Shown here: positions 1-64,000 of the stretch, piece by piece
How the letters are laid out: each line of letters starts with the position of its first letter
Position numbering within the stretch: the stretch's first letter is position 1
Assembly (NCBI GenBank): GCA_963676565.1
Contig: OY781089.1
Coordinates: 1,984,001 to 2,048,000, forward strand
DNA: 64,000 nt
Reading direction: 5' to 3'
From: Halarcobacter sp.
GTDB lineage: Bacteria; Campylobacterota; Campylobacteria; Campylobacterales; Arcobacteraceae
Position numbers and translations under genes: made by a program
The notes under the pieces: model-generated
The model's input: the letters and a program-made list of their open reading frames with translations, nothing else
What the model was told of the DNA's origin: nothing
Databases searched by the model: none

Positions 1-846
1 GGAGCTAATGCAGATAGCGCAATATGGGGGAAAGACTTAGTACCCAACATTTTAGGTTATGATAAAGAGGGTTCATTGCATCTTGGACCTTTATTTACAC
101 TTTTACAAGGTAAATATTTTTCAATTGCATTTTTAGCGATTTTGTTTGGTGTACCTGCAGTTTTCGCTATACACTATTTTATTATTGGACCTAAAATATT
201 TTCTCATGATAGAAAAAAGATTAAAGTATTCAATATGTTTCATAGATTGATTCACTGGATTGCTGGATTTTCATTTTTAGTACTTATCCCAACAGGATTT
301 GTAATGATATTTGGTTCAGTATTTGAAGGTGGAACTTTTGTTAGAATCTGTAAAGAGTTACATGCAATTTCAACAGTGTTCTTTGCTATTTCTGTTATTC
401 CAATGACAATCATGTGGATAAGAGAGATGTTACCAACAATGGACGATGTAAAATGGATGATGATTCTAGGTGGATACTTAAGTAAAGTAAAAAGACCAAT
501 TCCTGCAGGTAAATTTAATGCAGGTCAAAAAATGTGGTTTTGGGTTTGTACATTTGGTGGGATTTTAATGATTCTAACTGGTGCAGCAATGTATTTTCAG
601 GACTTCACTCTTCCTGTGCTTGCTACATATGGTATAACACAAATCGATTTTTTAAGAGCATGCGCAATTATTCATAATGTAATGGGAATGGCTGTAGCAG
701 CATTATTTTTTACTCACGTATATATGTCAATGTTTGCAATTAAAGGTGCAATTCATTCGATGATTAGTGGGTATAAAGAGGAAGAAGAGATAGAAATTCT
801 TCACAGCTCTTATTACAAAAAGTTAAAAGAGCAAAAACAATTATAA
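1..846 (+). CDS. fdhC: Formate dehydrogenase gamma (cytochrome b) subunit, 5'-truncated by window edge
   Basis: Frame +1 is open from base 1; TM helices with heme His motifs HRLIHW, ELHA, IIHN, FFTHVY, plus GKFNAGQK; followed by fdhD. Confidence 0.93.
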   Translation, partial: GANADSAIWGKDLVPNILGYDKEGSLHLGPLFTLLQGKYFSIAFLAILFGVPAVFAIHYFIIGPKIFSHDRKKIKVFNMFHRLIHWIAGFSFLVLIPTGFVMIFGSVFEGGTFVRICKELHAISTVFFAISVIPMTIMWIREMLPTMDDVKWMMILGGYLSKVKRPIPAGKFNAGQKMWFWVCTFGGILMILTGAAMYFQDFTLPVLATYGITQIDFLRACAIIHNVMGMAVAALFFTHVYMSMFAIKGAIHSMISGYKEEEEIEILHSSYYKKLKEQKQL

Positions 847-851
847 AAGGG

Positions 852-897
852 AAACTCTCCATATAGCATCAAAATGGAGAGTTTTTCTATTTTTTTT
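852..897 (+). terminator. Intrinsic terminator after fdhC
   Basis: AAACTCTCCAT (852-862) / ATGGAGAGTTT (874-884) stem followed by T-rich tract. Confidence 0.7.
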
Positions 898-939
898 AAT
901 TTTAAATATGCTAAATTTGCATATTGAAGAAGGTAGAAT

Positions 940-1728
940 ATGGATAATTCAAGATATTTAAAAAAGATTATCATTGATAAAGTAAATGGTGATGAAGTAA
1001 GAGAAGTAGAAGATGTAACAATTGAAGAAGCTAGATTAAATGTATATTTAAATGGTGAAAAAGCTATATCAATGATGTGTATACCAATAGATCAAGATGC
1101 TCATGCTATTGGTTTTTTAATGAGTGAAAATGTAATCTCTTCTATAGATGATGTTCAAGAAATCACTTTAGGTGAAGATGGATTAAGAGTTGATATAACA
1201 GCAAAAATTGACGAAAATTCATTAACTAATCTTTATAAAGAAAAAACATTAGTAAGTGGTTGCGGTGGTGGAGTAACTGGAAATATAGCAGGGAACGTTG
1301 AAGTTCCTTTCAACCAAACAAATTTTGTGATTAGTCCAGAAGTTATTAGCCGTGAAGTAGCCATTTTCTATAGAGATAGTGAACTTTATAAATTAACAGG
1401 TTGTGTTCATAAAGCGATGCTTTATTTAGAGGATGGAACAACTGTAACATCTGAAGATATAGGAAGACATAATGCCATTGATAAGGTAGTTGGGAAATGC
1501 AAGCTAAAAGGCTTGGATACTGCAAAATCAGTGCTTTTTGTAAGTGGTAGATTAAGTTCTGAAATGGTTGTAAAAGCAGTTATGCATAAAGTACCAATTG
1601 TAGTTTCAAGAACTGCACCAACACATTTAGGTGTTACGACGGCACATACACATGGAGTTACACTTATTGGTTTTGCTAGAGGCAAAAAAATGAATGTATA
1701 TACACATAGTGGAAGAGTTATAGGATAA
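940..1728 (+). CDS. fdhD: Formate dehydrogenase accessory sulfurtransferase FdhD
   Basis: SGCG, TGCVH, EDIGRHNAIDK, SGRLSSEMV and TLIGFAR motifs. Confidence 0.96.
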   Translation: MDNSRYLKKIIIDKVNGDEVREVEDVTIEEARLNVYLNGEKAISMMCIPIDQDAHAIGFLMSENVISSIDDVQEITLGEDGLRVDITAKIDENSLTNLYKEKTLVSGCGGGVTGNIAGNVEVPFNQTNFVISPEVISREVAIFYRDSELYKLTGCVHKAMLYLEDGTTVTSEDIGRHNAIDKVVGKCKLKGLDTAKSVLFVSGRLSSEMVVKAVMHKVPIVVSRTAPTHLGVTTAHTHGVTLIGFARGKKMNVYTHSGRVIG

Positions 1729-1732
1729 TACA

Positions 1733-2152
1733 ATGGGAAAAATGCAAAAAGAGATTAATTTAGATGAAACTCAAAAAGAATTACTTCTTAGCAATTTAGA
1801 CGAAGATGGGAAACTATCTTGTCTAAAGGCTTTTAAAGTAGCAAGATTAATTGGTGTAGAGCCAATTGATATGTCTGATGCTTGTAAGAGTGAAAACATA
1901 AAAATTACAAATTGTGAATTAGGTGTATTTGGAAAAATACAATTTCATGACGCCGAAGATGCAATCTATAATAAAATAGCAAAAAATTTCACACAAGATA
2001 AAGATGTTACCTGTAAGATTTTATGGGAATTAGCAAAGGAATCAAGCTTAAGAAGAGTAGGTTCAACAGTTAAATTTACTGATGTAGAAGTAACAAATTG
2101 CCAACTTGGGTGTTTTAGGACAAGAAAGGGACATCGTGAAATCAAAAATTAA
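1733..2152 (+). CDS. Cys-repeat protein; resembles the N-terminal half of Campylobacterota ModE-like regulators
   Basis: Two internal repeats: LSCLKAF...ITNCELGVF and VTCKILW...VTNCQLGCF; overlaps the ModE-like HTH gene. Confidence 0.7.
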   Translation: MGKMQKEINLDETQKELLLSNLDEDGKLSCLKAFKVARLIGVEPIDMSDACKSENIKITNCELGVFGKIQFHDAEDAIYNKIAKNFTQDKDVTCKILWELAKESSLRRVGSTVKFTDVEVTNCQLGCFRTRKGHREIKN

Positions 2153-2498
2153 AATCTGGATTGAAGATGATAACAATAATCTAATATTTGGTGGTGGGAA
2201 AACACAAATATTAGAACTTATTGATGAAACTGGTTCAATTGCAGAAGCATCAAAAAGAGCAGGGATGAACTATAAAAAAGCATGGAGTCATATAAAAATA
2301 CTTCAAAAGTATATTGATGATGAACTTGTTATTGTTCAAAAAGGTAGAAATAGTGGTGGTACAAGATTAACACCAAAAGCAAAAGAGTTAGTTGAGAATT
2401 TCAAAAAATTAAAAGAAGATGTAAAAGCTTTTAGTGATGAAAGATTTACCCAACTTTTTTTAGACAAAAAAATGATTAATTGTGCTAAGGAAGATTAG
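2136..2498 (+). CDS. modE: ModE-like winged-HTH regulator without molybdate-binding Mop domains
   Basis: FGGGKTQILELIDETGSIAEASKRAGMNYKKAW...GGTRLT is ModE N-terminal-like; GTG at 2136 preceded by AAAGGGA. Confidence 0.8.
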   Translation: MKSKIKIWIEDDNNNLIFGGGKTQILELIDETGSIAEASKRAGMNYKKAWSHIKILQKYIDDELVIVQKGRNSGGTRLTPKAKELVENFKKLKEDVKAFSDERFTQLFLDKKMINCAKED

Positions 2499-3473
2499 AT
2501 GATAAAGTTAAATTCCCTTCAATTTTCAAATGTATTACCATTAGAATATGACAAAGAACAAACTCTAAATCCATTAAAAAATAACGAAAATATTGAAAAT
2601 AAAATCAAAGAGTTTTCATCAAAATTTGGATTTAAAAATCTTAAAACTTTTAAGTTTAATAAAGATGGTTTTATCTCTTTAATGCTTTCTTTAAAAGGAA
2701 AAATTAGTGTTAGTGTAGGGGAGAGTGAAGCTATTGTTCAAGCTGCTAATTTCTTAATAGAAAAAGGTTATGAAATAGATTTAATCCCACTTACAAAAGA
2801 GGGCTTTGTTGATATGACTAAGTTATCTAAATGCGACTATATTTTTTGCTCTTCATATGTAATGGATACATATGTTAAAACTAATTTAGATGAAGTAAAA
2901 CAAAAAACTCAAGCTACAATTATCTCTAATATTAGTGCAACATTATCTAGTATTGGTGCAGATATTGCATTGTTAGATGCATATAAACTAACTGGATATT
3001 CTTTAGACTCAATACTCTTATACAATGATGAATTTGAAGAGAGTGTAATCTCTGAAATTTCAACAATTTCAATCTATCAAATAGAAAAAAATATTAAAAA
3101 AATTAATTATGAAACAACTATAAAAAATAGTTTTCTGGAAACTCTTAACGGGGAGTTTAAGACTAACATTTTCTATTTTGTAAACCCTAAAGATACTTTA
3201 GAGTATACACTTCACTTTGGTTTAAAGGGTATAAAAGCAAGGGAAATAATTAGAACCTTAGCCTTAGAAAACATTCTTGTTACAAATGGAGAAGGTTGTT
3301 CTCTTGGTTTTTCTAAACCGTCAAGAATTATACAGGAAATGTCTTATACAGAAAGTGAATCTAGATGGGCATTGAGTTTAGATTTTAGTGAATATTTAGA
3401 TGATGAAACTATTTTAAAAGTAGTTAAAAAAATCTCTAAAAAATATAGACAAATTTTACTTTTAAATTCATAG
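2499..3473 (+). CDS. Divergent class V aminotransferase / NifS-like cysteine desulfurase homologue
   Basis: DAYKLTG at the PLP-Lys motif position and VTNGEGCSLG at the catalytic-Cys loop; N-terminal NifS motifs are degenerate. Confidence 0.7.
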   Translation: MIKLNSLQFSNVLPLEYDKEQTLNPLKNNENIENKIKEFSSKFGFKNLKTFKFNKDGFISLMLSLKGKISVSVGESEAIVQAANFLIEKGYEIDLIPLTKEGFVDMTKLSKCDYIFCSSYVMDTYVKTNLDEVKQKTQATIISNISATLSSIGADIALLDAYKLTGYSLDSILLYNDEFEESVISEISTISIYQIEKNIKKINYETTIKNSFLETLNGEFKTNIFYFVNPKDTLEYTLHFGLKGIKAREIIRTLALENILVTNGEGCSLGFSKPSRIIQEMSYTESESRWALSLDFSEYLDDETILKVVKKISKKYRQILLLNS

Positions 3474-3482
3474 GAGAATATT

Positions 3483-4727
3483 TTGAAAAAAGAGTTTTTA
3501 GATTTTGAACTTGCTGTTGAAAAATCATTGGAAAATGCAAAAGCTACAACTTTTACTGAGATTGTAAATATTGAAGATGCATTAAATAGAATCATTGCAA
3601 AAGATATTTTATGTAATAAAAATCTCCCTTCTTTTAATAACTCAGCAATGGATGGTTTTGCAGTTAAATTTAGTGATGCAGGGAAATCTCTAAAGGTTAA
3701 AAAAATAATTTTTGCAGGTGAAAAAGTTGAAGCCTGCTTAGATGCAAATGAATGTTATAAAATTATGACTGGAGCACAAGTTCCAAATGATGCTGATACT
3801 ATTATTCCAATTGAAGATGTAGTAAGTTTTGAAGATGATATTGTAACAATTCCAGAAAATATTAAAAAGGGTTCTTCTTTGAGATTAAAAGGTGAAGAGA
3901 AAGCCATTGATGATATTTTGTTTAAAAAAGGTGAAACTATAAACTCTTCAACTCTTGCAGTTTTAGCATCACAAGGGATTACTAAGATTACAGTTTATAA
4001 GAAAATATCTATTGCTGTAGTGTCAACAGGGAATGAGCTTAAAGAGCCTTGGGAAGAAGCAAGTGATGATGAGATATATAATTGCAATTCATATGCTATT
4101 AGTACACTTCTTGAAGAAAAAGGTTTTGATTCTACGTATATTGGCGTTATCCCAGATAATTTGGAGCAATCTATTGAGTTTATCTCTAATTTAAGTTGTT
4201 ATGACGTTGTTATTACAACAGGAGGTATCTCTATGGGTGATGCTGATTTTATGGCAGATGCCTTTAAGCAAAATGGTTTAAAAACAATTTTTCATGGGGT
4301 TAATATAAAACCAGGGCGTCCTATTATGATGGGTGTCATAGAAAAAGAGTTAAATAATTGCTTTGTTATGTGTTTACCTGGTAATCCATTAACAGCAATG
4401 GTAAATATGCATCTATTTGCAATACCTGTATTAAATAAGATTCAAGGAGGAAATTCTATTTATCAAGATATTTGTTTAGCCGTAAACAAAGAAAATTTTA
4501 AAACAAAAACTGGTCGTGTAAATGTTGTATTAGGAACAGTTAAAAATGGTGAATTTAAAGTTACTAAAAAGAATAAATATGGTTCAGGGATGATTACAGT
4601 ACTAAATGAAAGTAATGCAATTGTTGTTACAAAACCAACTAGAGATACAACTGCTACAGGTGAGTTTCTAAGAGTGATTAGATTCTCTTGCTTATATTTA
4701 GAAACTAAAACAGAAATATTTAATTAA
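3483..4727 (+). CDS. moeA: Molybdopterin molybdo/tungstotransferase MoeA
   Basis: PSFNNSAMDGFA, IMTGA, STGNEL, TTGGISMG, KPGRP, LPGNP; TTG start with AGGAG RBS. Confidence 0.95.
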   Translation: MKKEFLDFELAVEKSLENAKATTFTEIVNIEDALNRIIAKDILCNKNLPSFNNSAMDGFAVKFSDAGKSLKVKKIIFAGEKVEACLDANECYKIMTGAQVPNDADTIIPIEDVVSFEDDIVTIPENIKKGSSLRLKGEEKAIDDILFKKGETINSSTLAVLASQGITKITVYKKISIAVVSTGNELKEPWEEASDDEIYNCNSYAISTLLEEKGFDSTYIGVIPDNLEQSIEFISNLSCYDVVITTGGISMGDADFMADAFKQNGLKTIFHGVNIKPGRPIMMGVIEKELNNCFVMCLPGNPLTAMVNMHLFAIPVLNKIQGGNSIYQDICLAVNKENFKTKTGRVNVVLGTVKNGEFKVTKKNKYGSGMITVLNESNAIVVTKPTRDTTATGEFLRVIRFSCLYLETKTEIFN

Positions 4728-4763
4728 AAAACATAAAAATAAACTTTATATTAGGAGAAAAAA

Positions 4764-5579
4764 ATGGTTAAAAAAACTTTATTAGGATTAGGATTAGGTG
4801 CTATGTTAGCATCATCAATGATGGCTCAAGATTTAATGATGGCAACAACTACAAGTACAGATAATACTGGATTATTAGATTACTTAGCACCAAAATTCGA
4901 AAAAGATACTGGTGTAACTTTAAAATGGGTAGCAACAGGAACAGGAAAAGCACTTAAAATGGGTGGAAACTGTGATGTTGATATTTTATTTGTACATGCA
5001 CCTGCATCTGAGAAAAAATTTATTGCAACTGGATTTGGTGTTGATAGACAACAAGTTATGTATAACGATTTTGTAATTATTGGACCAAAAGAAGATCCAG
5101 CAAAAGTTTCTGGAATGGCACCAAGCGTTGCTTTTAATACTATTAAATCTCAAGAAGCTAAATTTTTCTCAAGAGGCGATAATTCTGGGACTAATAAAAA
5201 AGAACTTTCTTTATGGAAAAATGCAAAAGTTGATACAAAAGAGGCTTCAACTTGGTATATTCAAACTGGTCAAGGTATGTTAAGAACTATTAATATGGCA
5301 TCAGAAAAAGCTGGGTATACAATGACAGATAGAGGTACTTGGATTAAATATATGTCTCAACAAGGCGACAAAAATCCAATGAAAATTGTTGTTGAAGGTG
5401 ATAAAACACTATTTAATCAATATTCTGTAGTTTCTATCAATAAAGAAAAATGTTCAAATGTAAAACCTGAATTAGCTAAAAAGTTTACTAACTGGGTTGT
5501 TAGTCCAAAAACACAAAAAACAATTGCTGATTTTAGACTTTTAGGTCAAGCATTATTTATTCCAAACGCAGGAAAATAA
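4764..5579 (+). CDS. tupA: Tungstate ABC transporter periplasmic binding protein TupA
   Basis: Signal peptide, diagnostic ATTTS motif, GTGKAL, VHAP, MYNDF, SRGDNSGT. Confidence 0.95.
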   Translation: MVKKTLLGLGLGAMLASSMMAQDLMMATTTSTDNTGLLDYLAPKFEKDTGVTLKWVATGTGKALKMGGNCDVDILFVHAPASEKKFIATGFGVDRQQVMYNDFVIIGPKEDPAKVSGMAPSVAFNTIKSQEAKFFSRGDNSGTNKKELSLWKNAKVDTKEASTWYIQTGQGMLRTINMASEKAGYTMTDRGTWIKYMSQQGDKNPMKIVVEGDKTLFNQYSVVSINKEKCSNVKPELAKKFTNWVVSPKTQKTIADFRLLGQALFIPNAGK

Positions 5580-5592
5580 GGACTTTTAGAGA

Positions 5593-6288
5593 ATGAATCT
5601 ATTTACTGATGGTTTCAAAGAGGCTATAGAGTTACTAACTTCTGGTAATGAGAGTGTATATTCTGCAATTACTACGACTATAACTGTATCTTCATGGTCT
5701 TTGATAATTAGTTTAATTATTGGACTACCTTTAGGATTTCTCCTTGGGTATTATAACTTTAAAGGTAAGGCTGTAGTAAAAACAATTGTTGATACACTTT
5801 TAGCCTTACCAACAGTTGTAATTGGTTTAATTGCATATACTATGTTATCTCAAGTTGGACCATTTGGTAAATACGATTTACTCTTTTCACAACAAGCAAT
5901 TATTATTGGTCAAGTTGTGTTAGGACTTCCAATCATAATTGCTTTAACAGCTGCTGTTGTAGAAGCAGTTGACAAACGCCTTTATGTATCTTTAAAAGGA
6001 CTAGGAGCAAAACCTAGACAGATTATGTTCGCTACATTAGAAGAAGCTAGATTTGGTCTTATGACTGCTGCAATGACTGCGTATGGAAGAATAATTACAG
6101 AAATTGGTATCTCTATGATGGTTGGTGGAAATATCAAATATCATACTAGAACTGTTACAACTGCAATTGCACTAGAAACAGGAAAAGGTGAATTTGTAAC
6201 AGGTATTGCATTAGGTCTTGTTCTTTTTGCAGTTGCATTAATAGTAAATATAAGTTTATCCCTACTTAAAAGGAAATGGACACAATGA
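5593..6288 (+). CDS. tupB: Tungstate ABC transporter permease TupB
   Basis: Hydrophobic; LPTVVIGL, GRIITEIG..MMVGGNI, TRTVTTAIALET. Confidence 0.94.
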   Translation: MNLFTDGFKEAIELLTSGNESVYSAITTTITVSSWSLIISLIIGLPLGFLLGYYNFKGKAVVKTIVDTLLALPTVVIGLIAYTMLSQVGPFGKYDLLFSQQAIIIGQVVLGLPIIIALTAAVVEAVDKRLYVSLKGLGAKPRQIMFATLEEARFGLMTAAMTAYGRIITEIGISMMVGGNIKYHTRTVTTAIALETGKGEFVTGIALGLVLFAVALIVNISLSLLKRKWTQ

Positions 6289-7307
6289 GTACACTTTATG
6301 AATTAAGAAACATAGAACAGTACTATGATGATAAAAAAGTTCTTAGTGTAGAGAATTTAAAGCTAGAAGAAAATCAAATTATTGGTTTTTTTGGACCAAA
6401 TGGTAGTGGTAAATCAACTTTATTTTCTTTATTGTCTTTTATAAATAAACCTACAAATGGATATTTAAACTATAATGGAATAGATAATAAAAAAATAGAT
6501 AATGAAACAAAGATGAGTATTGTTATGGTACCGCAAAATCCATATCTACTAAAAAGAAGTGTTTTTGAAAATATTTCATTTGGTTTAAAACTTAGAAATG
6601 AAACAAATAATATGGAAGAAAAAGTTGAAGAAGCTTTATCTTTAGTAGGTCTTGATAGTTCATTTAAATATAGAAAATGGAGTCAATTATCTGGTGGAGA
6701 AGCTCAAAGAGTTGCATTAGCTGCTAGACTTATTTTAAAACCAAAGGTTTTAATACTTGATGAACCAACAACAGGTGTTGATACAAATTCTGCTCAACTT
6801 ATAAAAGAAGCAATTTTAAGTGCAAAACAAAAATGGAATACAACTATACTAATCTCAAGTCATGACCATAATTGGTTAAATAAAATCTGCGACAAAAAAG
6901 TAGCACTTTATCAAGGACGTTTAATAGAAAGTGGTAATGTAAATTTACTATTTGCTCCATGGGAAAAAGATGAAAGTGGTAATTTAGTTAAATTTTTTCT
7001 TGATGGTCAATTTCTTAGTATTGAAAATAGTGAATCAAAGAAAAAAGACTCTGTTGCTTTAATAGATTCAAATGATATAACTATTTGTAGAAAAGATTGT
7101 GATAATATGTTTAATGAAAATACACTAATAGGACTTGTTTCTTCAATTTCACAACAAGATTCAATTGATTATTTATTAGTTGAATTTTCAATAGGTGGAA
7201 TCTCTTTTTCATGCCGAATTAGTAGAAATATGATGGAAGAACAAAGGTTTTTACCTGGAGATAGAATATATGTGAATATAGAAACTTCAAATATTCATTG
7301 GATATAA
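6285..7307 (+). CDS. tupC: Tungstate ABC transporter ATP-binding protein TupC
   Basis: GPNGSGKST, LSGGEAQR, LILDEPT; ATGA overlap with tupB stop (alternative start 6276). Confidence 0.9.
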   Translation: MSTLYELRNIEQYYDDKKVLSVENLKLEENQIIGFFGPNGSGKSTLFSLLSFINKPTNGYLNYNGIDNKKIDNETKMSIVMVPQNPYLLKRSVFENISFGLKLRNETNNMEEKVEEALSLVGLDSSFKYRKWSQLSGGEAQRVALAARLILKPKVLILDEPTTGVDTNSAQLIKEAILSAKQKWNTTILISSHDHNWLNKICDKKVALYQGRLIESGNVNLLFAPWEKDESGNLVKFFLDGQFLSIENSESKKKDSVALIDSNDITICRKDCDNMFNENTLIGLVSSISQQDSIDYLLVEFSIGGISFSCRISRNMMEEQRFLPGDRIYVNIETSNIHWI

Positions 7308-7326
7308 ATTTTAGAAAGGAGAAAAA

Positions 7327-7518
7327 ATGTTTATAAAACTAAATGATAGAGTTTATCTTAATATGGCAAAAATCACTAGAATGAAAATTGACCATGTTGA
7401 AGATGGGATTAGAGTTAGATTTTATGAGTGTCAAGATCAAGTTGCCAAATCAAAAAAATTTGAAACAACTGATGAAGCGTCAGCTTGGATTGAAGAACTT
7501 TTAAAACAAGTAAAATAG
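7327..7518 (+). CDS. Small hypothetical protein (63 aa)
   Basis: Strong AAGGAG RBS, last gene before a terminator. Confidence 0.75.
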   Translation: MFIKLNDRVYLNMAKITRMKIDHVEDGIRVRFYECQDQVAKSKKFETTDEASAWIEELLKQVK

Positions 7519-7543
7519 TATAGCTCTTGCTATACTGTTTTTT
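7517..7543 (+). terminator. Intrinsic terminator
   Basis: AGTATAGC-TCTT-GCTATACT followed by G and a T6 run. Confidence 0.75.
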
Positions 7544-7578
7544 AATGGCATTTAGTTAAAATTAATGCCATTAAAAAA
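7538..7578. repeat. 15-bp perfect inverted repeat upstream of yedF-selD
   Basis: TTTTTTAATGGCATT (7538-7552) - 11 nt - AATGCCATTAAAAAA (7564-7578). Confidence 0.8.
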
Positions 7579-7684
7579 TAGAATATTATTCTTAGTTTCT
7601 TAAGTATCTTAAAATAACACCTAAGGTTTAGGTTATAAAACTTCACAAACTATAAATATGATTAAAAAATTATCGGAGAAAATT

Positions 7685-8281
7685 ATGAATTTAGATTGCA
7701 AAGGTTTAGTTTGTCCAGAACCTGTTTTAAAAACTAAAAAAGCTTTAGAAGAGTTAGAAGAAAACTCTGTCTTAGAAGTATTAGTAGACAATATTGCCTC
7801 ACAGGAAAATGTAGTTAGATTTGCCACAAAACAAGGCTTTAGTTCTGAAGTTGAGGATTTAGGTAATAATGAGTTTAAAGTAACTATTGTAAAAGGTTAT
7901 GAGTGTAGTGTTGCAACAAAAGACTCTTTAGGTGAATCGAAATTTTTAAATAAGACAGTATTTATAAAAGATGACAAAGTAGGTGAGGGTGAATTAGGTA
8001 GTATGCTTGTAGTTGGCTTTTTGAAAAGTATGCTTGAATTACCAAAATTACCAAAAACTATTATTTGTGTAAATAAAGGTGTCTTACTAACAACAGCAGA
8101 TGAAAATAGTGATATCATTGAAATATTTAAAAACTTAGAGGAAAAAGGTGTAGAGATTTTTTCTTGTGGAGTTTGTTTAGAGTTTTATGAAGTTGCCAAT
8201 AATCTTAAAGTTGGTAAAATAGGAAATGCCTACGCAACAGTAGAGACATTATTAAACAGTGAAGGAACTATAAGTTTATAA
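7685..8281 (+). CDS. yedF: Selenium-metabolism sulfurtransferase-like protein YedF (TusA/SirA + DsrE-like domains)
   Basis: LDCKGLVCPEPV TusA motif, C-terminal SCGVCLEFY; ATG 7685 with GGAG RBS; abuts selD. Confidence 0.88.
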   Translation: MNLDCKGLVCPEPVLKTKKALEELEENSVLEVLVDNIASQENVVRFATKQGFSSEVEDLGNNEFKVTIVKGYECSVATKDSLGESKFLNKTVFIKDDKVGEGELGSMLVVGFLKSMLELPKLPKTIICVNKGVLLTTADENSDIIEIFKNLEEKGVEIFSCGVCLEFYEVANNLKVGKIGNAYATVETLLNSEGTISL

Positions 8282-9313
8282 ATGAATAACCAACATAAAT
8301 TAACTAAATATGTAAAAGCCGCAGGTTGAGCAGCCAAATTAGCTCCGGGGGAGCTATCACATTTACTTGGTAAGCTTGAATGCGACGATGAAAGATTAAT
8401 TGTAGGAATTGATAGTAGTGATGATGCAACTGTATTTGTACTAAATGAAAATCAAGCAATGGTACAAACAGTTGATTATATTACTCCAGTTATTGATGAT
8501 CCATTTTTATATGGACAAATAGCTGCTGCAAATTCACTTAGTGATATTTTTGCTATGGGAGCTGATGTTTTAACAGCTATGAACCTAGTAGGATTTGATG
8601 GTTGTCATCATCCCAAAGAGGTTTTAGCAGAAATCTTACAAGGTGGCTTAACAAAAGTTAAAGAGTGTGGAGGTGTTCTTGCTGGTGGACATACCATTGA
8701 AGCTCCTGAGATGACATATGGTTTAAGTGTAAGTGGAACTGTTCATCCAAAAAAAGTATTTAGAAATAATACACCAAGAATTGGAGATGTTTTAATACTT
8801 ACTAAACCTATTGGAATAGGAGTTTTAACAACTGGAATAAAAGCAGATATGCTAGATGATAAAGTGATATTAAAAGGTGCATCTATAATGGCACAATTAA
8901 ATCATAAAGCTTCATTATGTGCTAGAGAGTTTGATGTTAGTGCTTGTACAGATATTACAGGATTTGGTTTAGCAGGGCATGCTTTAGAGATGGCATCAAA
9001 AAATGTAAGCCTTGAGTTTGATTTTGAAAAGATTCCAATAATAGAAGAATCAATTGAATTAGCCTCAATGGGGATTATCCCTGGTGGGACATATAATAAT
9101 AGGGCCTATGTAAAACCAAATGTAGAAGTACAAAGAGATTTTGAAAATGAGATTTTCTTTTATGATGCTCAAACTTCAGGAGGACTTTTAATAAGTGTAT
9201 CTCAAGAAGATGCACCAAAATTATTAGATAGGCTTAAAAGTGAAGGCTATGAGTATAGCTCAATAATTGCCACTGTAAAACAAAAACAACAAAAGAGTTT
9301 AATACTCAAATAG
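8282..9313 (+). CDS. selD: Selenide, water dikinase SelD, selenoprotein (Sec16 encoded by TGA 8327-8329)
   Basis: Reads MNNQHKLTKYVKAAG-U-AAKLAPGEL...DDATV...QTVDY in frame with the 8459 ORF; AAANSLSD, GGHT, TDITGFGL, DAQTSGGLL. Confidence 0.96.
8340..8356 (+). promoter_or_regulatory. Bacterial SECIS-like hairpin in selD
   Basis: TAGCTCC-GGG-GGAGCTA stem with a G-rich loop, starting at the 11th base after the in-frame TGA. Confidence 0.8.
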
Positions 9314-9394
9314 TATAAGCTGTAGTTATTTTAACCTTGAATTTAAGAATTATATTTTATTATATATTATTAAATTTGAGGGAGAAATAAGACA

Positions 9395-10186
9395 ATGTTA
9401 GATCCAGAAGAAGCATACTATAAGTTACTAGAAGTATATGGTCAAAATGTAATTGCGTCAAAGACTGATTTAAAAGGAAACATTGTCTATGTATCCGATG
9501 CATTTTGTAAAATAAGCGGTTACACTAGAAAAGAGTTAATGGGACAACCACATAGTATAGTAAGACATCCTGATACTCCAAGTTCAGTATTTAAAGAGCT
9601 TTGGGATGCCATAAAAAATTCAAAAACCTTTAAAACCCAAATTAAAAATAGAAAAAAAGATGGGTCATTTTATTGGGTTGATATGACTATATCTCCAATA
9701 TTAGATGAGTTTAACAATATTGTTGGGTATACTGCAATAAGACATGATATCACCACACAAAAAGAGCTTGAAGAGCTTAACTTTGAACATCAGAAACTAA
9801 TTGAATCATTCAGTAAAAATGTTATTGCATCAAAAACTGATTTAAAAGGGAATATAACTTATGTTAGTGAAGCTTTTTGTAAAATAAGTGGTTATTTAGA
9901 AGATGAACTTCTTGGAAAAGCACATAACATTATTAGACACCCTGATATGGGTAAAACTTTTTATAAAAATATGTGGGAAACTTTAAAAAGTGGTAAAGAG
10001 TTTAAAGGTGTTATAAAAAACAAAAAGAAAAATGGTGAAGCTTATTGGGTAGATGTTATTATTTCATGTGATTATGACAAAGACAAAAATCATATTGGTT
10101 TTACATCAATTAGAAAAGAGATTACAAAGCAAAAAGAGCTTGAAGAAAAATTAAAAGAACTTACAAATGATAAAAAGGAGAGCTAG
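9395..10186 (+). CDS. Stand-alone tandem PAS/PAC protein (Aer-like PAS x2), no output domain
   Basis: Two copies of SKTDLKGNI..YVS.AFCKISGY...HxIxRHPD..W, short coiled-coil tail. Confidence 0.85.
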   Translation: MLDPEEAYYKLLEVYGQNVIASKTDLKGNIVYVSDAFCKISGYTRKELMGQPHSIVRHPDTPSSVFKELWDAIKNSKTFKTQIKNRKKDGSFYWVDMTISPILDEFNNIVGYTAIRHDITTQKELEELNFEHQKLIESFSKNVIASKTDLKGNITYVSEAFCKISGYLEDELLGKAHNIIRHPDMGKTFYKNMWETLKSGKEFKGVIKNKKKNGEAYWVDVIISCDYDKDKNHIGFTSIRKEITKQKELEEKLKELTNDKKES

Positions 10187-10204
10187 TAAAACTAGCCTCT
10201 TTTT
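10172..10204. terminator. Probable bidirectional terminator between convergent genes
   Basis: GCTAGT-AAA-ACTAGC core flanked by A-rich and T-rich tracts. Confidence 0.55.
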
Positions 10205-11178
10205 CAACTATACTCTTCTGTCATTTTATTGTAAAATTTAACATAATCAGTATCACCAGTATCTCTAGCTTTCATAGCAGCTCTTGGGTGTTCATTTAAA
10301 TGACCACTAATGATATAAGGAACACTACATCCCCAATCCAATTCTTTTTCTAATGGTACAATATACTCTTGGATAAATTTTAATACAGGAGCATATTTGT
10401 ATTTAGGGTTTTTCAAGAATCCTAGTAAAAGTTCCATAGCACAGTTTCCTGCACCTCTTCCTAATCCTGAAACAGTAACATCTAAATAACTTGTTCCATA
10501 AACCATAGCTTCAAGTGTATTTGCATAAGCTAGTGATAGATTATTGTGTGCATGAATACCAACTTTTTTGCCAGCTGGTCTTGCAACATCTAAATATTTA
10601 TCTGTTAATTTATTAATTTGTTCAGGGTAAAAAGAACCAAAACTATCAGCAATATAAATTACATCAACATTTGATTTAGCAACCTGTGCTAAAACTTCAT
10701 CAAGTTCATTGTCAAATGATTTAGAAATTGCCATGATATTACACGTTGTTTCATAACCTTTTGCGTGGAAGTCTTCAATCAATTCTAATGCTTCTGGAAT
10801 TTGATGAATATAAGTTGCAACTCTAATCATATCAACTACTGATTCATCTGAATGAGGAATCTCTTCTTTAATAGTTCTTCCAACATCAGCCATAGTAGCA
10901 ATTTTTAGTTTTGTGTTGTTTTCACCAACAATACTTCTAATATCTTCTTCTTTACAGAAGTTCCATTTTCCATATTCATCTTCACTCATAACTGTAGGAG
11001 ATACATTTTTCCCAATCTCCATATAATCAATTCCAGCATTTACACACATATCATATAAAGCTTTTACAAACTCATCTGAAAAGTGATAGTTATTTACAAG
11101 TCCACCATCTCTGATTGTACAATCAAAAACTCTTAAATCTTCTCTAACTGAAAGGATGCTTCCCTCTTTTTGTAACAT
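10204..11178 (-). CDS. DRE-TIM (HMGL-like) metallolyase, 4-hydroxy-2-oxovalerate aldolase-like
   Basis: DCTIRDGG, YIADSFG, GIHAHNN, GLGRGAGN. Confidence 0.85.
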   Translation of the reverse strand: MLQKEGSILSVREDLRVFDCTIRDGGLVNNYHFSDEFVKALYDMCVNAGIDYMEIGKNVSPTVMSEDEYGKWNFCKEEDIRSIVGENNTKLKIATMADVGRTIKEEIPHSDESVVDMIRVATYIHQIPEALELIEDFHAKGYETTCNIMAISKSFDNELDEVLAQVAKSNVDVIYIADSFGSFYPEQINKLTDKYLDVARPAGKKVGIHAHNNLSLAYANTLEAMVYGTSYLDVTVSGLGRGAGNCAMELLLGFLKNPKYKYAPVLKFIQEYIVPLEKELDWGCSVPYIISGHLNEHPRAAMKARDTGDTDYVKFYNKMTEEYS

Positions 11179-11264
11179 ATTAATTCCCTGTTTAAATTTT
11201 GTATTATGATACTAAAAAGTACTTAAATAGGGTATAAAAGAGCTATAAAGCTCCCTTATAATTT

Positions 11265-12569
11265 TTAGTCTTCCCTTTTTTCTTTCCCTTGATAGTTTCT
11301 ATTAGTGTTTTCATCTCTAATTTGAATAGAGTCTTTTCCAACAAATTGAGATTTTGATATTAGTTCAACATTATTGTTAGCAATTTTAGACATTTGTGAT
11401 GAAATTATTCTAACATTTTCTGCAACTTGTGCATTTTTTTGAGTTAGTGTATCTATTTGGGCAACGGTATTATTTATCATAGAAATACCTAATTCTTGCT
11501 CTTTTGAGGATTGAACAACCTGTTCAATTAGTGAAGTAGTACTATTTATTTTTGCACTTAGGTTTTCATAACCTAATATCATATCATCAGCAATACCTTT
11601 ACCTTCATTAGCCTTAATTGATGCAGATTCAACCAAATTTTTTATCTCTTTTGCTGCATCAGCACTTCTGTTTGCTAGATTTCTAACTTCCCCCGCTACT
11701 ACTGCAAACCCTTTTCCAGCTTCTCCTGCCGTTGCTGCTTCAACTGCTGCATTTAAAGAAAGGATATTTGTTTGAAAAGCAATTTGGTCAATCATATCTA
11801 AAGCTTCATGAACATCCTTTGTTGAATTATTAATTTCATTCATTGCTGTAACTGTTTTTGTTGCTAGAGATAAACCACTTGAAATAGAATTAGTTACTTC
11901 AGCCCCATAGTTTTCCATTTCATTTGCCATATTAGTATTATTTTTGATTGTACTTGTTATCTCTTCAATAGCTGCAGATGCTTCTTCTAATGAAGCAGCT
12001 TGTGTTGTAGTTGATTGAGATAAGTTTGATGAAATATCAAGTAAGTCAGTAGATTCTTTTTGTAAAACTAAACTTGTTCTATATGTACTTTCTAATTGTT
12101 TAGTTATCTCTTTTTTTAGAAAATTAATCCCTTGGGTCATTTTTTTAAAATCCCCACCTCTAAACATTGTTTCATCAATTTCATGTAAAAAGTTTTGTTG
12201 AGAGTATTCATTTAATATCTTTTCAATATTTGCCAATGCTTTTTGAAGCTTTTCAGACATAACATTCATTGTCTTTGCAATATAGTTAAGTTTATTATTT
12301 GAACTTTCTTTTGTAACTCTATCTTCTGTAAAACCATCTGATAGTTTTTCTGCACAAAGCATTATTTCACCATAGATAGTTAAATCTTCAGTATTTTTAC
12401 TTTGAATTAAATTGGAAATATTTAAAATCTTTTCCATAATAAGCTTATCTGTACCACTACAAGTATTATCAGATTGTTCAATTTTATTGATATCCTCTTT
12501 TATGTAATCTTCTATAGTATCTAAAGCTTTTAATATATCATTTGAGTCTTGATTATTTTTAAAAAACAT
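11265..12569 (-). CDS. Cytoplasmic methyl-accepting chemotaxis protein
   Basis: IAFQTNILSLNAAVEAATAGEAGKGFAVVAGEVRNLA signalling hairpin; no TM segment evident. Confidence 0.93.
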   Translation of the reverse strand: MFFKNNQDSNDILKALDTIEDYIKEDINKIEQSDNTCSGTDKLIMEKILNISNLIQSKNTEDLTIYGEIMLCAEKLSDGFTEDRVTKESSNNKLNYIAKTMNVMSEKLQKALANIEKILNEYSQQNFLHEIDETMFRGGDFKKMTQGINFLKKEITKQLESTYRTSLVLQKESTDLLDISSNLSQSTTTQAASLEEASAAIEEITSTIKNNTNMANEMENYGAEVTNSISSGLSLATKTVTAMNEINNSTKDVHEALDMIDQIAFQTNILSLNAAVEAATAGEAGKGFAVVAGEVRNLANRSADAAKEIKNLVESASIKANEGKGIADDMILGYENLSAKINSTTSLIEQVVQSSKEQELGISMINNTVAQIDTLTQKNAQVAENVRIISSQMSKIANNNVELISKSQFVGKDSIQIRDENTNRNYQGKEKRED

Positions 12570-12578
12570 TTTATGGCC

Positions 12579-12962
12579 TTAGTCTAAAGTTTTATACAGT
12601 TCTTCTGCATTTTTAATCTCTTCATCTGTTGGCTTTACCCTAACAGAGATATATCTTAAGTTACCATTTACATCTTTAGAAGGAAATGCCGTTGCATTTA
12701 CCCAATAATACTCACCACTTTTTGTTTTATTCTTAACAATCCCATTCCATATTTTACCAGCTTGTATAGTTTCCCACAAATCCTTAAATGCAGCCTTTGG
12801 CATATCAGGATGTCTTACGTAATTATGTGGTTGACCTATTAATTCTTCTTTTGTATATCCTGCAATTTTACAAAAATCTTCGTTCGCATAAATAATTATT
12901 CCCTTTGAATCAGTCTCAGAAACAATCATTGTTTCCTTACTAAGTTTAACTTCCCCACTCAT
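12579..12962 (-). CDS. Stand-alone Aer/CetB-like PAS domain protein
   Basis: IVSETDSKGIIIYANEDFCKIAGY..ELIGQPHNYVRHPDMPKAAFKDLW; ATG 12962 with AAGGG RBS. Confidence 0.9.
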   Translation of the reverse strand: MSGEVKLSKETMIVSETDSKGIIIYANEDFCKIAGYTKEELIGQPHNYVRHPDMPKAAFKDLWETIQAGKIWNGIVKNKTKSGEYYWVNATAFPSKDVNGNLRYISVRVKPTDEEIKNAEELYKTLD

Positions 12963-13111
12963 TATTTTCCCTTTCAAAAGTTAAAAATAATATAATTATC
13001 CCCAGTATACAATAAAAGTGTATCTAAAATGTCTCTTTTTTCTAAAAAGTATCATTTCGTGTGAGTATTTTGTTGCTTTTTTTACTTATATTTCATTTAT
13101 AATAAATTGGA

Positions 13112-13117
13112 TATAAT
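13112..13117 (+). promoter_or_regulatory. Sigma70 -10 box of mutS2 (probable leaderless transcript)
   Basis: TATAAT 6 nt upstream of ATG 13124, no Shine-Dalgarno. Confidence 0.65.
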
Positions 13118-13123
13118 CCGCCA

Positions 13124-15322
13124 ATGAATGAGATATTAAAGAAATTAGACTTAAGTGATTATATAGATTCATTTTCTAAATTATTAGCTAGAGAAAAATC
13201 TATAATCCTAGAAGGGGATATAAACCTTCACCATAGACTTATTAGTGAATTATCAAAATTTGATTTAAAAGAACCAACAAAAGTTGCAAATCTTGACAAT
13301 GCATTGTTACATATACAAAAGCAAGGTATATTAAAAATATATGATATTTATGAGTTCATAAAAATCATTAAATATTTTAACTATTTAAAAAAGTTCAACT
13401 TTGAAGGAAAACTTGCTGAATGGATAGATAGAATTATAATTCCAACAGAGATTAACAAAATATGTGATTACTTTGACGAAAAAGAGAATTTAAGACAAGG
13501 TGTTAATGAAGATTATGATGCAATTAAAGGTGCAATTTATAATAATAAGCAAGAGATAAAACAAAGCCTTTATAAACTAATCAATAACACAAAACTAAGA
13601 AGCTATTTAGTTGATTCACAAGTTCACTATGTAAATGGTGAAGAGTGTTTATTAGTTCGTGGTGGCTTTAACCATGTTATAAAAGCAACTGTTTTAGATA
13701 GATCAAACTCTGGATTTTTTTATGTCTTACCCCATAGTGTTAGTAACTTAAAACAAAAACAAAGTGATTTAATAAATAAGCAAGAAGAGATACTTCTTAA
13801 AGTGTGTAAAGAGATAAGTTCTCTTTTTGAAAAGAATTTACTATTTTTAAAATTTATTAATAAAGAGTTTGATAGATTTGATCATTATCAAGCAAGAATA
13901 TTCTTTTCAAAAATAGGGGATAAGAATTTTATATTACCTAATAAGAAAGGTAAAAACAAACTAGTAGAGTTTAAACATCCAGCATTAAGTGATGCAAAAG
14001 CTATAAGTATAGATTTTTCAAAATCAGTAGTTATGATTACTGGGGTAAATGCTGGTGGTAAAACTATGATGTTAAAATCAATTCTATCAGCTGTATTTTT
14101 ATCAAAATACCTTTTACCATATTATACGCACCATACAAGTGAAGTTGGAACCTTTAAAGAGATTGCTGCTGTATTAGATGATCCTCAAAGTGTTAAAAAT
14201 GATATCTCAACTTTTGCAGGACGTATGGTAGAGTTTTCTAAACTATTTTCTTCAAAAAGTGCAATTGTAGGTGTAGATGAAATAGAACTAGGAACAGATT
14301 CAGATGAAGCAGCTAGCTTGTTTAAAGTTATAATAGAAGAGTTAATTCAAAAAGATATAAAAATCATCATAACAACACACCATAAAAGACTAGCTTCTCT
14401 TATGGCTTCAAATGAAAATGTAGAATTAATAGCTGCACTTTATGATGAAGAGAATCAAAAACCAACTTATGAGTTTTTACAAGGTACCATTGGAAAGTCT
14501 TATGCCTTTGAAACTGCTTCAAGATATGGAATACCACATAATGTAATTAAAAAAGCAAAAGTAGTATATGGTGAAGATAAAGATAGGTTAAATGAACTAA
14601 TAGAAAGAAGTAGTGCCTTAGAAATAGAGTATAAACAAAAGATTAAAAAACTTGAAGAAGAGCAAGAGAGATTTGAAAGATTAAATAAAAATCTAAAAGA
14701 GGCTAAAGAGAGTTTAGATGAACATATTTATGAAGAGAAATCAAAACTTCATAAAGAGTATAAAGATGCAAGAGAAGAAGCAAAGAAAGCTATTAAAGCA
14801 AAAATAGCTGTAGGGCATCAACATCTAAATGTAGCCCATGCAAAAGCTCAATCAATAAAAACTGAAAAAGTTCAAGAAAAAGTTGAACTTAAAGTAGGAG
14901 ATAGAGTTAAATATAGAAGTTCAAAGGGTGAGATTATATCTATAAAAGGGAAAAAGGCTTTTATAGAAAATGATATGGGGATGAAGATGCAAGTCTTACT
15001 TTCAGACTTACAAAGAAGTGGAAACCCACCTGAGATAAAAGCAAAACCAAAAGCTAGTGTAAATGTTCAAAGACCAGACTCTGGACATGTAAAATTAGAC
15101 CTACATGGACAAAGAGCAGATGAGGCAATAGAAAATTTAGATAAGTTTTTATCTGATGCACTAATTGCAGGCTTTGATGAGGTATTAGTTTATCATGGAA
15201 TTGGTACAGGAAAGCTATCATATGCTGTAAAACAGTTTTTAGATAAACATCCACGGGTAAAATCATATGAGGATGCCCATCCATCTTCTGGCGGCTTTGG
15301 AGCTAAAGTTATTAAACTTTAA
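13124..15322 (+). CDS. mutS2: Endonuclease MutS2
   Basis: ITGVNAGGKT, ISTFAGRM, VDEIELGTD, ITTHH; C-terminal Smr domain LDLHG...HGIGTG...GGFGA. Confidence 0.96.
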   Translation: MNEILKKLDLSDYIDSFSKLLAREKSIILEGDINLHHRLISELSKFDLKEPTKVANLDNALLHIQKQGILKIYDIYEFIKIIKYFNYLKKFNFEGKLAEWIDRIIIPTEINKICDYFDEKENLRQGVNEDYDAIKGAIYNNKQEIKQSLYKLINNTKLRSYLVDSQVHYVNGEECLLVRGGFNHVIKATVLDRSNSGFFYVLPHSVSNLKQKQSDLINKQEEILLKVCKEISSLFEKNLLFLKFINKEFDRFDHYQARIFFSKIGDKNFILPNKKGKNKLVEFKHPALSDAKAISIDFSKSVVMITGVNAGGKTMMLKSILSAVFLSKYLLPYYTHHTSEVGTFKEIAAVLDDPQSVKNDISTFAGRMVEFSKLFSSKSAIVGVDEIELGTDSDEAASLFKVIIEELIQKDIKIIITTHHKRLASLMASNENVELIAALYDEENQKPTYEFLQGTIGKSYAFETASRYGIPHNVIKKAKVVYGEDKDRLNELIERSSALEIEYKQKIKKLEEEQERFERLNKNLKEAKESLDEHIYEEKSKLHKEYKDAREEAKKAIKAKIAVGHQHLNVAHAKAQSIKTEKVQEKVELKVGDRVKYRSSKGEIISIKGKKAFIENDMGMKMQVLLSDLQRSGNPPEIKAKPKASVNVQRPDSGHVKLDLHGQRADEAIENLDKFLSDALIAGFDEVLVYHGIGTGKLSYAVKQFLDKHPRVKSYEDAHPSSGGFGAKVIKL

Positions 15323-17483
15323 GATATTTTTTTCTAATCTCATCTTTACATAATGGTTTAGAAAATAAATATCCTTGTACATAATTAGCATTTATATCCT
15401 TTAGCCATTGAAGGCTTTCATTGGTTTCCACCCCTTCAATTACAATGTCACAGTTTAATCCCTGTGTCATGGAAATCATTGAAGTTACCATCTTTCTAGC
15501 TTGTTCATCTTTATCAATTCTAAAAGTAAAAGATTTGTCAACTTTTACTACATCTATTGGGAGGTTATGTAACTGTGATAATGAGGCATACCCTGTCCCA
15601 AAATCATCTAAATAGATTCTTGAACCTTTTTTTGATAATTGATTTAGTTGAAAGTTTAAACTTTCAAGATTTTCCATTGTACTTGTTTCTGTTATCTCAA
15701 AATTAAAATTTTTTAGTTGAAGTGCATGTTTCAATGCGATAGATTCAAAATTCTCTATAAAACTCTCTTTCATTAGTTGTAATACAGAAAGATTTACAGC
15801 AATTGGTAGATTCTTAAGATTATTTTCTTTGTTAAATTTATAAAAGATACAAACTTCATTGAAAATAAGTTCCCCAAGTTCTGTTATCAAACCTTCTGAT
15901 TCTGCAATTGAAATTATATTTTCAGGATTAATAAATTCCTCATCATCATTTTTTACTCTTAAAAGTGCTTCTAATGAGTTGATTTCATTATTTTTCGTAT
16001 TAAAAATTGGTTGGTAGAAAACCTCTAAATATTTTGATGGATTTTTTAATGTTTTTAATAAAATATTTTTAAAACTATCTTTTTCTAAAATATATTTTTC
16101 ATCCTCCTCTTTAAATATAGAAACTTGATTTCTTCCTGCATTTTTTGATCTATACATTGCTGAATCAGCTCTACTCATTAATTCTGCTGTAGTTGTTCCA
16201 TGATCAGGGTAAATAGATACACCAATTGATGTACCTATATTGTGTTCATTATTATTTATAAAAAAAGGTTTTCTAATCTCCTTTATTAAAGACTCTGCAA
16301 TTTTTAATATAATCTTCTCATCTTGAATTCTAGATAATATAATTACAAACTCATCTCCCCCAATCCTTGCTACAATATCATTTGTTCTAACTTTTGATAA
16401 TATTCTTTGTGCAGTTTCTTGAAGAAGTAAATCACCTTCGTGGTGTCCATATATGTCATTTACTTGTTTAAAATGATCTAAATCTAAAAATAAAACAGCA
16501 TTTTTTGTTTTTTTTCTTTTTGAGTTTTCAAGTAAATTTGAGAAATTAATATTTAAAAAATGTCTATTAACAAGTCCAGTTAATACATCATAGTGAGCTA
16601 ATCTATCTAATTCATATTGTCTTTTCTTTCTATCAGTAATATCTGAAAAAATTGCTATATAAAACATTTTTTTAGTTACAGGTTCAATAACTCTGTTTAT
16701 TTGTAACCACTCTGGAAAAATATTATTATTTTTTCTTTTGTTCCAAACCTCACCAGCCCACCAACCATGGTGTGTTATAGATTTCCAGATATCACTGTAG
16801 AAATCTTTCGTATGTCTTCCTGATTTAAGTATACTTGGAGTTTTTCCTAGTACAAAGTCTTGGGAATAACCTGTTATTTCTGTAAATGCACTGTTGACTT
16901 TTAAAATTTTAGCTTCTTCATTTGTAATTATTACACCATCTTTTAATTGATCTAATACTAAATGAGATAGATAATTAGAGCTTTGTGAACCATCAGAATC
17001 ATATGGCAAGATTACACCCATAATTAGTATACCTCTTTCATAGTTTTGAACATCTAGTTTTTTTAATGATAAACTAAAACTTTTTTGATTTTTTAATAAT
17101 AAAAAATGGAAATTCATAGATTTTTGAGAGGTGTCTTTTAGAAATGTTTGAAATTTTGAAGTATATTCCATAAAAACAGATTGATCAAGAAACGTTCTGA
17201 AGTTTTGTTCTAAAATATTAAATTTCCCATTTTCAAAAAAGTTAATAGCAGTTTCATTAAGTTTTTTAATTTTACCAAACTTATCAATTATTACTAGTAT
17301 ATTTGGCGATTGTTCAAAATAGGTACTATAATCTTTTTCTATATTTATCCCACTATATAATAAGTCATTTTCTAATATTTGACAGTCTTGTTTTTGTTTA
17401 AAAAGTTCCTGTTGTAAATCAACAATTATTTGATTTAAACTAGAAATTTGTTCTTGATATGCTCTTATTTCTTCATCAAACAT
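15312..17483 (-). CDS. Coiled coil-PAS-PAS-GGDEF-EAL diguanylate cyclase/phosphodiesterase
   Basis: YDVLTGLVNR, RTND I-site, RIGGDEF, LEALLR, DDFGTGY, KVDKSF, EGVET all intact. Confidence 0.93.
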   Translation of the reverse strand: MFDEEIRAYQEQISSLNQIIVDLQQELFKQKQDCQILENDLLYSGINIEKDYSTYFEQSPNILVIIDKFGKIKKLNETAINFFENGKFNILEQNFRTFLDQSVFMEYTSKFQTFLKDTSQKSMNFHFLLLKNQKSFSLSLKKLDVQNYERGILIMGVILPYDSDGSQSSNYLSHLVLDQLKDGVIITNEEAKILKVNSAFTEITGYSQDFVLGKTPSILKSGRHTKDFYSDIWKSITHHGWWAGEVWNKRKNNNIFPEWLQINRVIEPVTKKMFYIAIFSDITDRKKRQYELDRLAHYDVLTGLVNRHFLNINFSNLLENSKRKKTKNAVLFLDLDHFKQVNDIYGHHEGDLLLQETAQRILSKVRTNDIVARIGGDEFVIILSRIQDEKIILKIAESLIKEIRKPFFINNNEHNIGTSIGVSIYPDHGTTTAELMSRADSAMYRSKNAGRNQVSIFKEEDEKYILEKDSFKNILLKTLKNPSKYLEVFYQPIFNTKNNEINSLEALLRVKNDDEEFINPENIISIAESEGLITELGELIFNEVCIFYKFNKENNLKNLPIAVNLSVLQLMKESFIENFESIALKHALQLKNFNFEITETSTMENLESLNFQLNQLSKKGSRIYLDDFGTGYASLSQLHNLPIDVVKVDKSFTFRIDKDEQARKMVTSMISMTQGLNCDIVIEGVETNESLQWLKDINANYVQGYLFSKPLCKDEIRKKYLKV

Positions 17484-17500
17484 AATTATTTCCTATTAAA

Positions 17501-20320
17501 CTATTTAAAAAATAAAATTCTATCAGGATATAAAGGATCAGGACATTTTTCATGTTTATATTTAACAACATTTCTATTTTTATATTTATCTAAAATTGTA
17601 ATACTACTCCAACCATCACTATCGATTGTATTATTTTTAAAGATGGTATTTTCAATTTCATTTTTAGTAATATTTAAAAAAAGTTTTTCTAAACTTAATT
17701 CTTTTAACTCTCTAGCACTATAATTGAAAAGTTTTTCAGCTAAAAAGTTTGTATGAATTATATTAGAATTTGTATCTACACAAATTATTGGATATTTAGA
17801 ATAAGAACCTAATAGTCCTATAAATTTTTCATGTAATTGATCTGATAAGTAAGTTCTATCTTTTACTTTTTCAAAAAATAGTATTGCACCTACAACCTCT
17901 TTATTATCAAATTTATAAGGAACAATTCTAAGGTCATGATTAATTCTTCTACTCCTTAGATTTATTACAGATTCTTTTTCTAATTCTATTACATTTAAAA
18001 GTTCTGTTCTTAGATTTGGAATATCCATGGTAAAGCCAAATGAAGTTACAACTTGTCCAATGTCATCATGGATTAGTTCAAATAATTTCCCTGCTTTATT
18101 TGTATATCTTTGAAGTCTTAATCTGTTATCAACAAATAAAATATTTTCATCTATTGAACTTAACATTGCAGATAAATCATTGTTTACTTTTCCTAATTCA
18201 AAAGATTTGACTTCTAATTCCTCATTAACCGTTGAAAGTTCTTCATTTGTTGATTGAAGTTCTTCATTAGCAGTTTGAAGCTCTTCATTTGCAGATTGAA
18301 GTTCCTCATTTGCAGATTGAAGTTCTTCATTTGTTGATTGAAGTTCCTCATTACTTGTTTCCAAATCTTGAATAGAACTTTGTAATCTTTCTCTAAAAAT
18401 CTCAATCTCTTGTTTTAATTTATTTTTACTTAGTTCATCAATATCTTTATGATTAACACTAATTGCTGATTCATCAGATAATTCTATTTCTAAAAAAGCA
18501 ATAACAAACAAATCATCTTCTGATGGAGTAATTTCCTCTATAATAATATAAAGTATTCTTTTTTTATCTTTAGAATTGAAGAATAAAGCTTGAGAAGCAG
18601 CATGCTTCTCTTTTTTTGCCTGTTGTAAAAGAGACCTTATATCAATTTTTAAATCATCTTTTGCCATATTAAAAATATTTGTTTCTACTCTTCCTTGCGG
18701 AAATTCAAGGTACTCATTGATATTTCCTTTTATATGTAACATTTCACCCAATGAATTTATTACAATAGAAGCAGGCAAAACTCTATCATTTAAGATTTTA
18801 TTCATTTTATCTTCTAAGCTAACTTCTTCATCTAATTTCATTTTGGTTTTAGTACTAATAGTTTTTTGATTTTTTACTAGTTTTTTTGCACCTTTTACAT
18901 AGTCCAAATTAAAAGATATATCTGTTTTTTTTCTTTTAAATAGTTGGGATTTATTTGTGGAAACATCATATAGTTCAGGAGCTGTGTTTACAGCAGATTC
19001 AGATTTTCCTAAAAACAGATAACTATTTGGTCTTAGGGAATAGTGAAAAGTTTGAAAAATCTTTTTTTGTGTTTCATTGTTAAAGTATATTAGAACATTT
19101 CTACAACTAATTAAGTCTATATTAGAAAAAGGTGGATCCATAATTACGTTTTGTTTTGCAAAAACAACATGATCCCTAAGGGATTTATTTACTATATAAG
19201 AGTTATCATTTTCTTGAAAGTATCTTTTTAACAAAGCTTGATTAATCTCTTTTACTTGAGATGCAGAATATACAGCTTTTCTAGCTAAATTAAGCGCATA
19301 ATCATCAATATCTGTTGCAAATATTTGAAATGAGACAGGTTTATCTTGTTTTCTTTTTGCTTCTTCAAATAATATTGCAATAGAATAAGCTTCAGCTCCA
19401 TTTGCACAACCCGTAACCCAAACTCTAATAGGATCTTTTAAATCTCTTTTTTTAACAATATTATCGACTACTATTTTTAGGTCGTCAAATGCTTCTTTAT
19501 CCCTAAAAAAGTCTGTAACTGAGATAAGTAAGTCTTTAAATAAGGCTTCAACTTCAGAAGAAGAACTATTTAAGAGATTAATATAATCTTCTAAAGCAAC
19601 TATTTTATTAACCACCATTCTTCTTTGAATTCTTCTTTGAATTGTTTTTAATTTATAGCCACTAAAATCATATGAGGTTTGATCAAATATTGATTGAAAT
19701 ATTTTTTCTAAATTAGTTCTTATTTTTGGTTCAGTAACTTTATATTGATACTCTTCCGTTGTATTTATTAGTTTAGGAAGTTCAATTGCAATCTCATTTG
19801 CAGGAAGAATTAAATCAACAAAACCAGTTTCAATTGCAGATTTAGGCATACCAGAATATTTTGCACTTATTTCATCTTGCGCTATTGTTATTCCACCAGC
19901 TGCTTTTATAGCTGTGATTCCAACAGAACCATCACTTCCAGTACCAGATAAAACTATACCTATACTATAATCTTTTAATTCATCCGCCATAGAGCTAAAT
20001 AGTTCATTTATTGAAGGTTTTGGCCCAATTAATGCTGCAGGAGATAATTTTATCTCTTCATCCTTAATTGAAGCATTATGTCCAGGAGCAATAATATAAA
20101 TTGAACCTTTTTCAGGTTTAATATCTTTTTCTACCATATGAATAGGTAGATTTGTAACCCGTGCTAATAAATCTTTTAGAATAGTTGGATGGGTTGGGTC
20201 AAGATGTTGTGCAATTATATAAATTGCATCACTAAACTCTAGGTTTTTTAAAAACTCTTTTATTGCATCTAGTCCCCCAGCACTAGCACCGATTCCTATC
20301 CAGAAATTTTTCTTTTTCAT
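17501..20320 (-). CDS. CheB methylesterase-CheR methyltransferase fusion with coiled coil and PAS domains
   Basis: CheB triad GASAGG / AQHL / LSGTGSDG; CheR VTDFFRD, RVWVTGC, IFATDID, DLISCRNVLIYF; NEEL heptads; C-terminal PAS-like segments. Confidence 0.94.
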   Translation of the reverse strand: MKKKNFWIGIGASAGGLDAIKEFLKNLEFSDAIYIIAQHLDPTHPTILKDLLARVTNLPIHMVEKDIKPEKGSIYIIAPGHNASIKDEEIKLSPAALIGPKPSINELFSSMADELKDYSIGIVLSGTGSDGSVGITAIKAAGGITIAQDEISAKYSGMPKSAIETGFVDLILPANEIAIELPKLINTTEEYQYKVTEPKIRTNLEKIFQSIFDQTSYDFSGYKLKTIQRRIQRRMVVNKIVALEDYINLLNSSSSEVEALFKDLLISVTDFFRDKEAFDDLKIVVDNIVKKRDLKDPIRVWVTGCANGAEAYSIAILFEEAKRKQDKPVSFQIFATDIDDYALNLARKAVYSASQVKEINQALLKRYFQENDNSYIVNKSLRDHVVFAKQNVIMDPPFSNIDLISCRNVLIYFNNETQKKIFQTFHYSLRPNSYLFLGKSESAVNTAPELYDVSTNKSQLFKRKKTDISFNLDYVKGAKKLVKNQKTISTKTKMKLDEEVSLEDKMNKILNDRVLPASIVINSLGEMLHIKGNINEYLEFPQGRVETNIFNMAKDDLKIDIRSLLQQAKKEKHAASQALFFNSKDKKRILYIIIEEITPSEDDLFVIAFLEIELSDESAISVNHKDIDELSKNKLKQEIEIFRERLQSSIQDLETSNEELQSTNEELQSANEELQSANEELQTANEELQSTNEELSTVNEELEVKSFELGKVNNDLSAMLSSIDENILFVDNRLRLQRYTNKAGKLFELIHDDIGQVVTSFGFTMDIPNLRTELLNVIELEKESVINLRSRRINHDLRIVPYKFDNKEVVGAILFFEKVKDRTYLSDQLHEKFIGLLGSYSKYPIICVDTNSNIIHTNFLAEKLFNYSARELKELSLEKLFLNITKNEIENTIFKNNTIDSDGWSSITILDKYKNRNVVKYKHEKCPDPLYPDRILFFK
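18215..18352 (-). repeat. 21-nt coding tandem repeat (7 x NEEL heptad)
   Basis: NEELQST NEELQSA NEELQSA NEELQTA NEELQST NEELSTV NEEL. Confidence 0.92.
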
Positions 20321-21795
20321 ACTTTCCCTTCAATAATTTTAAAAAACTGATTTGTGAACTTTAAGGCAGCTAATTCTTCTTGACTATGAAATTTATTACA
20401 AAACCCATGTTTTTCTTCAACAAATCTTTCAAATGACCTTCTAGGAGATAATCTAAAAACTCCTTTATGTTCTACAATAGATTTATTAGGATTTCCTGCC
20501 CAAGTTAGTTTTTCAGAAATTTCATTTCTAAACCAGTAAGATCTTAGTGCTGAGTTTTGAGATTCTAGTTTGATCCCTAAAACTCCAACTGGTCCTATAA
20601 AGTTCAAATCAAAATCTTTTGATATAGAGTTTGAAACTATTTTATTAGAATTTGAATTTAAAAAGTATTCATCTAAGTTTCTTAATGAATTGTTTTCAGG
20701 TATTGAACCTATTGCCCATATTTGAGAGTTATAAATTATAATTAAACCATCGCTGTTTAATAGTTGTAAAAAATGATTTTTATTCTCTTGTATTTGTATT
20801 TCGAAATTATTTAAATCAGAGATAGTATTTAATAAAGAGTTTATTTTATGCTCAACTAAATCTAAATAGGCAATTTTTTCTTTTGCAAAGAAGTTTTGTA
20901 AACCTAGTGAAAACTGTTGGATAAGATTAAGTATATTATTTCTTTGTAAAGGATCTATTCTTTTATATGTGAAGTTATGGCAAGCTAACAGCCCCCAAAG
21001 CTTGTTTGCAATTATAATTGGGATTGATAAAGATGTTATAACTCCCATATTTTTTAAATATTCAATATGAACGGGGGAAACACTTCTTATATCTGAAAAA
21101 GTTAAATCTGGTTTACTCCCATCTATTGTTAAGATATCTATATCTTTTGAGTTTACATCAGCAATTAATCTGTAGGGATTAATCATATACATATCCCTTG
21201 CAATTTTAGGAATATCTGATGCAGGGAACATCAATCCTAGATAACTATCAGCACCTTCATTTGAAACTTTTTCTGCAATCACTTTTCCTGACCAATCATC
21301 TTGAAATTGATATATTAAAATTCTGTCAAATTTCAGTTGATTATCTATAAGTTCTAAAAATGTATTTTTATAGTCATTGTATTCAATATCATTACAAGGA
21401 GCAATTGTAAGTTCTGTATTGTACTTAATAGTTTTACTTAAAAATTCTTCTTTAATCTTTTGAATATCTATAACTATTGAATTATCAATTTTAGATAACT
21501 TAAGTAAAAGTTTTTCTTTTTTTAAAGTTTTATAAAAAAAATTTACATCTTCATCATCTAATTTATATTCATCTAAAAGTTTGTAAAAATCTTTTAAGAG
21601 ATTTTTTATATTTTTTCCTAGCAAATCTTTACAATCAATTGATAAAAAATCTTTGATATTTTCAGAAACGTGGCTTATTATAAAACTTTCACTATCAAAT
21701 ACTAAAAGTGAGGAAAAAGATTGAATCATTCCAGTTAAGTGAAGTTGCTCTTGTTCACATGTTTTTAATAATTCATCAATATCATAGTTTTGCAT
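20317..21795 (-). CDS. bphP: Bacteriophytochrome photosensory core only (PAS2-GAF-PHY)
   Basis: N-terminal Cys13 (TCEQEQLHLTGMIQ), FPASDIP, RSVSPVHIEYLKNMGV, LWGLLACH, WAGNP, LSPRRSF; stop right after PHY helix. Confidence 0.93.
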   Translation of the reverse strand: MQNYDIDELLKTCEQEQLHLTGMIQSFSSLLVFDSESFIISHVSENIKDFLSIDCKDLLGKNIKNLLKDFYKLLDEYKLDDEDVNFFYKTLKKEKLLLKLSKIDNSIVIDIQKIKEEFLSKTIKYNTELTIAPCNDIEYNDYKNTFLELIDNQLKFDRILIYQFQDDWSGKVIAEKVSNEGADSYLGLMFPASDIPKIARDMYMINPYRLIADVNSKDIDILTIDGSKPDLTFSDIRSVSPVHIEYLKNMGVITSLSIPIIIANKLWGLLACHNFTYKRIDPLQRNNILNLIQQFSLGLQNFFAKEKIAYLDLVEHKINSLLNTISDLNNFEIQIQENKNHFLQLLNSDGLIIIYNSQIWAIGSIPENNSLRNLDEYFLNSNSNKIVSNSISKDFDLNFIGPVGVLGIKLESQNSALRSYWFRNEISEKLTWAGNPNKSIVEHKGVFRLSPRRSFERFVEEKHGFCNKFHSQEELAALKFTNQFFKIIEGKV

Positions 21796-21800
21796 AATAT

Positions 21801-22385
21801 CTAGCTTTCAAAGTGTTTTTTTAGTACTATAAATGTTTCTGTGGCACCTAAAGTTGTTTCATATTTATCAATTTCTACTTCATCTAACCACTTTGAAAAA
21901 CTTAACCATTTATTCATGGTATCCTGTTTATATGATTGATAATATCTATTTGGTACATTGTTCTTAAAGTTTTTTTCTATCATTTTAACTATTTGCATCC
22001 CACCCATAGTTGAACCCTCTAATACATAAAGTGCACCAACTACAGAAGCGAAATTATTTAATGTTTTAAATTCTATATTTTTTTTAATATTTAAATTGTC
22101 AATTTCTACATTTAAATAGTTTAAATCTTCAATTAACCATTTCGTTTTTTCAAGTCTTTTTTCTATATCTTCAAGCTTTTTTTCCACAAATTCATTTTTA
22201 TGGTTTTTAATAATTAATTCGATTATACTAAAAAAAGAATAAAGTTTTTTTAATAAAAAAATATACTCCTCTTCAGACAAATTATTTTTTTTGATTTTTT
22301 CGAATAAATAGAATTCTTCTAGCCATTCATGGAGTGGATAAGTAGCATTTTTTAGATGGTTTTTCAGTGAATCGTTATTTTTCAT
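21801..22385 (-). CDS. bphO: Biliverdin-producing heme oxygenase
   Basis: LKNATYPLH proximal His and GALYVLEGSTMGG distal helix; 5 nt upstream of the phytochrome. Confidence 0.92.
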   Translation of the reverse strand: MKNNDSLKNHLKNATYPLHEWLEEFYLFEKIKKNNLSEEEYIFLLKKLYSFFSIIELIIKNHKNEFVEKKLEDIEKRLEKTKWLIEDLNYLNVEIDNLNIKKNIEFKTLNNFASVVGALYVLEGSTMGGMQIVKMIEKNFKNNVPNRYYQSYKQDTMNKWLSFSKWLDEVEIDKYETTLGATETFIVLKKHFES

Positions 22386-22458
22386 AAATTAATATCTCCC
22401 CTAGTAATAATTTATTTTATCTTATTATTAATAAATTAATATAATTTTTATATACGGT

Positions 22459-24831
22459 TTATATATTTTTTGGATTTTCAAAAGGGGGACTAAATAAGTA
22501 TCCTTGTGAGTAATCAATTCCTAACTCTTGTACCTTTTTTAAGATTGATTCATTTTCAACAAATTCTGCAATTGTTTTCATCCCTAAATCTTTCGCAAAA
22601 TTCACTATATTTTTACAAACTTTTTCACTAAGAATATCTTTATCAATATTTTTTATTAAAGAACCATCTATTTTTATAAAATCTGCTTTTAGTTTTAAAA
22701 GATATTCAAAATTACTATAACCAGTACCAAAATCATCAATAGCAATTCTACACCCAAAAGATTTAACTTTTTTAATAAAATTTAAAACAATTTCAAAGTT
22801 TTCAATTGATTCAGATTCAACTATCTCAAAAACAACTCTTTTACCAACTTGTGAGTCTGATAGTATTTTATAAATAAACTCTTTTATCTCAACATTTAAA
22901 ATATCTTCAATTGTTAAATTTATAGAAAAATTATATTCAAGGTCTTTGAATTTTTCTATGGTTTTTTCTATCATAATTTTTGTAATTTGATTGTAAAATT
23001 TAGTTTTCTTTGAAATTTCTAGAAAAAAGTAGGGTGATATTAATTTATCTTTTTTCCTCATCCTAACTAAAGCTTCATATTTTTCAACCTTTAAAGTTTT
23101 GTTATTTATAATTGCTTGATATACTGGTAGAATATTGTCTTTTTCTATTGCATCTTTAATGGATTTAGTCCATTTTATATTATTTTCATACTCTTTGTCT
23201 AAAGATATATCATCTTTGTAAACTAAGATATCTTTATTGTGTTGCTTTGCAATTTTAATAGTCATTGTTGCTGTGTTTAAAATTCTATTTTTTTCTTCAA
23301 AGGAGATTCCAATGGTAAAATTTAAATTGATAAAGTCTTCACTATCAATATAAAAATTTTCTTTTTTTAGTTGGGTGTTTATAGAGTTAATTTTTTGCAA
23401 AAAAAGATCAGTACTTATATCTTCATAAAAAATTACAAATTCATCACTATGTAAACGATAAATGTTACAACTATTTGAATCTTTTATAATGTTTAGTTTT
23501 TCTGCAAATCTTTTAAGTATCTTGTCACCAATTATATATCCATAAAAATCATTTATTTCAGAAAACCTATCAATATTTATAATTGCTAATGCAGGCTTAG
23601 TGCTTTTGTTTATATCATTTATAAGTTTATATCTATTTCCTAAGTTTGTTAGAATATCAGTATTAACAATAGTATCTAATCTTTCTTGTTGTTCAATAGT
23701 TTTAGTTATATCATGTCTTATTCCAATATATTCATTTATATTGTTTTTATCATCAAGAATAGGGACTATTGTAATATCTACCCAATAATAATTTCCATCT
23801 TTAGTGATATTTTTTAATGTTTTTTTCCAAACTCTTTTTGATCTAATCGTTGTCCACAACTCTTCAAAAATAGATTTTGGATTATCTGGATGTCTAATAA
23901 TATTATGGGGTTTACCAATTAATTCCTCTTTTGTATAGCCACTTATTTTACATAAGTTATCATTTACATAAGTAATATTACCTGCTAAGTCTGACTTTGA
24001 AACGATACTTGATTTATCCATCGCAATTTTGTAACTTTCAAATAAAGATATAGTCCTTTTTAATTCATATTCTATCTCTTTTATTTGACTTATATCTTGA
24101 ACTGTCCCAACAGACCTATATGGATTACCATCTTTGTCAAAGTAATTATCACATTTTTCTTCAACATATTTTATTCTTCCATCTTTCATTTTTAATCTAT
24201 GTTGAATAGCATAAGGTTTTTTTGTTTTAAGTGAATTTAAATATGCATTATTTACCATCTCTTTATCTTCTGGATGAATTGCATTTAAAAAATATTCATA
24301 AGAAGGTTCAAATTTAGATTTATCTATTTCGAAAATCTTATATATTTGATCAGACCAAAAGAGATTATTATTGATAATGTCATACTCCCAGTTACCAATA
24401 TTTGCTAACCTTTGAGCTGTATTCATTTTTTTTGTTATTTCAACTTCTCTTGTGACATCTTTTTGAATACCTAAAAAAAACTGTAGTTTATTGTTTTCGT
24501 CAAAAATTGGAGTTATTGTTAATTCACAGTAAACAATTTCACCATTTTTTTTCTGATTTTTAACAATAGTAGTTATTGATTTTTCTTCTTTTATTGCCTT
24601 TCTTATTTCATCTATTGATTTTTGTTCTTTATTACTTGTTTGTAGGAATCTACAGTTTTTACCCAAAACTTCATCCTCTTTATAATCAAACATTTTATAA
24701 AAACTTTTATTTGCGTAAATAATAGGATTATCGTCTTTTTTAGGATCAGTAATTAGTATTCCGTTTACTGCTTGGTCTATGATTTTTGAGAGAAAAATAT
24801 TTAAGTTTTCATCTAAATAATCTTCTCCCAT
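22459..24831 (-). CDS. LOV-PAS-PAS-degenerate GGDEF-EAL protein (putative blue-light-regulated c-di-GMP phosphodiesterase)
   Basis: ITDP..DNPIIYAN, GKNCRFLQ (Cys60), FFLGIQ LOV motifs; GGDEF site reads HSDEF; YEALVR, DDFGTGYS, KIDGSL, AEFVE. Confidence 0.92.
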   Translation of the reverse strand: MGEDYLDENLNIFLSKIIDQAVNGILITDPKKDDNPIIYANKSFYKMFDYKEDEVLGKNCRFLQTSNKEQKSIDEIRKAIKEEKSITTIVKNQKKNGEIVYCELTITPIFDENNKLQFFLGIQKDVTREVEITKKMNTAQRLANIGNWEYDIINNNLFWSDQIYKIFEIDKSKFEPSYEYFLNAIHPEDKEMVNNAYLNSLKTKKPYAIQHRLKMKDGRIKYVEEKCDNYFDKDGNPYRSVGTVQDISQIKEIEYELKRTISLFESYKIAMDKSSIVSKSDLAGNITYVNDNLCKISGYTKEELIGKPHNIIRHPDNPKSIFEELWTTIRSKRVWKKTLKNITKDGNYYWVDITIVPILDDKNNINEYIGIRHDITKTIEQQERLDTIVNTDILTNLGNRYKLINDINKSTKPALAIINIDRFSEINDFYGYIIGDKILKRFAEKLNIIKDSNSCNIYRLHSDEFVIFYEDISTDLFLQKINSINTQLKKENFYIDSEDFINLNFTIGISFEEKNRILNTATMTIKIAKQHNKDILVYKDDISLDKEYENNIKWTKSIKDAIEKDNILPVYQAIINNKTLKVEKYEALVRMRKKDKLISPYFFLEISKKTKFYNQITKIMIEKTIEKFKDLEYNFSINLTIEDILNVEIKEFIYKILSDSQVGKRVVFEIVESESIENFEIVLNFIKKVKSFGCRIAIDDFGTGYSNFEYLLKLKADFIKIDGSLIKNIDKDILSEKVCKNIVNFAKDLGMKTIAEFVENESILKKVQELGIDYSQGYLFSPPFENPKNI

Positions 24832-25092
24832 AAATATCCTTTTAAATTTTATAATTTTGTTACATTATTATAACATAACTTTTTTATAATAATCAAGTTG
24901 AAAAAACTTTTTCACAGACAAAATTATTTTATATAAAAAGTATTATAAGTTTCTTATTTTTAGGGATTTTTTTTTAAATAAATTATTATTATAAAGAGTG
25001 ATTGTTTTTTTGTATATTTTATTTAAGACTAGGGATAAAATAGTAATTTTTTGAAATTATAAACTTTCTAGTTAAGAAAAGACTAGTTTAAA

Positions 25093-25479
25093 CTAGCCTT
25101 TTAGTGATTTAATCATCTCTTCCATGATTACATTTGCTTGTTCATTTGGCGCTTCTAAAAAGTTTACTACAAACATATCTTCTAGTTCACAAACACCTAT
25201 TGCTCTTGGTCTTACAGCTAAAACCTCAGGAGTTGGTATCTCTTTACCAAAACAAAATATAATATTTTTAGCATCTTTAATATCTTCTCTTATAACTCCA
25301 TCTACTCTCTTTGTTTGTGAAAACTGATCAAATGTTGAAATATAAGCTATCACAGGATGTGCATCAATTTTGTCTTTTAGCGCTGCTAATATCTCATTCA
25401 CATTTTTGAATTTTAATTCATCTTTTGAAAATTCAATTTCAAAAATGTGGTATTTATCTTTAAAAGTTTTTTGTTTCAT
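25093..25479 (-). CDS. Conserved hypothetical protein (DUF6858/DUF302-like)
   Basis: AGGA RBS; IIFCFG..IP..LAVRPRAIGV motif. Confidence 0.75.
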   Translation of the reverse strand: MKQKTFKDKYHIFEIEFSKDELKFKNVNEILAALKDKIDAHPVIAYISTFDQFSQTKRVDGVIREDIKDAKNIIFCFGKEIPTPEVLAVRPRAIGVCELEDMFVVNFLEAPNEQANVIMEEMIKSLKG

Positions 25480-25492
25480 TTAATGTTCCTTT

Positions 25493-26041
25493 TTATTTTT
25501 TTAATGTTATAAACGATTTAATGACACAATCCATTCTTTCAGGGATATCGCTAGTATCCATATTCATATAATCAGTTTGTATCTTATAAATTAGTTTATT
25601 GTCAAGTTTAAATTCAAAGACTAGGTACCCAGCATAAAGTTTACATTTTGTTCCTTTTTTTCCCTTGTCTTCTTTATCATTTTCAAGTATGTAATAATCA
25701 ATTAAAAGTTTTTTATCCTTTAGTTTTTTGTCTTTTACATACTTATTTATAGTTTCATTTAAATATTCATTTGCTTTCTCTTCACATATATGTTTATCAA
25801 TTTGTGATTCCATATATACAGATTTTTCGATTCTAGATTTAATAATATAATTAGAAGTTTCAAGAAGCTCAATAGCCTCTTGTGCAAGTTGTTTATTCGA
25901 TATTTTTTCAAAGGTTGTAGTTTTTGTTTGACAGGTTAGTCTTTTTTCTTTTTTTATGTGGTCATTTGATTCTTTAGTTAGTAAACCATAAGAGAAAAAT
26001 CCAACAATAAAAATTAATATAAAAATAAAAAATTTGTTCAT
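25493..26041 (-). CDS. Hypothetical membrane-anchored/exported protein
   Basis: N-terminal hydrophobic helix, four Cys, AAGGGA RBS. Confidence 0.75.
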   Translation of the reverse strand: MNKFFIFILIFIVGFFSYGLLTKESNDHIKKEKRLTCQTKTTTFEKISNKQLAQEAIELLETSNYIIKSRIEKSVYMESQIDKHICEEKANEYLNETINKYVKDKKLKDKKLLIDYYILENDKEDKGKKGTKCKLYAGYLVFEFKLDNKLIYKIQTDYMNMDTSDIPERMDCVIKSFITLKK

Positions 26042-26135
26042 AGTATTCCCTTTTGTTAAGTTAAATAGAATACTAACGTAATAATTATTATAAGTAAATT
26101 AAATAAATGTATTATAATTTATAGTTATAATACAT

Positions 26136-29100
26136 TTATTTTGTAGAGACATCGAAGTTAAATACTGCCCATTTGTTTTTCTCATCTTCTTGTTTTGTAA
26201 TGTCATCTATAATAATAGATTCTTTTGGAACTTTTTTCATGTTAAATAAGTAATTTTTAATATTTTCTATTCTTTTTTTAGTAATTGAAATCAATTCTTT
26301 TTCTGAAACATTTTGTTTAGAAGCAAGGAAATCTCTTAAGTATTCTGTATACGCATCAATTTGAAAATACTCTTTTCCATTTTTATCTTTTTTATAATAT
26401 GTTTCTTTTATTTTATCTAAGTCTTTTACATCTTTTAACTCATTATAAAACTCTTCTAAAGCTTCTTTATAATCATCCCCTTCAGGTATCTTTTCCATTC
26501 TTTTTAATACAAATTGTTCAAATTTTATATCTTGAAGAGCTTTTTTATCTTTTTGAGGATTATAAATTGGTTTTATCTTTATTGCAAGTCTAGGTTTTTT
26601 TGATAAAAGTTTTGCAATACTATCTAAGGTCTCTTTTTCAGAAGGTACAATATCACTTTTACCAAACTCAAAATCCATACTTTTTATCTTATCTTCATCA
26701 ATTCCTAACATTGCCCCAAGTAAGGCAAATGGTGAAGTGATTGCTTTAACTATTAAGTTTGTGAATACTTTCCAAACAATAGGTGCAATTGAAAATTGAG
26801 GATCATCAACATTACCTGAAATAGGTAAATCAATATCTATAATTCCATCTGAATCTTCTAGTAATGCAATAGCTAGTTCTAATGGAAGATTAACTGCGTC
26901 TGGACTTTCTACTTTTTCACCCAATTTAATATCACTAATGATAACTGAGTTTTGGGCACTTAAATCAGATTTTTTGATATTATATTTTAAATCTAGATTT
27001 AATTTACCACTATCGATTTTTCTTCCTATAAATTTACCTGAATATGGTGTGAAATTTTTAATTGCTATATTTTTAAATAATAAATTTGTATCTGTTAATA
27101 ATTTAATATCATTAATATCTACAGTTCCAACAATTTTTGTATAACCATATTTATCAACTTTACCTTCCAATTGGAGTTTTGTTGGTTTTGAATTACTTGA
27201 GTTTAATCTTGAAAAACTACCTTGTAGTTCATTTATATTTGTTTTAAATGGTATTGGAAGATTTTTATCTTCAAAAGTCATCTTCATATTTTTTATTTTT
27301 ACTGGACCTACATCAAATTTAAAATCACTTTTTTCTTTTGAAGCTTTTTTAACTGTTTCTTCTTCAACTTTTTTGTCTTGTGATTTTTCTTTTTTCCCTA
27401 GTGTAATTGATACATAGGGTTTATTTATATCTGAAGATTGAACTTTTAAATTATTGTTAGCAAAAGAGATTTTATTTACATTTATGTTAATATTTTTTGC
27501 AAGAATATCAGTTTTTGCTTTTTTATCTTTTATATTTGTATTTGGATTATATAAATTTAAACTAGAAATTGAAATTGCACCTTTATTACTAATTAGATCA
27601 TTCAATTTCAAACTGATGTTTCTTGCAACAATATTTTGATCATTTTTATTATCAACAAAATAAATTGAAGGCTTAGCTAATCTAATTGTTTTAATATTTA
27701 GTTTTTCATCTTTTAGTGTTGTATTTAAAGCACTTAGATTTAAGCTTTTTGTTGTGATATTCATTTTACTTTTTTTATCATTGAATTTTATAGTTGGAAT
27801 ACTTAATTTTGTTTCATCAAGAGCTATATCATTTCCATTTAGGCTAAAGTTTTTAGCGGTGATAGTATTTGAGTTAGCTACAACATTCATAGAACTTTTC
27901 TTATCTAAAAAATAAATAGATGGGTTTGTTAGTTTTATATTTGAGATAGTTGTGCTTTCATTTTCTTTTTTGATATTAGCGATATTTAAATCAGTTTTTT
28001 TACTAAATATTGTGGTTTTATTTTTTAAGTCTTCAAAATCTAAAGAACTATTTTTTATATTTAATTCATCAAGTAAGATATTTGAATTTGAAAAAGAGAA
28101 ATTATTTGCATCTATTTCTAACTCTTTATTTAAAATTGATAAATTGTTGTTTTTATTGTCAATTGTAATATTAGGTTTTGACAAAAGTAAATTGGCTAGT
28201 GTAATATCACTACCATCAACTTTTAAATCTTTTAAAGTAATATTTAAATCATCTGTTTTTGTAAAAAGTTTGCTTGATAAATCATCAAATTTTATATTTG
28301 ATTCTTTTAAATCAAAGTTTTTTAAAGAGATAGTCCATTTGTTACTTTCTTCTTGTTTTTGTGAAGCATTTGTTTCAATTTCAGTATTTATAGGCTCTTC
28401 AACTTTTTCTTCATTATTTGCAATTAAATTTGCAAAATTAATTTCACCTTTTTCATCTACTATTGCATTAAGATTTAGTTGATTTAAAACTATCGCTTCT
28501 ATATCAATATTGTTTTTTGGATATTGAAGATTTATATTATCTATTGCAAAATTTTCTAAAGAAGTTAGTGTTTTTTCATCTTTTGATATATTAAGTTTAT
28601 TTAATGCTAAATAACCATCATTTAAAATGACACTCAACTTATTTTCTGTATCAACTTTATAACCAATTTTTAAATCAATAAAAGTCTCTTCACTTAAATC
28701 AAAGTTTACTAAATCTTTTTTGTAGTTTAAAAACTGTTTTGGTCTAATATTTTTTAGCTCTACATTTCCATACATTTTAAATGGAGCAAGTCTTAAACCT
28801 CCGTTTATTTCTAACTCACTATTTTGATTGATTAACATTCTTAATGAGTGTGAAGCTAAAATATTTCTAAATGTACCCATATCATAAAATGTATAATCAA
28901 ATTTACTAATATTTAATTTATATGGTTCATCATCTTTATTTAATTTTGTGAAGTTAATAGAAGCATTATCTAAAATAGTTCTATATATTTGGAATTTTAT
29001 ATCTGAACTAGTTGTTTTTGTTTCCTCTTTAGTTTTTTCCTCTTTCTTTTCTTTTAAAAGTTTTTGTAGGTTAAAGGTTCCATCTTCATATTCAATAATA

Positions 29101-29420
29101 TTTAGATAAGGGTTTACAAGTTTTAAATCTTTAAAAGCTATATGAAGTTCATCAATTGACCTTAAAACAGCAAAATCAATATAAATATTATCTATCTTTG
29201 CTGTTGTTTCTTTATCATTGTAAATCTCTAAGTTTTGTAAAGATAGTTTTAATAAAAAAGGATTGAATTCTATTTTCTCTAATCTAGCTTTTTGAGTAAT
29301 ATTCTCATTAATAATTTTTTCTATTTGTGGTTTAGCAATTTTGGGAATAGCTATGAAACCAATAATAGTATAAATTAAAAGAATCGACGATATTGTTATA
29401 AGTAGTTTACCATTTTTCAT
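26136..29420 (-). CDS. DUF748 / AsmA-like envelope protein
   Basis: N-terminal TM, FNPFLL, PYSGKFIG..IDSGKLNLDL, LPLELAIALLED..G.IDIDLPISG, C-terminal OmpA-like region. Confidence 0.88.
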   Translation of the reverse strand: MKNGKLLITISSILLIYTIIGFIAIPKIAKPQIEKIINENITQKARLEKIEFNPFLLKLSLQNLEIYNDKETTAKIDNIYIDFAVLRSIDELHIAFKDLKLVNPYLNIIEYEDGTFNLQKLLKEKKEEKTKEETKTTSSDIKFQIYRTILDNASINFTKLNKDDEPYKLNISKFDYTFYDMGTFRNILASHSLRMLINQNSELEINGGLRLAPFKMYGNVELKNIRPKQFLNYKKDLVNFDLSEETFIDLKIGYKVDTENKLSVILNDGYLALNKLNISKDEKTLTSLENFAIDNINLQYPKNNIDIEAIVLNQLNLNAIVDEKGEINFANLIANNEEKVEEPINTEIETNASQKQEESNKWTISLKNFDLKESNIKFDDLSSKLFTKTDDLNITLKDLKVDGSDITLANLLLSKPNITIDNKNNNLSILNKELEIDANNFSFSNSNILLDELNIKNSSLDFEDLKNKTTIFSKKTDLNIANIKKENESTTISNIKLTNPSIYFLDKKSSMNVVANSNTITAKNFSLNGNDIALDETKLSIPTIKFNDKKSKMNITTKSLNLSALNTTLKDEKLNIKTIRLAKPSIYFVDNKNDQNIVARNISLKLNDLISNKGAISISSLNLYNPNTNIKDKKAKTDILAKNININVNKISFANNNLKVQSSDINKPYVSITLGKKEKSQDKKVEEETVKKASKEKSDFKFDVGPVKIKNMKMTFEDKNLPIPFKTNINELQGSFSRLNSSNSKPTKLQLEGKVDKYGYTKIVGTVDINDIKLLTDTNLLFKNIAIKNFTPYSGKFIGRKIDSGKLNLDLKYNIKKSDLSAQNSVIISDIKLGEKVESPDAVNLPLELAIALLEDSDGIIDIDLPISGNVDDPQFSIAPIVWKVFTNLIVKAITSPFALLGAMLGIDEDKIKSMDFEFGKSDIVPSEKETLDSIAKLLSKKPRLAIKIKPIYNPQKDKKALQDIKFEQFVLKRMEKIPEGDDYKEALEEFYNELKDVKDLDKIKETYYKKDKNGKEYFQIDAYTEYLRDFLASKQNVSEKELISITKKRIENIKNYLFNMKKVPKESIIIDDITKQEDEKNKWAVFNFDVSTK
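27429..28310 (-). repeat. Seven tandem 42-aa (126-nt) degenerate repeats within the DUF748 protein
   Basis: Units start LKES, LSKP, IKNS, LTNP, LSIP, LAKP, LYNP at exact 42-aa spacing. Confidence 0.85.
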
Positions 29421-29489
29421 AAGTAATCCTTTTCATATATCTACGATTATAACACATCAAAGTTAATAAAAAATAATAATTCTTGTATA

Positions 29490-30368
29490 TTATATATTTT
29501 TAATAAGTTGCGATTCTATAAAATCTTTAAAGGTAAGAAATAGTTTATTTTTGTTTTTGCTTTTATTATAAATAAGATGAAATTCCCTTTTAAAATCTAT
29601 ATTTTTTAGTTTTATTTGAAAAAGTTGTTTAGTTTTTAGTTCCTCTTCCACCGCAACTTTTGATATAGCTGTTATCGTATCTTTATTTTTTATTAAAATC
29701 TTTTTTATCTCATCAAATTCATAAAGTTCCATAAATATATTTATATCTTTTGCTAAATCTCCTAATTTATTTATAAATATGTCTCTTGTACCTGAACCAC
29801 TCTCTCTTAAAATCCATTTTTTATCTATTGTATCTATAAAACACTCTTTGGGAGCATTTTTATCACTAGTTACAATAATAAGTTCATCATCTATAAGTTT
29901 CTCTTTTATAATATTTGTATTATCAAAAGAGGTTTCTATAAGACCTATATCTAGTTTACCATTTAGTATTTGCTCTACAATTATAGAAGAGTTAAGCGAG
30001 TTTATATCAAGTTTTACATCTTTGTATTTAGATAAAAAAGTGTAATAAATATTTGGCATCATATAGTTTGCAATAGTTTTACTTGCAGCTATATTTAGTT
30101 TACCAGCAAGTTTATTTTTTTTGAATATATTTTTTGAATCTGTAATTGCTATAAAATGTTCATAGGTAAGTTCTTTAAAGTATTTACCTCTTTCATTTAA
30201 AATAAGTTTTTTACCAACTCTATCAAATAAACTCTCACCTAATTTTCCTTCTAAAGATTTTATAGCTAGTGAAATTGCTGACTGACTTATATTTATCTCA
30301 TTTGCTATTTGACTTATATTTGGATTATCACATAGTTTATAAAAAAAGTTTAGTTCTTTGAGTGTCAT
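29490..30368 (-). CDS. LysR-family regulator (YeiE/CysL-like)
   Basis: ISQSAIS..IKSLE..LFDRVGK HTH; WILRESGSGTR; divergent from YeiH gene. Confidence 0.92.
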   Translation of the reverse strand: MTLKELNFFYKLCDNPNISQIANEINISQSAISLAIKSLEGKLGESLFDRVGKKLILNERGKYFKELTYEHFIAITDSKNIFKKNKLAGKLNIAASKTIANYMMPNIYYTFLSKYKDVKLDINSLNSSIIVEQILNGKLDIGLIETSFDNTNIIKEKLIDDELIIVTSDKNAPKECFIDTIDKKWILRESGSGTRDIFINKLGDLAKDINIFMELYEFDEIKKILIKNKDTITAISKVAVEEELKTKQLFQIKLKNIDFKREFHLIYNKSKNKNKLFLTFKDFIESQLIKNI

Positions 30369-30473
30369 AATTTATCCTTATTGAAAATATTTATTATTAT
30401 ATTAAAAATAATATATTTTACAAATAAAATCCTTAGTGATATACTTTGGTTTATAAAATTTAGAGGATTTATT

Positions 30474-31502
30474 ATGTTTAATAAAGAGAATAGAAAAGAT
30501 ACATTTAGCGGGATTTTATTTGTTGCACTTTTTGCTTGTGCAGCTACATTTTTATCAGAGTTTTATATTTTTAAATCTTTGGGTATTAGTCCACTTATTA
30601 TAGGTATAGTTCTTGGTATGATATATGCTAATACTTTAAGAAATAAACTTCCACAACAATGGCATGCAGGGATTGTTTTTTCTACAAAAACTATATTAAG
30701 AACAGGGATAGTTTTATATGGGTTTAGATTGACTTTTCAAAGTATAGAAGAGGTTGGTATAAATGGTATTATTATAAGTTTTTTAATAGTTTCACTAACC
30801 TTTATAATTGGCTACATTGTAGGAGTTAAATTTTTAAAACTAGATAAAGAAACAACAATCTTAACAAGTGCCGGAAGTTCTATATGTGGAGCGGCAGCTG
30901 TACTTGCAACTGAACCGGTGATAAATGCAAAACCATATAAAAGTGCAATTGCTGTGTCAACTGTTGTGTTATTTGGAACTATAGCTATGTTTTTATACCC
31001 TTTTTTATATAAAGCAGGATTAATACCTTTTGATGAATCTACAATGGGAGTTTATATAGGGGCAACTATACATGAAGTAGCACATGTGGTTGCCGCTGGA
31101 AATGCTATTGGAAGTGTTGCAAGTTCTGATGCTATAGTTGTTAAGATGATTAGAGTTATGATGATTGCTCCTTTTTTAATAGTATTATCTATTTGGTTGG
31201 CAAAAAGTGCAAAAAATACAACAAGTAAAACAAAAGCTAAGATAACTATTCCTTGGTTTGCTGTTTTATTTATAGTTGTAGTTGGTTTAAACTCATTAAA
31301 TCTTTTATCACTAACTACAATAAATACTATAAATGCAATAGATACTTTTGCTCTTACTATGGCTATGAGCGCATTAGGTATGGAAACAAGTATTGATAAG
31401 TTTAAAAATGTAGGAGCAAAACCTATATATTTAGCGTTTATTTTATTTTTATGGTTAATATTTGGAGGGTTTTATTTAGTAAAGTTTGCTATTACTTTAT
31501 AA
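30474..31502 (+). CDS. yeiH: YeiH (UPF0324) putative sulfate/sulfite exporter
   Basis: GSSICGAAAV, GATIHEVAHVV, VKMIRV, IPWF; ATG 30474 with GAGGA RBS. Confidence 0.9.
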   Translation: MFNKENRKDTFSGILFVALFACAATFLSEFYIFKSLGISPLIIGIVLGMIYANTLRNKLPQQWHAGIVFSTKTILRTGIVLYGFRLTFQSIEEVGINGIIISFLIVSLTFIIGYIVGVKFLKLDKETTILTSAGSSICGAAAVLATEPVINAKPYKSAIAVSTVVLFGTIAMFLYPFLYKAGLIPFDESTMGVYIGATIHEVAHVVAAGNAIGSVASSDAIVVKMIRVMMIAPFLIVLSIWLAKSAKNTTSKTKAKITIPWFAVLFIVVVGLNSLNLLSLTTINTINAIDTFALTMAMSALGMETSIDKFKNVGAKPIYLAFILFLWLIFGGFYLVKFAITL

Positions 31503-31543
31503 GAAAAGAAGTGATACTATAATCCTTTTTATTAGGATTGTTT

Positions 31544-32347
31544 ATGTTAGGTTTTGAATCAATTTTACTTTATATTTTATTAGGTTGTTTTGTGGGCGTA
31601 GCAGCAGGTTTGCTTGGTGTTGGAGGTGGTGGAATTATAGTGCCATCTCTAACTGTAATATTTTTAATGCAAGGTATGTCAACAGATGAGCTTATGCATA
31701 TGGCATTAGGAACTTCCATGGCAACTATAGTTATAACTTCAATCTCAAGCTTTAGAGCCCACAATAAAAAAGGTGGTGTTCTTTGGGATGTGTTTAAGAT
31801 GATGGCTCCTGGGATTATAATAGTAACATTTTTAGCTACCTTTTTAGCCTCAATTTTAAGCTCTTTTTATCTAGCTATATTTTTCTCAGTATTTATGGCT
31901 TATGTTTCATTGCAGATGTTTTTAAATAAAAAACCAAAACCAAGTAGAAAATTAGCTAATTCAAAAATACAGTTTGGTGCAGGAACTATTATAGGTGCAA
32001 TATCAGCTATGGTTTCAATAGGTGGTGGTTCTTTAACTGTACCTTATCTTTTATGGCAAAATGTAGAGTTGAAAAAAGCTATTGGTACAAGTGCAGCAAT
32101 AGGTTTCCCAATAGCAGTTAGTGGAACTTTGGGATATATTATAAATGGGTGGAGTAATACTGACTTATCAAATTATACTTTAGGATTTGTATCTTTACCT
32201 GCATTTTTCTTTATATCAATATGTAGTTATCTAACTGCACCTATAGGAGTAAAGTTAGCACATACTTTACCTGTTGGGATTGTAAAGAAAATATTTGCTT
32301 TATTGTTAATATTATTAAGTCTTAAAATGCTTTTTTCTTTTATTTAG
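31544..32347 (+). CDS. Sulfite exporter TauE/SafE family protein
   Basis: AGLLGVGGGGIIVP, ALGTS, SIGGG..TVP, AIGTS. Confidence 0.92.
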   Translation: MLGFESILLYILLGCFVGVAAGLLGVGGGGIIVPSLTVIFLMQGMSTDELMHMALGTSMATIVITSISSFRAHNKKGGVLWDVFKMMAPGIIIVTFLATFLASILSSFYLAIFFSVFMAYVSLQMFLNKKPKPSRKLANSKIQFGAGTIIGAISAMVSIGGGSLTVPYLLWQNVELKKAIGTSAAIGFPIAVSGTLGYIINGWSNTDLSNYTLGFVSLPAFFFISICSYLTAPIGVKLAHTLPVGIVKKIFALLLILLSLKMLFSFI

Positions 32348-32374
32348 ATACAATCGCGTATTAAAAGGATGTAA

Positions 32375-33475
32375 ATGACTATTATAGAACTATTTCAAAA
32401 ATTATTAAGATTTAAATCTGTTACACCTGATGATGATGGAGCATTTGATTTTATTGCTGAGTATCTTGGAGATACTTGGGAGTGTATAAGTGTTGATATG
32501 GAAGGTGTTAAAAATAGATTTTATTATAAAAAATTCAATGAAAACCCACAACATTTGTGTTTTGCTGGACATATAGATGTGGTACCACCAGGTCAAGGCT
32601 GGGATGTAGATCCATTTGCCGCTGATATTATAGATGGCGTTATTACTGCAAGGGGAACACAAGATATGAAAAGTGGAGATGCTGCTTTTTTGTATGCTTG
32701 TAAACATGCAGTTGATTTTGATGGAACATTAAGTATTTTAATGACTAGTGATGAAGAGGGTGAAGGTACTTACGGAACTATCAAAATGCTTGAACTTCTA
32801 AAAAAGATAGATTTCATTCCTCAATATGCAGTTGTAGCAGAACCAACTTGTGAAGAGGTTTTTGGAGATGCAATTAAAGTAGGGCGTAGAGGAAGTATAA
32901 ATGGTTATATCACTATAAAAGGTAAACAAGGACATGCTGCGTATCCTGAAAAGTGTATAAATCCAGTCCATAATTTTGCTTCAATATTGCCAAAAATAGC
33001 TGGACATAACCTAGATAATGGAGATGAATATTTCGCTCCAAGTAAAATGGTAATCACAGATATAAGAGGTGGTATGGAAGTTACAAATGTAACTCCAAAT
33101 GAACTTAAACTAATGTTCAATGTAAGAAATTCAACAAATACAACAAGAGAAAGTGTTGAAGAGTTTATACATGAGAAATTAAATGGTTTAGAGTATGATT
33201 TTAGAACAACGCAAGGTTCATTTCCTTTTGTAACTAATAAAGAATCAAAGGTAGTTAAAGCTATGGAAGATTCAATTCAAAAGGTTTTAGGAATAAAAAC
33301 AAAACACTCAACCCATGGTGGAACTTCTGATGCTAGATATTTTGGTAGCTTTGGAATTGAGGCAATTGAATTTGGTGTTATAAATGATACTATTCATAGT
33401 GTAGGGGAGAGAACTACAGTTAAAGAGGTTGAAGGTCTTTGTAAAGTATATGAAGATTTGATTAAAAACTTTTAA
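32375..33475 (+). CDS. dapE: Succinyl-diaminopimelate desuccinylase
   Basis: FAGHIDVVP, RGTQDMK, TSDEEG, VGRRGS, QGHAAYP, GGTSDAR, TIH. Confidence 0.96.
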   Translation: MTIIELFQKLLRFKSVTPDDDGAFDFIAEYLGDTWECISVDMEGVKNRFYYKKFNENPQHLCFAGHIDVVPPGQGWDVDPFAADIIDGVITARGTQDMKSGDAAFLYACKHAVDFDGTLSILMTSDEEGEGTYGTIKMLELLKKIDFIPQYAVVAEPTCEEVFGDAIKVGRRGSINGYITIKGKQGHAAYPEKCINPVHNFASILPKIAGHNLDNGDEYFAPSKMVITDIRGGMEVTNVTPNELKLMFNVRNSTNTTRESVEEFIHEKLNGLEYDFRTTQGSFPFVTNKESKVVKAMEDSIQKVLGIKTKHSTHGGTSDARYFGSFGIEAIEFGVINDTIHSVGERTTVKEVEGLCKVYEDLIKNF

Positions 33476-33570
33476 ACCGAAAACTTCGCCAGACGTTTTT
33501 ACTGAGTATGAAGTAGTTATTCTTATTTGTACTAAAAAGTAAATATATCTTTACAAATAAAATAAATTGT

Positions 33571-33600
33571 AGTAATATACATTACAGTAACATACATTAC
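33571..33600. promoter_or_regulatory. Tandem 15-bp palindromic repeats, putative operator
   Basis: AGTAATATACATTAC + AGTAACATACATTAC, 13 nt upstream of the ATPase start. Confidence 0.6.
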
Positions 33601-33613
33601 TAAAAGAGATAAG

Positions 33614-34918
33614 ATGAAATTTTACAATAGAGAAAAAGAACTACAAAACTTAAGAGAGATACAACAGTCTTCATTGTCATTTTCCAAGATGACTGTTATA
33701 GTTGGTAGAAGAAGGATTGGTAAAACAAAACTTATAAAAGAAGCATATAAAGAAAAAGTATATTTTTTTGTATCAAAAAAAAATGAAGCTTTACTTTGTG
33801 CTGAGTTTATAGATATTATAGAAAGTACCTTATCAGTTAAGGTTTTTGGACAGTTTATATCTTTTAAAAATCTATTTGAATATCTAATGAATTTATCAAT
33901 AACAACTTCCTTTACTCTTGTAATAGATGAATTTCAAGAGTTTTTACAAATAAATAGTTCTATTTATAGTGATATGCAAAATATTTGGGATGAGTATAAA
34001 GATAAGTCTAAAATGAACTTAGTTTTAAGTGGTTCTATATATTCACTGATGAAAAAAATATTTGAAGATAAAAAAGAACCTTTATTTGGTAGAGCAAATA
34101 ATAAAATTCATCTAAAAAGTTTCACTGTAAATACTTTAAAAGAGATTTTAGAAGAAAATTATCCAAAGTATAAAAATAAAGATTTGTTATCATTTTATAT
34201 ATTTACAGGTGGAGTTGCTAAATATGTAGAGATTTTTGTAGAAAAACAAGCTTTTACTTTTGAGAAGCAATTGGAAGTAATATTTAGTGATTTTTCACTA
34301 TTTTTAGAAGAGGGTAAAAATTTACTGGTAGAAGAGTTTGGCAAAGAGTACACTACATACTTCTCAATTTTATCTTTAATAGCTAGTTCTAAAACTTCAA
34401 GAAGCCAGATTGAATCAATTTTAGAAAAAAATATCGGTGGATATTTAGAAAGATTAGAAAATGATTATACTCTGATAAAAAAGATAAAACCTATATTTGC
34501 AAAAGAGGGAAGCAGGATTGTCAAATATGAGATAATTGATAATTATTTTAACTTTTGGTTTAGATTTATCTATAAATATAAAAGTGCAATTGAGATTGAA
34601 AATTATGACTTTGTTAAAGATATAATCAAAAGAGACTTTTCTATGTATAGTGGAAAATTCTTAGAAAAGTATTTTATAGAAAAGTTACAACTTGAAAAAA
34701 AATATTCTCAATTAGGAACTTATTGGGAAAAATCAAATCAAAATGAAATAGATATAGTTGCACTAAATGAACTAGAGAAAAAAGTTTTAATAGCTGAAGT
34801 GAAATTAAATACTAAGAAAATAAATCTAGATGTGTTAGAAGAAAAGTCTAAAAAATTGGAAAAAAATTTAAAAAAGTATGAGATTCAATATATTGGATAT
34901 AGTTTAGAAGATATGTAA
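33614..34918 (+). CDS. AAA/archaeal-type ATPase with C-terminal DUF234 PD-(D/E)XK nuclease-like domain
   Basis: FYNREKEL, GRRRIGKT, VIDEFQ, PLFGR, DNYFNFWFRF, EIDIVA...AEVK. Confidence 0.9.
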   Translation: MKFYNREKELQNLREIQQSSLSFSKMTVIVGRRRIGKTKLIKEAYKEKVYFFVSKKNEALLCAEFIDIIESTLSVKVFGQFISFKNLFEYLMNLSITTSFTLVIDEFQEFLQINSSIYSDMQNIWDEYKDKSKMNLVLSGSIYSLMKKIFEDKKEPLFGRANNKIHLKSFTVNTLKEILEENYPKYKNKDLLSFYIFTGGVAKYVEIFVEKQAFTFEKQLEVIFSDFSLFLEEGKNLLVEEFGKEYTTYFSILSLIASSKTSRSQIESILEKNIGGYLERLENDYTLIKKIKPIFAKEGSRIVKYEIIDNYFNFWFRFIYKYKSAIEIENYDFVKDIIKRDFSMYSGKFLEKYFIEKLQLEKKYSQLGTYWEKSNQNEIDIVALNELEKKVLIAEVKLNTKKINLDVLEEKSKKLEKNLKKYEIQYIGYSLEDM

Positions 34919-34943
34919 TTTGTATAGAGACAAAAGGAATAAA

Positions 34944-35093
34944 ATGTCTTTTTCAAAAGATAAAAAACAAAGGCTTTTAAAAGTAAAATATGTGGATGAA
35001 ACAGTAATAAGAAGATTTGAGCAAATAGGTGTTGATTATGCTAAATCTCAATATCCAAATCACAAACTTATTCGTTTTGAAATAAATAATTAG
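34944..35093 (+). pseudogene. 49-aa ORF, probable internally deleted remnant of a small helix-hairpin-helix protein
   Basis: AAGGA RBS; MSFSKDKKQRLLKVKYVDETVIRRFEQIGVDYAKSQ...; below ORF-track cutoff; family assignment from recall only. Confidence 0.5.
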
Positions 35094-35130
35094 GGTTTTA
35101 TTATCTAATGTTCTTAAATGATAAATTTAC

Positions 35131-35177
35131 TTTACATTTTTGATAAAATATTCTATAATGATAAGTAAAATTATCAT
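35131..35177 (+). promoter_or_regulatory. hipA promoter with overlapping inverted-repeat operator
   Basis: TTTACA (35131) -17 nt- TATAAT (35154); ATGATAA-N6-TTATCAT at 35158-35177. Confidence 0.7.
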
Positions 35178-35189
35178 AAAAGAAAGAAT

Positions 35190-36404
35190 ATGGAAAATAT
35201 TGAAGTCCTTATTAACAATAAAGAAGTAGGAAAACTATTTTTTGAAAAAGAAAAAAATCAGTATGGATTTAATTATACATATGATTATAAACCTATTTCA
35301 TTAATCATGCCTTATAAAACTTCTTCATATATTTGGAAATACAAACTTCATCCTATTTTTGATATGAATATGCCAGAGGGTTATCTTTTTGAAATATTTA
35401 AAAAGTATTTGACAAAAGAGTATGGATATATAGATGATTTTCTGATTTTTTCTCATATTTGTTCAAATATTCAAAGTAGATTATCTTATAAAAGTTCTAT
35501 AAATAAAAAAGAGTTTTTATCCTTAGATATTAATGAAGTTTTACAAAATGATTCTATGGATACATTTACAAAAATTGTTACTACATTTTTGGATAAAAAT
35601 GCTATATCTGGTGTTCAACCAAAATCTTTAGCAATATTAAAAGATAAAGAGAGTGTATCTACAAAAGAATATATTATTAAAACTTGGGGTGAAGAGTATC
35701 CTCAATTAGCATTAAACGAATATTTTTGTTTAAAAGCTATAGAAAAAGTTGGAGTAAAAATACCAAATATAAAACTATCAAAAAACAATAAGTTTTTATT
35801 GGTTGAGCGATTTAATTATGACAAAGAAAATGATGCTTTTTTAGGTTTTGAAGAGGTTTTAACATTACTTGGAAAAAATAAAGATGAAAAATATAGTGGA
35901 AGTTATGAACAAATAGCAAAAGTTATTTATAGCGTTAGTACAGATAAGTTGGCTGATATGAAGAACTTCTATAAAGTTATAATCATGAATTATTTACTTA
36001 AAAATGGAGATGCTCACTTAAAGAATTTTGGCATGCTTTATAATGATGATTTTTCTAAAATATTATTTTCTCCAGCTTATGATGTAGTAAATACGGTAGT
36101 TTACATCTATAAAGATAAACCAGCTCTTACAATGAATGGTAAAAAACTCTGGATAGGAAAAAAGCAGCTTATAAAGTTTGGAATACAAAATTGTTATTTA
36201 AATGAAAATAGTGCAATAGAGATTTATGATGATTGTATTGAAAGTTTAAAAAATAGTATCGATGAATTAAAAAAATATATAAGTACAAATAAAGAGTTTA
36301 GAGAAATAGGTCAAAAGATGATTGACTCTTGGAGCTTGTCTTTAAATGAAAAAACATATAAGGAGATTCCAGTTGAAATTATACGAAATTGGTCAGCAAA
36401 TTAA
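35190..36404 (+). CDS. hipA: HipA-family Ser/Thr kinase toxin
   Basis: N-terminal coupling domain (ISLIMP, MPEG), ISGVQPK, LVERF, NGDAHLKNFG, SPAYD. Confidence 0.94.
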   Translation: MENIEVLINNKEVGKLFFEKEKNQYGFNYTYDYKPISLIMPYKTSSYIWKYKLHPIFDMNMPEGYLFEIFKKYLTKEYGYIDDFLIFSHICSNIQSRLSYKSSINKKEFLSLDINEVLQNDSMDTFTKIVTTFLDKNAISGVQPKSLAILKDKESVSTKEYIIKTWGEEYPQLALNEYFCLKAIEKVGVKIPNIKLSKNNKFLLVERFNYDKENDAFLGFEEVLTLLGKNKDEKYSGSYEQIAKVIYSVSTDKLADMKNFYKVIIMNYLLKNGDAHLKNFGMLYNDDFSKILFSPAYDVVNTVVYIYKDKPALTMNGKKLWIGKKQLIKFGIQNCYLNENSAIEIYDDCIESLKNSIDELKKYISTNKEFREIGQKMIDSWSLSLNEKTYKEIPVEIIRNWSAN

Positions 36405-36612
36405 AGTTTTAAGAGAAGCAAAAAAACTAACTCAAGAACAATTATCATCTAAATGTGGTATTAGTAGAGTTACCCTTGGAAAAGTTGAAAGAGGAGAGTT
36501 AGGTAATACTTCAGTGAAAACATTAGATCTTATTCTTTCAAGTTTAGGGTTTGAAATTGATTTTAAATCAACCCAAGGTTTTGGATTAACAAACCTTGAT
36601 GAGTTGACATAA
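36373..36612 (+). CDS. XRE/HipB-like HTH antitoxin
   Basis: IGQQIKVLREAKKLTQEQLSSKCGISRVTLGKVERG; TTG 36373 with AAGGAG RBS, overlaps hipA end. Confidence 0.88.
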   Translation: MKLYEIGQQIKVLREAKKLTQEQLSSKCGISRVTLGKVERGELGNTSVKTLDLILSSLGFEIDFKSTQGFGLTNLDELT

Positions 36613-36625
36613 ATATGATATAAAC

Positions 36626-37471
36626 ATGAATGCAATAGAATACTTAAAGCAACATCACCATAATGATTGTATCATCACAAAAGAGATTACCTTAGCAAAA
36701 TTTTCTACTGTAAATAGTAATTATAAACATACTTTTGAAATACCATGTAATCTTCTAAATATAGTTTATAGTGGTAGAAAAGTTTTACATACAGTTGATG
36801 GTGATATCGAAGTAAAGCCTGGTGAAGCCTTTTTTATGACCAAAGGTGAATATGTAATGAGTGAAGTTACAGGGGAAGAAGATTATGAATGTTTATTAAT
36901 CTTTTTTGATCATCATTTGACAAAAAAACTTATAGCTGAATTACCTTTTAAGTTAAATTCAAAAAATTCAAAAGATATAAAAAGTACTTTTAAGTTTAGA
37001 ATGAATAATTTTTTACAAAATAGTGCAAACACACTAAAAGAATATTTAGAAGACAAACCTAAGTTTAGCGATGAATTAATAAGTTTAAAACTAAAAGAGT
37101 TGATTCTTTTACTTTTAGGAACGAAAGAAAAAGAAAACTTTATTAGTTTCTGTCAAAATCTAACTTTGGATAAAAGTGATCTAAAAAGTTTTATGGAAGC
37201 TAATTTTCAAAGAGATTTAACAATTGAAGATTTTGCAAAAATAAGTGGAAGAAGTCTAAGTGGATTTAAAAGTGAATTTAAATCAATTTTTGATGAAACA
37301 CCTATGAAATGGATACTTAAAAAAAGAGTTGAAAAGGGTAAGTTTTTAATCCAAGAATTAGGCTATGATGTTGGAACTGCAGCACTAAGCGTTGGATTCA
37401 AAACACATGCTCATTTTACAAGAGTATACAAAGCTCAATATAACACCACACCTAACTTTATGGATAAATAG
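36626..37471 (+). CDS. AraC-family regulator (ExsA-like N-terminal cupin)
   Basis: FAKISGRSLSGFK..F...PMKWI; VGF...AHFTR. Confidence 0.92.
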   Translation: MNAIEYLKQHHHNDCIITKEITLAKFSTVNSNYKHTFEIPCNLLNIVYSGRKVLHTVDGDIEVKPGEAFFMTKGEYVMSEVTGEEDYECLLIFFDHHLTKKLIAELPFKLNSKNSKDIKSTFKFRMNNFLQNSANTLKEYLEDKPKFSDELISLKLKELILLLLGTKEKENFISFCQNLTLDKSDLKSFMEANFQRDLTIEDFAKISGRSLSGFKSEFKSIFDETPMKWILKKRVEKGKFLIQELGYDVGTAALSVGFKTHAHFTRVYKAQYNTTPNFMDK

Positions 37472-37539
37472 TTAGACCTTATAGATAAACAAACTTTCTT
37501 GATTACTTGTTATACTTCATAAAACAAAAAGGAGTTTTT

Positions 37540-38388
37540 ATGAAAAAAATTACATTATCAATATTAGTTACTGCTATGTTAAGTTTTGCTGATACAACCA
37601 CAATAGAGGGATTTAGTTCACCAGAAAGTACAATAATCAATGGAAATTATTTATATGTATCAAATGTAGGTAAAGAATTAAAGCCAACAGTAAAAGATGC
37701 AGATGGATTCATCTCTAAGTTATCAAAGGATGGAGCTATTGAAAACTTACACTTTATAGATGGTTTAGATGCACCAAAAGGTATGAGTATAGTGAATAAT
37801 ACTCTTTTTGTAGCTGATATCGATACCCTAAGAGGTTTTGACTTAGAAAGTAAAAAAGAGATTTTTAATTTAGTTTTTAAAGATACAAATTTTTTAAATG
37901 ATATCACAGTAAAAGATGATAATACTATTTTTGTTAGTTCTAGTGATTTAAGTGCAGTTTATGAAGTAGATATTACAAATAAACAATATAAAAAAATAGT
38001 AGATTTAACGACTGCAAATGGTCTTTTTTATGAAGATGGTATTTTGTATGGTGCTCAACTTGGAAGCAGTGTAAATAGTATGTTTGATGCAAAAGGTAAT
38101 TTTTTTCAAATAGATTTAAAAAATGGTAATAAAAAAACTCAGCTAGGAACCTTCAAGGGAGTACTAGATGGTGTTTATAAAGTAGGGGATAAACTTTATG
38201 TAAGTGATTGGGTAAACTTTGAAAAATCAGGGATTATTAGAATCTATGATTTAAAAACTAAAGAGGAATCTATTTTAAATGTAGAGCCTTTTATGGGAGC
38301 AGCAGATTTTTGGATAGATGAAAAAACAAATAAACTATATTTACCTCAAATGTTAGGTGGAAAAGTATCTATTATTAATCTTAATTAA
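37540..38388 (+). CDS. Periplasmic beta-propeller protein (SMP-30/gluconolactonase-like)
   Basis: Signal peptide; GFSSPES, DGFISK, GLDAPKGM, FLNDI, LDG, AAD repeats; ATG 37540 with AAGGAG. Confidence 0.82.
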   Translation: MKKITLSILVTAMLSFADTTTIEGFSSPESTIINGNYLYVSNVGKELKPTVKDADGFISKLSKDGAIENLHFIDGLDAPKGMSIVNNTLFVADIDTLRGFDLESKKEIFNLVFKDTNFLNDITVKDDNTIFVSSSDLSAVYEVDITNKQYKKIVDLTTANGLFYEDGILYGAQLGSSVNSMFDAKGNFFQIDLKNGNKKTQLGTFKGVLDGVYKVGDKLYVSDWVNFEKSGIIRIYDLKTKEESILNVEPFMGAADFWIDEKTNKLYLPQMLGGKVSIINLN

Positions 38389-38428
38389 AATACAAAAATA
38401 GTTTTAAAAGTGATTTCCTTAATAGAAA

Positions 38429-38848
38429 TCACTTTTTATCAAAACTATATTTACCAGCTCCAATAAACATCAAAGCAATTGCACACAACATATAAAGTAA
38501 TGGCAATTCAATAACCAATCCACCAGTATTAGTATTTATCTCTAAGAGCTGTGAAAAATGAGCTAAATATATTGCAAATCCCATAGTTACTGCAAATATT
38601 AAACTACTAATTCTAGTGTATAATCCAATGATTAATAACAGGGGAATGATAATTTCACCTAAATAAACACCATATGCTAAAAAAGCTGGAAAACCTTCTT
38701 TTACAACTAAACCTTCAATTCCAGTTATACCAACCATGGCTTTTTTATAACCATGAAATATCATTAAAAATCCCAGTGCAAACCTTAAAATTAATTTACC
38801 TAAATCTGCACTTAGAATACGTCCTAAATAGTTTTCTAAATTGTTCAT
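38429..38848 (-). CDS. DoxX-family membrane protein
   Basis: LILR..G..MIFHGYKK, GLYTR, GAGKYS.D. Confidence 0.9.
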   Translation of the reverse strand: MNNLENYLGRILSADLGKLILRFALGFLMIFHGYKKAMVGITGIEGLVVKEGFPAFLAYGVYLGEIIIPLLLIIGLYTRISSLIFAVTMGFAIYLAHFSQLLEINTNTGGLVIELPLLYMLCAIALMFIGAGKYSFDKK

Positions 38849-38961
38849 TGTTAAACTCCTTCATAATCCAGAATTATAGTGCAAATAAGTTTATATTACT
38901 ACTAGTTAGTATGAAATTAAATAAAAAAATTGTATAATTTAAAAAAATACAAGAAGTAGAT

Positions 38962-39897
38962 ATGAACTTATTTAAACAACTTTTAGAAAATCAAAGAGCA
39001 ATTATTATTGATGGTGCATTAGGTACTCAAATACAAAAAAATGGTTATGATGTAAATGATTCATTGTGGTCGGCTAAATATTTAGATGAAAACCCAGAGG
39101 TTATAAAAGAGGTACATAGACAATATTTAGAAGCTGGAGCAGATATTATAATCACTTCATCTTACCAAGCTTCATTAGAAGGTTTTATTAAAAAAGGTTT
39201 TTCAACACAGAAAGCTATTGATTTAATGAAGTTATCTATAGATATAGCTCTTGAAACTAGAGATGAATTTTGGGAAAATTATAAAGAAAAAGATAAAAGA
39301 ATAAAACCACTTGTTGCTGCTTCAATAGGTCCTTATGGCGCATATTTAGCAGATGGATCTGAATATACAGGAAAATATGGTATTAGTGATGAAGAATTAA
39401 GTGATTTTCACAGAAAAAGACTTGAAATTTTAATTTCAACATCTCCAGATATCTTAGCAATTGAAACTATGCCTTTATTAAGTGAAGTTAAGATTATTGT
39501 AAAACTTTTAAAAGAGTTTAATAAAATTCCAACATGGGTTACATTTAGTGCAAAAAATGAAACTACTACAAATGCAAATGATGATATAAAAGAATGCATG
39601 AGTTTTTTAGAAAATGAAGATTGTATAAGTGCTGTTGGTATAAACTGTACTGCCCCTCAATTTATTCCAAAACTTATTGAAAATATTAAATCAGTTAGCA
39701 CTAAACCAATAGTAGTTTATCCAAATGGCGGATCAAAATATAATCCTATATTAAAAGTGTGGGAAAAAGGTGAGATAAGTGCACTTGAGTATTCTAAACT
39801 TTCTCATCTATGGTTTCAAAAAGGTGCACAAATAATTGGGGGATGTTGTGAAACAACTCCTGAAGAGATTTTAAATATTAGGGAAAGATTATTATAA
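38962..39897 (+). CDS. mmuM: Homocysteine S-methyltransferase
   Basis: IDGALGT, LWSA, ASIGPYGAYLADGSEY, GINC, YPNGG, IIGGCC. Confidence 0.93.
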   Translation: MNLFKQLLENQRAIIIDGALGTQIQKNGYDVNDSLWSAKYLDENPEVIKEVHRQYLEAGADIIITSSYQASLEGFIKKGFSTQKAIDLMKLSIDIALETRDEFWENYKEKDKRIKPLVAASIGPYGAYLADGSEYTGKYGISDEELSDFHRKRLEILISTSPDILAIETMPLLSEVKIIVKLLKEFNKIPTWVTFSAKNETTTNANDDIKECMSFLENEDCISAVGINCTAPQFIPKLIENIKSVSTKPIVVYPNGGSKYNPILKVWEKGEISALEYSKLSHLWFQKGAQIIGGCCETTPEEILNIRERLL

Positions 39898-41619
39898 AGA
39901 AACCACTTGGTTTCTTCCCGCATTTTTTGCTTTATATAAGGCTTCGTCAGCACGATTTATCACAGCTTCAATATTTTTATCCTTTATAAAATCAATTTGT
40001 GAAACCCCTATACTAATTGTAAATGTAATTGTTATCTTATCATCGATTTCAACTGTAAGATCTTCTATCTTTTTTCGAATTTTTTCACTATAGGCATTAG
40101 CACCACTTATAGAGGTATTTGGGAGTAACATAATAAATTCTTCACCACCATACCTACATGTTATATCTGATTCTCTTTTGATTCTAATTAGAGTTTTAGC
40201 AAGTTTTATAATAACTCTATCCCCTATACTATGTCCATAGGTATCATTTATGTTTTTAAATTTATCAATATCAAGCATAACAATAGATAAAGGCTTAAAA
40301 TCTCTATGGGAGATTTGAAATAAATTATTTGATACTTCTGAAAAATATCTTCTATTATATAGTTTTGTAAGAGGGTCTGTTTGATTTTGAAATTCAAGTT
40401 TATTTTGTAAAATATCAAGCTCTTTTGTTGAAACATTTATTAAATGAGAGAGTGCTTGTAAAGTTAGTTTAGAGTGTTTCAACGCTTGGAATTTAACTTC
40501 TTTTTGATTGCGTATTGATGATTCACTTAGTGCAAGTACAGTCATAGTTTGATTTAAAAGTAGTTTATTTTTTCCACAACTAAAAAACTCTCCATAGGTA
40601 TAAAATCCACTAGATGGTGCAATTTTATTATAAACTAAGGTTTCAGATTCAATAACCTCAGGTATAAATCTACGTCTTGCCATACAAGAATAGATAAAAA
40701 TTGTTTCAACACATTTACCTAAGAGTTTATCAACATGCTTTTGAGTTTCATTAAAAATGGAGTCAAAATCTGCACAAGCAAATCTAACTTTGTCACCAAT
40801 TTTTAAATTCCCAGCAAAAATCAAAGAACCATCTTCTTTTTTACCAATGGCAGCTCTTGCTATATCAACATCATAATTTTGAATAATTAGTGGAAATTCT
40901 ATTCCTACTTTAGGAAGTTTTTTACTAACTGCATCCCCTAGATAATAATTATATGCTTCAACAGCGGTTCTATCTTCAATTGTAAAAACTCTATTACCAA
41001 TTGCATGGGTAATTGTTAGTTTTTTTCCAATTGCTTGCCAATCAAAACTATAATCTGTAAAGATTTTAAGATCATTAGAATTTAGTGCTACACCAACAAC
41101 ACCATCTTGTAAAATTTTATCTTTTGTAAAAACATAGGTTTTCTCAAATATGCTATTATCACCTGCTAAACCACCAGATACAATAATATTATTGTTTACG
41201 CTATTAATACCATTTAAAAACTCTTCACCATTACCAGTTAAACCATCTATAAAAGAGATAATTACTTTAGTGTTTTCTTTGATAAGTGATTTTGCTAAGT
41301 TTTTACCTCCTTCAAAATAGTCATTAAATTTGTTGGAAATATATATGTCTAGAGTTGTTTTTTCAAAGGTGGTAAAACACAGAACTGTTTTTTTTGTAGA
41401 TACTTTTCCATCACAAATTTCACCATCTGTAGTAGCACCTACTAGTTTTGATTTTGGAAAATATTTAGTAAATATAGATATTAGGTTTTCAATATACTCA
41501 AGATTGTTTTTGCCAGTAAAAATTTGAATTAATAGTTTTTCATCATCACAAATATTCTCTTTTTTTGTAAATTCTAAAAGCTCATGCTCTGAATTAAAGT
41601 ATGTATTTGTTGTTTTCAT
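39892..41619 (-). CDS. FIST-N/FIST-C (NosP-like) sensor diguanylate cyclase
   Basis: GATTDGEI, GGLAGD, YSCMARR, GFYTYGEF, NQTMT; TDPLT, RESD, RYGGEEF. Confidence 0.92.
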   Translation of the reverse strand: MKTTNTYFNSEHELLEFTKKENICDDEKLLIQIFTGKNNLEYIENLISIFTKYFPKSKLVGATTDGEICDGKVSTKKTVLCFTTFEKTTLDIYISNKFNDYFEGGKNLAKSLIKENTKVIISFIDGLTGNGEEFLNGINSVNNNIIVSGGLAGDNSIFEKTYVFTKDKILQDGVVGVALNSNDLKIFTDYSFDWQAIGKKLTITHAIGNRVFTIEDRTAVEAYNYYLGDAVSKKLPKVGIEFPLIIQNYDVDIARAAIGKKEDGSLIFAGNLKIGDKVRFACADFDSIFNETQKHVDKLLGKCVETIFIYSCMARRRFIPEVIESETLVYNKIAPSSGFYTYGEFFSCGKNKLLLNQTMTVLALSESSIRNQKEVKFQALKHSKLTLQALSHLINVSTKELDILQNKLEFQNQTDPLTKLYNRRYFSEVSNNLFQISHRDFKPLSIVMLDIDKFKNINDTYGHSIGDRVIIKLAKTLIRIKRESDITCRYGGEEFIMLLPNTSISGANAYSEKIRKKIEDLTVEIDDKITITFTISIGVSQIDFIKDKNIEAVINRADEALYKAKNAGRNQVVSL

Positions 41620-41706
41620 GATTAATACTTTAAATTAAAATTTATTTCATTATAACACAATAAATTTTTATGTAAAATATTTTTAAATTTAAAAAAGAGT
41701 TTCTAT

Positions 41707-42339
41707 ATGAATATTGATAGACTAAAAGAATTGGAATCTGAGTTTTTATACCAATACCCTAAAGGCTTTGAAGATTCTCATTTTTTTCCAACAATGAAAA
41801 AGTTTAATCCAGAGAAATTACAACTTTTTACAGAAGATAATCTTAGAAAAGAAGATTTTTCAAATCCAAATTTAGTTTTAGAAAACTATTTTAAAGTTAT
41901 ACAAAAATCAGTTTTAGTTTCACTTTTTGACAAACTAAAATTTAAAGATATGTTATCGTCATTAAACTCTTATGAAAAAGATATGCTAAGTATTGAAGTT
42001 TATGAATTATTACATGGGAATAAAAAAGAAGGCTTAGAAGGCTTAGTTGAATTTTTATCTCAATATAATCTTGCTAAATGGACAATTATTTCAGTAGTTC
42101 CTTATTATATGAATAGGCAAAAAAACTATTTTATAAAACCAACTACAACAAAAAAGATTATCAAATATCTTGAGATTGAAGATATAGTTTATAAGCCAAA
42201 ACCAAGTTATGAGTTTTATAAAACTTATAGTGATTATTTAGATGAAATGAAAAAAAATGTTGATAAGTCATTGAGTTTTGATAATGCAGCATTTACAGGT
42301 TTTTTAAAAATAGCCATTGAAATTTGTAGTGAAGATTAA
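41707..42339 (+). CDS. Hypothetical protein
   Basis: 210-aa ORF followed by a terminator; no motif recognised. Confidence 0.75.
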   Translation: MNIDRLKELESEFLYQYPKGFEDSHFFPTMKKFNPEKLQLFTEDNLRKEDFSNPNLVLENYFKVIQKSVLVSLFDKLKFKDMLSSLNSYEKDMLSIEVYELLHGNKKEGLEGLVEFLSQYNLAKWTIISVVPYYMNRQKNYFIKPTTTKKIIKYLEIEDIVYKPKPSYEFYKTYSDYLDEMKKNVDKSLSFDNAAFTGFLKIAIEICSED

Positions 42340-42363
42340 TAAAAGAGCCTAAGCTCTTTTATT
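42338..42363. terminator. Bidirectional terminator
   Basis: AATAAAAGAGC-CTAA-GCTCTTTTATT between convergent genes. Confidence 0.8.
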
Positions 42364-42373
42364 ATTATTATTA

Positions 42374-43078
42374 TTAAGACATTATCTCTTCAATAGTTAT
42401 GTAATCTCCAACTCTACCAGTCATTTGCTCAACGTCAGTATTAACAGGAAGTGTTTTTTTACCTGGAACCCATCCTGCAGGACAAACCTCACCAGTTTTT
42501 TCTGCATGTTGCCAAGCTCTAACTTGTCTTAAGAACTCATGTACATTTCTTCCAACCATTGGTGCTTGAACCTCTTGAGCTACAACTACACCTTCTGGGT
42601 TAATTAAAAATCTTCCCCTTAGTGCAACACCTTCTTCTTCAATCATTACACCATAAGCTCTTGATACAGTACCTGTTGGGTCTGCTGCAATAGTTAATTT
42701 TAAGTCTTTTAAGATTGGTTCAGTTTCAACAAATCTTTTATGAGAAAATTTTGTATCTGTTGATACAGCAGTGATTTCCACTCCTAATTCCTGAAACTCA
42801 TCATATTTTGCATTCATTGCTGCAATCTCTGTAGGACATACAAAAGTAAAATCTGCTGGGTAAAAACATACAACATGCCATTTACCTTTCATATCTTCAC
42901 TATTAACCTCTGTATAGTGACCTGTTTTTGAATCATATGCTTCCATTTTAAACTCTGGTGCTTTTCTTAATACTAAACTTGAACTCATTTTTTCTTCCTT
43001 TTTTTCTATTTTGTTTATATTTTCTTCTGTTGAAACATCTTTAGTTTCGATCGGTTTTGCTCCTGTATCGCAAGCCAT
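42374..43078 (-). CDS. ahpC: 2-Cys peroxiredoxin (AhpC type) with 30-aa N-terminal extension
   Basis: FYPADFTFVCPTE, GRN, EVCPAGW; second in-frame start at 42988. Confidence 0.9.
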   Translation of the reverse strand: MACDTGAKPIETKDVSTEENINKIEKKEEKMSSSLVLRKAPEFKMEAYDSKTGHYTEVNSEDMKGKWHVVCFYPADFTFVCPTEIAAMNAKYDEFQELGVEITAVSTDTKFSHKRFVETEPILKDLKLTIAADPTGTVSRAYGVMIEEEGVALRGRFLINPEGVVVAQEVQAPMVGRNVHEFLRQVRAWQHAEKTGEVCPAGWVPGKKTLPVNTDVEQMTGRVGDYITIEEIMS

Positions 43079-43098
43079 TTTTTAATCCTTTATATATA

Positions 43099-43128
43099 GA
43101 TATTTTTTATCAAACGATAATTTTTATC
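43099..43128. promoter_or_regulatory. Two Fur/PerR-like boxes upstream of peroxiredoxin
   Basis: GATATTTTTTATC (43099-43111) and GATAATTTTTATC (43116-43128) resemble GATAATnATTATC. Confidence 0.45.
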
Positions 43129-43317
43129 CTTTGTGTAATGGAAGTATAATCCTAGTTTGATTAAATAAAGCTTAAAATATTATTAGTTTTACTTATATTA
43201 TTAATATAACTATATTTTATGATTATAAATATTCTTTAATTATTGTTTTTTTGATAGAAACCTATTAAAAAGTATTTTTTTTATATAATATGTTCAATAC
43301 TATTTAAAAGGAATTTA

Positions 43318-43665
43318 ATGGAACAATTACCAAATTGCCCAAAATGTGGAAGTGAGTATACTTATGAAGATGGAGAATTATATATCTGTCCTGAATGTGC
43401 TCATGAGTGGTCACAAGACTCTTCACTTGAAGTTGATGAAGATGCTTTAATCGTGAAAGATTCAAATGGAACAATATTACAAGAGGGTGATGATGTTACA
43501 GTTATAAAAGATTTAAAAGTTAAAGGTAGCCAATCAGGTATCAAAGTTGGTACAAAAATTAAAGGTATTAGGCTTGTTGAGGGGAATGATGGGCATAATA
43601 TTGACTGTAAGGTTCCTGGTGTTGGAGCAATTAAACTAAAACAAGAGTTTGTTAAAAAATCTTAA
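43318..43665 (+). CDS. yjdM: Zinc-ribbon protein YjdM (PhnA family)
   Basis: [35 protein letters not shown]. Confidence 0.93.
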
Positions 43666-43691
43666 TTAAAATGGGGTTATTCCCATTTTAA
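43666..43691. terminator. Bidirectional terminator
   Basis: TTAAAATGGG-GTTATT-CCCATTTTAA. Confidence 0.7.
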
Positions 43692-43716
43692 TAATTTATT
43701 TTATTCTCAAAATTCT

Positions 43717-46146
43717 TTATCTTCTTATTAAATCTTCGGGTTTTGCATAGTAAAAACCTTGTCCATAATCAATACCTAGTTCTTTTACTACATTGTGAAC
43801 CTTCTCATTATCAATAAATTCTGCAACTGTTTTAATTTGCGACTTTTTTGTAAGGCTTAAGATTGACTCAACAATATTTCTTGAGTTCATATCTTTATCT
43901 ATATTTTTTATTAAGCTTCCATCAATTTTTACAATGTCTGGTTTCATATTTAAAAGTTGTGTGTAGTTTGAATAACCACTTCCAAAATCATCAATTGCAA
44001 TTTGGCAGTTATATTTTCTAACTAGCTTAATAAATGAATTGATTTGTTCATAGTCTTTTATTTCTGAGCTTTCAAGTATTTCAAAAGTGATTAAATTTGC
44101 AATATTTTCATTTACTTGTAATAAAAATGTTATATAGTTTAGTACATCATTGTTAATTATATCTTCAAATGAGATATTAATAGATATAGGTATATTTGTT
44201 GATTTTAGAAATTCAATCGATTTTCTTAATACATTTTTTGTTATATCAGAATACATTTTTGATTTTTTTGAAATTTCGAGAAACTCATATGGAGATACTA
44301 TTTTGTTTTCTTTTTCATCAATAAGTCTTACTAGTGATTCATATTTTACTATCTTTTTTGTTTCTAAAGAAACAATTGCTTGAAAATAGGGTAGAATCCT
44401 ATCATTCTCTAAAGCATCTTTTATCTTTAGTAACATATCAAAATTTTTTAAATCACTTGTTTTTTTATTTATATCATGATTATATCTAGCTATTTTATCA
44501 TAACTATTTTTATTTTTAGAGATTGCTTCTTCGGCTGTTAATATATAAGGAACAGAATCTGATACTCCTATATTAATTGATACTGGTACTTCAAAATTAT
44601 CATATATAAATTTGTGTGATTCAAATTTTAACATCAAATTAATGGCTTTTGTATTTACCTGATCAATTGTTTTATTTTCATAAAAAATTGCAAAAATATC
44701 ACCATAAAGTCTATATGCAAATTTTGATTCCTCTTTTAATAAATTCGCAACAGATTTTAATATTTCATCTGCTCCTTCATAAGTAAGCAGTGAATTTAGT
44801 TTTTTAAAATCTATTATATCTATTAGTAAAAGAGTACCTTTTTTATCTTTTAACTCATTATTTAAAGCATTTCTACCTTTTAATTTAGTAAGTTCATCAT
44901 AAGATAACAAAAACTCTTTTTCTTCTTGGTATTGAACAACTTTTGTAATATCAACTCTAATAACCATAAACTCTAATATATTATTTTTCTTATCCTTTAG
45001 TGGTACAACAGTTGTCATAAAGTGTTTTATATCGCCATTTTTGCATAAACCTTTAAGTTGACCTTTCCAAAACCCTTTTTCTTCTATAATTTTAATTCCA
45101 TTTAATATAAATTCTTTTTTTATCTCACTTGGAAATAGATCTTGATGGTCTTTTCCTATTAATTCCTCTTTTGTATATCCAAATGTTTCACAAAAAAGTT
45201 CATTGACATGAAGTATTTTTAAATCTCTAGATAATCTTAATATGATAGTTGTTTTATCTAATGTTTCTTCATATAGCTTTGAGATGCTATTTATATCTTC
45301 AAGTTTGTCATAAGTTATACTGAATTGCTTTTTTAAAAACTCTTTTCTTTTCTCAAGTTCAGTTATATCTGTTCTTAATGCAATATATTCAACAACTTCA
45401 CCTTTAGAATCTAAAATAGGGTTAATAATAGTATCTACCCAATAAAAACTACCATCTTTTCTTTTATTTTTAATCTTTCCTTTCCAAACTTGTTTTAAAT
45501 CTTTTATTGTGTACCACATAGTTTGAAAAGTTTGAGCATCCATATCTTCATGTCTAATTATCTTATGAGGTTTACCTAATAATTCACTACTTTTGTAACC
45601 AGAAATCTTACAAAACTTGTCATTTACATAGGTTATATTACCTTTACTATCTGTTTTAGAAACAATTGAATATTTATCTATAGTCTCTTTATATTGATTA
45701 AGTAATCTACGCTTGGATGCAGTCATATTTAAGCTATTTAGAATCTCAAGAGAGTTATCAATTTTATAAACTAATTCTTCAATTGTAATAGGCTCTTTTA
45801 GAAAATCAAAAAAACTAAAATTTAGATCTTTTTTAATATTTAAAAATTGATTTGAGGGATTTTCTATAACAACAATTACAAATAAGTCTGGTTTAGTTTT
45901 TGATAATGATTTTAAAAGCTCTAAATAATCTTCTTTTATATCAATTATAAGCAAACTAATATCTAAACTATCAAATAAAAAATTAATATTTTCTATTTTA
46001 GTTGAGACAAATGAATTGTAGTTTTTAGAAGATGATAATGATTTGAATTTTTTATAATTATTATTTACTATATTACTTGAGATTAAAATATTTTTATTTT
46101 TTTTATTAATTACTTGTTCAACTAAAAAGTGATTTACATTTTGCAT
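43717..46146 (-). CDS. Degenerate REC-PAS-PAS-degenerate GGDEF-EAL phosphodiesterase
   Basis: REC-like N-terminus (LLIID...FLKEP), two PAS, GGDEF site reads YGDIF, YESLVR, DDFGSGYS; ATG 46146 with GAGG. Confidence 0.88.
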   Translation of the reverse strand: MQNVNHFLVEQVINKKNKNILISSNIVNNNYKKFKSLSSSKNYNSFVSTKIENINFLFDSLDISLLIIDIKEDYLELLKSLSKTKPDLFVIVVIENPSNQFLNIKKDLNFSFFDFLKEPITIEELVYKIDNSLEILNSLNMTASKRRLLNQYKETIDKYSIVSKTDSKGNITYVNDKFCKISGYKSSELLGKPHKIIRHEDMDAQTFQTMWYTIKDLKQVWKGKIKNKRKDGSFYWVDTIINPILDSKGEVVEYIALRTDITELEKRKEFLKKQFSITYDKLEDINSISKLYEETLDKTTIILRLSRDLKILHVNELFCETFGYTKEELIGKDHQDLFPSEIKKEFILNGIKIIEEKGFWKGQLKGLCKNGDIKHFMTTVVPLKDKKNNILEFMVIRVDITKVVQYQEEKEFLLSYDELTKLKGRNALNNELKDKKGTLLLIDIIDFKKLNSLLTYEGADEILKSVANLLKEESKFAYRLYGDIFAIFYENKTIDQVNTKAINLMLKFESHKFIYDNFEVPVSINIGVSDSVPYILTAEEAISKNKNSYDKIARYNHDINKKTSDLKNFDMLLKIKDALENDRILPYFQAIVSLETKKIVKYESLVRLIDEKENKIVSPYEFLEISKKSKMYSDITKNVLRKSIEFLKSTNIPISINISFEDIINNDVLNYITFLLQVNENIANLITFEILESSEIKDYEQINSFIKLVRKYNCQIAIDDFGSGYSNYTQLLNMKPDIVKIDGSLIKNIDKDMNSRNIVESILSLTKKSQIKTVAEFIDNEKVHNVVKELGIDYGQGFYYAKPEDLIRR

Positions 46147-46487
46147 ATTTGACCTCAAAAAAATATTATTTTAATCTAATTAAATAATAATATATCATTA
46201 TCTTTTAAACATATGAATTTTAAAATAACCCTTGAAGAAGATACTTTAAAGTTTGTAATATTAGTTATTTTATCAAGATAAAAATTATTTTATACTTAAA
46301 TAAAGTCTATTTAGAAAAATTAATTTAAAATTTTAATAATATTTTTTAGTATTAATAATTGAATAATACAACTAATTTTATCAACATAAAATCTAACTTT
46401 TTTATTAAATGTCAAAAGTATAAACTTTTTTTATTGGCTTTTATTAAAATTAATAGTTAAAATATAGATAAAAAGGAAAGGAATAAG

Positions 46488-47327
46488 TTGAGTTTTTTTA
46501 TTAGTAAAGAGAATATAAATATCCCAAATATGATATATGGAACTGCATGGAAAAAAGATAAAACTTCAAATTTAGTTTATGAAGCATTAAAAGAAGGCTT
46601 TAGAGGGATTGATACTGCTGGACAACCAAAACACTACAATGAAAAAGGCGTAGGTGAGGGTATAAATAAATCTATTAAAGATAATATCATTACAAGAAAT
46701 GATTTATATATTCAAACAAAATTTACTCCAATAGATGGTCAAGATAAAAACAACATGCCATATGAAATAACAGATGATTTGAAAATACAGGTTAGAAAAT
46801 CTTTTGAAAACTCAAAAAAAAATCTACAAGTTGAATATATAGATTCTTATATCTTACATTCTCCTATATTCCCTGGAAAAAAACTAATTGAAGCGTGGCT
46901 TACTATGGAAGAGTTTTATTCTTTAAAAGAAGTTGGTCAATTAGGAATCAGCAATTGCTATGATTTGGATGTATTGAAATATTTATATAAAAACAGTGAT
47001 ATAAAACCTGCAATTGTACAAAACAGGTTTTATGCTCAAAGTGGATATGACAAAGAGATTAGAATTTGGTGTAAGCAAAAGGGAATTTTATATCAAAGTT
47101 TTTGGTCCTTAACCGCTAATCCAGAGATTGTGAATTCATCTGTAATTAATCAATTGTCAAAGAAATATAATAAAACTAAAGAACAGATATTTTATAAGTT
47201 TTTAAATGAGCTTGAAATAATCCCCTTAAATGGAACAACATCAAATGAACATATGAAATTGGATTTAGATATTAAAGATTTTTATTTAGAAAAAAGTGAG
47301 ATAGAAACTATAAGTAGTATGTTATAG
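46488..47327 (+). CDS. Aldo/keto reductase
   Basis: YGTAWK, GFRGIDTA...Y, QTKF, LHSP, GISN, VQNRF. Confidence 0.9.
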   Translation: MSFFISKENINIPNMIYGTAWKKDKTSNLVYEALKEGFRGIDTAGQPKHYNEKGVGEGINKSIKDNIITRNDLYIQTKFTPIDGQDKNNMPYEITDDLKIQVRKSFENSKKNLQVEYIDSYILHSPIFPGKKLIEAWLTMEEFYSLKEVGQLGISNCYDLDVLKYLYKNSDIKPAIVQNRFYAQSGYDKEIRIWCKQKGILYQSFWSLTANPEIVNSSVINQLSKKYNKTKEQIFYKFLNELEIIPLNGTTSNEHMKLDLDIKDFYLEKSEIETISSML

Positions 47328-47335
47328 GGTAAAGG

Positions 47336-48073
47336 TTATTGAACCTTTACACCATATTTTTGAAGCATCTCTACCCAAGATACTTTATTTCCTTTTGTAT
47401 CAAATACAGAAGGTGTTCCTCTAACCCCTAATTTATTTGCAATTTCCATTTGTTCTTGAAGAGTTTTTTCTAATTTTTCTAACTCTTTTTCACCTATTTT
47501 TCTATTTACAAATGCAGCTGTATCAGCTTTTGTCGTTGTCATAGCTTTTACTTTATCTTCATAAGATTTTTGACTCATAATATAAAGTGAAATGTCTTTT
47601 GCATTTGCATGACTTGCTAATGGATAGAAAAATACTCTAATTTTTACCTTATCTTCAATTTGAGAAAAATATGATTCAAATTTTTTACAATATGGACATT
47701 CTGGATCTGTAAATAATACATATTCATCATTACCTTTTCCAAAAGTAAAGGCTTCTTTTCCAAGTGTAGGTTTTATATCAACTGGTAAATCTGGAATAGC
47801 AAGTGATCTTCCTGAGTCTGTGTTTACAACATCTCCAGCAATTAAATATTTTTTATCTTTTGTTAAGTAGATTTTACTTTGCTGACCTCTTACATTTACA
47901 TTTAAAAGATATAAATCCCCTGAATCAAAACCTCTAAGAACTTTTACTTGAGCACCTTGAAAAAGATTTAATGATTCAATCTCTTTAACTAATTTATCTG
48001 AAATTTGTTCCATTGCATTTGCAAATGATGTTAATGCAAAAAGAACTAAAACTGTTTTTATAAGTTTTAACAT
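47336..48073 (-). CDS. dsbC: DsbC-family thiol:disulfide isomerase
   Basis: Signal peptide, FTDPECPYC, GVRGTP. Confidence 0.88.
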   Translation of the reverse strand: MLKLIKTVLVLFALTSFANAMEQISDKLVKEIESLNLFQGAQVKVLRGFDSGDLYLLNVNVRGQQSKIYLTKDKKYLIAGDVVNTDSGRSLAIPDLPVDIKPTLGKEAFTFGKGNDEYVLFTDPECPYCKKFESYFSQIEDKVKIRVFFYPLASHANAKDISLYIMSQKSYEDKVKAMTTTKADTAAFVNRKIGEKELEKLEKTLQEQMEIANKLGVRGTPSVFDTKGNKVSWVEMLQKYGVKVQ

Positions 48074-48141
48074 TTTTTTTCCTAATTTTAAAAATAGCCA
48101 ATATGATACAGTTTTTATGTTTAGAAATTGTGAAGTTTTTA

Positions 48142-49041
48142 CTATAAAATCAATTTTGCAATAATATAAGTGGTGATAAATGAAAATAAAATACCATATC
48201 CCACAATTGCAGAACTTAATCTTGGGGCAAGTCCTGCCATCGATGCAATTGCACCAGCAGTTATCATAGGTGCCATTCCAGCTTCAAATATTGAAACTAG
48301 TGCAGATGTTGAGTTCCATCCAAAAAGCTTGATTATAAAGAATGCAATTATTGGTGCAACTACTAATTTAATAAATAAAGATACACTAAATGGCTTTATT
48401 TCATGCCTTGGAAGTTTCAGTTGTAATTGAAGACCCACAGCTACAAGAGCTACTGGTACAATAGTGCTTGCAAAAGAGCTTAGAACTGAGCTTATTATAG
48501 GATTATATTCAATACCCATTAAAAATAATGATAAAACCAAGGCAATAAATGGAGGGAAAGTTATAACTTTAAAACCAATTATTCTTAATGTTAAGTTTTC
48601 TTTACTTGAATAAAATGAGGCGATAAAAGTTCCATAGGTTGCAAGGGCAATAAATGTTCCTAATTGGTCATAAACTAAGACATAAGGTAAGGCTTCTTCT
48701 CCCATATATGCATTTACTATTGGTATCCCCATAAATGAAGAGTTTGTTAAAATAGTTACTAATAAAAGAGAACCAGTAATCTCTTTAGAAAAAGAGAATA
48801 ATTTAGAGACTAGTAGTGTTAAAACTGCTGTTATAAACATCACAAGCCACGAGATAATAACTGGAATCATCATATCCATTGAAAAATGAAGTTTAGGTAT
48901 TTGTAATAAAATCATAGCAGGAAGAGAGATATAAATCACAAATTGATTTAATGCTACTGGGGCATCTTTTGGTAAAATCTTTAAATGCTTTAATAAATAT
49001 CCTGCAATGATTGCAAGTAGAATTAATACAAAGTTTTCCAT
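48142..49041 (-). CDS. AEC-family transporter
   Basis: LNQFVIYISLPA, NSSFMGIP, FPPFIA; about 10 TM. Confidence 0.88.
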   Translation of the reverse strand: MENFVLILLAIIAGYLLKHLKILPKDAPVALNQFVIYISLPAMILLQIPKLHFSMDMMIPVIISWLVMFITAVLTLLVSKLFSFSKEITGSLLLVTILTNSSFMGIPIVNAYMGEEALPYVLVYDQLGTFIALATYGTFIASFYSSKENLTLRIIGFKVITFPPFIALVLSLFLMGIEYNPIISSVLSSFASTIVPVALVAVGLQLQLKLPRHEIKPFSVSLFIKLVVAPIIAFFIIKLFGWNSTSALVSIFEAGMAPMITAGAIASMAGLAPRLSSAIVGYGILFSFITTYIIAKLIL

Positions 49042-49048
49042 TATTTAA

Positions 49049-49420
49049 TTACTTAGTTAAATTTGTATCGCAGTTATCTTCAGAGCTTATTTTCCCATAC
49101 TCCTCAACATAATCTATTCCCCATTTGTACATTTCATCTAAAATTGGTCTTAATCTATTCCCTGCATCACTTAAAGAGTAGACTACTTTAGGTGGAACTT
49201 CTGCAAAAACTTCTCTTATAATTATATTTTTTTCTTCCAATTCTTTTAGTTTTACTGTTAATGTTTTTTGTGTAATTTCAGAAATCTCTTCATGCAACTC
49301 TTTAAATCTTTTATTTCCATCTAGAAGATGCCAAATTATTGCAAGCTTCCATCTATCATTAAAAATATCAAGGGTAACAGATACTGAACACTTATATTCT
49401 TTATCATTAATTAAATACAT
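49049..49420 (-). CDS. HxlR (MarR/DUF24) redox-sensing regulator
   Basis: YKCSV..TLD...RWK, KRFKEL, EVPPKVVYSL. Confidence 0.92.
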   Translation of the reverse strand: MYLINDKEYKCSVSVTLDIFNDRWKLAIIWHLLDGNKRFKELHEEISEITQKTLTVKLKELEEKNIIIREVFAEVPPKVVYSLSDAGNRLRPILDEMYKWGIDYVEEYGKISSEDNCDTNLTK

Positions 49421-49542
49421 TATATTTCCTTTTCTTGGATAATTATATCATAAAAGAATTAAAATTCCATTACTTACCTAAAGTAAAGTAAGATACATTT
49501 AAGTTTATAAGCTATATAATTTTCAAAATGAAAAGGATTTAT

Positions 49543-50121
49543 ATGAAGAAAGTATTAATTATAAATGGACATCAACATTATGATGGTGTTGCTGAAGGCA
49601 ATTTAACTAGTGACTTAATTAACTGTGCTAAGACTTTTTTTGAGAATAATGATTTTGAAGTAAAATCTACATATATTGATAAAACTTATGATGTAGAAGA
49701 GGAGAAAGAAAAATTAGTATGGGCTGATTATATATTTTTCCAATATCCTGTTTATTGGATGGGTTTACCATGGATTACTAAAAAATATTTTGATGAAGTA
49801 TTAACTGCAGGAATTCATTATGCAAATGATGGACGAAGTAGGGAAGATGCGTCAAAAAAATATGGAAGTGGTGGATTATTAAGTGGTAAATATATGCTTA
49901 GTTTAACATATAATTGTCCCACATCAGAATTTTCAAATAAAGATGGATATTTTGAAGGTTTATCTTTAGATGAAGCAAATTTAAGTACTCATAAGATTTT
50001 TCAATTCCTAGGTTTAAACCCTCTAAAAACTTATTCTGTTCATGATATTTTTAAAGGTGATTTAGATATAGAAAAAGAAAAAGAGAAATTAAACAATATA
50101 CTAAAAGAAAATTTTCTTTAA
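49543..50121 (+). CDS. mdaB: NAD(P)H:quinone oxidoreductase, MdaB family
   Basis: WAD..FQYPVYWMGLPW..KKYFD, DGRSR....YGSGG. Confidence 0.9.
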   Translation: MKKVLIINGHQHYDGVAEGNLTSDLINCAKTFFENNDFEVKSTYIDKTYDVEEEKEKLVWADYIFFQYPVYWMGLPWITKKYFDEVLTAGIHYANDGRSREDASKKYGSGGLLSGKYMLSLTYNCPTSEFSNKDGYFEGLSLDEANLSTHKIFQFLGLNPLKTYSVHDIFKGDLDIEKEKEKLNNILKENFL

Positions 50122-50141
50122 AACTAACTAGGTAGGATAAT

Positions 50142-50891
50142 ATGAATCAAACAATCAAACAATTAAATTCTAGAAAATCAATTAGAGAGTTTACAAAAGA
50201 AAGTGTCAAAGAAGAAGATTTAGAACTTATTATGAAAACGGCACAAAGATGTCCCACTTCAGTTAATGGACAACAAATATCTTTAGTTTATACAAGAAAC
50301 AAAGAAACTATTAAAAAGATTGCAAAATTAGCAGGTGGTCAAAAACAAATTGAAAATGCTGATGTTTTTATAACTGTTGTTGTTGATTTTAATAGAACTA
50401 GTTATGCAGTATCCCAAACAAATGAGATTCAAAATATTGATAAATCAGCAGAGGGGATATTAGTTGGTGCAGTTGATGCAGGGATTATGCTAAGTGCTTT
50501 ACAAGTTGCTGCTGAATCTTTAGGTTACGGAACTACAGCAATTGGTGGAATTAGAAATAATCCAGATGAGATGATTGAACTTTTAAATCTACCAAAAAAG
50601 ACATATCCAATAGTTGGTACAACTATTGGTGTAGCTACAAAAGATGCTAAAGAAGCACCCCTTAAGCCAAGAATTCCTTTTGAGAATTTTGCACTTGAAG
50701 AGGTATATGATAATGAAAAAGTAAAGGAAGGTGTACTAAAATATGAAGTTCAATTAAAAGATTTTAGAGTTAAAAACAACATGAATTATATGCAATCATA
50801 TTGTGAACAAATGTCAAATTATTATAAAAAAATATACAATAGAAAAGTTGCAAAGAGTTACCAATCTCAAGGTTTTGAGTTTATAGATTAA
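50142..50891 (+). CDS. Nitroreductase / flavin reductase (NfsA/NfrA-like)
   Basis: RKSIREF, PTSVNGQ, AAESLGYG...IGGIRN, KPRIP. Confidence 0.9.
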   Translation: MNQTIKQLNSRKSIREFTKESVKEEDLELIMKTAQRCPTSVNGQQISLVYTRNKETIKKIAKLAGGQKQIENADVFITVVVDFNRTSYAVSQTNEIQNIDKSAEGILVGAVDAGIMLSALQVAAESLGYGTTAIGGIRNNPDEMIELLNLPKKTYPIVGTTIGVATKDAKEAPLKPRIPFENFALEEVYDNEKVKEGVLKYEVQLKDFRVKNNMNYMQSYCEQMSNYYKKIYNRKVAKSYQSQGFEFID

Positions 50892-50996
50892 TTTGTAGAA
50901 CAACTAGTTGTTCTCTTTAGAGTTTGCTACTTTAGTAATTAGTAGTTAATATTAATTTGGTCCCTAAAAAAATGGGACATTTTTTAAGGAAGATAT

Positions 50997-51626
50997 ATGG
51001 AAAAAACATTTATGGAAGCTATGGATTTTAGACATGCTTGTAAGATATTTGATGAGAATAAGAAGGTTTCTGATGAAGATATGAATTTTATTTTAGAGGT
51101 TGGTAGAAAATCACCATCTTCTTTTGGTATGGAAGCTTGGAAGTTTTTAGTTATAACAAACGAAGAATTAAAAGCAAAATTAAGACCTTTTTGTTGGGAT
51201 CAACCTCAAATTACTACTTGTTCTCATTTAGTAATTGTCTTAGCAGGAATTGAAGGTGTTAAACCAGAAAGTGGAATCCCTGAAAAAAGATTTGCTAGAC
51301 GTGATATGCCAAAAGAAAAATTAGATTTTTATTTAGATCTATATGCTAATCATTTAAAAGATGTATTAAGTAGTGATGAAAAGATATACTCTTGGACAGC
51401 AAGACAATCATATATTGCAATGGGTAATATGATGACAGCAGCAGCTATAAGAGGAATTGATTCTTGTCCTATTGAAGGTTTTGATAAAGAGGGTGTTGAA
51501 AAAGTTTTAGATTTAGATACAACAAAATATCAACTATCTTGTGTCTTACCTTTTGGATATAGAATTAATCCTCAATCTGAACAACTAAGGGTAAAACTAG
51601 AAGAAGTAGTTGAATTTATAAGCTAG
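50997..51626 (+). CDS. Nitroreductase (NfsB/FrxA-like)
   Basis: RHACKIFD, SPSSFGMEAW, IDSCPIEGF. Confidence 0.9.
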   Translation: MEKTFMEAMDFRHACKIFDENKKVSDEDMNFILEVGRKSPSSFGMEAWKFLVITNEELKAKLRPFCWDQPQITTCSHLVIVLAGIEGVKPESGIPEKRFARRDMPKEKLDFYLDLYANHLKDVLSSDEKIYSWTARQSYIAMGNMMTAAAIRGIDSCPIEGFDKEGVEKVLDLDTTKYQLSCVLPFGYRINPQSEQLRVKLEEVVEFIS

Positions 51627-52765
51627 CTTTTAATAGCTAGTTTATAAACCATTATGATGAAAATTATAATAAATAAGCTAGCTCCAATTATCTCAAAAAA
51701 AGTTTGTACCCCAAAATTTGATACCAATGGATGAAAAACAATTGGTGAACAAAATTGTCCAAGAAACATAGAACTTGTCATATATCCAGAAGATTTAACT
51801 CTTCTTTCAAATGTTGTTCTACTTAACATCCAAGCTGTGACATTAGTCATCATAACTCCACCACCAAAACCTAAAATTGCACTTGTAAAGAAAAATAGAT
51901 TTAGATTATTTACTAATCCAATACCTATAAAACCAATGGCAATAATTGTTAAGGCGATGATATAAATTGAAAAAAAGTCAAATCTCTTTTTTAGTCTAGA
52001 AAAACTTATGGCACCTAAAGCATTTGCAAAAAATGCCAAACCTATAATAAACCCTGCAACTTTTCCTGAAGCTTGAAAGGTATCTATTATTAAAAATGGG
52101 ATTTGTGTTGGTAAAATAAAGAATATTAACATATAAAAAAAGCCTAAAAAATATATCCCAATTAATTTTTTAGGTACAGTAAGCTCATCTTCTAAAGAGA
52201 ATAATTCATCTTTTCTTTTTTCAATTAAGAACATGTAAGCAATAGGTATAAGTAAAAAACCCATTAGATATATACCAAAAGGAAATCTCCAATTTATATC
52301 TGATAAAATTCCACCTCCAATGACAAAAGAAATACCACCTATTGCCATAAAGGCACTTTGAAAGCCCATGAATTTGTGTCTTGCTTCACCTTGAAAATAA
52401 TCACCTACTAAAGAGGTTGAAACTATCATTAATATGGCAACAGAGATACCAAACATTGCCCTTGATAATAAAAATGCTTCTATATGGTCTAAAAATAATC
52501 CTGCACTTCCTGTTGTTGCAAAGATAAATAAAGCAACTAAGGCTGAATTCTTCTTCCCAAATCTAAAAACAAAATGGCCTAGAAATGGTGCAAGTAAAGC
52601 AATTGAAAGTGAAGGTAAAGTCAATATTAGTCTTGAATAAAATTCTATATTTTTAATATCACTAAAATAATCTTGTAATCTTGGTAGGGCAGTTACAATA
52701 GCAACATTGGACATCATTGTTGTCATTGAAATTAAAAGTAGGGTGAAAATTGCTGTTTTTTTGAT
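51623..52765 (-). CDS. MFS transporter, probable non-canonical ATC start at 52765
   Basis: 12-TM MFS; first TM (IKKTAIFTLLLIS-MTTM) begins upstream of the first ATG (52726); AAAAGG RBS precedes the ATC. Confidence 0.85.
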   Translation of the reverse strand: MKKTAIFTLLLISMTTMMSNVAIVTALPRLQDYFSDIKNIEFYSRLILTLPSLSIALLAPFLGHFVFRFGKKNSALVALFIFATTGSAGLFLDHIEAFLLSRAMFGISVAILMIVSTSLVGDYFQGEARHKFMGFQSAFMAIGGISFVIGGGILSDINWRFPFGIYLMGFLLIPIAYMFLIEKRKDELFSLEDELTVPKKLIGIYFLGFFYMLIFFILPTQIPFLIIDTFQASGKVAGFIIGLAFFANALGAISFSRLKKRFDFFSIYIIALTIIAIGFIGIGLVNNLNLFFFTSAILGFGGGVMMTNVTAWMLSRTTFERRVKSSGYMTSSMFLGQFCSPIVFHPLVSNFGVQTFFEIIGASLFIIIFIIMVYKLAIKS

Positions 52766-52937
52766 AAGTGAGCCTTTTTAAATTGTAAAAAATATTTTAC
52801 CATAATTAGGATTTTGTTCTTTTAAAAGTTTAAAATATTATGACTTTTATCAATAATAAAGAAATAATATTTATTTTTTGTTTCTTTTCAAGTGATATTA
52901 GTTATGATTTTAATAGATATAGTACAAAAGGTATATA

Positions 52938-55448
52938 GTGATTAACTCAAAGATTTTAAGAAAAATAGCAATATTTATTATTTCTATTACTTCACTTTTT
53001 ACTTTTATTATTATATATTTTGTTCTACCTCAGATAAATATTGCATTTGAAGATTTAGAAAAAGAAAATGCAAAACAAACCTTAAATAAAGTTGTTTCTA
53101 TTATTAATAATGTATATGATGATATTGATACTTTAGAAAAATATTCACTTGAAACAAATAAAGAACACTTAAAAGAATTTACAGATATTGTTTGGTCATT
53201 AATTGAAACAAAGTATGAAGAGACTAAGCCTGAAAATATAGGGAATAGACTTCTTAAAAGAAGTGAAGATTTTCAAAAGCATCTTCTACAGTTTTATGAA
53301 GATAATAAAAATAATATGTCAGAGAAAGAGCTTAAAGATGCAATAAAAAATTATATAAGAATCTACAGATATGATGAAAATGGTTACTTCTTTGCAATTG
53401 ATTTTGACTCAAATGTTATTGCTCATCCTATCAGTTCAGAGCTCGAAGAAAAAAATTTTAAAAATATAAAAGATAAAAATAACATCTATTTTGTAAATGA
53501 GATGGTTAATATATCTAAATCTAAAGAAAATGGATTTGTAGAATATATTTGGACAAATCCTTTAACCAAAAAAGATGGAGAGAAACTTAGTTATGTATTT
53601 AAATTTGAACCATATAATTGGATTATTGGTACAGGAGAATATAAAGATGCTATTAAGAAACAACTAAAAAATGAAGTGATTTCTTTAATAGATCAACTAA
53701 GATATGGGGATAACAATTACTTTTTTATAAGTGATTATAATAGTATATTTTTATCTCATCCAGTTTATAAAGGTAGGGATTTTACTAAGATTGAAACTAT
53801 TAAAGGAAAGCGTATTATACCTATCTTAGTAAATCTTGCTAGAAAAGAAGGTCAAGCTTATCATGAATATTGGGTGAAAAATACTACAAAAGATAAAAAA
53901 GCACACAAAAAGATTTCATATGTAGTAAATTACCCAAATTGGGAAATGGTAATTGGTACAGGAGTTTTACTTGATGATATTAATAAAATAATAAATGATA
54001 GAAAAAGAAGTTTATTAAATGAATTAGAAGAGATAGTAAATACTACAAGAATAGGTAAATCTGGATATTTGTATGTTTTCGATTATCGTGGAAATGTACT
54101 TTTTCATCCTAATAGTAATGTAAAAGAAAAAAATTTTTATGATTTTAAAAATCCTAGTAGTGGAAGCTCTATTGCAGAAGATCTTATAAAAGCTTCTCAA
54201 ACAAAAGATAGAACTTTAACTTATAAATGGGATAAACCAAGTGATAAAGGTAATTATATTTATGATAAAATTTCATGGATAAAATATCTTCCAAAACAAA
54301 AACTATATGTTGCCTCTTCTATGTATAATGAAGATTTAAGAGAATCATCAAAAAATTTATCTATGCAGATTATTTATTTAGGTTTAGCTTTTATAATAAT
54401 TTTATTTTTACTTAGTGTTTACTTTTTTAATAAGATACTTTCCCCTTTAGTTAACTTGTCTGAGTATTTTTTACAAGCGGAAAATGGAGATTATAGTGTT
54501 AGAAGTAATATTAATAGTGATGATGAAATTGGAATGGTATCTCACTCTTTTAATAAAATGGTTGACAAAACAGAAAAACTAATTATAAACCTCCAAAAGT
54601 TCGTAGATAATCAAGAAAACATAGTAATATTAACAGATGGAAAAAACTTAGATTTTGCAAACAAAAAAATGTTTAAATTCTTTGGTTTTAAAGATTTAAA
54701 ACACTTCTTAAGTAAACATAGTTCAATTTCAGAAATGTTTATTCATAATGATAGATTTTTTTACCCTGAAAAAATTCAAGGGGAAGATAGTTGGGTTGAT
54801 AAAATACTTTCTATACCTCCTAAAGAAAGAATTGTATCGATGTTGGGAGCTGATTACAATATTTATGCCTTTGCAGTTGGAATTAATGAATTTGATGAAA
54901 ACACTTTTATAATCAGTTTTAGTGATATTTCAGAAAATGTTATTGAGCAAATAAAATTAGAAGAACAAACAATTCGAGATAGATTAACAAATGCATACAA
55001 TAGAGAGTATTTTGAAAGAAATTACAATAAATTTATTAATGAGTTTAATCGTGAAGATAGTTTATTAGCAATTGCTTTTTTAGATATTGATTATTTCAAA
55101 AAAGTTAATGATACTTATGGTCATGATGTTGGAGATAGTGTACTTATAGAATTTGTAAAAGTAATTCAAAAATATTCAAGACGAGATGATATTTTAATTA
55201 GATGGGGAGGAGAAGAATTCATTTTAATATTAAAAATATCATCGAAACATGACTTAAAAAAAGTCCTTGAAAACTTGCGAATTAAAATCTCTGAAAATGA
55301 GTTCTCTACCGTTAAGAATGTGACTTGTTCAATTGGATCAAGTTTATATATTGATAATGAAAATATTGATGAAACAATTAAAAGAGCTGATGTTTGTCTA
55401 TATGAAGCAAAAGCTGCTGGAAGAAATAAAGTAATTGTAAGTGATTAA
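52938..55448 (+). CDS. Multi-Cache domain, HAMP, GGDEF diguanylate cyclase
   Basis: TM, three Cache-like repeats (YRYDENGYFF, YGDNNYFF, IGKSGYLY), TM-HAMP (DEIG..SFN), RWGGEEF. Confidence 0.92.
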   Translation: MINSKILRKIAIFIISITSLFTFIIIYFVLPQINIAFEDLEKENAKQTLNKVVSIINNVYDDIDTLEKYSLETNKEHLKEFTDIVWSLIETKYEETKPENIGNRLLKRSEDFQKHLLQFYEDNKNNMSEKELKDAIKNYIRIYRYDENGYFFAIDFDSNVIAHPISSELEEKNFKNIKDKNNIYFVNEMVNISKSKENGFVEYIWTNPLTKKDGEKLSYVFKFEPYNWIIGTGEYKDAIKKQLKNEVISLIDQLRYGDNNYFFISDYNSIFLSHPVYKGRDFTKIETIKGKRIIPILVNLARKEGQAYHEYWVKNTTKDKKAHKKISYVVNYPNWEMVIGTGVLLDDINKIINDRKRSLLNELEEIVNTTRIGKSGYLYVFDYRGNVLFHPNSNVKEKNFYDFKNPSSGSSIAEDLIKASQTKDRTLTYKWDKPSDKGNYIYDKISWIKYLPKQKLYVASSMYNEDLRESSKNLSMQIIYLGLAFIIILFLLSVYFFNKILSPLVNLSEYFLQAENGDYSVRSNINSDDEIGMVSHSFNKMVDKTEKLIINLQKFVDNQENIVILTDGKNLDFANKKMFKFFGFKDLKHFLSKHSSISEMFIHNDRFFYPEKIQGEDSWVDKILSIPPKERIVSMLGADYNIYAFAVGINEFDENTFIISFSDISENVIEQIKLEEQTIRDRLTNAYNREYFERNYNKFINEFNREDSLLAIAFLDIDYFKKVNDTYGHDVGDSVLIEFVKVIQKYSRRDDILIRWGGEEFILILKISSKHDLKKVLENLRIKISENEFSTVKNVTCSIGSSLYIDNENIDETIKRADVCLYEAKAAGRNKVIVSD

Positions 55449-55502
55449 TCAAAACTGTTTATGATATAATTCCCCTTACAAAAAATCAAAGGTATAGTAA
55501 GA

Positions 55503-56972
55503 ATGGATAAAATTGAGGTTAAAACTCAAAAATTTATAATAAAATTTTTCCCAGAGATAATGGTTAAGGGAACAAAAGCTAAAAGACAAATGATAGACCA
55601 ACTTCTAGGAAATCTTAAAAAATTAGTTGGAAAAATAGATGAAACTGCAAGTTTTAAAAAGTTTTTTGACAAGATCGAAGTTGTTTGTAGTATAGAGTAT
55701 GTTACTGAAATTAGATTAAAGCTACAAGAAACGCCAGGTATAGAGGTTGTTCAAGAGGCTATACAAATTGATAATATGCATTCTTTAGATGATATAAAAA
55801 TAGTTGTAAATGAATATATGTATAAAGAGATTATTGGAAAGACATTTGTTGTAAGAGCAAAAAGAACAGGAAATCAAGATTTTAAATCAACTCATATAGA
55901 ACAAACTGTTGGCGGTTATATGCTTGCAAAAAACCCTGATACTAAAGGGGTAAAATTAAAAGGTGCTGAAGTTACTATAAATGTAGAACTTGTACACTCT
56001 CAATTAAATATAATTACACACAAGTTTAAAGGACTTTCTGGTTTTCCTTTGGGAACTCAAGGAGATATATTATCTTTAATGTCAGGCGGTTTTGATTCAA
56101 CAATTGCAAGTTATTTGATGATGAAAAGGGGGGTTAAAACTCACTTTGTTTTCTTTAATCTTGGCGGGACAGCACATGAAATTGGTGTTAAACAAGTAGC
56201 ATACTATTTATGGAATAAATTTGGGTCTTCACATAAAGTATCATTTATTACTGTTCCTTTTGAAGATGTTGTAACTGAAATATTTAATTCAACAAGTGAA
56301 TCTTACATGGGAGTTACTTTAAAAAGATTAATGCTAATGGCAGCTGAAAGATTGGCTGATGAAAGAAAAATAGATGCTTTAGTTACAGGTGAAAGTGTTG
56401 CTCAAGTTTCTTCTCAAACTCTTAGAAATCTTGCTTTAATTGATAAGGTTACTAATAAATTAGTTTTAAGACCCCTTGCAACTATGAATAAACCTGAGAT
56501 AATGGAAATGGCTGCAAAAATTGGTACAAGAAGATTTGCAGAAGCTATGCCTGAGTATTGTGGAGTTATTTCTAAAAACCCAGTTACCCATGGATCTTAC
56601 GATAGAATGGAAAAAGAGGCTAAGAAATTTGATTACTCTGTTTTAGATAAAGCAGTGGAAAATGCAATTGAAACTAATGTTGATGAAGTTGTAAATCAAA
56701 TTGAGGATATAGGTCAAGTTGAAATTATAAATGATTTAAGTGGTGCAGATTACACAGTTATAGATATTAGGCAAGGTGATGCTTGTATAGAATGTGATTG
56801 CGAAACTCTTAAAATTCCATTTTATAATTTAAAAAATGAGTTTAAAAAATTACCACAAGATAAACAGTATCTATTTTATTGTGATAAAGGGATATTAAGT
56901 CAATTACATGCGCAATATTTAATTGATTCTGAAAAGTATAGTAATATTAAAGTTTATAGACCATTACAATAG
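55503..56972 (+). CDS. thiI: tRNA 4-thiouridine synthase ThiI with C-terminal rhodanese domain
   Basis: PEIMVKG, THUMP domain, LMSGGFDS, TGESVAQVSSQT, EYCG, FYCDKG. Confidence 0.95.
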   Translation: MDKIEVKTQKFIIKFFPEIMVKGTKAKRQMIDQLLGNLKKLVGKIDETASFKKFFDKIEVVCSIEYVTEIRLKLQETPGIEVVQEAIQIDNMHSLDDIKIVVNEYMYKEIIGKTFVVRAKRTGNQDFKSTHIEQTVGGYMLAKNPDTKGVKLKGAEVTINVELVHSQLNIITHKFKGLSGFPLGTQGDILSLMSGGFDSTIASYLMMKRGVKTHFVFFNLGGTAHEIGVKQVAYYLWNKFGSSHKVSFITVPFEDVVTEIFNSTSESYMGVTLKRLMLMAAERLADERKIDALVTGESVAQVSSQTLRNLALIDKVTNKLVLRPLATMNKPEIMEMAAKIGTRRFAEAMPEYCGVISKNPVTHGSYDRMEKEAKKFDYSVLDKAVENAIETNVDEVVNQIEDIGQVEIINDLSGADYTVIDIRQGDACIECDCETLKIPFYNLKNEFKKLPQDKQYLFYCDKGILSQLHAQYLIDSEKYSNIKVYRPLQ

Positions 56973-56975
56973 AAA

Positions 56976-56997
56976 AAAAGAGTATCCTTACTCTTTT
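56976..56997 (+). terminator. Intrinsic terminator after thiI
   Basis: AAAAGAGTA-TCCT-TACTCTTTT. Confidence 0.7.
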
Positions 56998-57058
56998 GGA
57001 CTGTGTGTTCTTACTTTAATATGATAAAATAATTTTGAATTTTTCTAAGGAGTCGTTT

Positions 57059-58117
57059 ATGATAAAAGTAAATGAACACAAAACAAATAATAGTCCACGT
57101 TTTTTAATGGTTTTATCAGTACCATTAATTCTTTTTTTAATATTATTATTGGGATACAATAGTTTTATTCCATTAAAAGCTGAACTACATTCAATAGTTA
57201 TAATCTTCTTTATACTTATAATATTTATTTCATTTATTACACATAATGCTTGGTATTCTTTTGCACAGTATAAAAACACAATTTATGATGTTATTGAAGA
57301 GGTTGACAGCTATCTTAATCAAAACCAATTAGTTTTAGCTGGGAAGAAAAAAGCCTTAGCAAATATAGAACCATTTTTTCAAAAACATTTTGAAGAGATT
57401 AGAAATGATAATTTTGCAAGTATTGCAACATCTATTTTCCCAACCCTTGGTATTTTAGGAACTTTTTTAGCCATAGCTATCTCAATGCCAGATTTTACTG
57501 TTGAATCAAAAGAGGCTTTAGAGACTGAAATCACAGTTTTACTAAGTGGCGTTGGAACTGCTTTTTATGCTTCTATTTATGGTATTTTCTTATCAATATG
57601 GTGGGTTTTCTTTGAAAAAAGAGGATTAACAAAAATTGAAAGTGAAATGAATGATATTAAATCACAATATAAAGAGCTAATTTGGGAAAAAGAGGAGATT
57701 GAGTTATATAAAATTTTAGAAGCACAAGAGCAAAACCAAAAATTTATTGAAAAAATTGAAAATGTTGTTACACCTGAATATATAAGTAAGCTTGATAAAA
57801 TTGCCCAAGAAAAAATTGATAAAATACATGCCTTAGATGAAGAGTACAAAGTTAGTGAACAAAGATTAACAAAAAACCTAGCTTCTTTAGGAAAAGTTTT
57901 TGAATTAACTTCAATAAAACAAAATGAGTTATTAGAGAGTTTTGAAAAGATAGAAAACTCATTAAGCAAGTCAAGTGAAGTTTTTGAAAAAAGTGTAAAT
58001 GAACAAAAATCTAATTCTAAAGCTTTAAATAGTGAAATATATTCTGTTTTATCATCTTTTGAATTAGTTTCAAGGGATTTAAAAACCTTAGGGAAAGATT
58101 TGATTGATGCAAAATAA
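57059..58117 (+). CDS. MotA/TolQ/ExbB-family proton-channel protein with coiled-coil tail (ZorA-like)
   Basis: FPTLGILGTF...GVGTAFYASIYGI TM pair; long helical C-terminus; ATG 57059 with AAGGAG. Confidence 0.85.
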   Translation: MIKVNEHKTNNSPRFLMVLSVPLILFLILLLGYNSFIPLKAELHSIVIIFFILIIFISFITHNAWYSFAQYKNTIYDVIEEVDSYLNQNQLVLAGKKKALANIEPFFQKHFEEIRNDNFASIATSIFPTLGILGTFLAIAISMPDFTVESKEALETEITVLLSGVGTAFYASIYGIFLSIWWVFFEKRGLTKIESEMNDIKSQYKELIWEKEEIELYKILEAQEQNQKFIEKIENVVTPEYISKLDKIAQEKIDKIHALDEEYKVSEQRLTKNLASLGKVFELTSIKQNELLESFEKIENSLSKSSEVFEKSVNEQKSNSKALNSEIYSVLSSFELVSRDLKTLGKDLIDAK

Positions 58118-59294
58118 AAACAATAATAATACTAATTTTTGGATATCTTATGCTGATTTAATGGCAGGACTTCTTTTTGTTTTTATCCTTTTAATTGGTG
58201 CAATTATTGTTAAATATTCTTTACTGCAAAGTGAATCAAAGCAGTTAGAACAAAATCTTCATAAAGAAAAACTTGCATTAGAAAAAAACAAAGAAGAATT
58301 AGAGAGAAATAAACAAGAGTTAAATAAAAAAGAGGAAAAAATCAAAAATGTTTTGACTGATTTATCTTCATTGGAAATAAAATATAAAAAAACAAAAGAG
58401 GATTTAAAAAATTCACTTATATTAAATGAAGAGTACAAAGCACAAATTAAAAATAAAGAAGAGTTATTAGTAAAAAGTCAAAAAAGTATTGATGATTTAA
58501 AAGATAATATAAATGAAACTAAATTAAAATTAGACATAAGCTTGAAAGAAAAAGAGCAATTAGCTTTGTCTGTTCAAGAGTTAACGGAACTTTCAAAACA
58601 AAAAGATCAAAAACTAGATGAACTACTTGAAGAGGTTTTAGCTAAAAGAACTTTAATTGAGTCTTTTGAAAATAAAACTAAAACATTAAATGATGAAATC
58701 GCTTTAATGACCCAAAAACTTAAAACTTCGGAAAAACTTCATGATAAATTATCTACTCAATTACAAAACACGAGAGACAAAATAAAAAGTTTTACAGGTA
58801 TTAAAGTAAAAGTTATAACCTTACTTAAAAAAAGTTTGGGAGATAAAATACAAATTGATCCTAAAAATGGAAGCTTAAGATTGTCATCAAAGGTTTTATT
58901 TGACGAGGGTGAATATATATTAAAAGAGGATTCAAAAAGTGCTTTAAAAAGTGCATTATATGATTATTTTCAAACAATTTTAGATAACAATGAGATAAAT
59001 AAACATATTGATAAAATAGTAATTGAAGGGCATACAAACTCTAAGGGAACTTATCTTTATAATTTAGAATTATCTCAAAAAAGAGCATTTTCAGTTATGG
59101 ACTTTTTATTAACCCTTGATTTTAATAACCATGAAAATCTAAAAGAGTTAATACTTGCAAGTGGAAGGTCATTTTTAGACCCAATTTATAAAGAGGATGG
59201 AACTGAAGATAGTGATGCCTCAAGAAGAATTGAGATAAAACTTAGACTTAAAAATGAAGAGGCAATTAAAGAGATTAGTAAACTTTTACAATAA
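58107..59294 (+). CDS. MotB/OmpA-family protein with long coiled coil (ZorB-like)
   Basis: FWISYADLMAGLLFVFILL TM with conserved Asp; IEGHT, NLELSQKRA, SRRIEI. Confidence 0.88.
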   Translation: MQNKNNNNTNFWISYADLMAGLLFVFILLIGAIIVKYSLLQSESKQLEQNLHKEKLALEKNKEELERNKQELNKKEEKIKNVLTDLSSLEIKYKKTKEDLKNSLILNEEYKAQIKNKEELLVKSQKSIDDLKDNINETKLKLDISLKEKEQLALSVQELTELSKQKDQKLDELLEEVLAKRTLIESFENKTKTLNDEIALMTQKLKTSEKLHDKLSTQLQNTRDKIKSFTGIKVKVITLLKKSLGDKIQIDPKNGSLRLSSKVLFDEGEYILKEDSKSALKSALYDYFQTILDNNEINKHIDKIVIEGHTNSKGTYLYNLELSQKRAFSVMDFLLTLDFNNHENLKELILASGRSFLDPIYKEDGTEDSDASRRIEIKLRLKNEEAIKEISKLLQ

Positions 59295-59364
59295 ACTTGT
59301 TTAACCTTTCATATATTTTTTTTCGATATAATCGCGTCAGATTAAGATAACGGAGTTTAGAAAT

Positions 59365-60960
59365 ATGGTTCAAGTAGTAAACTTAAAAAAAGCATTCGGA
59401 GCAAGAGTGCTTTTTCAAGATATAAATTTAAAACTAGATGTTGGGAAAAGATATGGTCTTATTGGCGCTAATGGTGCTGGTAAATCAACTTTTTTAAAGA
59501 TTCTTTGTGGTGAAGAGGATGCAACTGAAGGTGAAGTACAAGTACAAAATGGTAAAAAAGTTGGTACATTAAGCCAAAACCAATTTGCATATGAAGAGTA
59601 TAGCTTATTTGATACTGTTCTTTTAGGAAATAAAAGATTATATGATGCAGTAAAAGAAAAAGAAGAACTTTATATGAGTCCTGAGTTTACTGATGAAGTA
59701 AACAATAGACTTGCAGAATTAGAGATAATCTCTGTTGAAGAGGATCCAACATATGAATATGATATTAAGATTACAAAGATTCTAGAGGACTTAGGTTTTC
59801 CAGCATCAATGCATCAAAATTTAATGAGTTCATTAACAGGTGGAGATAAATTTAAAGTTTTACTTGCACAGGTTTTATTCCCAAGACCTGATATTTTATT
59901 CTTAGATGAGCCTACGAATAACCTTGATATTAAAACAATTGGATGGTTAGAAAACCAATTACAACACCATAATGGTACAATGGTTGTTATCTCTCACGAT
60001 AGACACTTCTTAAATGCAGTTTGTACACATATTCTTGATGTTGACTTTAAACAAATTAGAGAGTTTACAGGTAATTATGATGATTGGTATATCGCTTCAA
60101 CAGTATTGGCAAAACAACAACAAGCTGATATGAATAAAAAACAAAAAGAGAAAGAGGAATTAGAAAAATTCATCGCAAGATTCTCTGCAAATGCTTCAAA
60201 AGCTAAACAAGCAACTTCTAGACAAAAACAACTTGATAAACTTGATTTAGGTGCAATTCAAATTTCAAGTAGAAGAGACCCTTCAATTATTTTTAGACAA
60301 AAAAGAGAAGTTGGTAAAGAATTACTTTTTGTTAATAATATCACAAAATCATATGATGGAAATTTAGTATTAAATGATATCTCTTTTTCATTGGAAAAGG
60401 GTGATAAAATTGCATTAATTGGACCAAATGGTATTGGTAAAACTACATTATGTGAAATTTTAGTTGGAAATGTTGAAGCTGATTCTGGTGATGTTCACTG
60501 GGGAGCAACTATTCAAAATGGATATTTCCCACAAAATGCAACAGATTTAATCAAAGGTGATATGACATTATATGATTGGTTAAGAGGTTTTGACAGAGAT
60601 GCAGATATTGCTGAGATTAGAAACTGTTTAGGTAGAATGTTATTTAATGGTCAAGAACAAGAAAAACAAGTAAAATCTTGTTCAGGTGGGGAAAAGCACA
60701 GAATGATGCTTTCAAAAATCATGTTAGAACAACCTAACTTTATGGTTTTAGATGAACCAACAAACCACTTAGACCTAGAAGCAATTATTGCACTTGGTGA
60801 AGGATTATTAGAATATCCTGGTTCTGTTATTTGTGTATCGCACGATAGGGAATTACTAGATGCTTTTGCAAATAGAATTATTGAAATTCAAGAAGATGGG
60901 TCAATTATTGATTTTAAAGGTTCTTACGAAGAGTTTATAGAAAGTAAAGAAGAGGCATAA
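59365..60960 (+). CDS. ABC-F family ATP-binding protein (YbiT-like)
   Basis: Two ABC cassettes (GANGAGKST, GPNGIGKTT), DEPTNNLD/DEPTNHLD, no TM. Confidence 0.93.
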   Translation: MVQVVNLKKAFGARVLFQDINLKLDVGKRYGLIGANGAGKSTFLKILCGEEDATEGEVQVQNGKKVGTLSQNQFAYEEYSLFDTVLLGNKRLYDAVKEKEELYMSPEFTDEVNNRLAELEIISVEEDPTYEYDIKITKILEDLGFPASMHQNLMSSLTGGDKFKVLLAQVLFPRPDILFLDEPTNNLDIKTIGWLENQLQHHNGTMVVISHDRHFLNAVCTHILDVDFKQIREFTGNYDDWYIASTVLAKQQQADMNKKQKEKEELEKFIARFSANASKAKQATSRQKQLDKLDLGAIQISSRRDPSIIFRQKREVGKELLFVNNITKSYDGNLVLNDISFSLEKGDKIALIGPNGIGKTTLCEILVGNVEADSGDVHWGATIQNGYFPQNATDLIKGDMTLYDWLRGFDRDADIAEIRNCLGRMLFNGQEQEKQVKSCSGGEKHRMMLSKIMLEQPNFMVLDEPTNHLDLEAIIALGEGLLEYPGSVICVSHDRELLDAFANRIIEIQEDGSIIDFKGSYEEFIESKEEA

Positions 60961-60969
60961 GCCTTTTCT
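60948..60969. terminator. Bidirectional terminator
   Basis: AGAAGAGGC-ATAA-GCCTTTTCT at convergent gene ends. Confidence 0.6.
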
Positions 60970-61449
60970 TTAATGAATATGTATCGCATGCCTAGAAGAC
61001 ATTCTTTGTTCTCTTCTTTTTATGGCATCTTGATATCTTCTTTTTTCATCTTCTGTTTGAGGTTCTAATTTAGGAACTGATACTGCTTCACCTTCTTCAT
61101 CCACTGCAACCATTGTAAAGTAGCAGACATTTGTATTTTTGATAGTATGGTCTTTGATATCTTCTGAAATTACTTTAATACCAATCTCCATTGAGGTTCT
61201 TCCAGTATAATTTACCGATGCATGAAAAGTTACAAGTGAGCCAATTTTTATAGGGTCTTTAAATAGCACCATATCAACAGATAATGTTACTGCATAAGTT
61301 TCAGTATATCTAGCAGCACATGCATATGCCACTTGGTCCAACATTTTAAGAATCTCACCACCATGTACATTTTTACCAGTAAAATTTGCTTTTTCTGGTG
61401 TCATTAACATAGTCATTGTTAATGATTTTTCTCTTTTCTTTCCATTCAT
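60970..61449 (-). CDS. Acyl-CoA thioesterase (YciA/HotDog fold)
   Basis: NVHGGEILKMLD, VTLSVD, GRTSMEI, FTMVAVD. Confidence 0.92.
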   Translation of the reverse strand: MNGKKREKSLTMTMLMTPEKANFTGKNVHGGEILKMLDQVAYACAARYTETYAVTLSVDMVLFKDPIKIGSLVTFHASVNYTGRTSMEIGIKVISEDIKDHTIKNTNVCYFTMVAVDEEGEAVSVPKLEPQTEDEKRRYQDAIKRREQRMSSRHAIHIH

Positions 61450-61671
61450 TTTTTTACCTTTTTAGATAATTAGTTTATTATAAAATAATTGGATATAAAA
61501 AAAGATGATTTTTTAGTAATTATTTTATAATTTTTCAAAACTATATAAAAAGGTAACATCATAACTTATTGTATAATTGCATCTTATAATTTTAAATTTT
61601 GAAAAATTGATACTTTAATGATACACTTCTTTGTTATTATAAAATTATAAATGATTAATTAAGGATTTATT

Positions 61672-64000
61672 ATGAAGTCAAAAAGCCTACAGAAAATATT
61701 ATCAGTTCATTTTTTTAGATATTCATTAATACCAATTTTTGTTGTAGAAGTTACATTATTAATTATGTACTTTTCTATAAATGCTTATATCTCATCTAAA
61801 AATACTGATCTTTTATTAAATGAAGCACAATCTCATACTCAAGAGGTTTTAAAAAGTGAATCTATTATTATAAGTGATAAATTGGAAGAGGTTAGTAGAT
61901 TAGCTAAAATCTTACAATTTGAACATCAAGAATTATTTAAAAAACCATATAATTTTACACTTCCAAATGAGTTGCCAAGTTTTGATGTAGCCCAAAATGG
62001 AGTTTTTTACAAAACAAATAAAGTAGGTTCATCTTTATATTATTCTTCAAAAACTAACATTACACAAGAACAAAAAGATAAAGCAACCTTTACAGAATCT
62101 ATGGACACTAACTTTAAAAGTATAGTTGATACAAACCCTAATATTGTTGCAGCATATTTTAACTCATGGGATGATATGAATAGACTTTATCCTTTTATAG
62201 ATGACGTGTATACGCAATACGGTCCCCATATTCATATGGAAGATTATAATTTTTATTTTTTAGCAGACAAAAAACATAATCCAAAAAAACAACCTGTTTG
62301 GACTGGAGCATATTTAGATCCTGCAGGAAATGGTTGGATGTTATCTTGTATCGTACCTATTTATAATGGTGATTTTTTAGAAGGTGTTACAGGTATTGAT
62401 ATAACAATTGATAGTTTTGTAAAGAATATTTTAAATAGAAAACTACCTTATAATGCAAACATTTTTATGGTTGATAAAGAGGGTATGATTATTGCGATGA
62501 ATGAAAAAATAGAGAATCTATTGGGATTAAAAGAGTTAAAAGAACATCTATATACCGATGCGATATTAAAAACAATAGAAAAACCAGAAGAGTTTAGTAT
62601 CTTAAAAAATAAAAGCCCATTTGCTTCTCATTTTAAAAAATTAATTGAAAATGATAGCGAAATCTCTTCTTTAAGAATTAAAGATAGTGAATATTTAACA
62701 CTACAACAAAATGTTGATGAAACTGAGTGGAAACTAATGATTTTAGTAGATAAAAATGAAATCTTTAAATCAATTAATGAATTAAAAAATCTATCTGATA
62801 AAATAGGTTATTATGCAATTGGCTTATTACTTTTATTTTATGTTATATTCTTCTATTTACTATTAAGAAGAATAAATATTTTTTCAAAAACTATTACAGA
62901 ACCAGTTGCAAAACTTTCTGAACAAACTTCTATGATTAAAGATGCAAGTAAAACAAAGGTTGAACTTGTAGAGACTGATGTCTTAGAGATGCAACAGTTA
63001 AATGAAAACTTTTCAAACATGATAAATGAGTTAAGTATTAAAACAAAAGAGTTATACAAGGCTGTTAATATTGCAGAAGAACTATCTAAGGCAAAAGATG
63101 AGTTTTTAGCTAATATGAGTCATGAATTAAAAACACCATTAAATTCTATTAATTTAATCAGTTCTATTATGCTTAAAAATAAAAAAGGGAATTTGGAAGG
63201 TAAAGATTTAGATAGTTTAAAGGTTATTAATAACTCTGGGAATGACTTACTCTTTTTGATAAATGATGTTCTAGATATTTCAAAACTTGAAGCTGGTGAG
63301 ATAAAATTAAAATTTGTAGATATAAAATTATGTGAATTTATTAGTGAGATTTATAATGGATTTAAAGCTCAAATGCAAGAGAAGAATTTAGATTTTACTG
63401 TTAATTGTGATAACTCAATTGGGTATATATATTCAGATGAAGATAGAATAAAACAAATAGTAAAAAATCTACTTAGTAATGCCCTTAAATTTACTGATAG
63501 TGGTCAAATTGGTATTAATGTAACATTAGATAATGATATATTAACTATTGAAGTGAAAGATACTGGTATTGGTATATCAAAAGATAAGTTAGAGTTTATC
63601 TTTGATAGATTTAAACAAGTTGATGCAAGTACAACAAGAAAATATGGGGGAACTGGTTTAGGGCTTTCAATCTCAAAACAACTTGCAAATCTACTTGGTG
63701 GAGATATTAGTGTTGTAAGTAATGAGGGTATTGGTTCAGTATTTAAAGTTACAATCCAAGCTAATAAAAATAAAATAAATGAAGAGTTGTTAGAACAAAA
63801 TAGAGATTTACATATAAGAAGAAAAGAGAAAGTAATTGTTTTTAATAATGATCCAGTAAATTTTATAACCTTAGTTGTTAAACTTAAAAAAGATTATGAA
63901 ATTGAAATCTTAAACACTTACAATGAGTTTTTATATAAAATAGAAAATGAAAAATATAAATATATTATTGTAGATGCTTCAGATTTAAAACATTTTGAAC
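61672..64000 (+). CDS. Cache-HAMP hybrid sensor histidine kinase, 3'-truncated by window edge (absent from ORF track)
   Basis: ATG 61672 with AAGGA; WTGAYLDPAG Cache motif, FLANMSHELKTPLN, NLLSNALKFT, DTGIG, YGGTGLGL; degenerate REC-like start at the end. Confidence 0.93.
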   Translation, partial: MKSKSLQKILSVHFFRYSLIPIFVVEVTLLIMYFSINAYISSKNTDLLLNEAQSHTQEVLKSESIIISDKLEEVSRLAKILQFEHQELFKKPYNFTLPNELPSFDVAQNGVFYKTNKVGSSLYYSSKTNITQEQKDKATFTESMDTNFKSIVDTNPNIVAAYFNSWDDMNRLYPFIDDVYTQYGPHIHMEDYNFYFLADKKHNPKKQPVWTGAYLDPAGNGWMLSCIVPIYNGDFLEGVTGIDITIDSFVKNILNRKLPYNANIFMVDKEGMIIAMNEKIENLLGLKELKEHLYTDAILKTIEKPEEFSILKNKSPFASHFKKLIENDSEISSLRIKDSEYLTLQQNVDETEWKLMILVDKNEIFKSINELKNLSDKIGYYAIGLLLLFYVIFFYLLLRRINIFSKTITEPVAKLSEQTSMIKDASKTKVELVETDVLEMQQLNENFSNMINELSIKTKELYKAVNIAEELSKAKDEFLANMSHELKTPLNSINLISSIMLKNKKGNLEGKDLDSLKVINNSGNDLLFLINDVLDISKLEAGEIKLKFVDIKLCEFISEIYNGFKAQMQEKNLDFTVNCDNSIGYIYSDEDRIKQIVKNLLSNALKFTDSGQIGINVTLDNDILTIEVKDTGIGISKDKLEFIFDRFKQVDASTTRKYGGTGLGLSISKQLANLLGGDISVVSNEGIGSVFKVTIQANKNKINEELLEQNRDLHIRRKEKVIVFNNDPVNFITLVVKLKKDYEIEILNTYNEFLYKIENEKYKYIIVDASDLKHFE

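Follow-up and report, generated by a model that had tools for sequence, protein, structure and literature searches.

The window analysed here, a stretch of 64,000 nucleotides from Halarcobacter sp., carries five co-oriented open reading frames on its minus strand at 15312..24831 (Table 1). They encode, in this order, a LOV protein with an EAL domain, the heme oxygenase BphO, an output-less phytochrome, a CheB-CheR protein and a GGDEF-EAL protein. The spacings calculated from the coordinates are 73, 5, -4 and 17 nt, the third being a stop/start overlap in which the CheB-CheR gene begins 4 nt before the phytochrome gene ends. The order, orientation and gaps put forward in the original prediction are borne out by the open reading frame coordinates and by Pfam. 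The region is made up of two separate units, an accessory cassette of 7.1 kb (bphO, phytochrome, CheB-CheR-PAS and PAS-GGDEF-EAL) and an independent LOV gene of the chromosomal backbone.

Table 1. Features of the light-sensing region, with positions in the window
Feature	Position	Strand	Size and basis
Gene 1, LOV-PAS-PAS-GGDEF(degenerate)-EAL	22459..24831	-	790 aa; Pfam, translation
Gene 2, bphO, heme oxygenase	21801..22385	-	194 aa; Pfam
Gene 3, output-less bacteriophytochrome, PAS_2-GAF-PHY	20317..21795	-	492 aa; Pfam
Gene 4, CheB-CheR_N-CheR-PAS-like-long helix-PAS_10-PAS	17501..20320	-	939 aa; Pfam, solved-structure alignments, AlphaFold2
Gene 5, PAS-GGDEF-EAL with N-terminal helix and PAS-like domain	15312..17483	-	723 aa; Pfam
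Accessory cassette (genes 2-5)	15331..22461	-	blastn against congener G106 (L100)
CheB methylesterase domain of gene 4	19781..20299	-	aa 8-180; alignment to 1a2o
CheR of gene 4, N-terminal helical part and SAM-binding domain	18977..19711	-	aa 204-448; Pfam, structure alignments
Seven glutamate-pair heptads of gene 4	18206..18352	-	aa 657-705; sequence, inside modelled helix

Products of the five genes

The product of gene 1 carries GKNCRFLQ, the signature of flavin-binding LOV domains with its adduct-forming cysteine, at residues 56-63, a degenerate GGDEF motif (HSDEF) and an intact EAL motif. Over residues 13-140 it aligns to the NCBIfam YtvA-family profile (positions 1-128) with 201 bits, a score below the 250-bit whole-protein cut-off since the LOV part alone is shared. 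The protein is probably a blue-light c-di-GMP phosphodiesterase. Its two further PAS domains and degenerate GGDEF domain did not figure in the original prediction.

BphO matches the Pfam Heme_oxygenase family at 8.3e-14 and 52 bits, above the cut-off of 23 bits, and its residues 11-19, LKNATYPLH, are presumably the proximal-histidine motif of heme oxygenase. Its gene lies immediately upstream of the phytochrome gene, and a heme oxygenase gene adjoins the phytochrome gene in 16 of 80 related loci.

The phytochrome shows PAS_2 (6.7e-12), GAF (7.8e-09) and PHY (3.4e-23) domains, each above the Pfam cut-off, and 91 solved phytochrome sequences match it at E ≤ 1e-20; PDB 5llw is also matched. Its translation contains Cys13, SDIP, SPVH, WAGNPNK and PRRSF; these motifs align with their equivalents in the solved structure 4r6l, and the 26 relatives of alignment A1 all retain Cys13, D194-I195-P196, H243, W432-A433-G434 and P451-R452-x-S454-F455. 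We take them to be the biliverdin site (Cys13), the DIP motif, the chromophore histidine (H243) and the tongue of the PHY domain (WxG and PRxSF). According to Pfam and the translation, the protein lacks an output module of any type, be it a histidine kinase or something else, at its C-terminus and stops at residue 492 directly after PHY. An output domain is likewise lacking in 116 of the 120 best relatives listed, and the output-less phytochromes branch apart from four kinase-type ones (98 SH-aLRT). As judged from its domains and motifs, gene 3 encodes a phytochrome photosensory module that is incomplete as a sensor kinase. None of the 120 longer relatives listed carries CheB or CheR, the mark of a covalent phytochrome/CheB-CheR fusion.

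In gene 4, Ser13, His39 and Asp130 of the CheB domain align with positions 164, 190 and 286 of 1a2o, which we assume to be the Ser-His-Asp catalytic triad of CheB, and are invariant in 30 fusion proteins. Pfam detected no Response_reg receiver domain, the N-terminal gate of CheB esterases, in this protein, whose esterase domain begins at residue 8. The CheR part (Pfam CheR 1.6e-53, CheR_N 1.2e-11) aligns to 5ftw, 1af7 and 1bc5, and its residues W301, C305, G308, E310, D337, R407, N408 and Y412 are invariant in alignment A3 (30 sequences). Both domains look active, given that neither the CheB triad nor the CheR motifs vary among 30 sequences. The three PAS-like domains and the 95-residue helix of this protein are further additions to the original prediction.

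An AlphaFold2 model of gene 4 (mean pLDDT 77.4, pTM 0.38) places the heptads, seven copies of the consensus N-E-E-L-Q-[ST]-[TA], in this single helix (aa 628-722). In A3 their glutamate pairs vary little or not at all. At least three consecutive heptads occur in 66 of 68 phytochrome-adjacent CheB-CheR proteins (seven in 38 of them, eight in 10) with the consensus N-E-E-[LM]-Q-A-[STA], and in flanking heptads EQ (15) and QE (10) replace EE. The methylation motif of chemoreceptors is Glu-Glu-x-x-Ala-Ser/Thr, with Gln variants. The heptads and their EQ/QE variants fit this motif, and we propose the glutamate pairs as candidate methyl-accepting sites; the likeness to receptor methylation sites is one of motif, the helix giving no Pfam match to MCPsignal.

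Gene 5 encodes GGDEF (1e-50) and EAL (1e-64) domains with the motifs RIGGDEF as active site, RTND five residues upstream as RxxD site, EALLR, EITE, DDFGTGY and EGVE; its GGDEF and EAL motifs recur in the A3 consensus.

Recurrence of the cassette in other genomes

Gene neighbourhoods were surveyed at the best 80 of 165 confirmed output-less phytochrome loci, drawn from Alpha-, Beta- and Gammaproteobacteria and from Campylobacterota. CheB-CheR lies within 6.5 kb of the phytochrome in 66 of the 80 (62 upstream, 4 downstream) and on the same strand in 65, L014 being the exception; these counts are not independent, many loci belonging to metagenome bins and many being kin. Adjacency was found in 46 of the 53 loci with at least 4.6 kb on either side, and nine loci with ample flanks have an output-less phytochrome without an adjoining CheB-CheR (L037, L058, L061, L066, L068, L073, L081, L087 and L089). 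Another Arcobacter genome, G092, contains the four cassette genes in identical order at a different genomic place. The arrangement of genes 2-5 exceeds chance, because their order is kept in G092 and the adjacency recurs throughout the survey; the adjacency of gene 1 does not, because of 81 other loci a single one has a LOV motif close to its phytochrome.

The original prediction had tied a biliverdin-type phytochrome, devoid of an output domain and accompanied by a heme oxygenase, to CheB-CheR and GGDEF-EAL in place of a histidine kinase, and had called for a neighbourhood search across genomes. The surveyed loci and G092 uphold this association, and the search found the phytochrome co-conserved with CheB-CheR. 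The architecture had also been thought to be unknown elsewhere, a view that has to be given up: the arrangement is found widely beyond Campylobacterota, in most cases with genes 4 and 5 joined into one. A single open frame, typically of ~1,500 aa, encodes both CheR and GGDEF in 56 of the 80 loci; on this sequence comparison, genes 4 and 5 are therefore halves of one protein, of which gene 5 is the output half. At three loci (L054, L032 and L092) a histidine-kinase output replaces GGDEF-EAL, and since the output varies in this way, the CheB-CheR/helix/PAS part is the constant partner of the phytochrome. CheB-CheR fusions are present in 41 of 184 family genomes and a phytochrome of any kind in 8 of 184, so that the scaffold mostly works without one. 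No paper on a phytochrome/CheB-CheR/GGDEF-EAL cassette was found in a literature search, and the trio of phytochrome, CheB-CheR and c-di-GMP enzyme, which recurs in many bacteria, seems to be unstudied.

Between the window genome and G092, orthologues of the phytochrome, CheB-CheR and GGDEF-EAL share 52%, 75% and 67% identity, respectively, the phytochrome being less conserved than its proposed partner CheB-CheR.

Proposed light control of c-di-GMP turnover

With moderate confidence, we read the phytochrome as a detachable red/far-red input to a CheB-CheR/PAS scaffold that would set c-di-GMP turnover, alongside a separate LOV unit. BphO would supply biliverdin, which the phytochrome would bind at Cys13 to switch between red- and far-red-absorbing states. 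Because it has no output domain of its own, the phytochrome most likely signals through reversible contact with the neighbouring scaffold. The latter is here split from its PAS-GGDEF-EAL output, both forming one protein of ~1,500 aa in most other bacteria, and the outcome would be a shifted balance of c-di-GMP synthesis versus breakdown. Methyl groups are most likely attached to the scaffold's own seven glutamate pairs by the fused CheR and taken off by the fused CheB, a cycle through which the light response would acquire gain control and adaptation in the manner of chemoreceptors, without a receptor, CheA or CheW. The LOV gene product would act separately as a blue-light-regulated c-di-GMP phosphodiesterase. 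While the sequences show the gene content, the motifs, the conserved trio, the fused form of genes 4 and 5 elsewhere and the independence of LOV, we infer that the phytochrome binds the scaffold, that the scaffold is methylated by its own enzymes, and in which direction c-di-GMP changes.

Three other readings bear on this proposal. All five genes could form one operon merging blue light (LOV) and red light (phytochrome) into a single c-di-GMP decision, the two-colour module of the original prediction. The genes are co-oriented, the LOV stop lies only 73 nt from the bphO start with no terminator-like site in this gap, both units act on c-di-GMP and would meet at a shared pool, and at one other locus, L016, bphO is followed after ~730 nt by the gene of a short LOV protein. 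However, full-length orthologues of gene 1 occur in the congeners G086 and G106 and in G175 and G019 (90%, 88%, 64% and 62% identity), none of which gave a match to the phytochrome, and no LOV gene adjoins the cassette in G092. In a blastn comparison with G106, positions 10161-15330 and 22462-29510 of the window are collinear at 88-90%, and collinearity breaks at the LOV stop codon. The cassette sits between the backbone genes mutS2 and LOV, where G106 has YceI-like, OmpR-type regulator, kinase and cold-shock genes with a transposase fragment. Given the phytochrome-free orthologues, the LOV-free cassette of G092 and the synteny break, to which the rarity of LOV motifs near other phytochromes may be added, comparative evidence places the LOV gene in the chromosomal backbone, independent of the cassette, and leaves the two-colour operon quite improbable.

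CheB-CheR might instead modify the phytochrome or the chemoreceptors of the cell rather than its own helix, GGDEF-EAL being a parallel output; if chemoreceptors were the substrate, light would tune chemotactic adaptation. Both enzyme domains look active from their sequences, the 4-nt overlap suggesting translational coupling suits an enzyme and its substrate as well as a sensor and its scaffold, and genes for a PAS protein and a chemoreceptor lie 2.3 kb away (11265-12977). This pair, however, is backbone and also present in G106, which lacks the cassette; the genome encodes separate ordinary CheR and CheB elsewhere; most loci have CheB/CheR joined to an output, either GGDEF-EAL or a kinase; and the conserved glutamate-pair heptads belong to the fusion protein and are absent from the phytochrome consensus, all of which makes another substrate unlikely. 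The phytochrome and CheB-CheR/GGDEF-EAL could also be co-regulated neighbours without direct signalling, the phytochrome using an unlinked kinase or regulator or merely binding pigment. The nine related phytochromes with other neighbours would agree with this, as would the abundance of CheB-CheR fusions, five times commoner than phytochromes in the family genomes. Yet the adjacency outlasts changes of gene order, strand, fusion state and output type across four classes, a persistence that is difficult to account for unless phytochrome and CheB-CheR are functionally linked, and co-regulation without direct signalling has little probability in our view.

Within the preferred reading of a detachable photoreceptor acting on the scaffold, a bolder and rather doubtful possibility is that the trio is a receptor-free adaptation machine, in which a soluble second-messenger enzyme with a detachable photoreceptor would have its sensitivity reset by a self-methylated helix. 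If true, chemotaxis-style sensory memory would be placed in a light/c-di-GMP pathway and methyl-accepting signalling proteins would gain a new class, while light would serve experimenters as a clean handle on the CheB-CheR fusions, a family that is unstudied as a whole.

Relation to known systems

Gene 4 presumably belongs to the CheB/CheR fusion family listed in pathway catalogues as K13924, cheBR. It shares with this family a receiver-less CheB, CheR, a PAS-like domain, an acidic heptad helix and PAS_10, but it ends without a kinase or GGDEF-EAL, the output being a separate gene, and it is tied to an output-less phytochrome. K13924 was found in a literature search only in papers whose titles present them as omics or genome surveys.

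Wsp of Pseudomonas depends on a chemoreceptor in the membrane, on CheA and CheW, and on a response-regulator cyclase. Chemosensory pathways of its general class are described in PMC8846402. What the cassette has in common with Wsp is a pathway with c-di-GMP output that employs one enzyme of the CheR type and one of the CheB type. Pfam found no chemoreceptor, CheA or CheW in the cassette, which also differs from Wsp in having no response-regulator cyclase; its two enzymes form one fusion, which in most species also takes in the c-di-GMP enzyme, and a soluble photoreceptor provides the input. At 11265-12569 lies a chemoreceptor gene, but it is part of the backbone common to G106. The cassette resembles part of a Che/Wsp pathway in its working but is not such a pathway.

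Among the references of PMC8846402 are studies of phytochromes with a fused c-di-GMP enzyme, namely BphG1 from Rhodobacter sphaeroides and the phytochrome-activated cyclase 5llw. The cassette has a photosensory module of the same type, and red/far-red control of GGDEF and/or EAL is proposed here too. Unlike these single polypeptides, it keeps the module as a separate protein, in line with the lack of CheB or CheR in the longer relatives, and a pair of methylation enzymes stands between sensor and output. Signalling by light-dependent protein binding rather than phosphotransfer is known for a bacteriophytochrome from RpBphP1-PpsR2 of Rhodopseudomonas palustris. The proposed contact with another protein is of this kind, but RpBphP1 makes it through a C-terminal output module, whereas the phytochrome of the cassette ends directly after PHY.

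For LOV-GGDEF-EAL proteins of Campylobacterota, a literature search retrieved no dedicated study, only a survey mention. Gene 1 resembles LOV-GGDEF-EAL and YtvA-type proteins in its LOV signature, YtvA-profile match and EAL output, and differs from them by its two extra PAS domains and its HSDEF variant of GGDEF.

The phytochrome cassette and its conservation across genomes

The five minus-strand genes of the original prediction, separated by gaps of 73, 5, -4 and 17 nt, were recovered with the same order and spacings in the ORF listing (see table). None of the five proteins scored above the cut-off of an NCBIfam model. The host genome, a single contig of 3.34 Mb, has a PHY domain count of one, and its phytochrome consists of a photosensory module without a further domain.

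Genes of the light-sensing region in the window, and content of the corresponding slot in the congener G106
Feature	Position	Strand	Basis
Gene 1: LOV (GKNCRFLQ)-PAS-PAS-GGDEF (HSDEF, degenerate)-EAL	22459-24831	minus	ORF, Pfam, translation
Gene 2: heme oxygenase (bphO)	21801-22385	minus	ORF, Pfam
Gene 3: phytochrome, PAS_2-GAF-PHY without further domain, 492 aa	20317-21795	minus	ORF, Pfam
Gene 4: CheB-CheR_N-CheR-helix-PAS_10-PAS, 939 aa	17501-20320	minus	ORF, Pfam
Gene 5: PAS-GGDEF-EAL; RIGGDEF, with RTND five residues before	15312-17483	minus	ORF, Pfam, translation
Slot in G106 (locus L100): YceI-like gene, OmpR-type regulator, Tll0287-like sensor kinase, transposase fragment, cold-shock gene	7455-12491		

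This short form is the rule among its kin. In a search of 5.8 billion proteins, 116 of the best 120 relatives listed comprise PAS_2, GAF and PHY alone (374-511 aa). The nearest named relatives of the phytochrome belong to Arcobacter arenosus (87%) and Arcobacter sp. LA11 (51%). A truncated pseudogene was rejected, since proteins of similar length (about 490-510 aa) make up more than 100 clusters. No CheB or CheR domain was found on any of the 120 longer relatives listed, out of 259 at E ≤ 1e-30, which is weak evidence against a covalent fusion. A locus search of genome contigs from the single phytochrome yielded 44 pattern matches, none of them confirmed; with an alignment of 26 relatives as query, 165 confirmed loci were obtained from species genomes and the best 80 were retained. 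The domains of the window were compared to these 80 by tblastn and the matches assigned to open frames.

In 66 of these best 80 loci, and in 46 of the 53 loci having at least 4.6 kb on each side, a CheB-CheR gene is no more than 6.5 kb away from the phytochrome. The two genes share a strand in 65 loci, and CheB-CheR is found upstream in 62 and downstream in 4. CheR and GGDEF share a single open frame in 56 of the 80, typically of about 1,500 aa, with the layout CheB-CheR-helix-PAS-PAS-GGDEF-EAL, which usually stops within bases of where the phytochrome gene begins. Fused homologues of this size are known here from, among others, Alteromonas, Azonexus and Skermanella. Separate frames were encountered in 8 of the 80: L014, L036 and L075 are split as in the window, and others suggest a break in the assembly or a GGDEF gene that is unrelated. 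In three loci (L054, L032 and L092), a histidine kinase replaces GGDEF-EAL after the CheB-CheR/PAS part. Heme oxygenase adjoins the phytochrome in 16 of the 80. The 14 loci without a CheR match comprise 4 cut by contig ends, 1 with a CheB remnant only and 9 with other neighbours. Metagenome bins are common among these loci, as are related ones, so all these counts are descriptive and do not represent independent trials. Within the same genus, the genome G092 encodes bphO, phytochrome (52% identity), CheB-CheR-PAS (75%) and PAS-GGDEF-EAL (67%), with the gene order retained in different surroundings. The predicted red-light half of the system, linking phytochrome, CheB-CheR and a c-di-GMP enzyme, is borne out as real and conserved, and the cassette is one instance of a widespread gene trio.

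A fast maximum-likelihood tree was built from 85 photosensory modules, L032 and L082 being left out owing to a stop in the match; in it, the output-less modules are separated from four kinase-type ones (98 SH-aLRT). The window phytochrome clusters with those of A. arenosus, G092, a Campylobacterales bin (L014) and Hydrogenovibrio halophilus (L036), also at 98; a Sulfurospirillum bin (91) and a Helicobacteraceae bin (82) come next outward. The split-gene forms are those of the window, G092 (locus L013), L014 and L036, the A. arenosus protein being labelled split by assumption. A second split of the gene arose in Gallionellaceae (L075).

CheB-CheR fusion genes were detected in 41 of the 184 genomes of the family, mostly as open frames of about 870-1,660 aa with about 40% identity to that of the window, and phytochromes in 8 of the 184. 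Most of the 41 genomes lack a phytochrome, which tells against a strict dependence of the scaffold on it; the scaffold therefore appears to be a general device of which the phytochrome is one input. In another genus of the family, contig C81 of G113 (L010) carries at its end a phytochrome fragment (6-842, minus strand) divergent to a CheB-CheR fusion gene (1100-3283, plus strand) about 260 nt apart, which may constitute a further pairing. Beside the G092 cassette, in opposite orientation to it, are genes for a spore-photoproduct-lyase-like protein and a kinase-type ATPase (L013, 1165-3806, plus strand); the proximity of a UV-repair-type gene to a light sensor could be meaningful or coincidental. 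A contig whose title names a Klebsiella pneumoniae bin (L037) encodes an output-less phytochrome and a heme oxygenase without CheB-CheR, and a serine/threonine kinase gene convergent to the phytochrome; its organism label may be a binning error.

The CheB-CheR fusion protein and its helix

Ser13, His39 and Asp130 of the CheB part align with positions 164, 190 and 286 of 1a2o, the catalytic triad of CheB, and are invariant in an alignment of 30 fusion proteins. The CheR part aligns with 5ftw, 1af7 and 1bc5, and its motif residues are likewise invariant. Both enzyme parts look active from these residues. No receiver domain was found in the CheB part, and separate ordinary CheR and CheB are encoded elsewhere in the host genome.

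The AlphaFold2 model presents, in order, CheB, CheR, a disordered linker, a PAS-like domain (about 502-613), an unbroken helix (628-722), PAS_10 and a last PAS, with a mean pLDDT of 77.4 and a pTM of 0.38 that make domain packing unreliable. Residues 657-705 form seven N-E-E-L-Q-[ST]-[TA] heptads. Runs of three or more consecutive heptads were found in 66 of the 68 CheB-CheR proteins adjoining these phytochromes, the run being seven heptads long in 38 and eight in 10, and the position frequencies of 567 heptads read N-E-E-[LM]-Q-A-[LSTA]; in flanking heptads, EE is replaced by EQ (15) or QE (10). The methylation motif of chemoreceptors is Glu-Glu-x-x-Ala-Ser/Thr at heptad spacing, with Gln variants that are deamidated by CheB. 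The helix heptads resemble it at the motif level only, since no MCPsignal homology was found in the helix by Pfam.

Proposed mechanism and nearest known systems

Established at the level of sequence are parts with intact motifs, a conserved trio, a natural fusion of genes 4 and 5 and a constant CheB-CheR/helix/PAS part with varying outputs. In the mechanism that we propose, biliverdin made by BphO would render the phytochrome competent; the latter would bind the CheB-CheR scaffold in a light-dependent manner and tilt the balance of GGDEF against EAL activity, while CheR and CheB would add methyl groups to the helix of that same scaffold and remove them again, adapting the response. A predicted complex of the phytochrome with CheB-CheR residues 460-825 scored 0.00; with a single domain pair and controls not folded, it carries no weight either way.

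The nearest known systems are the CheB/CheR fusion family, catalogued and unstudied, the Wsp-type chemosensory route to c-di-GMP, the phytochrome-GGDEF(-EAL) fusions and the phytochromes signalling through partner binding. None of the four combines a detachable photosensory module, a pair of methylation enzymes and a c-di-GMP output. No description of the trio or the operon was found in the open full-text literature, subscription journals being outside this scope, and the red-light trio is apparently an undescribed signalling arrangement. Two questions meet here, how output-less phytochromes signal and what the widespread CheB-CheR fusions do, and the conserved pairing gives each protein a testable partner. 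With light as an input under experimental control, purified proteins allow binding, methylation and turnover of c-di-GMP to be measured, and the split form of the window, with scaffold and output as separate proteins, eases such work.

The LOV gene and the site of the cassette

The original prediction joined the LOV gene to the cassette in one blue plus red light module. Full-length orthologues of the LOV gene are found in G086 (90%), G106 (88%), G175 (64%) and G019 (62%), three of which keep NCRFLQ, that of G019 being without match to the search pattern; these four genomes are not among the eight with a phytochrome match of any kind. The G092 cassette has no LOV gene beside it. Window and G106 are collinear over 10161-15330 and 22462-29510 at 88-90% and differ in between, their similarity ending at the LOV stop codon. 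All three observations tell against a joint module. The L100 slot, with its 83-aa Mutator-family transposase fragment, is a variable island site; the four-gene cassette therefore occupies a site of variable content flanked by mutS2 and the LOV gene. Transcription may continue from the LOV gene into the cassette, as no terminator-like site was found in the 73-nt gap. The LOV gene is a neighbour of the cassette and not a member, and the two-colour reading is not supported. Non-phototrophic marine Campylobacterota carry red and blue light sensors predicted to feed c-di-GMP, which suggests that these bacteria use light as a signal for attaching to surfaces or for motility.

Across 81 loci, the sole other LOV motif near a phytochrome belongs to a Methylococcaceae bin (L016), as a 121-aa stand-alone LOV-type PAS protein (HNCRFLQ; 12772-13137, plus strand) about 730 nt past bphO and behind a polyketide-cyclase-like gene.

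Terminator-like sites (4 versus 2.0 ± 1.4 expected, all within the CheB-CheR gene) and promoter-like sites (65 versus 73.4 ± 6.0 expected) were uninformative. The terminator scan found on both strands a palindrome with a perfect 8-bp stem (GAGAAGCAGCATGCTTCTC; 18592-18610, within the CheB-CheR gene), whose role as a terminator is doubtful because the site lies within an ORF. No RNA data set was listed for the region, and four RNA runs with the same species label as one of its DNA data sets gave 0, 0, 0 and 1 reads on it.

The stretch upstream of the LOV gene (25093-29420, minus strand) encodes a 128-aa DUF6858 protein, a protein of 182 aa whose only match, to DUF6488, is weak (E 0.002, below cut-off) and a DUF748/YhdP-like protein of 1,094 aa. 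On the other side, a single-PAS protein (132 aa) is located immediately upstream of a methyl-accepting chemotaxis protein of 434 aa (11265-12977, minus strand), within the 10161-15330 backbone that is collinear with G106 at 90%.

Follow-up and report, generated by a model that had tools for sequence, protein, structure and literature searches.

How does a bacteriophytochrome (BphP) that carries no output domain pass on a light signal? This question is raised by a locus in Halarcobacter sp. (assembly GCA_963676565.1, contig OY781089.1, positions 1,984,001-2,048,000 of the forward strand), a stretch of 64,000 nt which is called the window here and whose numbering is used throughout. All features described below are located on its reverse strand. 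The phytochrome gene lies directly beside a gene for a CheB-CheR fusion protein, as it does across many unrelated bacteria, an arrangement which points to an undescribed route for a light signal to c-di-GMP enzymes. A search of the full-text literature, with subscription journals and bioRxiv supplements outside its scope, found no paper on this pair of an output-less BphP and a CheB-CheR protein.

The photosensory core and its relatives

The gene bphP (20317..21795; P0001) encodes 492 aa, in which Pfam recognizes, each above its cut-off, PAS_2 (residues 13-111; 6.7e-12, 46.5 bits), GAF (146-294; 7.8e-9, 36.6 bits) and PHY (319-489; 3.4e-23, 82.4 bits) and no further domain, in particular no kinase domain. 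Cys13 is encoded by the TGT codon at 21759-21757. In a 27-sequence alignment of 25 output-less and two kinase forms (A1), C13, the motif P191-A-S-D-I-P196, R209 and R237 are invariant, as are S240, P241, H243 and Y246 (SPVH..Y) together with H273 in the GAF pocket. The tongue contains the WAG (W432-A-G434) and PRxSF (P451-R-R-S-F455) motifs, with W432, G434, P451, R452, S454 and F455 invariant. An earlier, sequence-only reading of this DNA had described the key chromophore motifs as intact and the chain as ending just after PHY without output, and both statements are borne out by these results. The AlphaFold2 model (mean pLDDT 86.9, pTM 0.82) matches the photosensory module of the Deinococcus BphP (5mg1) with TM 0.83/0.83 over 486 columns. 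Its final helix spans residues 471-491, and of the helix that follows PHY the chain contains no more than 21 residues. Motifs and model support the view that the product is a complete phytochrome photosensory core, naturally without output, which would bind biliverdin at Cys13 and undergo Pr/Pfr photoconversion. Since bphP is the sole phytochrome match in the genome, heterodimerization with a kinase-bearing BphP is excluded.

Comparing the end positions of homologues, a check proposed in the sequence-only reading, showed that 113 of the 120 relatives listed (query included) are output-less proteins of 487-509 aa with PAS_2, GAF and PHY only and the same alignment end. The others are three fragments and four kinase-bearing proteins (ranks 108-116, 31-33% identity). 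In alignment A1, the C-terminal ends of all 25 output-less sequences agree within a few residues. The loci of relatives were collected by a contig profile search with this alignment; a single-protein query gave 44 pattern matches and no relatives. A tree built from 85 photosensory cores (LG+G4 quick search; loci L008, L009, L010, L025 and L073 excluded as partial matches) places 19 output-less rows in a single group with an SH-aLRT of 100 and a branch length of 0.54. The clade shows the signatures C-E-x-E-Q-L-H-L-S/T-G and IPxIAR, as opposed to E-P-I-H-I-x-G and IPKQAR in both kinase forms of A1. Judged by alignment and tree, output-less BphPs are a large, distinct and widespread natural clade, old in its architecture, and not an oddity of the Halarcobacter genome.

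The MAC1-type neighbour and the conserved cassette

The conserved cassette (15312..22385) comprises bphO, bphP, mac1 and a PAS-GGDEF-EAL gene. The heme oxygenase gene bphO (21801..22385; 194 aa; Pfam PF01126, 8.3e-14), the presumed biliverdin supplier, ends 5 nt before the start of bphP. The bphP stop codon TGA (20319-20317) and the mac1 start codon ATG (20320-20318) overlap as ATGA (20317..20320), with a GAAGGG 5 nt upstream of the ATG; overlap, GAAGGG and Cys13 codon, all reported earlier, were read directly in the DNA. The translational coupling proposed earlier is not universal, as most relatives have the opposite order, with MAC1 first and bphP second. From the mac1 stop to the start of the PAS-GGDEF-EAL gene there are 17 nt. 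A promoter and terminator scan, uninformative in this AT-rich DNA, found no terminator between the cassette genes and 65 promoter-like sites versus 74 expected; the 0 reads from four RNA runs, linked by species label to some of the DNA sources, say nothing about expression.

The product of mac1 (17501..20320; 939 aa; P0243) shows the Pfam domains CheB_methylest, CheR_N, CheR and PAS_10, and none of the type HisKA or HATPase. The AlphaFold2 model (mean pLDDT 74.6) resolves CheB (residues 1-190), CheR (203-465), a PAS-like domain (502-613), a helix (627-722) and two PAS domains (726-818 and 846-938), and Foldseek matches the enzyme domains to CheR 5ftw (TMt 0.88) and CheB 3sft (TMt 0.86). A CheB triad and a CheR SAM motif are present, and the catalytic residues S13, H39 and D130 of CheB and C305, G308 and E310 of CheR are conserved in 34 sequences. 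On the single predicted helix, a Glu-rich heptad repeat with seven SxNEELQ units (18206..18358, residues ~655-705) is the presumed methyl-accepting coiled coil; E659, N664, E665, E666, E673, E680 and E687 do not vary across 34 MAC1 sequences, and this segment would be the site of methylation. By these sequence features the product is a MAC1-type protein. A separate CheR and CheB pair is encoded ~200 kb away, and the genome has 24 MCP-signal matches above the cut-off, so the enzymes within MAC1 are an extra set, and the idea that they serve as the chemotaxis CheB/CheR of the cell was rejected.

The downstream PAS-GGDEF-EAL protein (15312..17483; 723 aa; P0241), which presumably provides the enzymatic output, has intact RIGGDEF, I-site RTND, LEALLR and DDFGTG motifs. 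It aligns to residues ~950-1510 of fused MAC1-GGDEF-EAL proteins (1491-1529 aa) and appears as a part split from MAC1, a split also seen in locus L012 and in the sister genome G092. In relatives, the output of MAC1 is a fused GGDEF-EAL, a split GGDEF-EAL or a HisKA-HATPase.

A CheB-CheR fusion occurs in 14/20 output-less BphP loci (window counted) versus 3/65 loci with fused BphPs, and a MAC1-type protein is found in the locus of 13 of the 19 members of the tree group, plus one outlier. The functional link to the CheB-CheR protein which the sequence-only reading had suggested gains weight from this adjacency in 13 further loci, in several phyla and in both gene orders. In 11 of these 13, bphP and mac1 lie on the same strand and overlap or are at most 60 nt apart (in L018, bphP is paired with the split GGDEF-EAL piece of MAC1); L012 has convergent genes and L042 a gap of 483 nt. 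The taxa concerned include Campylobacterota, Alteromonas, Chromatiales, Dechloromonas, Hydrogenophilus, Rhodoferax and a Bacteroidota MAG, and a heme oxygenase is also encoded in L014, L019, L042 and L055.

Between the window and G092, identities are 56% for the heme oxygenase, 51% for BphP, 75% for MAC1 and 67% for PAS-GGDEF-EAL, and the flanks are not conserved. The far lower conservation of BphP than of MAC1 does not suit the expectation for a tight, co-evolving interface and speaks against BphP as the light input of MAC1, as does the consideration that adjacent genes may be co-regulated without contact between their products. Fusions of BphP with CheB or CheR domains (PF01339 or PF01739) were found in 0 of the 120 long relatives listed, which is weak evidence against this role.

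A candidate light-input subunit and its alternatives

We propose that BphO makes biliverdin, which BphP would attach at Cys13 in order to toggle between Pr and Pfr. The resulting state would be handed on non-covalently to the co-encoded MAC1, which would in turn govern the PAS-GGDEF-EAL enzyme encoded directly downstream; most relatives have this enzyme fused to MAC1, and others have a histidine kinase instead. CheR and CheB of MAC1 itself may add methyl groups to the SxNEELQ coiled coil and remove them, so that the c-di-GMP output would adapt to background light. From gene content and conservation, we consider it more likely than not that the phytochrome serves as a detachable subunit supplying light input to a methylation-adapting transducer controlling c-di-GMP; a physical contact of BphP with MAC1 would be part of this. 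A prediction of the complex between MAC1 residues 500-939 and BphP 1-492, both given as alignments, had a score of 0.00 and, run without controls, is evidence neither way. The more far-reaching version, in which both proteins form a soluble self-adapting phototransducer, with CheR and CheB resetting a methylated coiled coil, whose c-di-GMP or kinase output tracks changes in red/far-red light and not their absolute level, is put forward tentatively, at somewhat less than even chances.

Other explanations have to be weighed against the light-input role. It seems improbable, though worth considering, that the phytochrome regulates the CheB/CheR domains of MAC1 or is their substrate, and does not act on the coiled-coil/PAS axis, so that light would set the methylation level. 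CheB is normally gated by a receiver domain; that of MAC1 begins at residue 8 without one, and the photosensory core might, with equally little likelihood, take its place. bphP ends right at the CheB start in three cases (the window, G092 and L055), and conservation within the partner is highest in CheB and CheR (40-49% versus 28-37% for the middle region), both of which would suit this explanation. Against it, alignment A1 shows no SxNEELQ-type repeat in the C-terminal helix of BphP. Moreover, with the reversed order of most relatives the juxtaposition of C-terminus and N-terminus is not general. Signalling to an unlinked partner or to the LOV-EAL protein encoded upstream, with the adjacency of MAC1 due to co-regulation or co-transfer only, is likewise given a small share of the probability. 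No MAC1 was found within 7 kb in 6/20 output-less loci, four of them Chromatiaceae-type with housekeeping neighbours, and the link to MAC1 can evidently be loosened. All five genomes concerned encode at least two full-length MAC1 proteins elsewhere, which is weak support for a link since MAC1 is common without phytochromes: 184 family genomes hold ~40 full-length copies, and just 8 have any BphP. The second candidate is a blue-light LOV phosphodiesterase (22459..24831; 790 aa; P0242) whose co-directional gene lies 73 nt upstream; it is a LOV-PAS-PAS-(degenerate GGDEF)-EAL protein with a YtvA-family LOV match in NCBIfam (residues 13-140, 201 bits), the cysteine motif GKNCRFLQ, HSDEF in place of GGDEF and an intact EAL. 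This gene lies outside the conserved cassette: it is absent beside the cassette of G092, the one sister genome with the cassette, and among the other loci a LOV-GGDEF-EAL homologue did not turn up as a recurring neighbour of its own. Of the two genes that could encode the GGDEF-EAL partner named in the sequence-only reading, only the downstream one belongs to the cassette. Co-transfer alone also does not explain why the MAC1 link recurs across phyla in both orders.

By far the least probable explanation is that truncation of a kinase-type BphP has left this gene as a remnant, or that it encodes a photochemically inert phytochrome. The missing output would fit, as would the 173 bits (cut-off 1040; profile positions 10-486 of 622) obtained with the NCBIfam equivalog for canonical BphP kinases, NF041576, but length and end point are kept from 87% down to ~28% identity, no residue of pocket or tongue varies in alignment A1, the protein is modelled with confidence, the heme oxygenase partner is retained, and the clade is monophyletic. 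A recent truncation, with homologues fused to an output, was the case that the sequence-only reading had named against itself. It fails on the 113/120 listed relatives that end output-less at the same position, and on the one group that the output-less rows form in the tree.

If the pair is such a self-adapting phototransducer, the MAC class would gain its first assigned input and function. Phytochrome biology would gain a large natural clade whose members signal with no covalent effector. With a partner of easily controlled red/far-red stimulus, the input, adaptation chemistry and output of MAC proteins would become directly testable. Light-dependent binding would provide a naturally evolved near-infrared protein-protein switch using biliverdin, which is of interest for optogenetics. 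As the cassette adjoins the LOV phosphodiesterase gene, red and blue light may converge on c-di-GMP in Halarcobacter.

Comparison with known systems

The canonical BphP kinases (DrBphP, Agp1, PaBphP, SaBphP2) share with the window's BphP the PAS_2-GAF-PHY core, the N-terminal Cys, the PASDIP / SPVH..Y / H pocket, the WAG and PRxSF tongue and the bphO neighbour, but this BphP is without HisKA/HATPase and stands on a separate, strongly supported branch. Phytochrome-activated diguanylate cyclases and BphG-type proteins are alike in linking red light to c-di-GMP enzymes, and IsPadC (PDB 5llw) ranks with the best matches by sequence and by fold. In these proteins GGDEF is fused to the PHY helix via a coiled coil, whereas here GGDEF-EAL belongs to a separate polypeptide and comes after a CheB-CheR-coiled-coil-PAS module.

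MAC proteins were reportedly defined by genomics in 2010 by Wuichet and Zhulin. A 2022 preprint calls them, in the text available, experimentally uncharacterised in any respect (bioRxiv 10.1101/2022.05.07.491037), and this source and the MiST3 paper (PMC6943060) describe them as kinase-containing; the available portions of both make no mention of a phytochrome partner. The window's mac1 product is like described MAC1 proteins in its CheB-CheR fusion and Glu-rich coiled coil and, going by these portions, unlike them in having no kinase and being followed by a separate GGDEF-EAL gene.

A BphP without kinase activity that binds a separate multi-PAS protein in a light-dependent manner is described, in the available part of PMC6899989, for RpBphP1 and PpsR2 of Rhodopseudomonas palustris. 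In RpBphP1 the contact is made by a retained C-terminal PAS9/HOS output module, which the window's BphP lacks, and PpsR2 is a DNA-binding repressor, which MAC1 is not. Local Foldseek matches of the PAS-helix-PAS part of MAC1 to PpsR (4hh2; poor TM of 0.10/0.24) reflect generic PAS-array likeness only.

By analogy only, the BphP-MAC1 pair would work like sensory rhodopsin/Htr of haloarchaea in soluble form and, if this is true, be its bacterial cytoplasmic counterpart. There, too, as the available part of PMC5812497 describes, an output-less photoreceptor acts with a methyl-accepting coiled-coil transducer under CheR/CheB adaptation. That system is membrane-embedded, has another chromophore and fold and feeds CheA and the flagellum, whereas here all components are soluble, the transducer has the enzymes fused to it, and c-di-GMP turnover or a kinase would be the output.

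The phytochrome and its relatives

ORF calling revealed five consecutive open reading frames on the minus strand: one of 790 aa (22459..24831), the heme oxygenase gene bphO (194 aa, PF01126; 21801..22385), bphP for an output-less phytochrome, i.e. a PAS_2-GAF-PHY core without C-terminal effector (492 aa; 20317..21795), mac1 (939 aa; 17501..20320), and P0241, a PAS-GGDEF-EAL ORF (723 aa; 15312..17483). The first two intergenic gaps measure 73 and 5 nt, bphP and mac1 overlap by 4 nt, and P0241 starts 17 nt after mac1. By direct sequence reading, the bphP stop TGA (20319-20317) and the mac1 ATG (20320-20318) form ATGA, GAAGGG lies 5 nt ahead of this ATG, and the Cys13 codon of bphP is TGT (21759-21757). 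The MutS2 gene (13124..15322, plus strand) is convergent with P0241, and the ends overlap. Genes for a DUF6858 protein (25093..25479) and a DUF748/YhdP-like protein of 1094 aa (6.7e-183; 26136..29420), both on the minus strand upstream of the light-sensing genes, have no apparent link to the phytochrome. Immediately upstream of the gene for an MCP-signal protein of 434 aa lies one for a stand-alone PAS protein of 132 aa (PAS_3, 1.4e-19); the pair (11265..12977, minus strand) resembles an Aer-like cytoplasmic chemoreceptor split in two.

In the 492-aa product, Pfam detected PAS_2 (13-111), GAF (146-294) and PHY (319-489) and no further domain, bearing out the sequence-only reading of a phytochrome with no output domain. 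The coordinates and motifs proposed there proved correct upon re-reading of the sequence, by Pfam, and in A1, an alignment of 27 BphP sequences (25 output-less, two kinase forms). Invariant in A1 are C13, PASDIP (191-196), R209, R237, S240/P241/H243/Y246 and H273 as well as the tongue residues W432/G434 and P451/R452/S454/F455. The closest solved relatives by sequence are the photosensory modules of RpBphP proteins (4r6l, 1.4e-52), SaBphP2, Agp2, and IsPadC. An AlphaFold2 model based on A1 (mean pLDDT 86.9, pTM 0.82) is weak only in the tongue (441-451), ends with a helix at 471-491, and matches the Deinococcus photosensory module 5mg1 in Foldseek (TM 0.83/0.83, 486 columns). Motifs, model and the neighbouring heme oxygenase gene suggest a complete phytochrome sensor that would bind biliverdin and photoconvert. 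The 3.34-Mb genome yielded no other phytochrome match.

In a search for relatives of 270-861 aa, 113 of the 120 best listed (query counted) comprised 487-509 aa with PAS_2/GAF/PHY only, three were fragments (374-434 aa), and four carried a kinase (735-747 aa, ranks 108-116, 31-33% identity). Among the matches listed, output-less relatives range from 87% (Arcobacter arenosus by source label) down to about 28% identity to BphP, with Rheinheimera, Skermanella, Magnetospira, Alteromonas, and Methylococcales among them. The C-terminal ends of all 25 output-less sequences in A1 differ in position by only a few residues, which answers the earlier question whether homologues stop at the same position; the two kinase forms run on into a linker helix. 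The clade is marked by C-E-x-E-Q-L-H-L-S/T-G and IPxIAR, whereas the two kinase forms in A1 show E-P-I-H-I-x-G and IPKQAR. Based on the 113 output-less relatives and the shared end point, truncation was rejected as an explanation. None of the 120 listed relatives of 862-2460 aa carried CheB or CheR domains, and no fusion with them was seen. Phytochromes are patchily distributed in the organism's own family, with any match in 8 of 184 genomes (own genome counted) and the short form in only one other, G092 of the same genus (52% identity).

Linkage to MAC1 across genomes

A scan with A1, using one genome per species, yielded 591 confirmed relatives, the best 80 of which were kept; at these loci ORFs were called and compared by blastp with the window's proteins. 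Output-less BphPs were defined as having at most 545 aa counted from the core start. A CheB-CheR fusion was found at 14 of 20 output-less loci (window counted) and at 3 of 65 loci with longer, fused BphPs. The 13 loci beyond the window are L002, L012, L014-L021, L031, L042, and L055. At 11 of them, bphP and the MAC1 gene share the strand and overlap or lie at most 60 nt apart (for L018, measured to the split GGDEF-EAL piece of MAC1); 483 nt separate them in L042, and they are convergent in L012. The order is heme oxygenase, BphP, MAC1 in the window, G092 and L055, and MAC1, BphP, then optionally heme oxygenase in L014-L021, L031 and L042. The pairing occurs in Campylobacterota, Alteromonas, Chromatiales, Dechloromonas, Hydrogenophilus, Rhodoferax, and one Bacteroidota MAG (L055, with a kinase-bearing MAC1). 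Since the linkage persists across phyla despite altered gene order, it argues for a functional connection rather than mere co-inheritance.

Identities between window and G092 are 56% for heme oxygenase, 51% for BphP, 75% for MAC1, and 67% for the PAS-GGDEF-EAL protein, with no other match to the window in 19 kb around the G092 cassette. Because only these four genes are kept, the unit is regarded as a four-gene cassette (15312..22385) with the LOV gene outside. The CheB-CheR protein or a GGDEF-EAL protein had been proposed as partner from the sequence alone; of the two GGDEF-EAL proteins encoded here, only the downstream one belongs to the cassette, and the upstream LOV-GGDEF-EAL gene has no counterpart beside it in G092. 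BphP has diverged more between the two genomes than MAC1 and the GGDEF-EAL protein, and the sensor appears to be evolving much faster than its presumed MAC1 partner. In G113, another family member, a partial BphP at the end of contig C81 (L009/L112) lies 234 nt from a divergently oriented MAC1 gene whose product is 44% identical to the window's.

The 790-aa LOV-PAS-PAS-GGDEF-EAL protein (P0242), whose gene precedes bphO by 73 nt on the same strand, has a YtvA-family LOV match of 201 bits with the flavin-cysteine motif GKNCRFLQ, a degenerate GGDEF position (HSDEF) and an intact EAL domain. It is probably a blue-light phosphodiesterase beside a red-light cassette.

Of the 85 photosensory cores placed in a tree by a quick LG+G4 search with SH-aLRT support (five loci with partial matches excluded), 19 output-less rows cluster together at support 100. 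MAC1 is in view at 13 of them; the remaining six are four rows of a Chromatiaceae-type sub-clade, itself nested next to rows with MAC1 linkage, a 5.7-kb contig, and Magnetospirillum. As the output-less L055 sits on a long branch outside this group and the flavobacterial kinase forms with MAC1 build their own clade (support 99), the association occupies two or three branches. Orphan output-less loci are surrounded by housekeeping genes, and at least two full-length MAC1 genes occur elsewhere in all five orphan genomes searched. This supports the link weakly, since MAC1 is common: the organism's own family has about 40 full-length copies in 184 genomes, mostly without any phytochrome.

Architecture and outputs of MAC1

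Pfam assigned CheB_methylest (8-180), CheR_N, CheR (268-448) and PAS_10 (716-817) to the 939-aa protein. The AlphaFold2 model, built on 34 aligned sequences (mean pLDDT 74.6, pTM 0.37), places CheB at 1-190, CheR at 203-465 and, beyond a disordered linker, a PAS-like alpha/beta domain at 502-613; a single 96-residue helix (627-722) leads to a PAS domain at 726-818, and another helix comes before the second PAS domain at 846-938. Foldseek supports both enzyme assignments, with 5ftw as a match for CheR (TMt 0.88) and 3sft as one for the catalytic domain of CheB (TMt 0.86). Among the conserved residues are S13, H39 and D130, which occupy the CheB triad positions, and C305/G308/E310 of the CheR motif. 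The long helix contains seven SxNEELQ repeats (about residues 655-705) with invariant glutamates.

GGDEF-EAL domains are fused to MAC1 in L015 and L031 (chains of about 1500 aa), encoded by a separate next gene in the window, L012 and L042, and split inside in L018; in L019 and L055 the output is HisKA-HATPase. P0241 aligns to residues of about 950-1510 of the fused forms and retains RIGGDEF, the I-site RTND, LEALLR, and DDFGTG. It begins, within residues 1-40, with a heptad-like helix (MFDEEIRAYQEQISSLNQIIVDLQQELFKQKQ...), which could dock onto the kinase-less MAC1. Three flavobacterial loci, L033, L069 and L085 (Christiangramia, Mesonia, Gillisia), encode a 737-aa BphP that carries a kinase; its gene comes straight after one for MAC1-PAS-HisKA-HATPase (1216-1222 aa), the two being 0-3 nt apart or overlapping by 4 nt, and a heme oxygenase gene lies about 550 nt further downstream. 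They represent a second, separate phytochrome-MAC1 association.

Signalling readings and known systems

Comparative genomics points to MAC1 as the partner. In the likeliest reading, which we hold with somewhat better than even confidence, the phytochrome core would bind MAC1 non-covalently, the bound form would modulate GGDEF-EAL output, and CheR and CheB would adapt the Glu-rich coiled coil. Contact, contact site and coiled-coil methylation are what we infer; as a guess, the core might touch the PAS-like domain upstream of the long helix or the PAS domains after it. That the phytochrome controls the CheB and CheR enzymes themselves is unlikely. The MAC1 enzymes were rejected as the chemotaxis pair of the cell because the genome has another CheR and CheB about 200 kb away, plus 24 MCP-signal matches over the cut-off. 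Signalling to an unlinked partner, or to the LOV protein encoded next to the cassette here and not in G092, is likewise improbable. A dead remnant, set beside the invariant chromophore-region motifs and the many output-less relatives, is hardly credible.

The founding paper on MAC proteins is reportedly that of Wuichet and Zhulin from 2010. In passages of PMC6943060 (MiST3) and bioRxiv 10.1101/2022.05.07.491037, MAC1 names the architecture of CheB-CheR plus coiled coil, and the latter describes MAC proteins as lacking experimental characterisation. Full-text searches, with most subscription journals outside their scope, found no paper on the pairing or on the output-less clade. Within this literature, the cassette joins a sensor whose fold is known to a transducer from a class still to be characterised, in a conserved pairing of two proteins that has not been described. 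According to the passages of both sources, MAC proteins contain a kinase, whereas the MAC1 of the window is built without one.

Follow-up and report, generated by a model that had tools for sequence, protein, structure and literature searches.

In Halarcobacter sp. (Arcobacteraceae) we identified a four-gene cassette that would pass a red/far-red light signal to c-di-GMP turnover, and whose middle component is a 939-aa CheB-CheR fusion protein. We estimate at about one half the probability of the reading that we consider the best explanation of the data, namely that this is a self-methylating light-to-c-di-GMP cassette, in which methylation offsets the signal. Judging from its sequence, the 939-aa protein belongs to the CheB/CheR fusion family, of the MAC1 class, and is kinase-less. 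The analyzed stretch of DNA, referred to below as the window, comprises 64,000 nt (GCA_963676565.1, contig OY781089.1, positions 1,984,001-2,048,000 of the forward strand). A summary of its relevant features is presented in Table 1.

Table 1. Predicted genes and protein domains of the cassette (window coordinates).
Feature	Position	Strand	Basis
LOV-PAS-PAS, degenerate GGDEF (HSDEF), EAL protein, 790 aa	22459..24831	-	Domain searches and motif check
Heme oxygenase, 194 aa	21801..22385	-	Pfam Heme_oxygenase, 8e-14
Output-less bacteriophytochrome, PAS_2-GAF-PHY, 492 aa	20317..21795	-	Pfam PAS_2, GAF, PHY
CheB-CheR fusion of the MAC1 kind, kinase-less, 939 aa	17501..20320	-	ORF and Pfam
CheB methylesterase domain, residues 7-190	19751..20302	-	Pfam CheB_methylest 8-180, 8e-49
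CheR_N and CheR methyltransferase, residues 203-463	18932..19714	-	Pfam CheR_N 204-252 (1e-11), CheR 268-448 (2e-53)
PAS-like middle domain (putative), residues 502-613	18482..18817	-	Helix/strand order in AlphaFold2 model; no Pfam match
Single long helix, residues 632-722	18155..18427	-	AlphaFold2; block pLDDT 75-86 over residues 650-720
Seven N-E-E-L heptads, candidate methyl-accepting sites, residues 657-702	18215..18352	-	Sequence, 7-residue spacing
PAS_10, residues 716-817	17870..18175	-	Pfam, 4e-12; PAS-type strand pattern in model
C-terminal PAS, residues 845-938	17507..17788	-	Weak PAS_9 match (844-895); fold pattern in model
PAS-GGDEF-EAL protein, presumed output, 723 aa	15312..17483	-	Pfam and motifs

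The heme oxygenase stop codon is separated by 5 nt from the phytochrome start, the phytochrome stop overlaps the start of the CheB-CheR gene by 4 nt (ATGA), and 17 nt lie between the CheB-CheR stop and the start of the GGDEF-EAL gene. A promoter/terminator scan was uninformative: it found no terminator between the cassette genes, and the number of promoter-like sites was 64, compared with 69.3 in shuffled sequence. The same gene order (heme oxygenase, phytochrome, CheB-CheR, PAS-GGDEF-EAL) is present in a congener (G476), where the flanking DNA is unrelated. The gene of the LOV-PAS-PAS protein, which ends 73 nt ahead of the heme oxygenase start, is possibly a fifth member of the unit; its membership is uncertain, because it is absent from the cassette of the congener. 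GGDEF-EAL proteins are encoded on both sides of the cassette.

The first-pass annotation had placed the CheB-CheR gene outside a che operon. This was borne out, since the only other CheR and CheB of the genome are encoded approximately 200 kb away, in a canonical cluster (cheY-cheA-cheR-cheD-REC-cheB) whose CheB has a receiver domain, and neither Pfam searches nor inspection of the neighborhood revealed che genes within the cassette. The accompanying statement, that the block lacks MCP, CheA and CheW, is correct for the cassette itself, but a PAS protein and an MCP (11265-12569; two strict consensus methylation sites) are located 2.7 kb downstream, past the convergent mutS2 gene.

Alignment of the fusion protein with known structures placed S13, H39 and D130 on chain positions 164, 190 and 286 of 1a2o, the positions of the CheB catalytic triad, and its CheR motifs on those of 1af7 and 5ftw. 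Both the triad and the residues of the CheR motifs (R273, E310, D337, D339, R407 and N408) are invariant in 66 homologs, which confirms the intact Ser-His-Asp triad and the SAM-binding motifs described previously. The catalytic residues are also kept, at every position present, in 22 phytochrome-linked relatives, two of which lack the N-terminus. On this evidence both tethered enzymes, CheB and CheR, look active. The earlier description of PAS-like domains and of the absence of a kinase or cyclase agrees with the Pfam results and the AlphaFold2 model: Pfam searches gave no match to HisKA or HATPase (E≤0.01), GGDEF or MCPsignal, and no receiver domain on the CheB part. The middle domain is probably PAS-like according to the model. 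The long helix is presumed to form a dimeric coiled coil, the dimer being our extrapolation because the model is that of a monomer.

The seven N-E-E-L heptads lie exactly where the first-pass annotation had located them, and the DNA that encodes them is a tandem repeat with a unit of 21 bp (5.6 copies, score 171). The helix could be aligned without gaps to 136 distinct coils of the family. N-E-E is retained in 131-136 of these at six of the seven heptads, and at the first Glu position of the seventh, 88 coils carry E, 35 Q and 11 D; the array is not due to chance, because conservation of N-E-E across the distinct coils is 97-100%. All seven positions of the heptad are near-invariant. Mean conservation reaches 0.94 at residues 657-701 (0.66 in CheB, 0.67 in CheR and 0.43-0.54 in the PAS domains), which makes this the most conserved 45-residue stretch of the protein, with a runner-up of 0.78. 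From this pattern, we consider that the helix is conserved as a recognized surface rather than as a linker. With N at position a and L at position d, the Glu pairs fall at positions b and c.

The methylation sites of MCPs follow the consensus [ASTG][ASTG]xx[EQ][EQ]xx[ASTG][ASTG]. This strict pattern performs well in the Halarcobacter genome, where the six top scorers are all MCPs. It has no match in the CheB-CheR protein, because Gln occupies a small-residue position in the helix. The core motif [EQ][EQ]xx[ASTG][ASTG] is matched five times within 60 residues of the helix, which is the maximum among the 2514 ORFs of the genome, the second being an MCP with four. When the helix alone was compared with Pfam (E≤10), the matches were generic coiled-coil models, all below the cut-off, and MCPsignal was absent from the best 25 of 131 families. 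Exchange of E and Q was observed at positions 651 and 700. We considered whether it identifies sites of deamidation by CheB, and rejected this use of it as weak evidence, because the exchange also occurs at two positions that do not belong to the Glu pairs (682 and 703).

The fusion belongs to a large family, of which at least 8000 homologs were scored. Many are labeled "CheB/CheR fusion protein" in the source data, a name that corresponds to KEGG K13924, and many relatives of 840-1000 aa are likewise devoid of a kinase domain. The module composed of the helix and PAS_10 matches 11,095 clusters (50% identity, E≤1e-10). Fused CheB-CheR proteins were found in 48 of 201 sampled Bacteroidota genomes (about a quarter), 35 of which have no match to MCPsignal; judged from such genomes, the substrate of these fusions need not be an MCP. 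The Halarcobacter genome encodes 24 MCPs. In Arcobacteraceae, approximately 45 genomes carry CheB-CheR fusions, and an output-less phytochrome is present in only 2 of 184.

The MAC1 proteins of Wuichet and Zhulin (2010) are CheB-CheR fusions that contain a "methyl-accepting coiled coil", as related in a 2022 preprint (bioRxiv 10.1101/2022.05.07.491037) and in the description of MiST 3.0 (PMC6943060); the latter states that MAC has no Pfam model. In the words of the preprint that concern this class, no MAC protein has been characterized so far, and MAC proteins have "apparent chemoreceptor and kinase domains". As far as these later accounts convey the original proposal, the idea of self-methylation is not new, but a rediscovery of the 2010 MAC1 hypothesis. 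The literature searches made here yielded neither a functional study of a CheB-CheR fusion nor a paper tying such fusions to phytochromes.

The phytochrome ends directly after PHY, at residue 492, and has no C-terminal output module. The NCBIfam BphP model covers residues 10-464, with a score below the cut-off, and Cys13, DIP (194-196), WAG (432-434) and PRRSF (451-455) are present and invariant in 39 homologs. The N-terminal Cys and the DIP and PRxSF motifs are those that define the bacteriophytochrome family. The heme oxygenase would produce biliverdin for this photoreceptor.

The link between the CheB-CheR protein and a light signal, proposed in the first-pass annotation, proved to be well supported by conserved neighborhood and by gene fusions. 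Besides the congener, four of the closest CheB-CheR matches and four of the closest phytochrome matches lie on contigs of equal size. A survey of metagenomes gave 37 clusters of output-less phytochromes (90% identity), 25 of them informative and 12 uninformative. A CheR-bearing gene is present in the locus of 19 of the 25, and is missing from the remaining six despite at least 4.5 kb of upstream sequence; some of these CheR-less loci carry a hybrid kinase instead. By contrast, no CheR-bearing gene accompanies any of the 21 clusters of phytochromes that have their own output domain. The usual CheR-bearing neighbor is one protein of approximately 1500 aa with the order CheB-CheR-(PAS_10)-PAS-PAS-GGDEF-EAL, and such fused relatives tie together the CheB-CheR and GGDEF-EAL proteins of the window. 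The phytochrome linkage in the window may be a separate recruitment, because in a tree built with FastTree, with rows drawn from two differently aimed searches, 19 phytochrome-linked proteins from metagenomes form a clade that does not include its CheB-CheR protein. A search of genome contigs with the CheB-CheR protein alone detected only two distant loci. Prediction of a complex between the phytochrome and residues 500-939 of the CheB-CheR protein, performed without controls, gave a score of 0.00, which counts neither for nor against binding.

The presumed output protein comprises an N-terminal coil with a PAS-like part, followed by PAS, GGDEF and EAL domains. Its GGDEF motif is present, with RTND (residues 366-369) nine residues upstream, and its EAL and DDFGTG motifs are intact. 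An orthologue with 67% identity occupies the same place in the congener, and residues 172-715 align to the C-terminal residues 940-1482 of a fused CheB-CheR-GGDEF-EAL protein. We considered the possibility that the N-terminus is a degenerate copy of the helix and PAS_10, and rejected it (BLAST E=18; hhalign probability of 27% to a different PAS).

According to the mechanism that we propose, the output-less phytochrome would be the sensor of red/far-red light and, as it lacks an effector domain, would have to signal through contacts with other proteins. The CheB-CheR-PAS protein would take up this signal and hand it to the PAS-GGDEF-EAL protein. The helix, which links the upstream PAS-like domain to PAS_10, would have its Glu pairs methylated by the tethered CheR and demethylated by the tethered CheB, and its methylation level would offset the signal, a role that receptor methylation plays in chemotaxis. 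Since a receiver domain is missing from this CheB, feedback would need the signaling state to alter which enzyme reaches the sites. Self-methylation of the helix, contact with the phytochrome and adaptation are the steps that we infer. The suggestion made earlier, in which the protein methylates heptads of its own, is partly upheld, by indirect support: the conservation of the tract, the catalytic residues and the MCP-less Bacteroidota carriers favor it, but it repeats the MAC1 hypothesis and is not new. In a wider and more tentative form, which we regard as a minority possibility, output-less phytochromes and CheB-CheR coil proteins would constitute an undescribed photoreceptor system, in which reversible Glu methylation of a signaling helix either encodes the light signal or buffers it, and this helix controls c-di-GMP turnover without a chemoreceptor, CheA or CheW.

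The same components can be arranged differently. The helix may be a dimerizing signaling helix only, with CheB and CheR working in trans on other proteins, here perhaps some of the 24 MCPs, for instance the downstream pair of PAS protein and MCP. Trans action is made possible by the number of MCPs in the genome and by the position of one of them, with its strict sites, so close to the cassette, and the helix itself matches neither the strict MCP consensus nor the MCPsignal model. We nevertheless consider this explanation unlikely: most of the sampled fusion-carrying Bacteroidota genomes have no MCPsignal match, the MCPs are already provided with a canonical CheR/CheD/CheB set, and the nearby MCP is separated from the cassette by a convergent gene. 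A plain coiled coil, moreover, would keep its core positions only, whereas here the whole heptad is preserved. Far more improbable is the second option of the first-pass annotation, in which the Glu/Gln-rich coil at the N-terminus of the GGDEF-EAL protein serves as substrate; this option has poor support. Residues 1-45 of that protein do form heptads with EE, EQ and QE pairs, but the orthologue of the congener keeps only the QEQ unit, and not the EE and QE pairs, and the fused 1500-aa relatives have no comparable second coil. The similarity of this N-terminus to the CheB-CheR family is insignificant, the hhalign match involving the C-terminal PAS and not the helix.

Methylation might also be a relay rather than a memory. 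The phytochrome would then control CheB or CheR, standing in as regulator for the absent receiver, and helix methylation would set the activity of GGDEF/EAL, so that light would be turned into a slow covalent mark and not adapted away. A receiver domain gates canonical CheB, and the contrast between the receiver-less CheB of the fusion and the canonical CheB of the same genome is in line with such a relay, as is the translational coupling of an output-less phytochrome to an enzyme-bearing protein; the phytochrome linkage fits a relay and self-methylation with adaptation equally well. Control of the enzymes by a partner cannot be the general rule, however, since most members of the family, as the Arcobacteraceae counts illustrate, have no adjacent phytochrome. 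We regard a relay as rather improbable, and retain the self-methylating cassette with adaptation as the preferred reading.

MAC-type CheB-CheR proteins are very common, as the number of helix-PAS_10 clusters indicates, and according to the statement of the 2022 preprint none has been characterized, for which the lack of known stimuli is likely to be one reason. A red/far-red input that can be switched at will, combined with a c-di-GMP readout, makes the 2010 hypothesis of self-methylation and adaptation directly testable. If the wider reading of a photoreceptor system is true, a MAC-type protein would for the first time have a stimulus that is known and controllable, and adaptation would be built into a device of one or two polypeptides. 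If the 2010 hypothesis holds, adaptation by Glu methylation would reach beyond chemotaxis into second-messenger signaling, and a large class of seemingly output-less phytochromes would be explained.

The Halarcobacter protein resembles MAC1 proteins, as these are portrayed in the later sources, in combining CheB and CheR domains and a conserved Glu-rich coiled coil in one polypeptide and in its location outside che operons. It differs from them in having no kinase domain, which the preprint ascribes to MAC proteins, and in its partners, with an output-less phytochrome as the presumed input and a separately encoded GGDEF-EAL protein as the presumed output.

In MCP adaptation, the methylation helices of receptors such as Tar and Tsr of E. 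coli and Salmonella are served by CheR and REC-CheB. The cassette shares with this system (i) the CheR and CheB families with the same catalytic residues and (ii) Glu pairs that recur with heptad spacing along a long helix, have small residues after them and conform to the core motif. In contrast, the Halarcobacter enzymes are tethered to their presumed substrate, CheB has no receiver, CheA, CheW and MCPsignal are absent, the strict consensus is not matched, and the helix is single and long in the monomer model rather than an MCP hairpin.

In BphG1 of Rhodobacter sphaeroides, a phytochrome is fused directly to GGDEF-EAL, an arrangement also found in two of the metagenome loci (L061 and L062). 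Red/far-red input and c-di-GMP output are common to both systems, but in Halarcobacter the sensor and effector are on separate polypeptides, with the CheB-CheR-helix-PAS module between them. The phytochrome RpBphP1, which signals by protein contact with PpsR2, is likewise a photosensor without enzymatic output whose partner is encoded adjacently; the Halarcobacter phytochrome differs in that it stops directly after PHY, and in place of a transcription factor its partners are a fusion of methylation enzymes and an enzyme of c-di-GMP turnover.

The gene encoding the 939-aa CheB-CheR fusion protein lies within a block of five tightly packed genes (Table), separated in gene order, from the LOV gene on, by 73, 5, -4 (an ATGA overlap) and 17 nt. 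Its immediate upstream neighbors encode a heme oxygenase and a phytochrome that ends after the PHY domain, without an effector (referred to below as output-less). The final gene converges with mutS2, past which genes of a PAS protein and a methyl-accepting chemotaxis protein (MCP) are located; the latter contains two strict methylation-consensus sites. The protein encoded by the LOV gene carries the LOV motif KNCRFLQ (Cys59), two further PAS domains, a degenerate GGDEF motif (HSDEF) and an intact EAL domain, and its position directly upstream of the heme oxygenase gene makes blue-light and red-light c-di-GMP sensors adjoin.

Table. Features of the window and domains of the 939-aa CheB-CheR protein
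Feature	Position	Strand	Remarks
DUF748/YhdP-like protein, 1094 aa	26136-29420	-	no evident relation to the cassette
DUF6858 protein	25093-25479	-	between DUF748/YhdP-like (5') and LOV (3') genes; no evident relation to the cassette
Five-gene block	15312-24831	-
LOV-PAS-PAS-(degenerate GGDEF)-EAL protein, 790 aa	24831-22459	-
Heme oxygenase	22385-21801	-
Phytochrome, PAS_2-GAF-PHY only, 492 aa	21795-20317	-
CheB-CheR protein, 939 aa	20320-17501	-
PAS-GGDEF-EAL protein, 723 aa	17483-15312	-
132-aa PAS protein, then 434-aa MCP	11265-12977	-	past mutS2
CheB	residues 7-190		AlphaFold2 model
CheR	residues 203-463		AlphaFold2 model; followed by low-confidence linker (pLDDT < 50)
PAS-like domain	residues 502-613		AlphaFold2 model
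Single unbroken helix	residues 632-722		AlphaFold2 model
Seven N-E-E-L heptads	18215-18352 (residues 657-702)	-
PAS_10	residues 726-818		AlphaFold2 model; followed by short helix
C-terminal PAS	residues 845-938		AlphaFold2 model

Judging from its sequence, the 939-aa protein falls into the CheB/CheR fusion family. This family is very large: at least 8000 candidate homologs were scored, all of them significant, many of which bear the source name "two-component system CheB/CheR fusion protein", and the helix-plus-PAS_10 module alone matched 11,095 clusters (50% identity) at E<=1e-10. A Pfam search identified CheB_methylest, CheR_N, CheR and PAS_10 domains, and no kinase, cyclase or MCP domain. 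Residues S13, H39 and D130 align with positions 164, 190 and 286 of chain 1a2o (Salmonella CheB), which form the catalytic triad, and the CheR motifs can be aligned with solved CheR structures. An AlphaFold2 model (mean pLDDT 78) placed the heptads within one long helix. Their description in the first-pass annotation proved correct in every point, including the exact position; at the DNA level they form a 21-bp tandem repeat. Many Arcobacteraceae genomes contain a match of approx. 550 aa (28-35% identity) limited to CheB plus CheR, often with one or two internal stop codons, which probably represents read-through of adjacent cheB and cheR genes or a short fusion.

Phytochromes are rare in this lineage (2 of 401 genomes sampled across the phylum and 8 of 184 in the family), and among the latter the output-less form occurs only in the genome holding the window and in one congener. 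In the congener, the genes of a heme oxygenase, the phytochrome (494 aa), the CheB-CheR protein (943 aa, 75% identity) and the PAS-GGDEF-EAL protein (724 aa, 67% identity) follow in the same order between unrelated flanking genes; the LOV gene is absent from its cassette. A third arrangement of the pairing is present in another genome of the family (L092; G496 contig C81, 3286 bp), where the N-terminal part of a phytochrome (minus strand, 6-842) is divergent from a CheB-CheR gene (1100-3283; product 42% identical to that of the window), both genes being truncated at the contig ends. Four of the closest CheB-CheR matches and four of the closest phytochrome matches were found on contigs equal in size, two of them merely 6.2 and 8.9 kb.

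Using 39 aligned output-less phytochromes as the query, we obtained 80 loci from metagenomes, which form 59 clusters at 90% identity. A CheR-bearing gene was present in 19 of the 37 output-less clusters, while 12 were uninformative owing to short contigs; in three of these 12, a truncated GGDEF/EAL frame at the contig end directly adjoins the phytochrome. The remaining six, in each of which the upstream sequence extends over 4.5 kb or more, lack a CheR gene: one is a decayed copy with a disrupting insertion sequence, and in some a hybrid kinase lies downstream. No CheR gene was found near phytochromes with an output domain (0/21 clusters, 12 with at least 4.5 kb upstream). Cluster L054, with a CheB-CheR gene and a phytochrome cut at the contig end, was counted in neither group.

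The usual neighbor of the output-less phytochrome is a single protein of approx. 1500 aa, CheB-CheR-(PAS_10)-PAS-PAS-GGDEF-EAL, whose gene stops no more than about 100 nt from where the phytochrome gene starts. The C-terminal part of such a protein aligns with residues 172-715 of the GGDEF-EAL protein in the window, so that the two proteins of the window correspond to two halves of one protein in relatives. This fusion makes a good case, at the sequence level, for a joint function of the two. In L020, CheB-CheR instead comes with a PAS kinase plus a LuxR-type regulator, and in L025 with a hybrid kinase. In loci L033, L044 and L055 the output-less phytochrome is followed by a PAS-PAS-HisKA-HATPase-REC hybrid kinase, with no CheB-CheR gene after it (in L044 a REC-HD-GYP protein comes next), which looks like a phytochrome kinase split over two genes. 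Locus L052 (7277-9980), in which an IS-type integrase gene precedes a frameshifted PAS-GGDEF/GGDEF-EAL pair adjoining an output-less phytochrome, is a decayed cassette copy. A FastTree phylogeny of 64 CheB-CheR modules groups the 19 from phytochrome-linked metagenomic loci into one clade (support 96) and places the window's protein in a separate clade (support 100) with relatives of 940-980 aa. Phytochrome linkage of the window's protein may be an independent recruitment; because the two sets were obtained by different searches, part of this split is a sampling effect.

The first-pass annotation had proposed that the heptads are methylated by the enzymes of their own protein and provide adaptation to light. 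In an alignment of 66 homologs (mean column identity 48%), the heptad tract is the most conserved 45-residue window of the protein (0.94, versus 0.66 for CheB, 0.67 for CheR and 0.43-0.54 for the PAS domains). Among 136 distinct coils (of 144 sequences, 2 dropped for poor alignment) all seven heptad positions, core and non-core alike, are near-invariant, as would be expected for a surface read by an enzyme. N occupies position a, L position d and the Glu pairs b and c, with two small residues two residues after the pair; the core motif [EQ][EQ]xx[ASTG][ASTG] is found 5 times over 60 residues of the helix, the maximum in the genome (2514 ORFs). The catalytic residues of CheB and CheR are retained in the family and in 22 phytochrome-linked relatives. 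From these features we infer that the helix may be self-methylated. Against this count E/Q exchanges in the distinct coils, which also occur outside the Glu pairs. The strict ten-residue MCP consensus is absent from the heptad tract, and this test has power, since the six best scorers in the genome are all MCPs; the Pfam MCP model did not match the helix either. Methylation of ordinary MCPs is another possibility. Fused CheB-CheR was detected in 48 of 201 sampled Bacteroidota genomes, and MCPs cannot be its general substrate, because 35 of these 48 lack any MCPsignal match. The window's own genome already has a cheY-cheA-cheR-cheD-REC-cheB set for its 24 MCPs. This cluster is located at about 2,206,300-2,211,400 of G000:C1 (L091 8337-13441), and its cheB directly adjoins a phage-type integrase gene.

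The analysis shows anatomy, conservation and linkage; in the mechanism that we favor, heme oxygenase would supply biliverdin to the phytochrome, in which Cys13, DIP and PRRSF are present. As it has no effector of its own, the phytochrome would act through contact with the CheB-CheR-PAS protein, or with the complex between this protein and the GGDEF-EAL protein. The latter, with intact GGDEF, EAL and DDFGTG motifs and an RxxD-type motif (RTND, residues 366-369) placed nine residues before GGDEF, would change c-di-GMP, and the tethered CheR and CheB would tune the charge of the inter-PAS helix and thereby offset the signal. Both the contacts and the adaptation are what we infer. At the level of linkage, a relay in which light controls the CheB/CheR enzymes and the signal is passed on as the methyl mark would fit equally well.

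In the literature searched, no paper was found that pairs output-less phytochromes and c-di-GMP enzymes with the CheB-CheR family. The practical value of the finding is a switchable on/off stimulus for a very common putative signaling family. The self-methylation idea corresponds, as cited in two later papers, to the hypothesis on the "methyl-accepting coiled coil" class of CheB-CheR fusions (MAC1; Wuichet and Zhulin 2010), and as a sequence-derived proposal it is therefore a rediscovery. CheB- and CheR-related domains are both described in these later papers as parts of MAC1 proteins (bioRxiv 10.1101/2022.05.07.491037; PMC6943060). The 939-aa protein is without the kinase domain named as a MAC feature in the 2022 preprint (10.1101/2022.05.07.491037), but agrees with MAC1, as described in these papers, in three of four sequence features.
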